Below are positions 1 through 64,000 of a stretch of 64,000 bases of DNA, piece after piece. Numbering within the stretch: the first letter of the stretch is position 1; every line of letters begins with the position of its first letter. The stretch comes from Malacoraja senta (Eukaryota). The position numbers and the translations under genes were made by a program. The stretch is from positions 10,108,001 through 10,172,000 of the forward strand of contig CM075994.1 of assembly GCA_038087875.1 (NCBI GenBank), given 5' to 3'. The notes beneath the pieces were generated by a model that did no database searches, was not told where the DNA came from, and was given only the letters and a program-made list of their open reading frames with translations.

Positions 1-909
1 TACTGGAATTTATCTTGCATTAAACGTTATTCCCTGTATCTGTTTGAGCCATGTGGACAGCTTGACCCTTATTCAGACTGGGAATCGGTGGGAGAGGGAA
101 ACTAGAGTTGTGAGAAGGTGCAAAGAACAAATGAATGACATGTGTGAAAAGACCAAATCAATAAACAATAGACAATAGGCTTCTTCTTCTTGCTTATAGT
201 GTGCACAGCCTAAAGTTATAGGACAACTTGTGGACAAGTTGTGGACAATCAGCCGTGATCACATTGAATGGCGGTGCTAGCTCGAAGGGCCGAATGTCCT
301 AGTCCTGCATAAAAAAATCAAAGTCAGCAACGACGATCAAGGAAAGGTGGATCCCACAATGGTCCATTGTTGGCGGTGGAAAAGATGACAACTATCTTTA
401 ACTGGACTTAAGATAGACACAAAAAGCTGGAGTAATTCAGCGGGACAGGCAGCATCTCTGGAGAGATGGAATGGGTGACGTTTCGGGTCGAGACCCTTCT
501 TCAGACTCTTTACTGGAATTGATCTTGCGTTAAACGTTATTCCCTTTATCTGTTTGAGCCATGTGGACAGCTTGATTCTACAGTCTTTTCATTGACTGGG
601 TAGCACGCAACAAATTGTTTTCCACTATATCTCGGTATAGGTGGCAATAGGTAAATTAAACTAAACTAAGGTGCAAAAAAATTGAGTACATGTGTAGCAA
701 ATGGTCGCTATAGTTAGCGGCACGAGTTTCTGCCTTGCAGCGTCAGACCCGGGTTCGATCCTAACTATGGGTGCTTGTCTGTACGGACTTTGTATGTTCT
801 CACTGTCATCTGCTTGGCTTTCTCCGGGAGCTCCTGTTTCCTCCCACATTCCAAAGATGTACAGGTGTGCCGGCAAAATTAAAAATTAAAAATGACCCTA
901 GTGGGTAGG

Positions 910-1382
910 TAGGATGACAAAAATGCTGGAGAAACTCAGCGGGTGAGGCAGCATCTATGGAGCGAAGGAATAGGTGACGTTTCGGGTCGAGACCCTTCTT
1001 CAGACTGACGTGGGGGTGGGAGGGGCGGGAATAAGAACGGAAGAGGCGGAGACTGTGGGCTGTGGGAGAACTGGGAATGGGAGTGGAAGGAGGGAGAAAG
1101 CAAGGACTACCTGAAATTGGAGAAGTCAGTGTTCATACCGCTGGGGTGCAAACTACCCAAGCGAAATATGAGATGCTGCTCCTCCAATTTGCGGTGGAAC
1201 TCACTCTGGCCATGGAGGAGGCCCAGGACAGAAAGATCGGATACGGAATGGGAGGGGGGAATTGAAGTGCTGAGCCACCGGGAGATCAGGTTGGTTAATG
1301 CGGACTGTGCGGAGGTGTTGGGCGAAGCGATCGCTAAGCCTGCGCTTGGTCTCACCAATGTAGAGCAGCTGACACCTAGAGC
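910..1382 (-). mobile_element. Penelope-like element 3' fragment (GIY-YIG tail + terminus) inserted in a V-SINE
   Basis: Encodes [43 protein letters not shown]; flanked by direct repeat AGTGGGTAGG (900-909 and 1383-1392). Confidence 0.8.
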
Positions 1383-1862
1383 AGTGGGTAGGGTGGTGCT
1401 AATGTGCGGGCACCTCTGGTCGGCGCGGACTCGATGGGCCGAAGTGCCTGTTTCCGCGCAGTATCAGCCATGATCACAATGAATGGCGGTGCTGGCTCGA
1501 AGGGCCGAATGGCCTCCTCCTGCACCTATTTTCTATGTTTCTATCTCTCAACTGAACTGAACGATATCGTTGAACATTGCTACAGAATTCCGCTGATTAT
1601 CATTAAGAAACTAAGCGCCGAGTATATTGAATTTTTTTTTAAAGGCCCGTTTAAAACAAGATGAGGCAAGGAAGAACGTTAACTTTGCAATCTCTGCATA
1701 ATATGGGGCAGACGAGAAACTCATTTACGATAGACCATTTGGTTACCTTTACAAGTCAAGCAGTTTCTGGCTGCAAAGTATAATCTGTCCAGTTAGCGAC
1801 TAAAATTCTGCTGTTGATTTCAGATAAAGGAAAGATTGGGGGAGAGGAGAGAGGGTGGGTGG

Positions 1863-3778
1863 TCAGTCAACCTCGTAAATTGTTGGCCCACTGAAAGAGT
1901 CTCCTTTTCCAGCCTGCGCCCCAAAACCAGACGGCATGTCTGCCCGTTGCGGCCCGAAGATGATGGGGTGACAGATGTTTTCCAGGTCTCGCTGCTGGGT
2001 GTCCACGTCTTCTTTTCCCGCCTCCTGGTTCCACTCCAGCCAAGAGATGGCGGCGTTGCACGCTTCGAACACCTTCCTCTTGTCTTCCTCGTGGACCTTA
2101 CCCTTGGAGTTCTCGCCGTGCGCCGAGCCCTTCATTCGGAGGGCATAGCACGCCAGCGCGTTCTTGGCCGCGATCTTCTCCCGCAGCCGGCCGTCTTGGG
2201 CCCTGCTCCTCTCGCCGTCTTGGGCCAGCCTCTCCACCTCTCCCTGGCTCAGCCTCCCCTTGTCGCCGACGGTGGCAATGGCGCTGGCGCTCTGCTCCCG
2301 CCGGTCTTGTCCAGAGCCGACACGCTCAAGATGCCGTCGGCGTCGACCTCGAACGCGACTTGGAGCTGCGGCACTCCCCAGGGGGCAGCGGGAATCGGCC
2401 GGAGATCGAAATGGCCCAAGCGGTTGTTGTCCTGCCTCACGGGTCCCTCGCCTTCGTACACACAGATGGAGATTTCCGCTTGGTTGTCAGCCTGGGTGGT
2501 GAACACCAGCGTCTGTTTGGTGGGAATGGTGGTGTTCCGCTTGATCAGGGTGGTCATGGCACCGCCCGCCGCCTCCACACCCAAGGACAACGGAGTGACA
2601 TCTTGCAGAAGTAGATCCTGGACGTTCTCCGACTTGTCCCCCATCAGAATGGCCGCTTGGACAGCCGCCCCGTCGGCCACCGCCTCGTCGGGGTTGATGG
2701 TCTTGTTCAGCTCCTTGCCGTTGAAGAAATCTTGCAGCAGCTTCTGGATCTTGGGGATGCGGGTGGAGCCGCCGACCAGGACAATTTCATGGACCAGAGA
2801 CTTGTCCAACTTGGCATATCTCAGGGCTTTCTCCACCGGCTCCAGGGTGCCTCGGAGCAGGTCAGCGTTCAGTTCCTCAAAACGAGCCCTGGTGATTGAG
2901 GTGTAGAAGTCAATGCCCTCAAACAGAGAGTCGATCTCCACGTTGGCCTGGGTGATGGAAGACAAGGTTCTCTTCGCTGCCTCGCAGGCTGTCCGCAGCC
3001 TCCTCACCGCCCGCTTGTCCTGGCTGATGTCCTTCTTGTTTTTGCGTTTGAACTCCTCAATGAAGTGGCTGACCATGCGATTGTCAAAGTCCTCTCCACC
3101 CAGGTGGGTATCGCCGGTGGTGGACTTCACTTCAAAGATACCATCATCGATGGCGAGGATGGACACATCGAAGGTGCCGCCACCCAGGTCAAAGATGAGG
3201 ACATTGCGCTCTTCACTGCCCTTCTTGTCCAGGCCGTAGGCAATGGCAGCTGCAGTTGGTTCGTTGATGATGCGCAGGACATTGAGACCAGCGATCACGC
3301 CAGCATCTTTGGTTGCCTGCCGCTGGGAGTCATTGAAGTAAGCGGGCACGGTGATAACAGCGTTGGTGACATTGTAGCCCAGGTAAGCCTCGGCCACCTC
3401 CTTCATCTTGGTCAGCACCATGGAGGAGATCTCCTCCGGGTAGAAGGTTTTATTCTCCCCCTTGTACTCCACCTTCACCTTGGGCTTCCCAGCGTCGCCC
3501 ACCACCTGGAAGGGCCAGTGCTTCATGTCGGCCTGGACCACGGGGTCGTCGAACCTCCTCCCGATGAGCCTCTTGGCGTCGAAGACGGTGTTGGACGGGT
3601 TCATGGCCACCTGGTTCTTGGCCGCGTCGCCGATGAGCCTCTCGGTGTCGTTGAAGGCCACGTAGCTGGGGGTGGTGCGGTTGCCCTGGTCGTTGGTGAT
3701 GATCTCCACCTTGCCGTGCTCGAAGACGGCAACACAGGAGTAGGTGGTGCCCAGGTCGATGCCAATGGCTGTTGACAT
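1863..3778 (-). pseudogene. hsp70: Intronless cytosolic HSP70 (HSPA1/HSPA2-like) with a frameshift at ~2285-2305; probable pseudogene, or a gene with an assembly indel
   Basis: ORF 3778->2249 has [39 protein letters not shown] and [11 protein letters not shown]. After ...SALDKTG the HSP70 frame shifts (...[16 protein letters not shown]) and continues in ORF 2237->1863, ending GPTIYEVD*. No introns. Confidence 0.9.
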
Positions 3779-4244
3779 AGTTTTTTTTATTTTACTTCTT
3801 CCTTTCTCTTTCGCCGAGCAGGGGAGGTGCCGGTGTCCCAGAAGATCCCTCTCGCGTTGTCGCCCGTCCTCGCTGGCCGCTCACACTGAGCCTTCCAGCG
3901 CCATGCTAGGATTTTCCCGCCCGAATAGACGTCGCTGTGTCAATTGCAGCCGAGGTGTGACTTTCACCAGAACGTGGTGACTACACCGCAGCCAATGGAC
4001 GACGGCGCTACCTTGTTGCCATGCGAACCGGCGGGTAGCAACATTCCATGTCATAAAGGGCACCAATTTCTTGCAGGCGGAGCGGCGGGAAACAGGACGT
4101 CTGTTTCTCGGCAAATCCGCCTTTCCAATTGTGTAGGAAGGAACTGCAGATGTTGGTTGAAGTCGAAGATAGACCAAGAATGCTGGAGTTACTCAGCGGG
4201 ACAGGCAGCATCTCCGCAGAGAAGGAATGGGTGACGTTTCAGGT

Positions 4245-4878
4245 CTATTGTATGATGAAAGAATGGAGCGACTGGACCTGTATTCACTGGAATTTAGAAG
4301 GATGAGAGGGTATCGTATTAAACATATACAATTATTAAGGGATTGGACACGCTAGAGGCAGGAAACATGTTCCCGATGTTGGGGGAGTCCAGAACAGGGG
4401 CCACAGTTAATGAGTAAGGGGTAGACAAAAATGCTGGAGAAGCTCTGCGGGTGAGGCAGCATCAATGGAGCGAAGGAATAGGCTAAGTTTCGGGTCGACG
4501 CCCTTCTTCAGACTGGTGTGGGGGGGCGGGGGAAAAGGAAAGGAAGAGGCGGAGACAGTGGCTGTGGGAGAGCTGGGAAGGAGAGGGGAAGGAGGGAGAA
4601 ATCAAGGCTAGGCTATAACTGAGATGAGGCAGAACATTTTCACACAGAGAGTTGTGAATTTGTGGAATTCTCTGCCTCAGAAGACAGTGGAGGCCGAATC
4701 ACTGGATGTATTTAAAATAGAGTTACATGGAGCCCTTAGGGCTAGCGGAATCAAGGTGTATGGAGAGAAGGCAGGAACGGGGTACTGATTGCGGATGATC
4801 AGTCATGATTACATTGAATGGCGGTGCTGGCTCGAAGGGCCGAATGGCCTACTCCTGCACCTATTGTCTATGTATCTG
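4245..4878 (+). mobile_element. CR1 LINE 3' fragment interrupted by a Penelope terminal piece
   Basis: [22 protein letters not shown] tail and 3' UTR GGCCGAATGGCCTACTCCTGCACCTATT. Confidence 0.75.
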
Positions 4879-5518
4879 CGTTTCAAATTAGTCTCTTGAT
4901 CAGTCAGGGCGGCATGCGGTTGTGGGGAGAAGGCAGGATAATTGGGTTGAGAGGGGAACATAGATCAGCCATGGTTGAATGGCGGAGTAGACTTGATGGG
5001 CCGAATGGCGCAATTCTGCTCCTATCACTTATGAACTTATGAACTAACTCAGACACAAGTGCCGAAGTAAGTCAGTGGGCCAGGCAGCATCGCTGGTGAA
5101 AGAGGATGGGTGACGTTTTGGATCCGCACCCTTCTCCGGAGATGCTGCCCGACCCGCTGAGAGTCCTTTAATGTAAACCAGCACCTGCAGTTCTTTGAAG
5201 ATAGACACTAAACGCTGGAATGACACAGCGGGTCGGACACCCTTCTTCAGACTGGGAGACAGTGGAAAGGGGAACGAGAGATATTGGCGGTACTTCGGGC
5301 AAATTAATGGAAGATATTCAAAGAAAGGTGGAGCCCACAGCGGTGTATTGTTGGCTGTGGGTTTGGTGATAAAACGTTATACAGACGAGTGACACAGACA
5401 GTGTGGGTGATAACGAATTATACAGATAGTGGAGAGGTGATAACGAGTTATTTTCGACCGATCAGACAATTTACAACCTTTGCACGCGTTTTAGCATTTT
5501 GTTTATTTATTTATTTTT

Positions 5519-6040
5519 TACAATAGGTGCAGGAGTAGGGCGTTCGGCCCTTCGAGCCAGCAGCGCCATTCAATGTGAACATTGCTGATCATCCCCAATC
5601 AGTACCCCGTTCCTGCCTTCTCCCCATATCCCTGACTCCGCTATCTTTAAGAGCCCTATCTAGCTCTCTCTTGAAGGCATCCAGAGAACCTGCCTCCATC
5701 GTCCTCTGAGGCAGAGAATTCCACAGACTCACAACTCTCTGTGAGAAAAAGTGTTTCCTCGTCTCCGTTCTAAATGGCTTACCCCTTATTCTTATACTGT
5801 GGCCCCTGGTTCTGGACTCCCCCAACATCGGGAACATGTTTCCTGCCTCGAGTGTGTCCAAACCCTTAACAATCTTATATGTTTCAATAAGATGCCCACT
5901 CATCCTTCTAAACTCCAGAGTGTACAAGCCCAGCCGCTCCATTCTCTCAGCATATGACTGTCCCGCCATCCCGGGAATTAACCTTGTAAACCTACGCTAC
6001 ACTCCCTCAATAGCAAAAATGTTCTTCCTCAAATTAGGGG
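5519..6040 (-). mobile_element. CR1 LINE 3' fragment
   Basis: ORF 5969->5589 with [12 protein letters not shown]...RTRGHS...FFSQRVVSLWNSLP. Confidence 0.85.
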
Positions 6041-6284
6041 TATTATCTGGAACGATAAGTGATGGATCTTCAGAAGTCCAAGTCGCCTTATAAACAAATA
6101 ACACTATTAATGTACATATACTGACTAGATCTAGATCTAGATGTAGAAAGCTGAAAAGTTCTTGGTAGAGCATCACTCAGCACTGGTCAATTTTATACAA
6201 TTTTTACATTTATCAAACCAATTAACCTACAAACTGTACTAAACTATATTAAACAAACTGTACTAAACTGTATTAACAATCTAG

Positions 6285-6730
6285 AAACATTGACATAGAA
6301 ACATAGAAAATAGGTGCAGCAGGAGGCCATTCGGCCCTTCGAGCCAGCACCGCCATTCATTGTGATCAGGGCTGATCGTCCCTAATCAATAACCCGTGTC
6401 TGCCTTCTCCCCATATCCCTTGATTCCATTAGCCCCTAGAGCTCTATCTAACTCTCTCTTAAATCCATCCAGTGATTTGGCCTCCACTGCCCTCTGTGGC
6501 AGGGAATTCCACAAATTCACAACTCTCTGGGTGAAAACGTTTGTTCTCACCTCAGTTTAAAATGGCCTCCCCTTTATTTAAGACTGTGGCCCCTGGTTCT
6601 GGACTCGCCCAACATTGGGAACATTTTTCCTGCATCCAGCTTTTCCAGTCCTTTTATAATTTTATATGTTTCTGTAAGATACCCCCTCATCCTTCTAAAA
6701 CTCCAGTGAATACAAGCCGTCTTTTCAATC
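6285..6730 (-). mobile_element. CR1 LINE 3' fragment
   Basis: Reverse-complement CR1 tail with ACATAGAA-type terminal repeats. Confidence 0.75.
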
Positions 6731-7094
6731 TTGGCCTAGTCTTTTCAATCTTTATTAATGTTTGTGGGAGAAACCGAAGATCTCGGAGAAATCCCACGTA
6801 GATCACGGGGAGAACGTGCAAACTCCATACAGACAGCACCCATGGTCGGGATCGAACCCGGGTCTCTGACGCTACATTTTGCTGTAAAAGGCAGCAACTC
6901 CACCGCTGCGCCACCGTGACCGCCCAGTGTGTGAAGAGCTTGCACGGTTCTTTGTTTGTTTTGTATGCATGTTTTAATTAGAATAAAGTTTATTTTGTGG
7001 GAAACGGCAGCCAACTGAAGAGGGACTGGGCAGGTGGACACAAAATGCTGGAGTAACTCAGCGGCAGCATCTCTGGAGCGGGTCATCCTGATCT

Positions 7095-7705
7095 GAACCG
7101 ACCAATCACGCGGTCAATGGGCGGGCCATCGTGTTACGAATTGACCAATCAGGGGGGCGGACCATCGTGTTCTGGGCCGACCAATCACGTGTCAGGGGCG
7201 GGCCATATTGATGTGAATGGACCAATCACGCGGTCAGGGGGGGCGAGTCATTGTGATCTGATTCGACCAATGACGCGTCAGGGGGCGGGCAATGTGCGAT
7301 GAATGGGCCAATCCCACGGCAGGACGCGGGCCATAGTGCTATTAACGGACCAATCACGCGTCCGGGGGCGGGCCATAGTGCTATGAACGGACCAATCACG
7401 CGTCAGGGTGGGGCAATAGTGCGATCAATGGGCCAATCACACGTCAGAAGGCCCGCCATAGCGATATGAATAGACCAATCACGCGTGCAGTTGCGGGCCA
7501 TCGTGATCTGAGCCGACCAATCACATGGTCAGGGGGTGGGCCATCGTCATATGAATGGACCAATCAGGGGGGCGGGACGGTTTCATCTGGGCCGACCATT
7601 CACGCGCCAGGGGGCGGGCCATGATGATCTGGGCCGACCAATCACACGGGCAAGGGGCGGGCCATCCAGACAGGCCGATCAATCAGCCGTCAGGGGGCGG
7701 GCCGG
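7095..7705 (+). promoter_or_regulatory. Tandem array of 15 ~42-bp units, each with a CCAAT box and usually a GC box
   Basis: CCAAT at 7102, 7145, 7181, 7222, 7267, 7308, 7350, 7392, 7433, 7475, 7517, 7560, 7638, plus variants at 7596 and 7679. Consensus approx. GGACCAATCACGCGTCAGGGGGCGGGCCAT plus ~12 variable nt. The repeat is certain; regulatory function is inferred. Confidence 0.6.
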
Positions 7706-7748
7706 TGATGTCAGAGAGAACAAAGGATTTTGTGAATGGGGCTTTAAC

Positions 7749-7999
7749 CAAAGATCCTATAGAGAAGGTACACAAAAATGCTGGAGAAACTCAGCGGGTG
7801 CAGCAGCATCTATGGAGCGAAGGAAATAGGCAACGTTTCGGGCCGAAACCCTTCTTCAGACTGATAGGGGGTGGGGAGAAGAAAGGAACAAGGCGGAGGA
7901 GGAGCCCGAGGGCTGAGGGATGGGAGGAGACAACCAGAAGGCTGAGGAAGGGGAGGAGACAGCAAGGGCTAGCAAAACGAGCTTGATATAGGATCTTTG
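7749..7999. mobile_element. hAT-like MITE with 13-bp TIRs and 8-bp TSD, filled by a Penelope terminal fragment
   Basis: gctttaac|CAAAGATCCTATA ... TATAGGATCTTTG|gctttaac (TSDs 7741-7748 and 8000-8007). Confidence 0.75.
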
Positions 8000-8979
8000 G
8001 CTTTAACGAGTGAGCGCTCATGAGCGACGGCAGGTTAATTACTAAACACAGTGTTTGCACAACGCGTGGACCTCGACAAAAAATAAAAATAATGTAAAGT
8101 AAAGTAAATTTATTTATATAGCACTTTTCAATCAATTTCAATCAATGAAGCCAAAGTGCTTTACAGAGAAAATTATCAATATAAATGAGAAAAAAAAAGA
8201 GGTAGAAAAAAGACACGACACACTATTAGAGATTCAACACGAACAGCAGAGTCGGGGATTGAAATTTGAATAATGATTTAAAAAAATAAAAAATAAAAAA
8301 TAAATACAATTTAAAAAAAAGACTTTAAGAAAAAATAAATCAATAAACTGAATAAACAAAAATAAATAAATTAAAATCTCTCTTCATCACCGTCTATATC
8401 TGTCGTTTCCCTTTCTTCTGACTCTCAGTAAGAGGCAAAGATCCTAGGATCTTTGGTCTGAAGAAGGGTCTCGACCCGAAACGCCACCTGTTTTTCTCCA
8501 GAGATGCTGTCTGACCCGCTGAGTTACTCCAGCTTTTTGTGGCTTTCTACTGAAGACGCCAGGAATCGGTGGTGAAATTCACCAGCCTCTTCAGCGCGCT
8601 TTTACAACCTCTGGCCGTCTGAGGAGAGGACTGTTTGAAGCAAAGAGCTTCTTTGGTTTGCAGATAAGGACTTCAAAGCTGCACAAATCTCGCGGCTGGC
8701 CGTGCAGCGATGGTCGTTGCGTTCTTTTGCGTTCATGAGACACAGACCACCTCCTGGTGCGGGAAGCTCAAAGCACGAGAGAGAAGGCAGCGATAATCCA
8801 GAACCTCATCAATGAAGGCCCAGAGTACAACATCAGGAGATAGTCCCAAAAATGCTGCAGTAACTCAGCGGGACAGGCAGCATCTTTGGAGAGAAGGAAT
8901 GGGTGACGTTTCGGGTCGAGACCCTTCTTCAGACTGAGAGTCAGGGGAAAGGGAAGCGTTAGATATAGACGGTGATATA

Positions 8980-9883
8980 GGGAAGTTTCACGGTAGTCGG
9001 GTCACGACCCATGACCCGTACTGTTGCTACGCTACGCCAAATGGAGTACACGCGATGAACTGCAGGTAAGCACTGACCATTGTTTCCAGCGTAGCGGGCC
9101 CGTTAAAACCCGCCGAAATGGTCAATTTTTGCGCTGAAAATAATTATGGAAATCGGGATAAGCGTGAGAGACATTTAGCCTACTTCAGAATTCCAAAAGT
9201 GAGGAGAAATGACGGTAGATGGAAGCGAGCGAGAGCTGAAGGGACAACATCAGCCAAAGTGCTTGGCGAACATTGACCGTTTGCTCACTGCATTTCATCA
9301 ACTAAGGCATTATTTGTGTTTTTTCTTGATTCCTTTGGCATCTAAAAAGTTTCAGAAGTGATAAATCTGGCTGTAAAATTTTAAAATCGCCCATGGTTCT
9401 CAAGTGGGGTTTTTACATGCAAAATGAAAACGCCTCTGAAGCAAAATTTACAGCAAGATTTATCACTTCTGAGACTTTTTAGATACGAAAGGAATCAAGA
9501 AAAAACACAAATAATGCCTTACTGTTGATGAAATGCAGTGAGCAAACGCGATAAATCCCAATATTTACAATTCCGATATCTGCACGGCCAATGTTCGCCA
9601 AGCACTTTAGCTGCTGTTGTCCCTTCAGCTGTCGCTTCTCTTTACCTTCATTTCGCTTCACTTTTAGAATTCTGAAGTTGGGTACATGCCTCTCACACTT
9701 ACCCCGACTTCCACAATTTTTTTACGGAGCAAAAATTCAACATTTTGGCGGTTTTTAACAGGTAGGAAAGTACGCGTTTCTTGCATTAATAACATATACC
9801 GGAAGTTACGGATGTCCTCCAGATGGATTGAGCGGCTCCATGCGTCAAGCCCTATGACCCAGTGACCTTACGTGCAACCCACC
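8980..9883. mobile_element. ~900-bp foldback non-autonomous DNA element, superfamily unresolved
   Basis: Long internal inverted arms (~9090-9385 vs ~9440-9765), imperfect terminal IRs, TATA on both flanks. Confidence 0.6.
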
Positions 9884-10759
9884 TATATCACCGTCTATAT
9901 GTCTCGCTTCCCTTTCCCTGACTCTCAGTCTGAAGAAGGGTCTCGACCCGAAATGTCACCCATTCCTTCTCTCCAGAAATGCTGCCTGTACTCCATTATT
10001 TTGTTAGGGGGTCATATGAAATCCATTAAACAATACACGCAAACATAGATTGCCCCGAAGACTGCTGCATGAGAGACAGGTGCACTGTTGTGGAATAAAA
10101 TAAGAGCGGAGGGAGGTCTCCGTCCATCCTGACCCCGGGCTGTGAGCGGCGGGTTCCACTGCCCAACAGGTGCAACGCCTCCTCAGGTTGCACCCGAGAC
10201 TTCCTTAGCGCCGGGTCCCGTCCCTTTCTGTCCTGCCTTAGTCTTTCCCAAGCCCCTTGCTCAGCTTTCGTCTAATCGGCTCAGCTGATGTCTAACTGAC
10301 CATCTCCCTCTTGTGAAGGAAGACAAAAATGCTAGAGAAACTCAGCGGGGGAGGCAGCATCTATGGAGCGAAGGAATAGGTGACGTTTCGGGTCGAGACC
10401 CTTCTTCAGATCTCTGCCTAATCCCATTCTTCTGACCCGCTGAGTTACTTATGGACACACTGATCTGTTCTGTGTTCATGCCTACTATATTCTGTTGTGC
10501 TGAAGCAAAGTAAGAATTTCATTGTCCTATCTGGGACACATGACAATAAACTCTCTTGAATCTTGAATCTCTAAGATCTTTGGTTGGAAGTGGCCAGGAT
10601 ACCTTCACACTGAACACTTGCAGCCAAATAGCATTCATTGCCCGGGGCGGCAGCGTGAGCAGTGAGCACTCGCGGTACTGCAGGGGTTTCAGCAGCTCGA
10701 CGTGAATGAAAACATGTTGAACCAGGAAGCAAACTCTTTGAGTTTCTTCCGGAGTGAAA

Positions 10760-11170
10760 ATGGCTGCGAAACGCTCGGTCGCGAGTTGGACCGAGGAGGT
10801 AGTTTGTACCATCTGCCAGGATTTCTTCACCGATCCGGTGGCGCTGAACTGCGGGCACAACTACTGCCGCTCCTGTATCACACAGAGTTGGGACAGCGCG
10901 GGGAGAAACTCCTGCCCGGAATGTAGAGAGGAGTCTGCAGACCGCACCCTCAGGGTGAATCGGGCCTTGTTTAGACTGGCTGTTAAAGCTCGAGCACTGA
11001 GCCTGAATCTCAAAGCGAAGAAAAGTAAACTTCACTGCGAGAAACATCAGGAAGAACTGAAGCTGTTTTGTGAAACTGACAAGAAATTGATCTGTTTGAT
11101 TTGCACAACAGCGCGGGAACACAAGTCTCACAGTTTAATGCTGATAGAAGAAGCAATTGAATTCTACAAG
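10760..11170 (+). CDS. TRIM A exon 1 (RING + B-box2)
   Basis: ATG at 10760; donor TACAAG|gtaaaa at 11170. Confidence 0.9.
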
Positions 11171-14100
11171 GTAAAACCAAATCACTTTTGATCACATCAT
11201 TGTCTCATCTATTCTATAGTGTCTGACATTTTTATTCTCTGATCTGAAAACCCAACCCCAGGAACAGGTGAAATCTTCTTTCGAATCTCTCACAGAAAAG
11301 GAATCGGAGATCCAGAAAACGGAGCAGAAACAGAAAGAGAGGATTTCTGGAGTTCAGGTGAGGCTTTGTACTATCGATTTAATGTTTTAGTGTAGATTTA
11401 ATCCCTGCGATGTGTGCAATAATTTGGCACCTCCATAGAGCTCAGTAGTCAAGGGCCAGAACTCCTGGGAGAGGTTGAGCAGCCAAGGACTTTACTCCCT
11501 GGAGCACAGCAGTCTGAAGAATGGTCTGTGACAGGTGTATAATATCATGAAGCGAAATTATACATTGGATGGTAAATCTTTTACTCTTAGTAGGGGGGTT
11601 GAGAATGTGAGGGTATAGGTTTTAGGTGAAAGGCAAAAGATTTAAAACGAACATGAAGGACAAATTTAGTAGTGGGTATATGGAACGAGCTGCCTGATGA
11701 GGTAGTTGAGTCAGGTAACGTAACAACATTTAAAAGATATTCAAACAAATTCGTGGAGAGATAAGTTTTAGAACTGTCTGGGCCAAATGCGGACAAGTGG
11801 AAATAGCGCAGATGGGGAGTCTTGGATGGTATCTATCACCCTTGCTGTATGAATCTATGAAGTCTGTCATTCTAAGTGGTGCTGCTGTCTGCTAGTTCCG
11901 GTGACCTGGTTCTGTCCACTGAGGGTTAATGGACACATGAAATAGAATAGGTTCAAGAAGGAACTGCAAGTGCTGGAAAATCGAAGGTAGACAAAAGTGC
12001 TGGGGAAACTCAGCGGGTGAGGCAGCATCTATGGAGGGAAGGAAATAGGCAACGTTTCGGGCCAAAACCCTTCTTCAGACTGATGTAGGGTGAGGGGGGG
12101 GGGGCTGGGAGAAGGAGCCCGAGGGCTGAGGGAGAGCTGAGAAGGGGGGGGGGAGACAGCAAGGGCTATCGGAAATTGGAGAAGTCATTGTTCATGCTGC
12201 TGGGGTGCAGACTGCCCAAGCGGAATATGAGGTGCTGCTCCTCCAATTTCCGGTGGTGCTCACTCCGACCATGGAGGAGGTCCAGGACAGAAAGGTCGGT
12301 TTCGGAATGGGAGGGGAGTTGAAGTGCTGAGCCACCGGGAGATCAGATTGGTTAATGCGGACCGAGCGGAGGTGTTTGGCGAAACGACCGCCAAGCCTGC
12401 CCTTGGTCTCACCATAGAATAGAATAGGTTGCAGGGAATTGAACTGGGGAAAGGGGAACGATGTGCTTGTACATTACTTTCACATAATATTTCAGAATTA
12501 TCAAGACGAGCTCTTGAATTGCCTCGGTAATGAAAGCTATGGATTAAATACATGTAAATGGGATTAGTGTAGATACGTAGATATTGAGTAATGAGGAAGG
12601 GTTAGTTAGCAGACTTGTTGTGCGTGCCCCCTTGAGCAAGAGTGACCATAATATGGTTGAGTTCTTCATTAGGATGGAGAGTGACATTGTTCATTCAGAA
12701 ACAACGGTTCTGAACTTAAAGAAAGGTAACTTTGAGGGTATGAGACGTGAATTGGCCAAGATTGACTGGCAATTAGTTCTAAAAGGGTTGACGGTGGATA
12801 TGCAATGGAAGGCATTTAAAGACTGCATGGATGAACTACAAAAATTGTTCATCCCTGTTTGGCAAAAGAATAAATCAGGGAAGGTAGTGCATCCGTGGAT
12901 AACAAGGGAAATCAGGGATAGTATCAAAGCAAAAGATGATGCGTACAAATTAGCCAGAAAAAGCAGCATACCAGAGGACTGGGAGAAATTCAGAGACCAG
13001 CAGAGGAGGACAAAGGGCTTAATTAGGAAAGGGAAAATAGATTATGAAAGGAAACTGGCAGGGAACATAAAAACTGACTGCAAAAGTTTTTATAGATATG
13101 TGAAGAGAAAGAGATTAGTTAAAACAAATGTAGGTCCCTTGCAGTCAGAAACAGGTGAATTGATCATGGGGAACAAGGATATGGCGGACCAATTGAATAA
13201 CTACTTTGGTTCCGTCTTCACTAAAGAAGACATAAATAATCTGCCGGAAATAGCAGGGGGCTAAAGGAGATGGAGGAACTGAGTGAAATCCAGGTTAATC
13301 GGGAAGTGGTGTTGGGTAAATTGAATGGATTAAAGGCCGATAAATCACCAGGGCCAGATAGGCTGCATCCCAGAGTACTTAAGGAAGTAGATCCAGAAAT
13401 AGTGGATGCATTAGTGATAATTTTTCAAAACCCTTTAGATTCTGGAGTAGTTCCTGAGGATTGGAGGGTAGCAAACGTAACCCCACTTTTTAAGAAGGGA
13501 GGGAGAGAGAAAACGGGGAATTACAGACCAGTTAGTCTAACATCGGTAGTGGGGAAACTGCTAGAGTCAGTTATTAAAGATGGGATAGCAGCACATTTGG
13601 AAAGTGGTGAAATCATTGGACAAAGTCAGCATGGATTTACGAAAGGTAAATCGTGTCTGACGAATCTTATAGAATTTTTCGAGGATGTAACTAGTAGAGT
13701 GGATAGGGGAGAACCAGTGGATGTGTTGTATCTGGACTTTCAGAAGGCTTTCGACAAGGTACCACATAAGAGATTAGGATATAAACTTAAATCACACGGT
13801 ATTGGGGGTTCAGTATTGATGTGGATAGAGAACTGGCTGGCAAACAGGAAGCAAAGAGTAGGAGTAAACGGGTCCTTTTCACAATGGCAGGCAGTGACTA
13901 GTGGGGTACCGCAAGGCTCAGTGCTGGGACCCCAGCTATTTACAATTTATATTAATGAACTGGACGAGGGAATTGAAAGCAACATCTCCAAGTTTGCAGA
14001 TGACACTAAGCTGGGGGGCAGTGTTAGCTGTGAGGAGGATGCTAGGAGACTGCAAGGTGACTTGGATAGGCTGGGTGAGTGGGCAAATGTTTGGCAGATG

Positions 14101-17100
14101 CAGTATAATGTGGATAAATGTGAGGTTATCCACTTTGGTGGCAAAAACGGGAAGGCAGACTATTATCTAAATGGTGGCCGATTAGGAAATGGGGAGATGC
14201 AGCGAGACCTGGGTGTCATGGTACACCAGTCATTGAAAGTAGGCATGCAGGTGCAGCAGGCAGTGCAGAAAGCGAATGGTATGTTGGCCTTCATAGCAAG
14301 AGGATTTGAGTATAGGAGCAGGGAGGTTCTACTGCAGTTGTACAGGGTCTTGGTGAGACCACACCTGGAGTATTGCGTACAGTTTTGGTCTCCAAATCTA
14401 AGGAAGGACATTATAGCCATAGAGGGAGTGCAGAGAAGGTTCACCAGACTGATTCCTGGGATGTCAGGACTTTCATATGAAGAAAGACTGGATAGACTTG
14501 GCTTATACTCGCTTGAATTTAGGAGATTGAGAGGGGATCTTATAGAAACGTACAAAATTCTTATGGGGTTGGACAGGCTAGATGCAGGAAGATTGTTCCC
14601 GATGTTGGGGAAGTCCAGGACAAGGGGTCACAGCTTAAGGATAAGGGGGAAATCCTTTAAGACCGAGATGAGGAAAAACTTTTTCACACAGAGAGTGGTG
14701 AATCTCTGGAACTCTCTGCCACAGAGGGTAGTTGAGGCCAGTTCATTGGCTATATTTAAGAGGGAGTTAGATGTGGCCCTTGTGGCTAAAGGGATCAGGG
14801 GGTATGGAGAGAAGGCAGGTACGGGATACTGAGTTGGATGATCAGCCATGATCAAATTGAATGGCGGTGCAGGCTCGAAGGGCCGAATGGCCTACTCCTG
14901 CACCTATTTTCTATGTATCTATGTACAGTGCCCAACATGGACATGTTGGGCCGAATGGCATATTTCTGTACTCAAGAGTGATATTATATATTGATTTTCA
15001 CGTTTCATCCGACAGGAAGAGTCACACAACCTTCAGTCACTGATCACATCCCAGTTTGCTGAACTGCACCAGATTCTCACTGAGAAAGAGCAGCGCTTAC
15101 TCGGAGATATCCGGGAAGAAGAGGAGAAGATTGTAAAAACTATGGAGAAAAATCTTAAAGAGATACAAAATAATTTAGATTCCATTCAGGAGGAACTCTC
15201 AAAGTTACAGGAACAGATAGACCACAAGGACGGCGTGATATTTCTGAAGGTGAGGGGTTACACTACAGTTTGGCGAAGTGAAAGTGCACAGTCACAAAAT
15301 GGCGGGTTACATTTCTGAAATAAATGCTGCATTTACCAGTAATTCGGTACTGGGTCAATGTTCTGTCTGTTCCATCTACTCACCACATCCGACAATAATG
15401 CCCCAAATTCCAGGAATCGTCATGCATTTATCCCACTTCAACTTAGATTTATCTGCAATATTGTCTTCAGGCCACCTTGTGAGTTCCACGTTCTCTTTAC
15501 TGCATTTCTTGTGGAATTTATTAAAGGCCATCATACATTTCAGGTTTTATTTTTCTTCTCCTCACAAGTAGTGGTGATAATATTTCCAACCCCCACCCAT
15601 TTAAATCCACCGCTGATCTTAAAATGTTCCATCCCATTGGCTCTAGAAATCGAACCAAGGTAAAATCTTGCTTGACTAATCTTTTGAAATTTTTTGAGGA
15701 TGTAACTAGGAAAATGGACAAGGGAGAGCCAATAGAGGTAGTCTACCTGGACTTTCAGAAAGCATTTGATAAGGTCCCACATAGGAGATTAGTGGGCAAA
15801 ATTAGAGCACATGGTATTGGGGGTAGGGTGCTGACATGGATAGAAAATTGGTTGGCAGACAGGAAACAAAGAGTAGGGATTAACGGGTCCCTTTCAGAAT
15901 GGCTGACATTTTTCAATAATAGACAATAGGTGCAGGAGTAGGCCATTTGGCACTTCGAACCAGCACTGCCATTCAATATGATCATGGCTGATCATCCACA
16001 ATCAGTACCCCATTCCTGCCTTCTCGCCATATCCCCTGACTCCGCTATCATTAAGAGCTCTACCTAACTCTCTCGAAAGCATCCAGAGAATTGGCCTCCA
16101 CTGCCTTCCGAGGCAGATAATTCCACAGATTCACAACTCTCTGGGTGAAAAAGTTTTTCCTCATCTCCGTTCTAAATGGCCTACCCCTTATTCTTATACT
16201 GTGGCCCCTGGTTCTGGACTCCCCCAACATCGGGAACGTGTTTCCTGCCTCTAGCGTGTCCATTCCCTTAATAATCTTATATGTTTCAACAAGATCCCCT
16301 CTCATCCTACTAAATTCCAGTGTATACAAGCCCAGCTGCTCCTTTCTATCAACATATGACAGTCTCTCCATCGCGGGAATTAACCTCGTGAACCTACGCT
16401 GCACTCCCTCAATAGCAAGAATGTTCTTCCTCAAATTTGGAGACCAAAACTGCACACAATACTCTAGGTGTGGTCTCACTTGGGCCCTGTACAACTGCAG
16501 AAGGACCTCTTTGCTCCTATACTCAACTCCTCTTGTTATGAAGACCAACATGCCATTAGCTTTCTTCACTGCCTGCTGTACCTGCATGCTTACTTTCAGT
16601 GACTGATGAACAAGAACTCCCAGATCTCTTTCCCATCTTGACACCATTTAGATAATAATCTGCCTTCCTAATTTTGCCACCAAAGTGGATAACCTCACAT
16701 TTATCCTCATTAAACTGCATCTGCCTTGCATCTGCCCATTCACCCAACCTGTCCAAGTCACCCTGCATTCTCATAGCATCCTCCTCACAGTTCACACTGC
16801 CACCCAGCTTGGTGTCATCTGCAAATTTGCTAATGTTACTTTGAATCCCTTCATCGAAATCATTAATGTATATTGTAAATAGCTGTGGTCCCAGCACCGA
16901 GCCTTGCAGTACCACACTAATCACTGCCAGCCATTCTGAAAGGGACCCGTTAATCCCTACTCTTTGTTTCCTGTCTGCCAACCAATTTTCTATCCATGTC
17001 AGCACTCTATCCCCAATACCATGTGCTCTAATTTTGCCCACTAATCTCCTATGTGGGACCTTATCAAATGCTTTCTGAAAGTCCAGGTAGACTACCTCTA

Positions 17101-20100
17101 TTGGCTATCCCTTGTCCATTTTCCTAGTTACATCCTCCAAAAATTTCAAAAGATTAGTCAAGCATGATTTTACCTTGGTTAATCCATACTGACAGACTGG
17201 TCCTGTTAATGCTATCCAAATGAACCGCTATTTCATCTTTTATAATTGACTCCAGCATCTTCCCCACCACCAATGTCGGGCTAACTGGTCTATAATTTCC
17301 TGTTTTCTCTCTCCCGCCTTTCTTAAAAAGTGGGATAATATTAGCTACCCTACAATCCACAGGAACTGATCCTGAGTCTATAGAACATTGGAAAATTATC
17401 ACCTATGCATTCACGATTTCTAGAGCCACTTCCTTTAAGTACCATGGGATGCAGACCATCAGGCCTTGGGGATTTATCAGCCTTCAGTCCCATCAGTCTA
17501 TTCAACACCATTTCCTCCCCAATGTGAATTTCCTTCAGTTCCTCCGTCACCCAAGGTCCTCTGGCCACCAGGGAGATTGTTTGTGTCTTCCTTAGAGAAG
17601 ACCGATCGAAAAGTACCCTTTCAACTCGTCTGCCATTTCCTTGTTCCCTATAATAAATTCACCTGTTTCAATCTGCATTCTTGGCTAGCTTACCTTCATA
17701 CCTCATCTTCCCCCCCCCCAGCGTATTACCTTTTTAGTTATCTTCTGTTGCTCTTTAAATGTTTCCCAATCCCCAGGCCTCCCGCTCATCTTTGCTATGT
17801 TATACTTCTCTTTTATTTTTATACTGTCCTTGACTTCCCTTGTCAGCCACGGTTGCCCCTTACTCCCTTTGGAATCTTTCTTCCTCCTTGGAATGAACTG
17901 ATCCTGCACCTTCTGTATTATTCCCAGAAATACCTGCCATTGTTGTTCCACTGTCATCCCTGCTGGGGTATCTTTCCAGTCAACTTTGGCCAGCTCCTCC
18001 CTCATGGCTCCATAGTCCCCTTTGTTCAACTGTAATACTGACACTTCGACTTTTCCCTTCTCACTCTCAAATTGTAGATTAAAACTTATCATATTATGGT
18101 CACTATCTCCCAATGGCTCCTTTACCTCGAGTTCCCTTATCAAATCCGGTTCGTTACACAAAAGTAAATCCAGAATTGCCTTCTCCCTGGTTGGCTCCAG
18201 TACAAGATGCTCTAAGACTCCATCACGGAGGCACTACACAAACTCCCTTTCTTGGGGTCCAGTACCAACCTGATTTTCCCAGTCTACCTGCATGTTGAAA
18301 TCTCCCATAACAACCGTAGCATTACCTTTGCGACGTGCCAATTTTAACTCTTGATTCATCGTGCACCCTATATCCAGGCTACTGTTTGTGGGCCTGTAGA
18401 TAACTCCCATTAGGGTATTTTTACCTTTAGTTCCTTAGTTCTATCCATACTGACTATACATCTCCTGATTCTATATCACTTCTCAACAGGGACTAAATTT
18501 CATTCCTGACCAACAGAGCTACCCCACCCCCTTTGCCCACCTGTCTGTCTCTTCGATAGGACGTATATCTTTGAATATTCAGTTCCTAGCAGTGGCCCTC
18601 TTGCAGCCATGTCTTTGTAATTCCCACAACATCATACTTGCCAATTTCTAACTGAGCCTCAAGCTCATCCACTTTACTTATACTTCGTGCATTCATATAT
18701 ATTACTTTTAATCCATTACTCACCTCACCTGTCACATTGATACCCATTTCACTTGGCCTTACTCTCCTATCCCTTCCTGTGCATTCTACCCTGTTAATTC
18801 TGGTGTCTTAACTTTTCTTATACTCTCTTTCCCTTATATCTCCATTTTGTCTCCTCCCTGCTCCAGATAAAATCCCACGACCTGCCCGGTCTTACTCGCA
18901 AGTTGCATACTCGCAGTTATTTTCATCGACATTCCTAATGCTTTCCCCCGTGTTCGATGTCTCTACGACAATATCCACTTTCGGTCTGTGTGACAGCGGC
19001 AAAGAGTTGGGAAATGAGAGATTTGGGAATCAGAGTTTATTTGTAACAATTTGGTGAAATACCCGCTGTCGGGATCATGACGATCCATCTCAGTCTATTG
19101 AGATTTGTGTTTTACTTATTTCAGGAGGAAGCTGGTCGCAAGAGGAGGTAGGACATGCTTTTGACTGAAACAATGTATGTTTTTATAGTACAGCTCAAAA
19201 AAACAGCTAATGCTTAGTTTCTAACCAACTGTTAAATATTTGCAGGGTTAATGATGAAACTAAATCAGTGTTGGTGGTAGATGGCGCGTTGCCCATTGAA
19301 AACTATGATAGCATCTTTTTCTACAAAGTGGCATTGAGAGAAACATCTGATATCATCAACCGAGGTAAAACTGATAGCTTTTCCATTGTTCTTTTTTAAG
19401 ACATCTTTATGCAATACCTATATGTGAAGATTAATGATATTAATGGACCATGGGGGAAGCATCACAGAGACAGATAGCGAAGTTTGTTTGCACTTGAACG
19501 AATCCTTGCTCCTGGCTGAATGGGTTTGCTGTGCTGGGTGAAATTGCGTAGACTAGGCCTGTGTAGTCGAGAGTTCAGGAGTATTAAAGGAGATCTCAGT
19601 GAAACACAAAAGGTCCTTACAGGGCTCAGTGGGCTGGATGCAGGGAGGATGTTTCCCCTGTCTGAGGGGGTCTGGAGTCAGCGGAAACCCTCTCAGAGTG
19701 TGGGCTGGACCATTTAGGACAGAGACAAGGAGTCATTACTGCACGCAGAGACTGGGCAACCTTTGGAATTCCCTGTACCGATGGCTGTGGATAATCAGTC
19801 ATTCAGCGCTCTTGAAGCCAGAGAGCCATGGTTGTACATTACAGAGCCAGGCCCTTCGGCCCATCTCGTCCATGTCCACCTTTTTTCCAGCCACACAAAT
19901 CCCATTTGCCCACATTAGAACTGTATTATTCTACACCCTATTTGTTAAATTGCAATGCCTCTTAGATGTAGTGATTACATCTGATTCCACCACCATCTCT
20001 GGCAGATATCAACCACTATCTGTGTGTGAAGAAAACTCGCCACTCAGATCTACTTTGAAACTCCATCCTCTTGTGTTAAATCCGCGCCCTCCAGTTTTCA

Positions 20101-22210
20101 TATCCTTGTATGAACATAAGGTTCCAAAGATCTTTCAGGGGCGGAAATCGCTGTAAAAACATGGGGGGTGGACACAATTTCTTGGTGGCCATGCGCGCAC
20201 ACACAAACTGTACGGTAACATCGGGAGCTGACCTGGTCAGTGACCGACTCCGAACTCCAGTAACAGCAGCTTCGTCCACCCCGAATCGTGGGGCTTGAAT
20301 CGGCACGTTCGTGCGGCCTTTCACCGCCCGGCGCGGCTTAAAATCGGCCGGTGGGGGCTTCAACATCGGGAGCCTCGATGCAGCAGATTGATTTTAAGCC
20401 GCGCCGGGCGATGAAAGGCCCCGCGAACGGGCCGATTCAGCCCATAGAAAGCGTCTGATACCCGCTTGAATTTTTCAAAAGCTACAATGTGATAAATAAC
20501 ACTTAAACAAATAAAACTGAAGCAAATAAAGGCAAACAGAAGAACCAACCTTGGAAGGGGAGAGAGAGAAAGAGATGGGAAAAACATACTAAATAACGTG
20601 AGTGACCGTGAATGAGGGACTTACCTGGAGCCAGCCAGGAAACCCGTTCGACCTGACTCATTTAAATCCGATACCCGTTTAAATCTTTCCCATCCACCAA
20701 TATATCCAATTAGTTCAAATGGTAATTGTACCCGCATCAGACAGCGTTAAGAAATTCTCCGTGAGTACCTTCAGTGATACTTGGTCAAAACACAATTGGT
20801 GACACATCATGTTAATACGATGTTAATAGAGACATTTAACAAGCGCTTAACAGTGACACCCCCACTGTCGCGGAAAGCAGAGATTTTAATAGTTTTTCTT
20901 TCGCCGAATTTCAAAATCCGGATTACAAAACATGAGGGGGATTGTCCCCCACCTCTCAAAACATGGGAGGGATGTAACCCCCCCCCCTCCCCCGCCACTC
21001 CCCCCAGGATAATGCTGCAGACCTTAATCTCCTTCCTCGCTATCCATAACATATCCCGTCCTCCGCAACTTACTAGTCACACCTCCAACATTAACATCCA
21101 AGCCATGAAAACATAAACTAAACAGCAACAGTGGCTGCACCGAACTCTGCTGCACACCACCCGCCACACAGCAGAACAATCATCCTTCCTTCTACCTCAA
21201 ACAACCAATCCTATTGTGGATCCAATTAAGCAGCTTGCTTGGATCCCACTTCGCTTTCTTGACCAGACTTACACCCGGAACTTTGGCAACTCCCTCGGTG
21301 AAGTTCTCCGTTGCAAAGAACCATCAAATCTACCCTCCTCTAAAGAAAGCAAGTAAACAGTAGCAGATTGCCTCGCCCGTCCAGTCCACTCCCGTTCAGT
21401 ATGATCACGGCAACTCCACCCCACATCTCTACATCCTCTTTAATCACCTCTAATTAACACTCACACCCATCCCCTCATCTTCCAATCTCCCTCTCCCTCA
21501 CCATCTTCTGGCAAGATATTTGAATACCATTTTTCTTCATCTACACTTTCTGCATCCGTTTTTCCCGTCCGCACGGACCATCTTCTCTCGTTCCCGATGA
21601 CCCGGTCCCGGGGCCGCGCTGCCCGAGTCTCCCCCCCGACCCCTGGGCACTCTCTGATTCTCTGCTTCTCCCCCCAGTCTCCGTCACCCTGGATGTGGAA
21701 ACGGCGCATCCGCTGCTCGAGGTGTCTGAGGATCGGAAGAGGGTGAGATGTACTGCGACACGGAGGAGTCTCCCTGACAGCGGGAAGAGGTTTACAGTGT
21801 ATGCATGTGTGCTAGGATCGGAGGGATTCACATCAGGGCGACATTACTGGGAGGTGGACGTGGCGGGGAGTCGGTGGTGGAGTCTGGGAGTCGCCATAGT
21901 GTCTGTGGAGAGGAAGAGAGGGATCACACTGACCCCGGAGACTGGAATCTGGAGCATCGAGCGGTGGGATGACGGGTTTGATGCACTCACCTCCCCTCCA
22001 TCCCCTCTCCCCACCCGTCCCATCCCCGGGAGGGTGGGAGTTTATCTCAGTTACGAGTCCGGGACAGTTTCATTTTACGACGCGGACACCAAGTCCCATC
22101 TCCACACCTTCACTGGGAATGAATTCACGGAGAAACTTTATCCTTACTTCGGGTCTTGGGATGAAAAGCAGTGGCTGAGAATCTGCTCCCGTTCCGCTCC
22201 GGGTGTGTAA
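10760..22210 (+). CDS. TRIM copy A: intact six-exon RING/B-box2/coiled-coil/B30.2 E3 ligase (TRIM39/TRIM27/nuclear factor 7-like), 471 aa
   Basis: Exons 10760-11170, 11262-11357, 15016-15249, 19125-19147, 19246-19364, 21678-22210 (411+96+234+23+119+533=1416 nt), all GT-AG and in frame. C3HC4 RING ([17 protein letters not shown]), B-box (CEKH..C..CLIC..HKSH), B30.2 motifs [21 protein letters not shown]. Confidence 0.9.
11262..11357 (+). CDS. TRIM A exon 2 (96 nt, coiled-coil)
   Basis: ccccag|GAACAG...GTTCAG|gtgagg; encodes [32 protein letters not shown]; same length in copies B and D. Confidence 0.85.
11955..12415 (-). mobile_element. Penelope-like element 3' fragment in TRIM A intron 2
   Basis: Same GIY-YIG tail and terminal sequence as the other Penelope copies. 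Confidence 0.8.
12583..14905 (+). mobile_element. Young 5'-truncated CR1 LINE (ORF2, RT) in TRIM A intron 2
   Basis: ORFs 12584-13264 and 13270-14832: [46 protein letters not shown]. Confidence 0.95.
15016..15249 (+). CDS. TRIM A exon 3 (234 nt, coiled-coil)
   Basis: gacag|GAAGAG...CTGAAG|gtgagg; open frame [21 protein letters not shown]...GVIFLK. Confidence 0.85.
15654..15904 (+). repeat. Inverted duplicate of an internal piece (~16928-17180) of the adjacent CR1
   Basis: Shares variants such as AACCAAGGTAAAATC, CCAATAGAGGTAGTCTAC and GAATGGCTG with the neighbour but not with the related CR1 at 28.4-30.3 kb. Confidence 0.8.
15918..18850 (-). mobile_element. Degraded CR1 LINE (endonuclease + RT) in TRIM A intron 3
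   Basis: Frameshifted ORF2 pieces 18161-17703, 17402-17154, 17041-16556, 16647-16060; absent from copy B intron 3. Confidence 0.92.
19125..19147 (+). CDS. TRIM A exon 4 (23-nt micro-exon)
   Basis: tttcag|GAGGAAGCTGGTCGCAAGAGGAG|gtagga; a matching 23-nt exon lies in copy B at 30523-30501. Confidence 0.8.
19246..19364 (+). CDS. TRIM A exon 5 (119 nt, linker)
   Basis: ttgcag|GGTTAATGAT...AACCGAG|gtaaaa; phases fit both neighbouring exons. Confidence 0.85.
21678..22210 (+). CDS. TRIM A exon 6 (B30.2/PRY-SPRY)
   Basis: ccccag|TCTCCGTCACCCTGGAT; ORF 21695-22210; AATAAA motifs downstream at ~22353 and ~22389. Confidence 0.9.
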
Positions 22211-22546
22211 AAGGGTCGGGTCCTGGGACCGGCGTCAGGAGCGGGGCTCAGGGGCTGTGGGGCAGAAACCCGGTGGACAACAGGTCGGCGCTGAATGAAC
22301 GGCTCCCATTTAATCCACAAATTCTGCGTCGTGAAACCCCAGTGAGCGCGGAAATAAAACCAGGGGGAATGTAAATGTGGGAAGAGTGAAATAAACAGCA
22401 ACTGAAATCAGAGCTGTCTGTCGATCCGTTCATTTTAATGCGTTAACCGCGTCCGGCAACGGAACAGAAATTACTTTTGTGAAAACGCGCGGCGGGTCCT
22501 GAGCTCAGGGCTCCCCCGGGTCCTAAAGTCCGCTGACTCGGATAAT

Positions 22547-25500
22547 TTAAGGTAGACAAAAATGCTGGAGAAACTCAGCGGGTGAGGCAGCATCTATGGA
22601 GCGAAGGAATTGGTGACGTTTTGGATCGAGACCCTTCTTCAGACTGATGGCGGAGGGGCGGTAAGAAGAAAGGAAGAGGCGGAGACAGTGGGCTGTGGGA
22701 GAGCTGGGAAGGGGAGGGGAAAGAGGGAGAAACCAAGGACTAACTGAATTGGAGAAGTCAATGTTTATACCGCTGGGGTGTAAACTACCCAAGCGAAATA
22801 TGAGGTGCTGCTCCTCCAATTTGTGGTGGGACTCACTCTGGCCATGCAGGAGGCCCAGGACAGAAAGGTCAAATTCGGAATGGGAGGGGGAGTTGAAATG
22901 CTGGGCCACCGGGAGATCAGGTTGGTTATTGCGGACTGAGCGGAGGTGTTGGGCGAAGAGATCGCCAAGCCTACCCTTGGTCTCACCGATGTAGAGCAGG
23001 CGACACCTAGAGCAGCAGATGCAATAGATGAGGTTGGAGGAGATGCAGATGAACCTCTGCCTCACCTGGAAAGACGGCTTGGGTCCTTGGATGGAGTCAA
23101 GGGTGGAGGTAAAGCGACAAGCATAGCATTTCCTGCGTTTGCAAGGGAAAGTACCAGGGGAGTGGGTGGTTTGGGTGGGAAGGGACGAATTGACCAGGGA
23201 GTTACGGAGGGAACGTTCCCTGTGGAAAGCTGACAGGGGAGGAGATGGGAAGATGAGGCCAGTGGTGGGATCCCGTTGCAGGTGGCGAAAATGTCGGAGG
23301 ATTATTTGTTGTATGTGACGGCTGGTAGGATGAAGATGAGGACAAGGGGGACTCTGCCCTTGTTACGAGTGGGGGGGTGGGCAGTGAGAGCAGAGTTTCG
23401 GGGGTATAGAAGAGATGTTGGTGAGAGCGTCATCTATAGTAGAGGAGGGGAACCCCCGTTCCCTAAAGAATGAGGATATATCCGATGCCCTGGTTTGGAA
23501 CACCTCAACCTGGAATCCTTACAGGAAGCAGGGTGGGAAGATGTGTAGTCCAGATAGCCATGGGAGTCAGTGGGTTTGTAGTAGATGTCGGTCAGTGGTC
23601 TGTTGCCTGCGATGGAGATAGTGAGGTCTAGCTATGGAAATGGTCCAGGTGAATTTGAATGCCGCATGGAAGTTCGTGGTGAAATGGATGAAGTCAGTGA
23701 GTTGTGTGTGGGTGCAGGAGGTAGCACCAATGCAGTCGTTGATGTAGCAGAAGTAGAGTTCGGGGATAGCACCATGGTACGCTTCGGACATGGAATGTTC
23801 GACATACCCTACAAAGAGGCAGGCATAGCTAGGGCCCATAGCGTGCCCAAAGCTACGCCTTGGATTTGGAGGAAATGGGAGGAGTCAAACGAAAAGTTGT
23901 TGAGGGTAAGGACCAGCTCCGCTAGGCAGAGGAGAGTATCAGTAGACGGGGATTGGTTGATTCTGTGGTCGAGGAAGAAACGGAGGGCTTTGAGAACTTC
24001 CTGGTGGGGGATGGAGGTGTAGAGTGACTGGACATCCATGGTGAAGATGAGGGAATGAGGGCCCGGAAAATAGAAGTCATGGAGGAGACGAAAAGCGTGT
24101 GAGGTGTGTTGGACATAGGTAGGGAGGGATTTAACCAGCGAGGATAGGATGGAGTCGAGGTACGTGGAAATTAATTCGGTGAGACATGAACAAGCAGAAA
24201 CAATGGGTCTGCCAGGACAGTCAGGTTTGTGGATTTTGGGGAGAAGGTAAAATCGGGCCATGTGGGGCTGGGGAACGGTGAGGTTGGAGGCTTGGGAGGG
24301 CTGGGAGCCGGAAGTGATGAAGCCAATGATAGTGTTAGAGATAGTGGCCTGGTGCTCGTCTGTGGGGTCATGGTCCAGGGATAAGTTGGCAGAGGTGCCT
24401 GAGAGTTGGCGACTGGCCTCAGCCTTGTAAAGATCAGTGAGCCAGACTACAACGGCACCTCCCTTGTCGGCAGGTTTGATCACCCAGTCGGGGTTGTTGC
24501 AGAGTGAATGGAGGGTTGTACGTTCAGGGGGGGAGAGGTTAGAGTGAGACGGGAGTGGAGAAGTTGAGGCAGTTGATGTCCCGCCGACAGTTTAAAATAT
24601 AAAGGTCAAGAGCCCGTAGATGGCCATGAGGGGGGTCCAAGAGGAGGGGGTCCGTTGGTGACGGGAGAAAGGGTCATCACTGGGGGGCGACGACTCCTTC
24701 CCATCGAAAAACGCTTGGAAGCGGAGGGGACGGAAGAAGAGCTCCACATCGTGGTGGGCGCGGAACTCATTGAGGTGGGGGCGGAGGGGAACAAAGGTGG
24801 GGCCTCTGCTGAGGACAGACCGTTCGGTATCCGAGAGGGGGAGGTCAGGGTATAGGGTGAACACACGGCAAGGATGGCGGTTGGGGCCGGAGGAAGGCAG
24901 GTGAATGGACGGAGGATGAGGCGATGTCTGGTAGGGGGGTAGTGGGTAGTCAGGGAGGAGGGGGTTATGGGGACTATATTGTGGGTGGGGAGAAGCTAGG
25001 GTCACATGGTACAAAGGGGAAGGGGAAGACCCAGTGGAACAACCACTGAGGTTCCCTGTGTTAGGTGGGGGGGCACTAGGACCCAGCACAGTCAGCCCCG
25101 TGGTGATAGGTGGGGGGCACTAGGACCCAGCACATTCGGCCCCCGTGGTGTTCGGCGACACTAAGACCCAGCACAGTCAGACCCCGTGGTGTTGCTGGTG
25201 GGGGGGGGGGGGGCACTAGGACCCAGCACAGTCAGACCCCGTGGTGTTAGGTGGGGTCACTAGGACCCAGCAGTCAGACCCACGGTGTTGGGGTGGTGGG
25301 AGGGGGAGGGACTAGGACCCAGCACAGTGAGACCCCGTTGAGCTGGGGGGTGGGGCGCACTAGGACCCAGCACATTCAGACACAAAGGTGTAAGGGGGGG
25401 CACTAGGACGCAGCACAGTCAGACCCCGTGGTGATAGGGGGGGGCACTAGGACCCAGCACAGTCGGACCCCGTGGTGATAGGCGGGGGGGGGGGGGGGGG

Positions 25501-26480
25501 GGGGGGGGTGCACTAGGACCCAGCACGTTCAGACTCAAAGGTGTAAGGGGGTGGCACTAGGACCCAGCACAGTCAGACCCCGTGGTGATAGGGGGGGCAC
25601 TAGGACCCAGCACAGTGACCCCACGGTGTTGGGGTGTTGGGGGTGGGGCACTAGGACCCAGCACATTCAGAAACAGGTGTAAGGGGAGGCACTAGGACCC
25701 AGCACAGTCAGACCCTGCGGTGTTGGAGGAGGGGGGGGCACTAGGACCCAGCACAGTCAGACCCCACGGTATTGGGGTGGTGGTTGGGGGGGGGCACTAG
25801 GACCCAGCACAGTCAGAACCCACGGAGTCGCAGGTGGAGACTTCAGTCCCGGTGCTGAGCCTGGGACCCGGGTAAGGCGACGGCAGCGGCCTGCTGGAGG
25901 GCGGTGGAGTGGCGAAGGTCGGTAAAGTCAATGGTGGAGGCCTGCGGGGTCAGCGGTCGAAGCATAGGAGGTCCCGGTCAGCGGAGTGCAGTGACGTGCA
26001 GTGAGGTCAGTGGCTGGGGAGGCACTGGCTAGTATCAGTGGCCCGGCCCCCCCTGTACTGATCACCGCGTCTCCCCGGGGAGAGAGAGTGGTGGACCCGG
26101 GGCTGCGTGCCTGAAGCACGGCGATTGGAGGGGCGGGAGCGTTGCCCTGGGACCGTGAGGGAACGATCCACCTCCCCCTCTCCCCCTTCTCCATTCCCCC
26201 TCACACCCCCCCTCCCCGTCTACCCCTTGCTTCCCCCTCCACCCGTCTGCTCTCTCTCTACCCCTCTCCGCCCTCTACCCGGGTGTAGATCTACCAGAGC
26301 CGAGAGTACATTACTCCAGCGCGGGGCTCCCAAATTGGGAGCTCTCAGCAGCCCAGAGCCTCCGAATCGGCCGCTACAAATCAACGAATCAACCTACCTA
26401 CCAGAGTCACCCGCGGCCGGAAAGTCAGCACCGCCAGCGGTGGAATCCAGTGCTGCGCCGCCGCTGCTGAAACTAGGTAA
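22547..26480 (-). mobile_element. Long degraded Penelope-like (Neptune-type) retroelement
   Basis: IKPADKGGAVVV, FYLLPKIHKPDCPGRPIVS, MDVQSLYTSIPH, MGPSYACLFVG, YINDCIG (RT) and NLIYCICCSRCRLLYIGETK (GIY-YIG), across several frameshifts. 5' boundary uncertain. Confidence 0.85.
25060..25825. repeat. G-rich minisatellite, ~16 units of ~40-55 bp, inside the Penelope 5' region
   Basis: Recurrent core GCACTAGGACCCAGCACAGTCAGACCCCGTGGTG followed by variable G-tracts. Confidence 0.9.
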
Positions 26481-26484
26481 CGTG

Positions 26485-27054
26485 GAGGGAGAGTGAGGCA
26501 GCGTCAATTACGTGGGCTGAGCCAATGTTCCGTCGGTTGAGCTCTCCCTCCACTGGGCTCAAGACACACCCCGTCAGAGAGACATGTGATCGCTGCCTCC
26601 CCTGGTGCTTTTTCATTGCAGTTTTATAACAAGACCATCGAGCCTAAATTTAATATCTTTATACGTGAAATAAGTTACCCGGACTATGGAAGGTGAGGAC
26701 ATGTAATGAAGGGGTTTACAAACATTACATTGGTGACACACAGAGAGATAGTAACGGGCACACGCTTATTGCCCGCGCTCCATGCAGTTTCTGAGGTGTT
26801 GCGCAAACAGATGGGAGGCTCAGCTGGTCGCTGCCTCACCCCTCATCTCTCCATGTATTTGCAGCGGAGCTGCGCATATTTTGCGATTTTGACTATAAAA
26901 ATTGATTCGATTCATAAAGCAATGACATAACTCAGATCAGTGGAAAAATCTTTATATTTATTATATTTTATAATTTTTCTTTACTTTTCTGAACAGCTAT
27001 TTTCATTGGGAGTATGACAGGCGAGGCTCTGCCTCCCATGACCGCACGACCCTG
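26485..27054. mobile_element. Putative non-autonomous DNA transposon remnant replacing the 3' end of TRIM B
   Basis: Abrupt junction after ...SAPG; the minus strand begins CAGGGTCGTGCGGTCATGGGAGGCAGAGCCTCGCC; GAGGCAG/CTGCCTC motifs recur inside. A matching second TIR was not found. Confidence 0.35.
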
Positions 27055-32885
<5,831 letters not shown>

Positions 32886-34593
32886 TCACTGACGTGGAGC
32901 AGCTGGATATGGGCGGTCACGTGACCGTCACGGTGGCGCAGCTGTAGAGTTCCTGCCAGCGAATGCAGCGCTGGAGACGCGGGTTCGATCCTGACTACAG
33001 GTGCTGTCTCCCCGTGATGTGCGTGGGTTTTCTCCGAGATCGATTTCCCCCCCACACTCCAAGGCTTGGTAAATGTTTAAAAAATGGCTTGGTAAATGTA
33101 AAAAATGTCCCTAGTTGGTGTAGGATAGTGTTAATGTCTGGGTCAAGTCAAGTCAGGTCACATTTATTTATATAGCACATTTGTTATAAGAATAGCACAA
33201 ACAAAACAAACTACATACATATATACATGTAGCCCTCACTCGGGAAAGGCTTGGGAGTATAGATACGTCTTTAGTCTTGACTTAAAAGAGTCGATGGACC
33301 GAAGGCCCCTGTTTGCGCGCTGTATCTCCAAACTGCATTAAACTCAACCCCTGCAGTACCGTGTCGCTGCGCCCGCTACCGTCCCGGGCAGTGAATGCTG
33401 TTTGGCTGCTAGTGTTCAATGTGAAGATGTCCTGGCCGCTTCCTAATCATCTCACACGAGGGAGGGGTAGATTGGACATTAAACTGGCCTGAATATGGAC
33501 GAGAATGATTAAGGCAGGACAGAAAGGGACGGGGCCCGGCGGTAAGGAAACCTCGGGTGTAACCTGAGGAGGCGTTGCACCTGTTGGGCAGTGGAACCCG
33601 CCCGGGTTCACAGCCCGGGATCAGGATGGACGGAGACCTCCCTCCGCCCTTATTTTATTCCACAACAGTGCACCTGTCTCTCATGCAGCAGTCTTCGGGG
33701 CAATCTATGTTTGCGTGTATAGTTTAAAGGATATTATATGGCCGTCTAACATTCATTGCAGTTTGCAAAGGTTCACATTGTCTGCTGATCAGTTTAGTTT
33801 AGTTTAGTTTAGTTTCGAGATACAGCGAAAAAACAGGCCCTTCGGCCCACCGAGTCTGGATCGCTGGTCGGTGTGATCAGCGATCCCCGCATATTAACGG
33901 TAGACAAAAGTGCTGGAGAAACTCAGCGGATGAAGCAGCATCCATGGAGCCAAGGAATTAGGTGACGTGGCGGTAAGAGCGTGGGGCGATTGTAATATGT
34001 GATTGTAGATCTGCATCGCACGCAAATAGACGCCGTGGTTGGGCGCCATCTCGGAAGCATTAGCGGCAAGAATGACCTGCAGGGGCGGAGGAACGAGCTG
34101 CCTGGGGAGTTGCAGCGCCAGAGACCCGGGTTCGATCCCGACTACGGGTGTTCAACCCCGTAACAGCGTGGGTTTATTCCGAGATCTTCGGTTTCCTCCC
34201 ACACTCTAATGATGTACAGCTATGTAGGTTAATTGGCTTGGTGTATGTGTACAATTGTGCGTAGTGTGTGCAGGACAGTGTTAATAATCAGCCTGACGAA
34301 GGTCTCGACCCGAAACCTGATCTATTCCTTCGCTCCATAGATGCTGCCTCATCCGCTGAGTTTCCCCAGCACTTTCGTCTACCGTTAATATGCGGGGATC
34401 GCTGATCGCATCGACCAGCAATCAGGACACAGTGGGCCGAAGGGCCTGTTTTCGCGGTGCATCTCTAAACTAAACTAAACTAAACTGATTAGCAGACAAA
34501 GTGAACCTTTGCAAACTGCAATGAATGTTAGAGGGTCATATAATATCTTTTAAACAATACACACAAACATAGATTGCCCGCAGACTGCTGCAT

Positions 34594-35112
34594 GACCCAA
34601 GCAGTCGTTCCAGGTGAGGCAGAGGTTCACCTGCACATCCTCCAACCTCATCTATTGCATCCGCTGCTCTAGGTATCAGCTGCTCTACATCGGTGAGACC
34701 AAGCGCAGGCTTGGCGATCGCTTCACGGAACACCTCCGCTCGGTCCGCATTTAACCAACCTGATCTCACGGTGGCTCAGCACTTCAACTCCCCCTCCCAT
34801 TCCGAATCCGACCTCTCTGTCCTGGGCCTCCTCCATGGCCAGAGTGAGCACCACCGGAAATTGGAGGAGGAGCACCTCATATTCCGTTTGGGCAGCCTGC
34901 ACCCCAGCGGCTTGAACATTGACTTCTCCAATTTCCGGTAGCCCTTGCTGTCTCCTCCCCTTCTCAGCTCTCCCTCAGCCCTCCTCTTCCTTTCTTCTTC
35001 CCGCCCCCACCCTGCATCAGTCTGAAGAAGGGTTTCGGCCCGAAATGCTGCCTATTTCCTTCGCTCCATTGATGCTGCCGCACCCGCTGAGTTTCTCCAG
35101 CATTTTTGTCTA
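34594..35112 (+). mobile_element. Penelope-like element 3' fragment upstream of TRIM C
   Basis: GIY-YIG tail; flanked by CTGCTGCATGA / CTGCTCCATGA; the site is empty in paralogous promoters (e.g. ~10062, ~48753). Confidence 0.85.
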
Positions 35113-35792
35113 CTGCTCCATGAGAGACAGGTGCACTTGTTGTGGATTACAACAAGTGCACCTTGTTGTAAGAGGGAGGTCTCCGTCCATCCTGATCCTG
35201 GGCTGTGAACGGAGATGCGGGCGGCTGGTTCCACTGCCCAACAGGTGCAACGCCTCCTCAGGTTACACCCGAGGCTTCCTTAACGCCGGGCCCCGTCCCT
35301 TTTTGTCCTGCCTTAGTATTTCACGTCCATATATCAGGCCAGTTTAATGTCCAATCTACCCCTCCCTCGTGTGAGATGAGCTGGAAGCGGCCAGGACATC
35401 TTCACACTGTACACTTGCAGACAAATAGCATCCATTGCCCGGCAGGGTAGCGGGCGCAGCGACACGGTTTAGGGGTTGGGTTTAATTTAGTTGAGAGATA
35501 CAGCGCGCAAACAGGCCCTTCGGCCCACCGGATCCTCGCCCACAAGCGATCCCCGGACATTAACACTATCCTACACCCACTATGGACATTTTTTACATTT
35601 ACCAAGCCATTTTGTAACATTTACCAAAAATTGGAGTGTGGGGGGAAACCGAAGAACTCGGAGAAAACCCCGGAGATCACAGGGAGATCGTACAAACTCC
35701 GTAGAGACAGCACCCGTAGTCAGGATCGAACCCGGGTCTCTGGGGCGCTGCATTCGCTGTAAGGCAGCAACTCTACCGCTGCGCCACCGTGA

Positions 35793-35856
35793 CGGTCACG
35801 TGACCGCCCATATTCAGCAGCCCCACGTCAGTGAAAACATTTTGAACCAGGAAGTG
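35793..35856 (+). promoter_or_regulatory. TRIM proximal promoter motifs: palindromic E-box GGTCACGTGACC, CACGTCA and ETS-like CAGGAAG
   Basis: CGGTCACGTGACCG at 35793-35806; equivalents in copy B (~32914-32927) and copy D (49386-49397), 60-80 bp upstream of each ATG. Confidence 0.5.
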
Positions 35857-35867
35857 GCGGATTTAAA

Positions 35868-38182
35868 ATGGCTTCGAAACACCAGGTCGAGAGTTTTTGC
35901 AGGGTTAGTGATGAATCCAAACCAATGTTGGTTGTAGATGGCGCGCTGCCCATTGAAAAGTATGATCGCACCTTTTTCTACAACGTGGCATTGAGAGAAA
36001 CATCTGATATCATCAACCGAGGTAAAACTAATACCTTTTGCATTTTTTTTTAAAGACATCTTTATGCAATACTTATATGTGAAGATTAATGTTATTAATG
36101 GACTCTGGGGAAAGTATCACAGAGGCAAAGAGCGAAGTTTGATTGCACTTGAATAAATCCTTGTTCCTGGGAGAATCGGTTTGCTGTGCTGGGTGAAATT
36201 GCGTAGACTGGGCTTGTGTGCACAAGAGTTCAGGTGTATTAGAGGAGATCTCAGTGAAACACAAAGTCCTTGCAGAGCTCAGTGGGCTGGATGCAGGGAG
36301 GATGTTTCCCCTGCCTGAGTGGTCTGGAGCCAGCGGACACACTCTCAGAATGTGGGCTGGACCATTCAGGACAGAGACAAGGAGACATGACTGCACGCAG
36401 AGACTGGGCAACCTTTGGAATTCCCTGCACTGGTGGCTGTGGATAATCAGTCATGCAATGCTCTTGGAGCCAGCGAGCCATGGCTGTACATTACAGAGTC
36501 AGGCCCTTCGGCCCATCGCGTCCATGTCCACCTTTTTTCCCAGCCACACAAATCCAATTTTGCCACATTAGATCCGTATTATTCTACACCTCGTTTGCTA
36601 AATCGCAATGCCTCTTAGATGTAGTGATTACATCTGATTCCACCACCTCCTCTGGCAAAATATTCCAGGTAATTACAACTCTTTGCGTGAAGAAAACTGC
36701 ATCCTCCAGTATTGATATCGCTGCATGACAATAAGGTTTTGATGATCCAGCCTATATCCTGCTGCAGACTTTGACAGACTTCCTTGGTATCCACAACATT
36801 ACCCGTTCCCCACAAACTTAGTAGTCACACCTCCTACATTCACATCCAAGCCATGAAAACATAAAATAAACAGCAAAGGTTGCAGCACCGATCCCTGCTG
36901 CACACCACCAGTCACAGTCCTCCAGGCAGAAAAATCATCCTTCTACCGCTACCTTCTACCTCCAACCACCAAGCCAATTGTAGGTCCATTTTACCAACTC
37001 GTGTTGGCTCCCACCTGCCTTCGCTTTCTGGACCAGCCTTACATGCAAAACATTGTCAAGTCCCCCAGTGAAGTTCATATATTGCTTCACAATGAGATCA
37101 GAATGTTCTTGGTTGTGCAGACGCATCAAACCCACCCTCCGCTATAGGTAGCAAGTAAACAGTAGCAGATTGCCTCGCCCGTCCAGTCCACTCCCGTTCA
37201 GTATGATCACGGCAACTCCACCCGGCATCTCTACATCCTCTTTAACTACCTCAAATTACCACTCACATCCGCATCCTCATCTTCCAATCTGCCTCTCCCT
37301 CGCCATCTACTGGCAAGATATTTAAATGCCCGCCTTATTTCTCCATCTCCACCCGCAATGTCTCGTTCATCCTCACTTTACGCATTCGTTTTCCCCGTCC
37401 GCACGCCTCGCCCCATCCCGTTCCCGATAACACGCAGAATTCCCCCTCTCCTGCCCGGTTGACAAACACCCGGAAAGATGTCTGCTGTCCATTCGGTGTG
37501 GTTGGTGTGAAACCCCGGGCAAGGTGTCAGTTATCCGCCCGCCTGTGCCTGAGGCCGAGCGGCTTCTCCCCCGGTCCCGGGGCCGCGCTGCCCGAGTCTC
37601 CCCCCCCCCCCAACACCGACCCCCGGGGACTGACTCTCTGATTCTCTGCTTCTCCCCCCAGTCTCCGTCACCCTGGATGTGGAAACAGCGCATCCGCTGC
37701 TCGAGGTGTCTGAGGATCGGAAGAGGGTGAGACGGACTGGGACCCGGAGGAGTCTCCCTGACACCGGGAAGAGGTTTACATACTGGGAGTGTGTGCTGGG
37801 ATCGGAGGGATTCACATCGGGGAGACATTACTGGGAGGTGGTGGTGGCGGGGAGTTGGTACTGGTGTCTGGGAGTCGCCGCAGTGTCTGTGGAGAGGAAA
37901 GGAGAGGACGAGCTGACCCCGGAGACTGGAGTCTGGAGCATCTGGCGGTGCAGTGACAAGTTTGATGCACTCCCCTCCCCTCTCCCCGCCCGTCCCATCC
38001 CCGGGAGGATGGGAGTTTATCTCAGTTACGAGTCCGGGACAGTTTCATTTTACGATGCGGACACCAAGACCCATCTCCACACCTTCACTGGGAATAAATT
38101 CATGGAGAAACTTTATCCTTTCTTCGAGACTTATGAAGACCAGTGGCTGAGAATCTGCTCCGGTTCCGCTCCGGGTGTGTAA
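35868..38182 (+). CDS. TRIM copy C: two-exon B30.2-only derivative lacking RING, B-box and coiled-coil (predicted 224 aa); could alternatively be a pseudogene
   Basis: Exon 35868-36021 is the first ~29 nt of exon 1 fused in frame to the intron-4 end and exon 5 ([28 protein letters not shown]...DIINR|gtaaaa). Exon 37662-38182 is an open B30.2 frame ending GV*. Confidence 0.65.
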
Positions 38183-41100
38183 AAGGGTCGGGTCCCGGGA
38201 CCGGAGTCACGAGCGGGGTTCAGGGGCTGTGGGGCAGAAACCCGGTGGACAACAGGTCGGCGCTGAACGGCTCCCATTTAATCCCCAAATTCCGCGTCGG
38301 GAAACCCCAGTGAGCGCGGAAATAAAACCAGGGGAAATGTAAACGTGGGAAGAGTGAAATAAACAGCAACTGAAATCAGAGCTGTCTGTCGATCCGTTCA
38401 TTTTAACGCATTAACCGCGTCCGGCAACGGAACAGAAATAACTTTTGTGAAAATATAAAGACTGAAACAATCTCCCTTCCCGCTGGTTCAGCAGCAGCCG
38501 CGGGCGGCGGTTCCTGAGCTCCGGGCTCCCCCGGGTCCTAATGTCCGCCATCTAAATGAAACTATTGCCTGTTTTCAGCATTTCTTCTCCACACAACAGA
38601 TTCGTTTTCTTCGAAACGGATCTTTGGAAGAATGGGCTCAAACCGAGTTCCCGGTTCCAGGTGGGAGCCCGTTGTGCTCAGGCTCTGCCTGTCTCTCTGT
38701 AGGATACGTAGATCATTCCTTCTTTCAGTCGCCGCCAGACCCCTCCCTCACCTCTCTCTCAGGCACATCATGTCTGTATCGGTGCTGCTTCCTGCTCTCA
38801 TTCACCGCTTTAACGCTTCATCTCCCTCCCTGCCAATCTCCAACCTGCTCCCACTTTCCTCTGCTCGAGCCCCGACTCTTCCCTTCGCTTTCTCGCCGTC
38901 TCGAGAAAACCTCGAGTGACCAAAGTCCATTCCAAGCCCGCGGACGCCAGCGACTACTTCGTCTATCCACGATCCCTGTTTGGGCATCGGAAATTGAATA
39001 TTACCTCCAAGATCGAGTGCCTACAACAACAACCCGCTTACATTTACACAATGTCCTCGCATCTCTTTTAGACACCACAACGTGCTTTACTAGTGGAATT
39101 CTCTTTGAAGTGCAGCCAGGAATGGCAACTGAAATACAGGAGTCAATTTGCAGACAGGAACATTCACAGAAAAAGTTTAAAAGCAAGCTATACTGTCCAA
39201 AGAGATTTGGGTTTATTTCAATTGGAGTATTAGAAGCACCAAGCACATAATTCAAATAAACACAATCTTTCTATTCGGTTCTTGCGAATTTTACTGGTTG
39301 TGCGAATTATCCAACTGCAACAATAGGGTATTAAATGTATCTGTTGTATTAATCTACTGACCTACAATATTGTAAGTGGGTTTGATTTCAATGACCCAAC
39401 GCCTTTTTACATGTTTTCCTCTCTGATTATCTGCCTGTTTCTTTCCTTTTTTCACCCAATCCACCAGGTGAAACTTAAATCACCGCCCTCAGCCCAAGAG
39501 AGAGAAATAGTCATGAGTTGTTAATTGTCATCTGTACCGAGGCGGAGTAATGAAATTCTTACTAGTCCTTAATCTGAGCTTGCATCTATATCACTCCTCA
39601 CAACGTCTCCTCCTTATATTGCGGGAAACACTTCTCTTCCTGGCTCCAATGTTAGTAAATAATCCTCACTCCTCATTCAAGGAATGTTGCCAGTCCATGC
39701 CCCATGTCCGTAATCTTCGAGATTTGTAATCAGCATTCCCAACGCCCAACAAAGTGTGTTGCAAAATCTCTGACTCAGGCGTTTTTGCTTGAGCCCAGAC
39801 CTCTGTTGTGTGAGTGGACAAAGCTGAGATAGTCAAGTGGGCTTGGGATGGGTCCGCAGTTGGTCAGGCAAGATCTGCAGAGAGAGGACATGAGTTCGCA
39901 TTCCGAGTCTCTGGTCGAAATTTGCCCTGAACCTGTCAGTCCCGCTGCACATAAAACACGCACTGTTATTGATGTTGTTGGGAATATGAGGCACTGTTCC
40001 TCCAGTTTGTGTATGGCCTCACTCTGGCAACGGAGAGGCCCCAAGGCAGAAAGGTCAACGTGGGAATGGGAAGAGGAGTAAAAATTGTTGGCATCCGGCA
40101 TCCCTTGGCGGACCGAGTGCAAGTGTTCAGCGAAATGGTCGGCGATTCTGGACTTTCACAAGAATATGCACCAGGCGTCACCAGGAATACAGGATGCAGT
40201 AGATGAGGTGACCGTGAACCTCTGTCTCATTTGGAAGGACGGCTGTGATCCCTGGATGGAGGTGAGGTGGTAGGTACTATAAATGCAGTCAGTTCAGTTG
40301 TTCAGTTTAGTTTATTGTCACGTGTACCGAGCTACAGTGAAAAGCTCTTGTTGCGTGCTATCCAGTTAGCAGAAAATCAAGCCATTTCCAGTGTATAGTT
40401 ATATGATAAGGGAAGGACGTTTAGTGCAAGGTCAAGCCGGCAAAGTCCGATCAAGTACAGTCTGAGTGTCACCAAAGAGGTAGATAGTAGTTCAGCACTG
40501 CTCATCAGGTGCAGGAATAGGCCATTCGGCCCTTCGAGAGAGCGCCGCCATTTAATATGATCATGGCTGATCATCCAAAATCAGTACCCTGTTCCTGCTT
40601 TCTCCCCATATCCCTTGATTCCGTTAACCCTAAGACCTATATTTAACTCTCTCTTGAATACACTCAGTGAATTGGCCTCTGCTGCCTTTTGTGGGTGAAA
40701 ACATTCTCCCTCATCTCTGTGCTATATGCCCTACCCCTTATTCTTAGATTGTGAGCCCTGGTTCTGGTTCATCGGGAAAAAAATTCCTGCATCTAGCCTG
40801 TCCAATCCGCTAAAATAAATATATATTCTATAAAATACCCTCTCATCCTTCCAAATTCCTGTGAATATTAGCCCAGTCGATCCATTCTCGATAACACGTT
40901 CACTAACACTATCCTACATACAAGGGACAATTGTCTTAACCAATGTTAGTCTCATCTCAAACTGACTAACCATTAGAACTGAGATGAGGACAAACATTTT
41001 CATCGGGAGAGTTGAGTGAATTTGTGGAATTATCTTCCTCGGAAGGCAATGGAGGCCGATTCACTGGATAGAGCTCTTAGGGCTCGAGGAATCAAGGGAT

Positions 41101-41385
41101 ATGGAGAGAAGGCAGGAACGTGGTACTGATTGTGGATGATCAGCCATGATCAGATTGAATGGCAGTGATGTCTCCAAGGGCCGAATGGCCTAATCCTGCA
41201 TCTATTTTCTATATGTCTATGTACCCATGTCACCGACACACACATCCAAATCGTTTACATTAAAAAAGGTCAACAGTTGAGACAGCACTGAGCTCTGCGG
41301 CAAACCATCTGCCGACTGTCTCCATTCTGAGGATCAGATCTCTACCATCGCCCTCGGAATCCGACCTTCAGACGAATTATGTATC
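37676..41385 (+). repeat. Segmental duplication unit (B30.2 exon + 3' flank), repeated at 54996-58606
   Basis: Colinear similarity over ~3.6 kb, including shared old repeat remnants. Confidence 0.9.
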
Positions 41386-43017
41386 CCATTGGCTTGTTGA
41401 ACGCGTGAAAACGCACACCTCCAGATTCAGGGACTGTTTCTTCCCAGCTGTCATCAGGCAACTGAATCATCCTACCACAACCAGAGAGCAGTGCTGAACT
41501 ACTGTCGACCTCATTGGTAAATCTGCATCACACAACAGTCTGTCTGTCTTTTCTCCTTTTTTGTTATTTTCAGTATGTTTTAGAAGTATGGGTTAACCTT
41601 CTCTGGTGTGTTTTATGTGGGGGGTGGGGTCGGGGGAAACTATTTTTCAATCTCTTACCTTGCCGGAGATGCGATTGTTTACCGAATCATATCTCCGGTC
41701 GCTCTGCGGCCTAACATCGTGGAGCTGGCGGCTTTGATTATGATTATGATACACTGTAATGGCTCGATTGTAATCATGCATTGTGTTTCCACTGACTGTA
41801 GTGCACGTAACAAAAGCTTTTCACTGTACCAGCTTTTAAAACCAAGCTCTAAAGTCCAAACAGTTTGGGGTTTATTTCATTTAAACACTGAAAACACCAA
41901 GGCACGAAATTCGAAGAAATACAATTTTTCTATTAGGTTCTTGTGCGTTTTACTGGTCGTGCGAATTACCCAAATTGAACAAATGGGGATTAAATGTATC
42001 TATTGCATTAATCTATTACTGTATCAATTCGTCATGTTTAGAGGTCTTTACCCTCAAAGAGGAACCGCTCATAGCTTCTACAAATGCTTCTTGATCAATT
42101 TAATTCTACCAGAAGTTCACATCTCGCTCTTGCATTGAGGGTCTCTCCATTATTCCATTATTCTGCGGACTCTTGTATCCCAGTGAATTCTGGACATCAA
42201 CAACGATGAACCAAGCATTATAAATGATTACATTAAACAAAACGCATGCTCGTAGAACTTCATAATAGCAGAATGTGGTTTTAAAATATGCAGCACGTCA
42301 AGAAGGTTCGTGCAAATTTCATGCTCGCAACCTGATGCATGCCAGGAAGTTCAGTTCGCTGCAGTGCCGCTTTCAACTTATGCCGAGCTGTCTAAATGTT
42401 TACGAAAGAACTGCAGATGCTGGAAAATCAAACGTTGATAAAAATGCTGCAGAAACTCAGCGGGTGAGCAGCATCTATGGAGCGAAGAAATAAGTGAAGT
42501 TTCGGCTCGAGAGCCTTCTTCAGGCTGCCTCACCCGCTGAGTTTCTCCAGCATTTGTGTCCACCTCCGAGCTGTCTATATGATTGCGCGGCGCAGGGTCC
42601 CCGCCTGCTGGTAAAAACCGATACTGCGGAATCGGCCGATATATTACAGAGTGCTTTACCTTCGTAAAGCACTGACATTGAAGTCTGAATAAGGGTTTCG
42701 GCCCGAAACGTTGCCTGTTTCCTTCGCTCCATACATGCTGCTGCACCCGCTGAGTTTCTCCAGCATTTTTGTGTACGGCCGATATATTAACCCGTTGCCC
42801 GTGGGGATGGTGAATCTGGGGCAGCGAGAATGAAAAGATTGCGATGCTGGAGGCCGGCATCGACGTGGGAGCTGTGGCGGTGACTGAAGCACAATCCGAC
42901 ATGAACAGAGAAACGAACGGGAGAGACCTCAAGAGCTTCCTGGTTGTCTAACTTGAGTAATACATTGTGCTATTATTTGCATTGTTTTTCATCAACTTCA
43001 AGAGTTAATACAATACT

Positions 43018-46000
43018 GTTTTTTTTATTTTGTTTTATTTATTTTTTATTTTTGTATTAATTTTTTTATTTATTAGAAGTACATTACATTACAACCACAT
43101 GCATTAGTACTCGTCACTTATGTCTTCTTACAATTAATGTACTCCATTTATTTTTTACACTAGAAAAGGAAAAGATTGAAAGAAAGAAGAAAGTGAAGGA
43201 AAAAGTGAGAGTGTAGAAAATGTGACAACAAAAAAGGACGAAGACCCTATAAGAACAAAATTAAAAACAAAAGAAAAAGAGTTAAGAAATAGACCCTAGA
43301 AAAGAAAGAGAAAGAGAAAGAGGAAAAGGAGAGAAACAAATATTTTTATGAGCATTACGCAAATGGGACATACCTCTTCAACTATCATCCCCCCTTACCT
43401 GACCTCAATTTTTTTTTTAAAGGTACCTTTGCACCCTATGTTTGTAATAATTCTATAAATGCAGACCACGACAGGTGGAAGTGATCTGGTTTACCTGCTA
43501 GGAGGAGTCTTATCTCTTCTAGGTGTAATGTTTCGAACATATTTGAAATCCACATGTTTATAGTTGGTATTGGAGCCTTCTACCAAAATTTTAGAATTAG
43601 CTTTTTTCCAGTTATTAACCCATAGTCTATTAGTTTCTTTTGAAACACATTTAGTTCTGGACCATCTTCCGTTATTCCGAAGATAATCCATTCTGCTTTG
43701 GGTATCAGTCTTATTTTAAATAACTTTGTAAAGATTTCAAAAATTTCATTAACATTTTTTTGAATTTTTGTACAGAAAACGAATGAGTGCGCCATAGTAG
43801 CTTCTTGGGATTGACATTTATCACAAATAGATGATACATTTGGGAAAATTTTATGAATTTTAGTTTTCGAATAATATAATCCATGTAAAATTTTAAATTG
43901 TATTAAAGTGTGTCTTACATTAATCGAATATTTATGCACGTTTAATAAGTGTTCATTCCAACTTTCCTTTGAAATTTTAATAGCTAACTCTTGTTCCCAG
44001 TCTCTTCTGATACCGTAGATGGTATTTGTACATTTAAGATAATATTATACAAATATGATATTAAGTTTGCTGATTCAGCTTTTATCTGCATTGCCTCATC
44101 CAATACATCTACTGGGTTATTATAATGATCTTTTGTATATTTATTCAAAGAGTCGCATATTTGAAAATATTTAAAATATTGATTATTTCCGAGTTTATAT
44201 TTTATTTGTAATTGTTGAAATGAAAGTAATTTTCCAGTTTCATACAAGTCACCGAGCGTTTTAATTCCTAGTCTATCCCAATGTGTAAAAGCTTTATCTA
44301 TAATAGAGGGATTAAACGAAGGGTTATTAACTATAGGTAATAAAAGTGATAAATTTCTTAATTTTAAATTTTGTTTTATTTGTTTCCAAATTCGGATTGT
44401 ACTATGAATAATTGGGTTCTTATTATAATTTATATTATTCAATTTCATTGGAGAGAGGAGGATCGCTCCAATGTTTCCAGAGGAGCAATCCTCTTTCTCC
44501 ATTACAATCCAGTCCACTTGCTGGGCGGAGTTATCCATCAGTTGAATCATATTTTTAATATTTACTGACCAATAATAATACATAAAATCAGGTAGTGCTA
44601 AACCCCCTAATACTTTAGGTTTATTCAGATGAGTTTTTTGTATTCTATGTGATTTATAGTCCCATATAAAATTAGTGATATCTGAGTCGAGTTTTTTAAA
44701 AAACTTCTTGGGTAAGTATATAGGAATCGATTGAAATAGGTATAAAATTTGTGGTAGAAAGATCATTTTTATTGCATTTATTCGGCCTATTAAAGACATC
44801 GGGAGCGTTTTCCAGAATTTAATTAGTGTGTTTAATTTATTAAGTAGGGGATCAAAATTTGCCTTAAACATACCTTGATATGTTCTGGTAATTTCGATTC
44901 CCAAGTATTTAAATTTTTCTGTAGCTATTTTAAAAGGGAATTTTAAAAGATGTGTTGAATCTTTCCGTTTTATTGACATAATTTCACTTTTATTCCAATT
45001 TATTCTATATCCAGAAAAAGATCCAAAGTCTTCAATTAAATTTAATATATTTGGTATAGTGATTTGAGGTTTTGTAATGTACATTAATATATCATCCGCG
45101 TATAAAGATATTTTATTATATGAGTCTTTAGTATTATATCCATGGATATCAGGGTGTATTCTAATTTTTTCTGCTAGCGGTTCAATAATGAGAGCAAACA
45201 GCTGTGGTGATAATGAGCATCCTTGTCTATTTCCCCTTGATAGTTGGAATTTCGAGGATAATATGTTATTAGTTAGTATTCTAGCTGTAGGTTTGTTATA
45301 TAGTAACTTGATCCATAGAATAAAATTCTCTCCCAGTTGGAATTTTTGTAATACTTTATCCATATAATTCCATTCTACTTGATCAAATGCTTTTTCAGCA
45401 TCCAGCGAAATAATTGATAATTCTTGATCTTCAGATTTGTGTGAGTGCATTATGTTGAGTAGACGTCTCATATTGTTAGATGAGTATCTCTTAGGGATAA
45501 ACCCCGTCTGATCTGGGTTTATTAATTTACTAATGTATTTACTTAATCTTCTAGCTAATGTTTTCGCTAATATTTTTTGATCTGTGTTTAACAATGCTAT
45601 AGCTCTATATGAACCCGGTTCTTCTAAATCTTTGTTTTTCTTAGGTATTAGTGTAATCGTTGATTCCGCTAATGTATCAGGTAGTATTCGTTTTTTTAAA
45701 GCATATTGGTACATTTTTTGTAATCTTGGTATTATTTTATCATAAAAGCTTTTATAAAATTCATTAGTAAATCCACCAGGGCTTGGTGTTTTTCCATTCT
45801 TTAGTGAGTTTATTGCATCTTCTAATTCCTTAATTGAGATTTGTGCACCCAATTCCTCTTGTTCCTTCAGCTCTAACTTTGGAAGATTACAATTATCCAA
45901 AAACTTTGTGATATTATTGGAATCAATTGTCGTTTAAGATGTATACAAATTCTCATAAAATTGCGCAAATCTTTTATTAATATCCTTCGGTGTTGTTAAT

Positions 46001-46045
46001 AATTCCCCTTTATCTGATTTGATCTTTGGTATAGTATGTTCCTGG
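43018..46045 (-). mobile_element. 5'-truncated L1-clade LINE (RT + C-terminal CCHC), AT-rich
   Basis: ORF 45900->43984: YRAIALLNTDQKIL, SLDAEKAFDQVEW, RGNRQGCSLSP, LYADD. ORF 43939->43580: CDKC..HSFVFC. AATAAA and A-rich tail at ~43075-43018. Confidence 0.92.
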
Positions 46046-46594
46046 TTTAATAAACAAAACTTAACCTTCTTATTAAGGAATTAATGTGAGTAGGTGATCA
46101 ATTTCTCAGGGAGTAGATATCGTTGTAAGACCAGCTTTTATTGCACATCACTAACTGCCCTCTGAGTAGAACGCTCGGCCAATTCCAAGGACATTTGACC
46201 TTCAACCACTTTGAACGAGTTGGATCTTCAACAAAATAAGAGTGTTGCGGTGATTGTATTTCAGACAGTTTCTTTCTTTCTAGCATTTGAGGTGATTCAC
46301 TGCACTTAATGTGGGGGGAAATACTTAAAATGGTGTCCCTGGATTGTGCCACTGATTACAATCAAGTCAAACTCCTGTACAATAGATAGGGAAAAGGGAC
46401 AGTTACAATGTGCAGCATATAGTTCTCAGCATTGCAGCGTCACAACCCGCTAACATTTATACAATGTCCTCGCATTTCTTTTCGGAGACCACAGAGTGCT
46501 TTACCTGCGTAAATCACATTGAAGTGCATCCAGTAATGGCAACGGGAATCCAGAACCTCATCAATGAAGGCCCAGAGTACAACATCAGGACATA

Positions 46595-46885
46595 GTCACA
46601 AAAAGCTGGAGTAACTCAGCGGGACAGGCAGCATCTCTGGACAGAAGGAGTGGGTGACATTTCGGGTCGAGACCCTTCTTCAGACTGTGAGGCAGGGGAA
46701 AGGGAAGGAGAGATATCGACGATGATATAATGAGATGTAGAAAAAAATGTGTGAATGAATCCGAAGCAGGGTCCCGACCCGAAACGTCACCCATTCCTTC
46801 TCTCCAGAGACGCTGCCTGTCCTGCTGAGATACTCCAGCATTTGTAACTGTCTTCGATTTAAACCAGCATCTACAGTTCCTTCCA
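46595..46885. mobile_element. Short foldback element made of two inverted Penelope-terminus-like arms
   Basis: 46600-46690 is the reverse complement of ~46760-46845; the same arms flank 8845-9990. Confidence 0.7.
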
Positions 46886-47505
46886 ACATCATCCGGAGGT
46901 GATGTTGAATCTGTATTAAACACAGGTTTGGACCCAACTGCTGCATCAAGCCCATTTCTGGTCACCAAATTTAATGAATGAAGCGAGGGTCAATGGGTGG
47001 GCGCAGGAGATATTCACTGGAATGGTTTCAAGGATGAGGAGATTCGGATGAGCAGATGCTGGTTTAAACCGAAGATAGACACAACATGCTGGAGTAACTC
47101 AGCGGAACAGGCAGCATCTCTGGAGAGAAGGAATGGGTGACGTTTCGGGTAGAGACGGTCTCCAGCATTTTGTGCCTATCTAAGGGGAATAAGGCTTTTC
47201 AGTTTAGTTTATTGTCACTTGTTTCGAGGAACAGTGAAATACGTTTGTTGCGTGCTATCCAGTCAGCAGAAAGACAATACGTGATTAGAATTAAGCCACT
47301 TGCAGTGGACAGATATTCGATGATGGAATAACATTTAGTGCAAGGGTAAACCAGCAAAGTCCGGTCATAGTTAAAGTGAGAAATGTTGAGGTGGGAGTAG
47401 AGATTTAAGAGTGTGGGGCGATTGTAATATGTGATTGTTGATCTGCATCGCACGCAAATAGACGCCTTGGTTGGGCGCCATCTCGGAAGCATTAGCGGCA
47501 AGAAT

Positions 47506-47838
47506 AATAATAATAATAATAATGGATGGGATTTAGATAGCGCCTTTCTAATACTCAAGGCGCTTTACATCGCATTATTCATTCACTCCTCAGTCACACT
47601 CGGTGGTGGTAAGCTACTTCTGTAGCCACAGCTGCCCTGGGGCAGAAAGACGGAAGCGTGGCTGCTAATTTGCGCCTACGGCCCCTCCGACCACCACCAA
47701 TCACTCACACACATTCACACGCAGGCAAAGGTGGGTGAAGTGTCTTGCCCAAGGACACAACGATAGTATGCACTCCAAGCGGGATTCGAACCGGCTACCT
47801 TCCGGTTGCCAGCCGAACACTTAACCCATTGCGCCAAT
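47506..47838 (-). mobile_element. tRNA-derived CORE-type SINE with an L2-like tail
   Basis: Minus strand: TGGCGCAATGG (A box), GGTTCGAATCC (B box), GTGTCCTTGGGCAAGACACTTCACCC core, GTAAAGCGCCTTGAG...(ATT)n tail. TSD AAGAAT; empty paralogous site at ~62188. Confidence 0.8.
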
Positions 47839-50129
47839 AAGAATGACCTGAAGGGGCGGAGGAAATGCTGCCAATTGGGCTTTCGAATCTGAGTGTTCCG
47901 TGTTCCACACTCACTGATTCCACGGTGGCGCAGCGGTAGAATTGCTGCCTTGCAGCGCTTGCAGCGCCAGAGACACGGGTTCGATCCCGACTACGGGTGC
48001 TGTTTGTACGTTGTCCCCGCGTCGATTTTCTCCGAGTTCTTCGGTTTCCTCCCACACTCTGAAGATGTACAGGTATGTAGTTTACTTGGCTTGGTGGATA
48101 GTGCCGGATCGTGTAAAATTGTCCCTAGTGTGTGCCAGATAGTGTTAAGACACGGGTTCTATCCCGACCGACGGATTTGTACGTTTTGACCGAGATGGCG
48201 TATGTTTTCTCCGAGATCTTCGGTTTCCTCCCACACTCTAAAGACGTGCAGGTATGTAGGTGAATTGGCTTGATGTATGTGTACAATTGTCTCTAGTGTG
48301 TGCAGGATAGTGTTAACATTCAGCCTGACGAAAGGTCTCGACCCGAAACGTCACCTATTCCATCGCTCCATAGATGCTGCCTCATCCGCGGAGTTTTTCC
48401 AGCACTTTTGTCTGCCATTAAGACGCGTTGATCGCTGATCGCATCGACCAGCGATCCGGACTCGGTGGGCCGAAGGGCCTGTTTTCGCAGTGTATCTCTA
48501 AAGTAAACTAAACTAAATTAAACTGAAATAAACTAAAATAAAATAAACTGATTAGCAGACAAAGTGAACCTTTGCAAACTGCAATAAATGTTAGAGGGTC
48601 ATATTTTAACTTGTTAAGTATGGAAGCTATTTGTGGTGTTATGTCTGTCTTGAAGCTGTCGTGGCATTGTAATTTCCTGCAAAGGATTATTAACGGTATA
48701 ATCTAATCTAATATCCTTTAAACAATACACGCAAACATAGATTGCCCCGAAGACTGCTGCATGAGAGACAGGTTGTGGATTAAAATAAGGGCGGAGGGAG
48801 GTCTTCGTCCATCTTGATCCCGGGCTGTGAACGGAAATGCGGGCGGCGGGTTCCACTGCCCAACAGGTGCAACGCCTCCTCAGGTTACACCCAAGGCTTC
48901 CTTAGCGCGGCCCCCTCCCTTTCTGTCCTGCCTTCGTGTTTCTCGTCCATATTCAGGCCAGTTTAATGTCCAATCTACCTCTCCCTCGTGTGAGATGAGT
49001 TGGCAACCGCCAGGACATCTTCACACTGAACACTTGCAGCCTAATAGCATTCATTGCCTGGGACGGCAGCGGGCGCAGCGACACGGTACTGTGGGGGTTG
49101 AGTTTAATTGAGTTGATAGATACAGAGCGCAAACAGGCCCTTCGGCCCACCGGGTCCGCGCCGACCAGCGATCCCCGCACATTAACACTATCCTACACCA
49201 ACTAGGGACATTTTTTACATTTACCAAGCCTCTGAAAAACCGAAGATCTCGGAAAAAAACCACGTAGATTACGGGGAGAACGTACAAACTCCGTACAGAC
49301 AGCACCCGTAGTCAGGATCGAACCCGTGTCTGTGAGGCGCTACATTCCCTGTAAGGCAGCAACTCTACCGCTGCGACAACGTGACGGTCACGTGACCAGC
49401 ACGTCATTCAGCAGCTCCACGTCGGTGAAAATTTTGAACCAGGAAGCGGATTTAAAATGGCTTCGAAAGACCAGGTCGAGAGTTTAACCGAGGAGGTAGT
49501 TTGTCCCATCTGCCTGGATTTCTTCACCGATCCGGTGACACTGGAGTGTGGGCACAACTTTTGCCGCTCCTGCATCACACAGAGTTGGGACAGGGAGGCG
49601 AGAAACTCCTGCCCGGAATGTAGAGAGGAGTTTACAGACCGCACCCACAAGGTGAATCGGGCCTTGGCGAGACTGTCTGAGAAAGCTCGAGCACTGAGCC
49701 TGAATCTCAAAGAGAAGGAAAGTAAACTTCACTGCGAGAAACATCAGGAAGAACCGATGCTGTTTTGTGAAACAGACAAGAAAGTGCTTTGTCTGATCTG
49801 TCGAGATGCAGAAGAAGCTGTTGAAATCTACAAGGTAAAAGCAAACCGATATTGATCACATCATTGTGTCATGTTTTGTTTAATTTTGTTTAATTTAATT
49901 TTGTTTAATTTCTGACATTTCTCTTCTCTGAAACCCAACTCCAGGATCAGGTAAAATCTTCCTTCAAATCTCTCACAAAAAAGAAATCAGAGATCGAGCA
50001 AATGGAGCAGCAACAGAAAGAGAAGATTTCTGGTGTTATGGTGAGTTTTCCAATTTCGATTTCCTGATCTTGTGTACTTTTCATCAATGTGATGCGTGTA
50101 ACGTTTGGACACCTCTGTACATCACAAGA

Positions 50130-53100
50130 GCCTAGGGTTGGAGATATAGAGATAGAGACTGGGCGGGCAGGTACTGGGCGGGCAGGTGGGGTGTCGAATG
50201 GGATAGTGGAGGATGGAGTTAAAGGGAAAGGGTTTCTTAAATGCGTGAGCGTAGAGACAGAGGAGTGTAAAATGAGGGTAGAAGCAATAGGTAGCAAGGT
50301 GAAAAGTAAAAGTGGAAGACAGACAAAACCAGGGCAAAAATCAAAAAGGGCCACTTTTCAACATAATTGTATAAGGGGTAAGAGTGTTGTAAAAAACAAG
50401 CCTGAAGGCTTTGTGTCTCAATGCAAGGAGCATTCGTAATAAGGTGGATGAGTTGAATGTGCAGATAGCTATTAATGACTATGATATAGTTGGGATCACG
50501 GAGAAATGGCTCCAGGGTGACCAAGGCTGGGAGCTGAACACCCAGGGATATTCAATATTCAGGCGGGATAGAGAGAAAGGAAAAGGAGGTGGGGTAGCGT
50601 TGCTGATTAGAGAGGAGATTAACGCAATGGAAAGGAAGGACATTAGGTTCGAGGATGTGGAATCGGTATGGGTAGAGCTGCGAAACACTAGGGGGCAGAA
50701 AACGCTGGTGGGTGTTGTGTACAGGCCACCTAACAGTAGCAGTGAAGTTGGAGATGGTATCAAACAGGAAATTAGAAATGCGTGCGACAAAGGCAAAACA
50801 GTTATAATGGGTGACTTCAATCTACATATAGATTGGGTGAATCAAATTGGCAGGGGTGCTGAGGAAGATAATTTCTTGGAATGTATGCGGGATAGTTATC
50901 TAAATCAACATGTAGAGGAACCAACGAGAGAGCAGGCTATTTTAGACTGGGTATTGAGTAATGAGGAAGGGTTAGTTAGCAGTCTTGTTGTACGTGCCCC
51001 CTTGGGCAAGAGTGACCATAATATGGTTGAGTTCTTCATTAGGATGGAGAGTGACATTGTTAATTCAGAAACAATGGTTCTGAACTTAAAGAAAGGTAAC
51101 TTTGAGGGTATGAGACGTGAATTGGCCAAGATTGACTGGCAATTAATTCTAAAAGGGTTGACGGTGGACATGCAATGGAAGACATTTAAAGACTGCATGG
51201 ATGAACTACAAAAATTGTTCATCCCAGTTTGGCAAAAGAATAAATCAGGGAAGGTAGTGCATCCGTGGATAACAAGGGAAATCAGGGATGGTATCAAAGC
51301 GAAGGATGATGCGTAAAAATTAGCCAGAAAAAGCAGCATACCGGAGGACTGGGAGAAATTCAGAGACCAGCAGAGGAGGACAAAGGGCTTATTTAGGAAA
51401 GGAAAAATAGATTATGAAAGAAAACTGGCAGGGAACATAAAAACTGACTGCAAACGTTTTTATAGATATGTAAAAAGAAAGAGATTAGTTAAAACAAATG
51501 TAGGTCCCTTGCAGTCAGAAACAGGTGATTGATCATGGGGAACAAGGATATGGCGGACCAATTGAATAACTACTTTGGTTCCGTCTTCACTAAGGAAGAC
51601 ATAAATAATCTGCCGGAAATAGCAGGGGAGTTGGAGGAATTGAGTGAAATCCAGGTTAGTCGGGAAGTGGTTTTGGGTAAATTGAATGGATTAAAGGCCG
51701 ATAAATCCCCAGGGCCAGATAGACGGCATCCCAGAGTACTTAAGGAAGTAGCTCCAGAAATAGTGGATGCATTAGTAATAATCTTTCAAAACTCTTTAGA
51801 TTCTGGAGTAGTTCCTGAGGATTGGCGGGTAGCAAACGTAACCCCACTTTTTAAGAAGGGAGGGAGAGAGAAAACGGGGAATTACAGACCAGTTAGTCTA
51901 ACATCGGTAGTGGGGAAACTGCTAGAGTCAGTTATTAAAGATGGGATAGCAGCACATTTGGAAAGTGGTGAAATCATTGGACAAAGTGAGCATGGATTTA
52001 CGAAAGGTAAATCATGTCTGATGAATCTTATAGAATTTATCGAGGATGTAACTAGTAGCGTGGATAGGGGAGAACCAGTGGATGTGGTGTATCTGGACTT
52101 CCAGAAGGCTTTCGACAAGGTCCCACATAAGAGATTAGTGTACAAACTTAAAGCACATGGCATTGGGGGTTCAGTATTGATGTGGATAGAGAACTGGCTG
52201 GCAAACAGGAAGCAAAGAGTAGGAGTAAACGGGTCCTTTTCACAATGGCAGGCAGTGACTAGTGGGGTACCGCAAGGCTCAGTGCTGGGACCCCAGCTAT
52301 TTACAATATATATTAATGACCTGGATGAGGGAATTGAAGGCAATATCTCAAAGGTTGCGGATGACACTAAGCTGGGGGGCAGTGTTAGCTGTGAAGAGGA
52401 TGCTAGGAGACTGCAAGGTGACTTGGATAGGCTGGGTGAGTGGGCAAATGTTTGGCAGATGCAGTATAATGTGGATAAATGTGAGGTTATCCATTTTGGT
52501 GGCAAAAACAGGAAAGCAGACTATTATCTAAATGGTGGCCGACTAGGAAAAGGGGAGATGCAGCGAGACCTGGGTGTCATGGTACACCAGTCATTGAAAG
52601 TAGGCATGCAGGTGCAGCAGGCAGTGAAGAAAGCGAATGGTATGTTAGCTTTCATAGCAAAAGGATTTGAGTATAGGAGCAGGGAGGTTCTACTGCAGTT
52701 GTACAGGGTCTTGGTGAGACCACACCTGGAGTATTGTGTACAGTTTTGGTCTCCAAATCTGAGGAAGGACATTATTGCCATAGAGGGAGTGCAGAGAAGG
52801 TTCACCAGACTAATTCCTGGAATGTCAGGACTGTCTTATGAAGAAAGACTGGATAGACTTGGTTTATACTCTCTAGAATTTAGGAGATTGAGAAGGGATC
52901 TTATAGAAACTTACAAAATTCTTAAGGGGTTGGACAGGCAAGATGCAGGAAGATTGCTCCTGATGTTGGGGAAGTCCAGGACAAGGGGTCACAGCTTAAG
53001 GATAAGGGGGAAATCCTTTAAAACCGAGATGAGAAGAACTTTTTTCACACAGAGAGTGGTGAATCTCTGGAACTCTCTGCCACAGAGGGTAGTCGAGGCC

Positions 53101-53295
53101 AGTTCATTGGCTATATTTAAGAGGGAGTTAGATGTGGCCCTTGTGGCTAAAGGGATCAGAGGGTATGGAGAGAAGGCAGGTACGGGATACTGAGTTGGAT
53201 GATCAGCCATGATCATATTGAATGGCGGTGCAGGCTCGAAGGGCCCAATGGCCTACTCCTGCACCTAATTTCTATGTTTCTATGTTTCTATGTTT
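50130..53295 (+). mobile_element. Young CR1 LINE with nearly complete ORF2 in TRIM D intron 2
   Basis: APE endonuclease (CLNARSI, GVVYRPP, MGDFN, SDHN; 50411-51316, broken by TAA) and RT 51529-53193; TTCTATGT tail repeats. Confidence 0.95.
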
Positions 53296-53419
53296 ACTGT
53301 GGATAGAGTGGATGTGGAAAGGATGTTTCCACTGGTGGGCCTGTAGGGCCAGAGGTCATAGCCTCAGAATTAAAGGGTGCCCTTTTAAAAAGGAGGTGAG
53401 GAGGAACTTGGAAAAGCGG

Positions 53420-53705
53420 TCACTGTGGCGCCGCGGTAGAGTTGCTGCCTTACAGCGAATACAGCGCCGGAGACCCGGGTTCGATCCCGAATACGGGTGC
53501 TGTTTGTACGGAGTTCGTACGTTCTCCCCGTGTCCTGCGTGGGTTTTTTCTGATAATCTTCGGTTTCCTCCCACACTCCAAAGACGTACAGGTTTGTAGG
53601 TTTATTGCCTTCGAAAATATTAAAATTGTTAATGTGTAGGGATTGCTGGTCGGCACGGACCCGATGGGCCGAACGGCCTGTTTCCGCGCTGTATCTCTAA
53701 ACTAA
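53420..53705 (+). mobile_element. HE1/V-SINE-like tRNA-derived SINE (representative; others at ~703-905, 6765-6920, 32928-33345, 34110-34290, 35485-35791, 47919-48320, 49105-49385)
   Basis: A box GTGGCGC.GCGG, B box GGTTCGATCC, V-domain GTTCTCCCCGTG..GCGTGGGTTT..CGGTTTCCTCCCAC, tail GGGCCGAA.GGCCTGTTTCCGCGCTGTATCTCTAAACTAAA. Confidence 0.8.
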
Positions 53706-53870
53706 AAAAAACGAAACCTATTTTGTCAGAGGGTAATTAATCTATGGAACTCATTAGACATGTTGGGCCAAATGGCATATTTCTGTGCTCCATGCCACAA
53801 GGTTGATTGGGCAACTATCCCCTCGCATATCGTTAGGAAACACAATACAGTGACATTATATATTGATCTT

Positions 53871-54778
53871 AACATAGAACATAGAAACATAGAAATTAGG
53901 TGCAGGAGTAGGCCATTCGGCCCTTCGAGCCTGCACCGCCATTCAATACGATCATGGCTGATCATCCAACTCAGTATCCCGTACCTGCCTTCTCTCCATA
54001 CCCTCTGATCCCTTTAGCCACAAGGGCCACATCTAACTCCCTCTTAAATATCGCCAATGAACTGGCCTCGACTACCCTCTGTGGCAGAGAGTTCCAGAGA
54101 TTCACCACTCTCTGTGTGAAAAAAGTTCTTCTCATCTCAGTTTTAAAGGATTTCCCCCTTATCCTTAAGCTGTAACCCATTGTCCTGGACTTCCCCAACA
54201 TCAGGAGCAATCTTCCTGCATCTAGCCTGACCAACCCCTTAAGAATTTTGTAAGTTTCTATAAGATCCCCTCTCAATCTCCTAAATTCTAGAGAGTATAA
54301 ACCAAGTCTATCCAGTCTTTCTTCATAAGACAGTCCTGACATCCCAGGAATCAGTCTGGTGAACCTTCTCTGCACTCCCTCTATGGCAATAATGTCCTTC
54401 CTCACATTTGGAGACCAAAACTGTACGCAATACTCCAGGTGTGGTCTCACCAAGACCCTGTACAACTGCAGTAGAACCTCCCTGCTCCTATACTCAAATC
54501 CTTTTGCTATGAAAGCTAACATACCATTCGCTTTCTTCACTGCCTGCTGCACCTGCATGCCTACTTTCAATGACTGGTGTACCATGACACCCAGGTCTCG
54601 CTGCATCTCCCCTTTTCCTAGTCGGCCACCATTTAGATAATAGTCTGCCTTCCTGTTTTTGCCACCAAAATGGATAACCTCACATTTATCCACATTATAC
54701 TGCATCTGCCAAACATTTGCCCACTCACCCAGCCTATCCAAGTCACCTTGCAGTCTCCTAGCATCCTCCTCACAGCCT
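53871..54778 (-). mobile_element. CR1 3' fragment inserted at the TRIM D exon-3 acceptor
   Basis: ORF 54741->53971; near-identical to 52410-53290. Confidence 0.92.
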
Positions 54779-54795
54779 CACAGAAGAGTCACACA

Positions 54796-54995
54796 NNNNN
54801 NNNNNNNNNNNNNNNNNNNNNNNNNNNNNNNNNNNNNNNNNNNNNNNNNNNNNNNNNNNNNNNNNNNNNNNNNNNNNNNNNNNNNNNNNNNNNNNNNNNN
54901 NNNNNNNNNNNNNNNNNNNNNNNNNNNNNNNNNNNNNNNNNNNNNNNNNNNNNNNNNNNNNNNNNNNNNNNNNNNNNNNNNNNNNNNNNNNNNNN
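54796..54995. other. Assembly gap (200 N)
   Basis: Run of N with TRIM exon sequence on both edges. Confidence 0.99.
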
Positions 54996-57900
54996 GATGT
55001 GGAAACAGCGCATGCGCGGCTCGAGGTGTCTGAGGATCGGAAGAGGGTGAGATGGACCGAGACCGAGAGGAGTCTCCCTGACACCGGGAAGAGGTTTACA
55101 GTGTTTGGGTGTGTGCTGGGATCGGAGGGATTCACATCGGGGAGACATTACTGGGAGGTGGAGGTGGCGGGGAGTCGGTACTGGAGTCTGGGAGTCGCCG
55201 CAGAGTCTGTGGAGAGGAATGGAGAGGACGACCTGACCCCGGGGACTGGAGTCTGGAGCATCTGGCGGCTGGGTGACGAGTTTGATGCCTTCACCTCCCC
55301 TCCATCCCCTCTCCCCACCCGTCCATCCCCGGGAGGGTGGGAGTTTATCTCAGTTACGAGTCCGGGACAGTTTCATTTTACGACGCGGACACCAAGTCCC
55401 ATCTCCACACCTTCACTGGGAATAAATTCACGGAGAACCTTTACCCTTACTTCGAGACTTATGAAGACAACCAGTGGCTGAGAATCTGCTCCAGTTCCGC
55501 TCCGGGTGTGTAAAAGGGTCGGGTCCCGGGACCGGCGTCAGGAGCGGGGCTCAGGGGCTGAGGGGCAGAAACCCGGTGGACAACAGGTCGGCGCTGAACG
55601 GCTCCCATTAAATCCCCAAATTCCGCGTCGTGAAACCCCAGTGAGCGCGGAAATAAAACCAGGGGGAATGTAAATGTGGGAAGAGAGAAATAAAAAGCAA
55701 CTGAAATCAGAGCTGTCTGTCGATCCGTTCATTTTAACGCGTTAACCGCGTCCGGCAAAGGAACAGAAATTACTTTTGTGAAAATATAAAGATTGAAATA
55801 GACCGCCCTTCCCGCGGGCTCAGCAGCGTGTTTGCAGCATTTGATTCCACACAATAGATTGGTTTTCTCCGGAACGGTTCTGTGGAAGAATGGGTTCAAA
55901 CCGAATTCCCGGTTCCAGGTGGGATCCCGTTGTGCTCAGGCTCGGCCTGTCTCTCTGTAGGATACGTAGAACATTCCTTTTTTCAGTCGCTGCCAGACCC
56001 CTCCCTCACCTCTCTCTCAGGTACATCATGTCTGTATCGGTGCTGCTTCCTGCTCTCATTCACTGCTTTAACGCTTCATCTCCGTCACTGCCAATCTCCA
56101 ACCAGCTCCCACTTTCCTCTACTCGAGCCCCGACTCTACCCTTCGCTTTCTCGCCATCTCAGACAACCTCGAGTGGCCAGAGTCCATTCCAAGCCCGCGG
56201 ACGCCATTGGCTAATTCGTCTATCCACGACCCCTGTTTCCGCATCGGAAATTGAATATTCCCTCCTAGATCGGGTGCCTACAGCAACAACACGCTTACAT
56301 TTACACAATGCCCTCGCATCTCTTTTAGGAGACCCCAAAGTGCTTTACTGGTGGAATACTCTTTGAAGTGCAGCCAGGAATGGCAATTGAAATACAGGAG
56401 TCAGTTTGCAGACGGGAACATTCACAGACAGAGTTTAAAAGCAAGCTATACTGTCCAAAGCGATTTGGGTTTATTTCAATTGGAGTATTAGAAGCACCAA
56501 GCACATAATTCAAATAAACACAATCTTTCTATTCGGTTCTTATGAATGTTACTGGTCGTGCGAATTATCCAACTTCAGCAACGGGGTATTAAATGTATCT
56601 GTTGTATTAATCTATAAACCTACAATATTGTAAGTGGGTTTGATTTCAATGAACCAACTCCTTTTACATTTTTTCTCTGATTATCTGCCTCTGTTTCTTC
56701 CCTTCTTTCACCCAATCCATCAGGTGAAACTTTGATCGCCGCCCTCAGCCCAAGAGAGAGAAATAGTCATGAATTGTCAATTGTCATCTGTACCGAGTAA
56801 TGAAATTCTTACTAGTCCTTAATCTGAGCTTGCATCTATATCACTCCTCACAACTTTCCCTTCTTCAACTGCGGGACACACTTCTCTTCCTGACTCCAAT
56901 GTTCGTAAATAATCCTCGCTCCACTTTCAAGGAATGTTGCCATTCCATCCCCCATGTCCGCAATCTTCCAGATTTGTAATCAGCATTCCCAACTCCCAAC
57001 AAAGTGGGTTGCAAAATCTCTGACAAAGACCTTTTTGCCTGAGCCCAGACCTCTGTTGTGTGGGTGGACAAAGCTGAGATAATCAAGTGGGCTTGGGATG
57101 CGTCCGCAGTTGGTCAGGCACGATCTGCGGAGAGAGGATATTAGTTCGCATTCCGAGTCTCTGGTCGAAATTTTCCCTGACCCTGTCAGTCCTGCTGCAC
57201 ATAAAAACATTACTGTTATTGATGTTGTTGGGAATATGAGTCACTGTTCCTCCAGTTTGTGTATAGCCTCACTCTTGCAACGGAGAGGGCCCAGGACAGA
57301 AAGGTCAACGTGGGAATGGGAAGAGGAGTTAAAATTGTTGGCGGACCGAGTGCAGGTGTTCAGCCAAATGGTCGGCGAATCTGGACTTTCACAAGAATGT
57401 GCACCAGGCGTCACCAGGAATACAGGATGCACTAGATGAGGTGACCGAGAACCTCTGTCTCATTTGGAAGGACGGCTGTCATCCCTGGATGGAGGTGAGG
57501 GGGAAGGTCCTATAAATGTAGTCAGTCCAATTGTTCAGTTTAGTTTATTGTCACGTGTACCGAGCTATGGTGAAAAGCTCTTGTTGCGTTGTATCCAGTT
57601 CACAGAAAATCAAGCCATTTCCAGTGTATAGATATATGATAAGGGAAGAACGTTTAGTGCAAAGTAAAGCCAGCAAAGTCCGATCAAGTACAGTCCGAGG
57701 GTCACCAAAGAGGTAGATAGTAGTTCAGCACTTCTCATCAAGGGCAATTCGGCTCTTCGAGCGAGCACCGCCATTTAATATGATCATGGCTAATCATCCA
57801 AAATCAGTACCCTGTTCCTGCTTTCTCCCCATATCCCTTGATTCCGTTAACCCTCAGAGCTTTATCTAACTCTCTCTTGAATACACCCAGTGAATTACCC

Positions 57901-59526
57901 TCTACTGCCATCTGTGGGTGAAAACCTACTCCCTCATCTCAGTCCTATATGACCTACCCCTTATACTTAAACTGTGACCCCTGGTTCTGGATCATCGGGA
58001 ATTTTTTCCTGCATCTTGCATGTCCAATCCGCTGCAATAACTATACGTTTCTAGAAAATCCCCTCTTATCCTTCTGAATTTCAGTGAATATTAGCCCAGT
58101 CGATCCATTCTCGATAACACTTTCACTAACACTATCCTACATTCAAGGGACATTGTTTTAACCAATGTTAGTCTCATCTCAAACTGCCTAACCAGTAGAA
58201 CTGAGATGAGGACAAACCTTTTCACCCCGTGAGTTGAGTGAATTTGTGGAATTATCTTCCTCGGAAGGCAATGGAGGCCGATTCACTGGATAGAGCTCTT
58301 AGGGCGAGAGGAATCAAGGGATATGGGGAGAAGGCAGGAACATGGTACTGATTGTGCGTGATCAGCCATGATCACATTCAATGGCAGTGCTGTCTCCCAT
58401 GGGCCGAATGGCCTATTCCTGCATACATTTTATATATGTCTATGTAACCATGCCACCGACACACACATCCAAATCGTTTACATTTTAAAAAAAGGCCAAG
58501 TTGAGCCAGCACCGAGCCCTGCGTCAAACCATCTGCCGACTGTCTCCATTCTGAGGAGCAACCCTCTATCGCCCTCAGAATCCGACCTTCAGACAAATTA
58601 TGTATCTGGAAAGAGCCATGGTTTTCAAGGGAAATTGGACCCTTGGTTCGGAAAAAGAGACAGATTTACAATAAGTATAGGCAGCATGGAGTAAATGAGG
58701 TGCTTGAGGAGTATAAAGAATGTAAAAAGAATATTAAGAAAAAATTTAGAAAAGCTAAAAGAAGATATGAGGTTGCTTGGGCAAGTAAGGTGAAAGTAAA
58801 TCCAAAGGGTATATAAGCATTTCGATAAGCAGGGTCTGATTAGGAACAGTCAACATGGATTTGTGCCTGGAAGGTCATGCTTGACTAATCTTCTTGAATT
58901 TTTCGAAGAGGTTACTAGGTAAATTGATGAGGGTAAAGCAGTGGATGTTGTCTATATGGACTTCAGTAAGGCCTTTGACAAGGTTCCTCATGGAAGGTTG
59001 GTTAAGAAGATTCAATTGTTGGGTATTAATGGTGGAGTAGCAACATGGATTCAACAGTGGCTGAATGGGAGATGCCAGAGAGTAATGGTGGATGGCTGTT
59101 TGTCAGGTTGGATGCCGGTGACTAGTGGGGTGCCTCAGGGGTCTGTGTTGGGTCCACTGTTGTTTGTCATGTACATCAATGATCTGGATGATGGAGTGGA
59201 AAATTGGATTAGTAAGTATGCAGATGATACTAAGATAGTTGGTGTTGTGGATAATGAAGTAGATTTTCAAAGTCTACAGAGAGATTTAGGCCTTTTTGGA
59301 AGAGTGGGCTGAAAGATGGCAGATGGAGTTTAATGCTGACAAATGTGAGGTGCTACATCTCGGCAGGACAAATCAAAATAGGACGTACATGGTAAATGGT
59401 AGCGAATTGAGGAATGCAGTTGAACAGAGGGATCTAGGAATAACTGTGCATAGTTCCCTGAAGATGGAATCTCGTATAGATAGGGTGGTAAAGAAAGCTT
59501 TTTGTGTGCTGGCCTTTATAAATCAG

Positions 59527-61003
59527 GCCACTGACACCCTCCTCCGCCTAGCGGAGCTGGTACTTACACTTAATAACTTTTCATTTGACTCCTCCCATTT
59601 CCTCCAAATACAAGGCATAGCTATGGGCACACGCATGGGCCCCAGCTACGCCTGCCTCTTTGTCGTGTACGTAGAACAATCCTTGTTCAATGCGTACCAG
59701 GGCCCCATCCCCGACCTCTACCTCCGCTGCATCGATGATTGTTTTGGTGCCACATCCTGCACCCACACACAACTGACTGACTTCATCCGCTTCACCACCA
59801 ACTTCCATCCGGCACTCAAATACACCTGGACCATTTCCGACACTTTCCTACCATTCCTTGACCTCACTATCTCCATCGCAGGTGATAGACTCCTTACCGA
59901 CATCCACTACAAACCTACCGACTCCCATGGCTATCTGGACTACACTTCTTCCCATCCTGCTTCCTATAAGGACTCCATCCCCCACTCCCAATTCCTCCGT
60001 CTACGCCGCATCTGCTCCCAGGATGAGGCGTTCCACACCAGGGCATCTGAAATGTCCTCATTCTTCAGGGAACGGGGGTTCCCCTCCTCCACCATAGATG
60101 AGGCTCGCACCAGGGTCTCTGCCACACCCCGCAACACTGCTCTCTCTCCCCATCCCCCCCACTCACAACAAAGGCAGAGTCCCCCTAGTCCTCACCTTTC
60201 ACCCCACCAGCCGTCACATACAACAAGTGATCCTCCGTCAGTTTTGCCACCTCCAACGTGACCCCACCACTCGCCACATCTTCCCATCTCCCCCCATGTC
60301 TGCCTTCCGCAAAGGCCGCTCCCTCCGTAACTCCCTTGTCAATTCTTCCCTTCCCTCCCATACCACCCCCTCCCCTGGTACTTTCCCTTGCAACCGCAAG
60401 AGATGCAACACTTGTCCCTTCACCTCCCCCCTCCACTCCATTCAAGGACCCAAGCAGTCGTTCCAGGTGCGACAGAGGTTCACCTGCATCTCCTCCAACC
60501 TCATCTATTGCATTCGCTGCTCTAGATGCCAGCTGATCTACATCGGTGAGACCAAGCGGAGGCTTGGCGATCGTTTCGCCGAACACCTCCGGTCGGTCCG
60601 CAATAACCAACCTGAACTCCCGGTGGCTCAGCACTTCAACTCCCCCTCCCATTCCGTATCTGACCTCTCTGTCCTGGGTCTCCTCCATGGCCACAGCGAG
60701 CAACACCGTAAATTGGAGGAAATGCACCTCATATTCCGCTTGGGCAGTCTACATCCTGGGGGCCTCAACATTGAATTCTCCCAATTCTACTAGCCCTTGC
60801 TGTCCCCTCCCCTTCATCAGCCATCTGGTTGTCTCCTCCCCTCCCCCAGCCCTCGGGCTCCTCCTCCGCCTTTGTCCTTTTTTCCTTTCTTCTCCCCACC
60901 CCCTATCAATCTGAAGAAGGGTTTCGGCCCGAAACGTTACCTATTTCCTTCGCTCCATAGATGCTGCTGCACCCGCTGAGTTTCTCCAGCATTTTTGTGT
61001 ACC
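59527..61003 (+). mobile_element. 5'-truncated Penelope-like element (RT C-half + GIY-YIG) nested in a CR1
   Basis: QIQGIAMGTRMGPSYA, CIDDCFG, PCNRKRCNTCPF, NLIYCIRCSRCQLIYIGETKRRLGDRFAEH; CR1 resumes at ATTGAATATAGAAG (~61003). Confidence 0.9.
60905..60945 (+). ncRNA. Putative minimal hammerhead ribozyme in the Penelope 3' terminus (representative copy)
   Basis: CTGAAGA-A-GGGT(TTCG)GCCC-GAAAC-GTT, sense to the element and downstream of the GIY-YIG stop. Confidence 0.6.
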
Positions 61004-62400
61004 ATTGAATATAGAAGTTGGGATGTAATGTTAAAATTGTACAAGGCATTGGTGAGGCCAATTCTGGAGTATGGAGTACAATTTTGGTCGCCTAATTATA
61101 GGAAGGATGTCAACAAAATAGAGAGAGTACAGAGGAGATTTACTAAAATGTTGCCTGGGTTTCAGCAACTAAGTTACAGAGAAAGGTTGAACAAGTTAGG
61201 TCTTTATTCTTTGGAGCGCAAAAGGTTAAGAGGGGACTTGATAGAGGTCTTAAAAATTATGAGCGGGTTAGACAGAGTGGACGTGGATAAGCTTTTCCCA
61301 TTGAGAGTAGGGAAGATTCAAACAAGGGGACATGACTTGAGAATTAAGGGACAGAAGTTTAGGGGGAACATTAGGGGGAACTTCTTTACTCAGAGAGTGG
61401 TAGCTGTGTGGAATGAGCTTCCAGTGGAAGTGGTGGAGGCAGGTTCGATGTTATCCTTTAAAATAGATTGGATGGGTATATGGACGGGAAAGGAATGGAG
61501 GGTTATGGTCTGAGTGCAGGTAGATGGGACTAGAGGGAAGTATTTATTTATATTTAAAAAATAAAAATTAAAAATTAAAAAATAAAAAATGTTCGGCACG
61601 GACTTGAAGGGCCGAGATGGCCTGTTTCCGTGCTGTTATGGTTATATGGTTATATGTGCGAGGTTCAAATGAGCACAGTATTGAGAGAGAGAGAGAGAGA
61701 AGCAACAAGGATAATATGCCTCGGAGTGTAGGAAGAATTGCAGATACTGGTTTAAACCGCAGATAGACACAAAATGCTGGAGTAACTCAGCGGGACAGGC
61801 AGCATCTCTGGAGAGAAGGAATGGGTAACGTTTCAGGTAGAGCCGTTCTCCAGCATTTTGTGCATATCTAAGGGGAATAAGGCTTTTCTGTTTAGTTTAT
61901 TGTCGCGTGTTTCTACGTACAGTGATATACTTTTGTTACGTGCTATCCAGTCAGCAGAAAGACAATACATGATTACAATCGAGCCATTTACAATGTACAG
62001 ATACTCGATGATGGAATCGCGTTTAGTGCAAGGTTAAACCAGCAAAGTCCGTTCATAGTTAAAGTGAGAAATGTTGAGGTGGGAGTAGAGATTTAAGAGT
62101 GTGGGGCGATTGTAATATGTGATTGTAGATCTGCATCGCACGCAAATAGACGCCTTGGTTGGGCGCCATCTCGGAAGCATTAGCGGCAAGAATGACCTGC
62201 AGGGGCTGAGGAAATGCTGCCAATTGGGCTTTCGAATCTGAGTGTTCCGTGTTCGACACTCACTGATTCCACGGTGGCGCAGCGGTAGAGTTGCTGCCTT
62301 GCAGCGCTTGCAGCGCCAGAGACCCGGGTTCGATCCCGTCTAGCGTATTTGTACGTTTTTTTACCGAGATGGCGTGGGTTATCTCCGAGATCTTCGGTTT

Positions 62401-63416
62401 AGATACATAGATACATAGAAAATAGGTGCAGCAGTAGGCCATTCGGCCCTTCGAGCCTGCACCGCCATTCAATATGATCATGGCTGATCATCCAACTCAG
62501 TATCCCGTACCTGCCTTCTCTCCATACCCCCTGATCCCTTTAGCCACAAGGGCCACATCTAACTCCCTCTTAAATATAGCCAATGAACTGGCCTCAACTA
62601 CCCTCTGTGGCAGAGAGTTCCAGAGATTCACCACTCTCTGTGTGAAAAAGTTTTTCCTCATCTCGGTCTTAAAGGATTTCCCCCTTATCCTTAAGCTGTG
62701 ACCCCTTGTCCTGGACTTCCCTAACATCGAGAACAATCTTCCTGCATCTAGCCTGTCCAACCCCATAAGAATTTTGTACGTTTCTATATGATCCCCTCTC
62801 AATCTCCTAAATTCTAGCGAGTATAAGCCAAGTCTATCCAGTCTTTCTTCATATGAAAGTCCTGACATCCCAGGAATCAGTCTGGTGAACCTTCTCTGCA
62901 CCCCCTCTATGGCTATAATGTCCTTCCTCAGATTTGGAGACCAAAACTGTACGCAATACTCCAGGTGTGGTCTCACCAAGACCCTGTACAACTGCAGTAG
63001 AACCTCCCTGCTCCTATACTCAAATCCTTTTGCTATGAAAGCTAACATACCATTCGCTTTCTTCACTGCCTGCTGCGCCTGCATGCCTACTTTCAATGAC
63101 TGGTGTACCATGACACCCAGGTATCGCTGCATCTCCCCTTTTCCTAATCGGCCACCATTTAGATAATATTCTGCTTTCCTATTTTTGCTACCAAAGTGGA
63201 TAACCTCACATTTATCCACATTATACTGCATCTGCCAAACATTTGCCCACTCACCCAGCCTATCCAAGTCACATTGCATTTTTCTAGCAACCTCCTCACA
63301 GCTAACACTGTCCCCAGCTTAGTATCATCCGCAAACTTGGAGATGTTGCCTTCAATTCCCTCATCCAGTTCATTAATATAAATTGTAAATAGCTGGGGTC
63401 CCAGCACTGAGCCTTG
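62401..63416 (-). mobile_element. CR1 3' fragment inserted in a V-SINE
   Basis: ORFs 63437->63159 and 63279->62497; CGGTTT on both sides; SINE halves at ~62268-62400 and ~63417-63725. Confidence 0.92.
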
Positions 63417-63513
63417 CGGTTTCCTGCCACACTCCATAGATGTACAGCTATGTAGGTTAATTTGCGGGTGTATATGTACAATTGTCCCTAGTGTGTGCAG
63501 GATAGTGTTAATA

Positions 63514-63552
63514 TTCAGTCTGACGAAGGGTCTCGACCCGAAACGTCACCTA
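63514..63552 (+). ncRNA. Putative minimal hammerhead ribozyme motif, Penelope-derived
   Basis: CTGACGA-A-GGGT(CTCG)ACCC-GAAAC-GTC-ACC. Confidence 0.55.
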
Positions 63553-64000
63553 ATCCATCGCTCCATCGATGCTGCCTCATCCGCCGAGTTTCTCCCGCAC
63601 TTTTGTCTACCGTTAATATGCGGGGATCGCTGATCGCATCGACCAGCGACCCGGACTCGGTGGGCCGAAGGGCCTGTTTTCGCGGTGTAGCTCTAAACTA
63701 AACTAAACTAAACTAAAGTAAACTGATTAGCAGACAAATTAAACCTTTGCAAACTGCAATGAATTTTAGAGGGTCACATAATGCCCTTAAAACATACACA
63801 CAAACATAGATTGCCTCGAAGACTGGTGCATGAGAGACAGGTGCACTATTGTGGAATAACATAAGGGCGGAGGGAAGTCTCCGTCCATCCTGATCCCGGG
63901 CTGTGAACGGAGATACGGGCGGCGGGTTCCACTGCCCAACAGGTGCAACGCTTCCTCGGGTGACACCCGAGGCTTCCTTCACGCCGGGCCCCGTCCCTTT

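Follow-up and report, generated by a model that had tools for sequence, protein, structure and literature searches.

The HSP70 and TRIM neighbourhood

The window, by which we mean the whole 64,000-nucleotide stretch of DNA analysed here, contains an HSP70 gene and a TRIM gene (TRIM A), and a tandem array of CCAAT-bearing units lies between them (Table 1). As the original prediction had placed it, the array stands 3300 bp from the ATG of the minus-strand HSP70 and 3045 bp from that of the plus-strand TRIM A.

Table 1. Coordinates of the array, its borders and the neighbouring features in the window
Feature	Position	Strand	Evidence or remark
Weak candidate partner end, TTAA then 11/16 matches to the right end (7728-7743)	1639..1658	+	probably chance
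Intronless HSP70, elasmobranch paralogue, diverged C-terminus ending GPTIYEVD	1866..3778	-	Pfam, protein comparison
HSP70 own upstream elements	3880..4130	-	GC box 3922; inverted CCAAT 3996, 4067, 4129; X-box-like half site 4023
Short Penelope-like remnant (tail of a high-copy repeat) lying directly against the array's left end, which it truncates	7029..7080	-	self-comparison, contigs
Tandem array of 15 diverged units	7078..7703	+	TRF, unit alignment, unit tree
40-bp tail with TGATGTCA and AACAAAG, ending ...GGGGCT; candidate DNA-transposon terminal repeat	7704..7743		depth in organism B
TTAA just beyond the candidate end, possibly the target site (TAA/TTA for a Harbinger-type element)	7744..7747		sequence; inference
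Later insertion, 13-bp terminal inverted repeats starting CA, exact 8-bp target duplication	7749..7999		sequence
DNA adjoining the tail before the hAT-like insertion	8008..8092		single-copy depth in organism B
Proximal block common to TRIM A and TRIM B	10021..10247	+	86% to 48713-48942
TRIM A first coding exon, RING and B-box	10760..11170	+	Pfam

The proteins closest to the C-terminal part of HSP70 were from skate (77%) and from shark and manta ray (59% each), three matches among 448 candidates, which places the window in an elasmobranch, probably a skate. The gene matched the skate protein over its full length in two frames, with a break near 2297-2315 that the original prediction had missed. 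This frameshift could indicate either a pseudogene or an assembly error. Among the upstream elements, we take the half site at 4023 to be RFX X-box-like. No perfect GAAnnTTC, TTCnnGAA or TATA was found at 3880-4130, and the motif set hints at non-heat-induced expression, for example in testis.

The block that TRIM A shares with TRIM B is non-coding, about 230 bp long, and located about 510-740 bp ahead of each ATG. In both TRIM paralogues it likely represents the promoter or a first exon. No CCAAT cluster was found in the 11 kb upstream of TRIM B. Three PRY-SPRY exons (21524-22210, 37634-38182 and about 55000-55480) were seen versus two RING/B-box exons, and the third follows a 200-N gap.

Sequence repeated elsewhere in the window makes up 67% of the interval from HSP70 to the array. 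The corresponding value on the TRIM side was 30%, in addition to a 1-kb foldback element. In this large nested foldback (8900-9962), several inverted arms are arranged around a centre at about 9410, with lengths of 45-92 bp and 80-94% complementarity. Three sub-threshold matches to Rfam microRNA models fell on it at 9276-9548, and the element is likely a MITE. A second tandem array at 25058-25825, in a TRIM interval, consists of units of about 44 bp with a fixed core and variable G-runs, and is unrelated to the CCAAT array. Further downstream, a 649-aa reverse-transcriptase frame on the minus strand (43984-45933) occupies an AT-rich element (about 29% GC) that is presumably L1/Tx1-like.

Structure and motif content of the array

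The 15 units and 14 spacings first described were reproduced exactly. The units start at 7102, 7145, 7181, 7222, 7267, 7308, 7350, 7392, 7433, 7475, 7517, 7560, 7596, 7638 and 7679, with CCAAT spacings of 43, 36, 41, 45, 41, 42, 42, 41, 42, 42, 43, 36, 42 and 41 bp; thirteen units are 41-45 bp long and two are 36 bp. TRF detected a period of 42 at 7078-7566 (11.7 copies, 71% matches, score 364) and a second stretch at 7585-7665. The mean identity over all 105 unit pairs was 71%, and identity by unit offset, which varied between 0.67 and 0.74, gave no clear strict dimer or 10-unit higher-order period. In the unit tree, two spacer types split with a support of 0.89, and both short units fell within one group. 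Self-BLAST of the window revealed a single copy of the array, the best stray unit match being 18/29. The array had no match in the Rfam search of 3700-11000, and a 143-aa frame overlapping it (7555-7986), which runs through an insertion, had no Pfam match.

The units are laid out as CCAATCA, a CACGCG-like core, a GC box and one of the two spacer types. The core is missing from both short units, in which the GC box starts 10 bp past CCAAT instead of 15-17 bp. Exact CCAAT was present in 13/15 units, on the plus strand in every case, and [AG]CCAATCA in 11/15, compared with 12 occurrences on the plus strand of the whole window. The original prediction held that CCAATCA and the GC box were both kept. 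This was true of CCAATCA, but the GC box was weaker, with GGGCGG in 9/15 units and GGGGCGGG in only 7/15. GGGCGG is the Sp/KLF site, and NF-Y and Sp/KLF sites together make TATA-less promoters. CCAATCA is the NF-Y site according to the accessible part of PMC11853044.

The array is far beyond chance, since none of 100 shuffles contained any match to the two-unit pattern CCAATCAC-GC box-CCAATCA, which matched three times in the window, always inside the array. The densest 610 bp of CCAAT/ATTGG held 13 motifs in the array versus a maximum of 6 elsewhere in the window. The reported high CpG content was confirmed (o/e = 0.95) but is not distinctive, because 12/128 500-bp windows of the stretch have an o/e of at least 0.9 with GC above 0.5. 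CpG decay, looked at as a methylation signal, showed no clear difference (11/112 versus 13/253, p=0.11).

Helical phasing of the array, which had been proposed on the basis of the unit length, was not supported. Nine of the 14 spacings are 41-42 bp. However, the phase coherence along the array was R=0.30 at 10.5 bp/turn (0.23-0.49 over 10.2-10.6), and the two 36-bp units move the helical register by about half a turn. Moreover, among all unit lengths between 20 and 80, 25% deviate by no more than 1 bp from an integral number of turns and would qualify anyway.

A neutral minisatellite or satellite might also produce such an array. Its units would never have been regulatory, the founding unit would have happened to carry the motifs, and tandem expansion would account for the high depth in a close relative (see below). 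Among the units, 4/105 cells deviated from the majority within CCAATCA, versus 103/419 outside the two motifs, and the GC-box CpG showed one transition in 29 cells, which argues against neutrality. We simulated neutral evolution on the unit tree (1500 runs per rate model) and compared the best 7-column stretch with CCAATCA. With uniform rates, a stretch as conserved as CCAATCA appeared in only 0.5% of runs. Under 4-fold CpG mutation it appeared in 8% (p=0.08, look-elsewhere corrected), a result more favourable to a satellite. CCAATCA at its fixed position was matched in 0-1% of simulations under either rate model, and GGGCGG at its fixed place gave p 0.04-0.06. When the best pair of stretches was compared with both motifs, p was 0.02 with uniform rates and 0.35 with CpG hypermutability (500 runs each). 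CCAATCA was thus better kept than the rest of the unit and was probably retained beyond neutral expectation (p 0.005-0.08), whereas retention of the GC box was weak.

Borders, related copies and divergence between species

The original prediction gave no flanking repeats, but repeat insertions border the array on both sides. The left junction between the Penelope-like remnant and the array was also found in organism B, a close relative of the window's species (organism A). On the right, the 251-bp insertion after the tail is enclosed by an exact 8-bp duplication (7741-7748 / 8000-8007), and by its hallmarks we take it to be a non-autonomous, hAT-like element. It contains a piece of Penelope-like tail (7767-7972) that is 92.5% to 60790-61003, a segment standing after a GIY-YIG-like frame. 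A second remnant, at 8436-8455, consists of these two termini joined head to head and sits within a Penelope-like tail.

The intact duplication implied that 8008 adjoined 7748 before the insertion, which deleted nothing. Because 8008 is single-copy in organism B, the block shared with other copies ends near 7745. This end is placed within about 20 bp; depth arithmetic put it near 7742, and the local sequence reads ...GGGGCT followed by TTAA, although CTTTAA occurs 19 times in the window. No TATA or AATAAA was found at 7703-8081.

Our search for other copies listed nine sequencing runs. The share of words matched was 0.95 in one organism A run, 0.05 in six organism B runs and none in two other organism A runs; four of the six organism B runs were small (101-186 million letters). 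Contigs of four of the nine runs, X1, X6, X8 and X9, were aligned to 6930-8130 at 80% likeness, X6 being the one from organism B. Summed contig depth does not equal copy number, and was used only as evidence of many related sequences. In X8 the array depth was 0-17. No RNA run appeared among the nine, and the X9 contigs gave no cover over the array; neither result says anything on expression.

In run X1 of organism A, an exact contig spanned 7089-7459 at a depth of 24.6, the locus depth being about 25. A separate 467-letter contig with a depth of 31.4 aligned to 7528-7631, where it differed at 15 of 104 letters. Two depth values, 31.4 and 27.8, recurred inside the array and also at 7705. We read these matching figures, which are at the single-copy level, as suggesting two further loci with units and tail in organism A.

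In run X6 of organism B, 12 contigs carried A at 7599 and 11 carried A at 7170. Relative to single-copy sequence, the summed depth was 0-55x over the units, 178x at 7668-7708 and 612x at 7709-7749, so that the tail is the most highly repeated part. In absolute terms it reached 8198 at 7705 and 13078 at 7715, while single-copy pieces stood at about 14-18. Depth was single-copy at 7003, 8008 and 8034 (14.1 at the latter two). Four pieces had single-copy depth, namely 6930-7062, 7063-7206, 7560-7664 and 7978-8092. Of these, the first two join up over the left junction, which indicates an orthologue in organism B and an insertion older than the species split.

The array and tail are therefore a member of a multi-copy sequence with related copies elsewhere in both species, as divergent contigs in organism A and the 11-12 contigs at single sites in organism B reveal. 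It is highly probable that the array originated in a mobile or repeat family with many copies. Segmental duplication of the TRIM cluster was considered as a source of the copies and rejected, as both flanks of the array are single-copy in organism B. Pattern scans of viral contigs (three patterns), metagenome contigs and prokaryote genomes found no array. The literature search found no description of the element; Repbase, Dfam and most subscription journals lay outside this search, so the family may already be catalogued.

The depth profile bears on the satellite in two ways. The tail depth of 3.6x in organism A contrasts with 612x in organism B, and large depth differences between relatives are typical of satellites. 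In contrast, the highest depth falls on the non-repeated tail and not on the units. A satellite could also explain why the array diverged at or above the flank rate and lost motifs in both lineages, as described next, but on balance we regard it as an unlikely source.

For the comparison of the window with the organism B orthologue, we used two array pieces and two flank pieces, one of the array pieces including 15 letters of repeat remnant. The array pieces differed at 22/249 sites and the flank pieces at 13/248 (p=0.16). Nine of the 22 array differences are listed, and three of these fall within motifs, to which 37% of those sites belong. In organism B, unit 2 has lost both CCAAT and the GC box. 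In the window, unit 13 has lost CCAAT, which organism B retains. The contigs of X1 also read A at 7599, the CCAAT site of unit 13, so this change may be allelic or may reflect a sequence error in the window. Overall, in this small sample the array locus changed no slower than its flanks between the species, and no constraint on the motifs was visible. Together with the comparison among units, this pattern would fit selection on the motifs while the array of a parent element diversified, with none visible since this copy became fixed.

These results also bear on the suggestion that the array, whatever its origin, is now a selected enhancer for HSP70 and/or TRIM. Thirteen intact CCAAT and nine GGGCGG motifs lie no more than about 3 kb from either gene start, both species retain the locus, and LTR12 arrays act over distance, as the accessible part of PMC11853044 describes. 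However, conservation between the species shows no excess, unit 2 lost both motifs in organism B, and helical phase is not maintained along the array. HSP70 is frameshifted, TRIM B shares the proximal block but lacks an array, and two-thirds of the HSP70-array interval is repeated sequence. We therefore find a host enhancer unlikely, contrary to the original prediction, and nothing shows that HSP70 or TRIM depends on the array.

Nature of the probable carrier element

The array could instead be a cut-short piece of a retroelement, either an LTR's U3 enhancer or, in another class, the 5' monomer region. The copies in contigs are compatible with this, and the TGATGTCA site follows the last GC box as it would in a proximal promoter. 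LTRs end in TG...CA with a target duplication of 4-6 bp. Here, the left end is truncated and the right boundary reads approximately CT then TTAA, so that TG...CA was not found. The shared block stops about 40 bp past the last unit, without R-U5, TATA or polyA signal; the DNA beyond the tail is single-copy in organism B, and the hAT-like insertion, judging from its intact duplication, deleted nothing. No gag/pol/env-like frame stands beside the array in the ORF list, and the three patterns were unmatched in viral contigs. A retroelement promoter specifically, as the original prediction had offered, is thus improbable, but its wider form, the promoter of an unrecognised mobile element, fits the multi-copy contig evidence.

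The design nevertheless matches the LTR12/ERV9 U3 of primates, in which the accessible part of PMC11853044 describes 5-17 tandem units of about 41 nt with subtypes and a best-kept CCAAT on a dispersed mobile carrier. The two differ in that the array has a GC box and a CACGCG-like core where that account gives GATA and MZF1 (PMC11853044). No TATA-like box, R or U5 follows the array, its end is CT before TTAA, and its host is a cartilaginous fish. The resemblance is limited to design, and no sequence relationship is expected.

We favour a DNA transposon, with a probability of roughly 55%. The array and tail would be the surviving end of an interspersed, TTAA- or TAA-targeting cut-and-paste transposon of skates with a subterminal, inward promoter, now truncated and drifting. 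Judged from the end sequence, the class is most likely of the Kolobok or PIF/Harbinger type. The right terminus at 7742-7743 reads AG on the minus strand, which corresponds to the RR of Kolobok given an approximate boundary, and TTAA stands at 7744-7747, without a convincing left end. Kolobok elements have RR/AG ends and TTAA targets, and a Kolobok-type MITE of Xenopus carries an amplified internal repeat, according to the portion of PMC6004289 that was available. This element, T2-MITE (Xmix, with the internal repeat Xstir), resembles the present one in its AG terminus with TTAA outside and in a tandem repeat that rides in a DNA transposon and was amplified in particular lineages (PMC6004289, same portion). 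Unlike T2-MITE, our locus shows one end only, the candidate terminus reads AGCCC and not AGGRR, no transposase is present, and the description in that portion includes no NF-Y/Sp array (PMC6004289).

Several observations weigh against a transposon. No paired terminal inverted repeats were found near the array within 3 mismatches of 20 or 2 of 13, nor any partner end or target duplication adjoining it, and the left part appears lost. The ORF list of the window contained no transposase, 13 frames being scanned against Pfam.

For a PIF/Harbinger element, repeated subterminal sites could serve a Myb-like binder. In that superfamily, a Myb-like protein has been proposed to bind the DNA, and the TAA-type target would be compatible with our locus on one side, as far as the accessible text of PMC2836001 goes. 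Unlike in PIF/Harbinger, no paired ends or 3-bp duplication were found at the locus, and its best-kept motif is CCAATCA and not the palindromic core.

A larger element, extending over 1643-7743 between two TTAA sites, might have captured and moved an HSP70 copy that then decayed. The site at 1639, 6 kb away, is the only plus-strand TTAAAG left of the array, and its 11/16 matches have a binomial p of 0.002-0.005 for one site. In all, 7/494 TTAA-AG pairs reach 11 matches; five of them score 14-16, and we take these to be copies of one repeat. HSP70 is frameshifted, and some real Kolobok ends are similarly imperfect (PMC6004289 Table 5, in its accessible part). However, the match was found after the fact, shows no similarity past 16 bases, and lies within a T-run (1631-1658) at the 3' end of HSP70. 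The HSP70 gene itself is an old host paralogue, intact in skate, shark and manta ray. Such a capture is very unlikely.

If the favoured transposon is correct, the array in the parent element would have been a subterminal, TATA-less promoter/enhancer, with NF-Y on each CCAAT and Sp/KLF on the adjacent GC box. The bound factors would keep the DNA open and drive transcription inward, leftward here, into the transposase gene. Unit number might have grown by slippage or unequal exchange, giving the two spacer types and the short type. The local copy would then have lost its left part at the Penelope-like junction, received the hAT-like insertion at its right edge, and drifted. This copy may nonetheless retain NF-Y/Sp1 binding.

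Short arrays dispersed by non-autonomous elements are also known from the tandem-repeat-carrying MITEs and Helentrons of molluscs. The hosts differ, and the available parts of PMC3879986 and PMC7492417 note no promoter-motif content. By analogy, the array would be a tandem promoter-motif array on a mobile element, a kind already known, and any activity it has would resemble that of the LTR12 U3 repeats. At present, it is an unclassified repeat remnant with unusual motif content, mainly useful for repeat annotation. A bolder proposal, which we hold only tentatively and think improbable, is that a skate cut-and-paste transposon independently evolved an LTR12-like NF-Y/Sp multimer at its end. In one lineage it would then have dispersed to hundreds of sites as a ready-made, active promoter or enhancer, one of these sites being inside an immune TRIM/HSP70 cluster. 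If this is true, an LTR12-like NF-Y/Sp repeat module arose on a different mobile-element class in cartilaginous fishes, and the contrast in abundance between two close species would make it possible to test directly whether arrays of this kind rewire expression.
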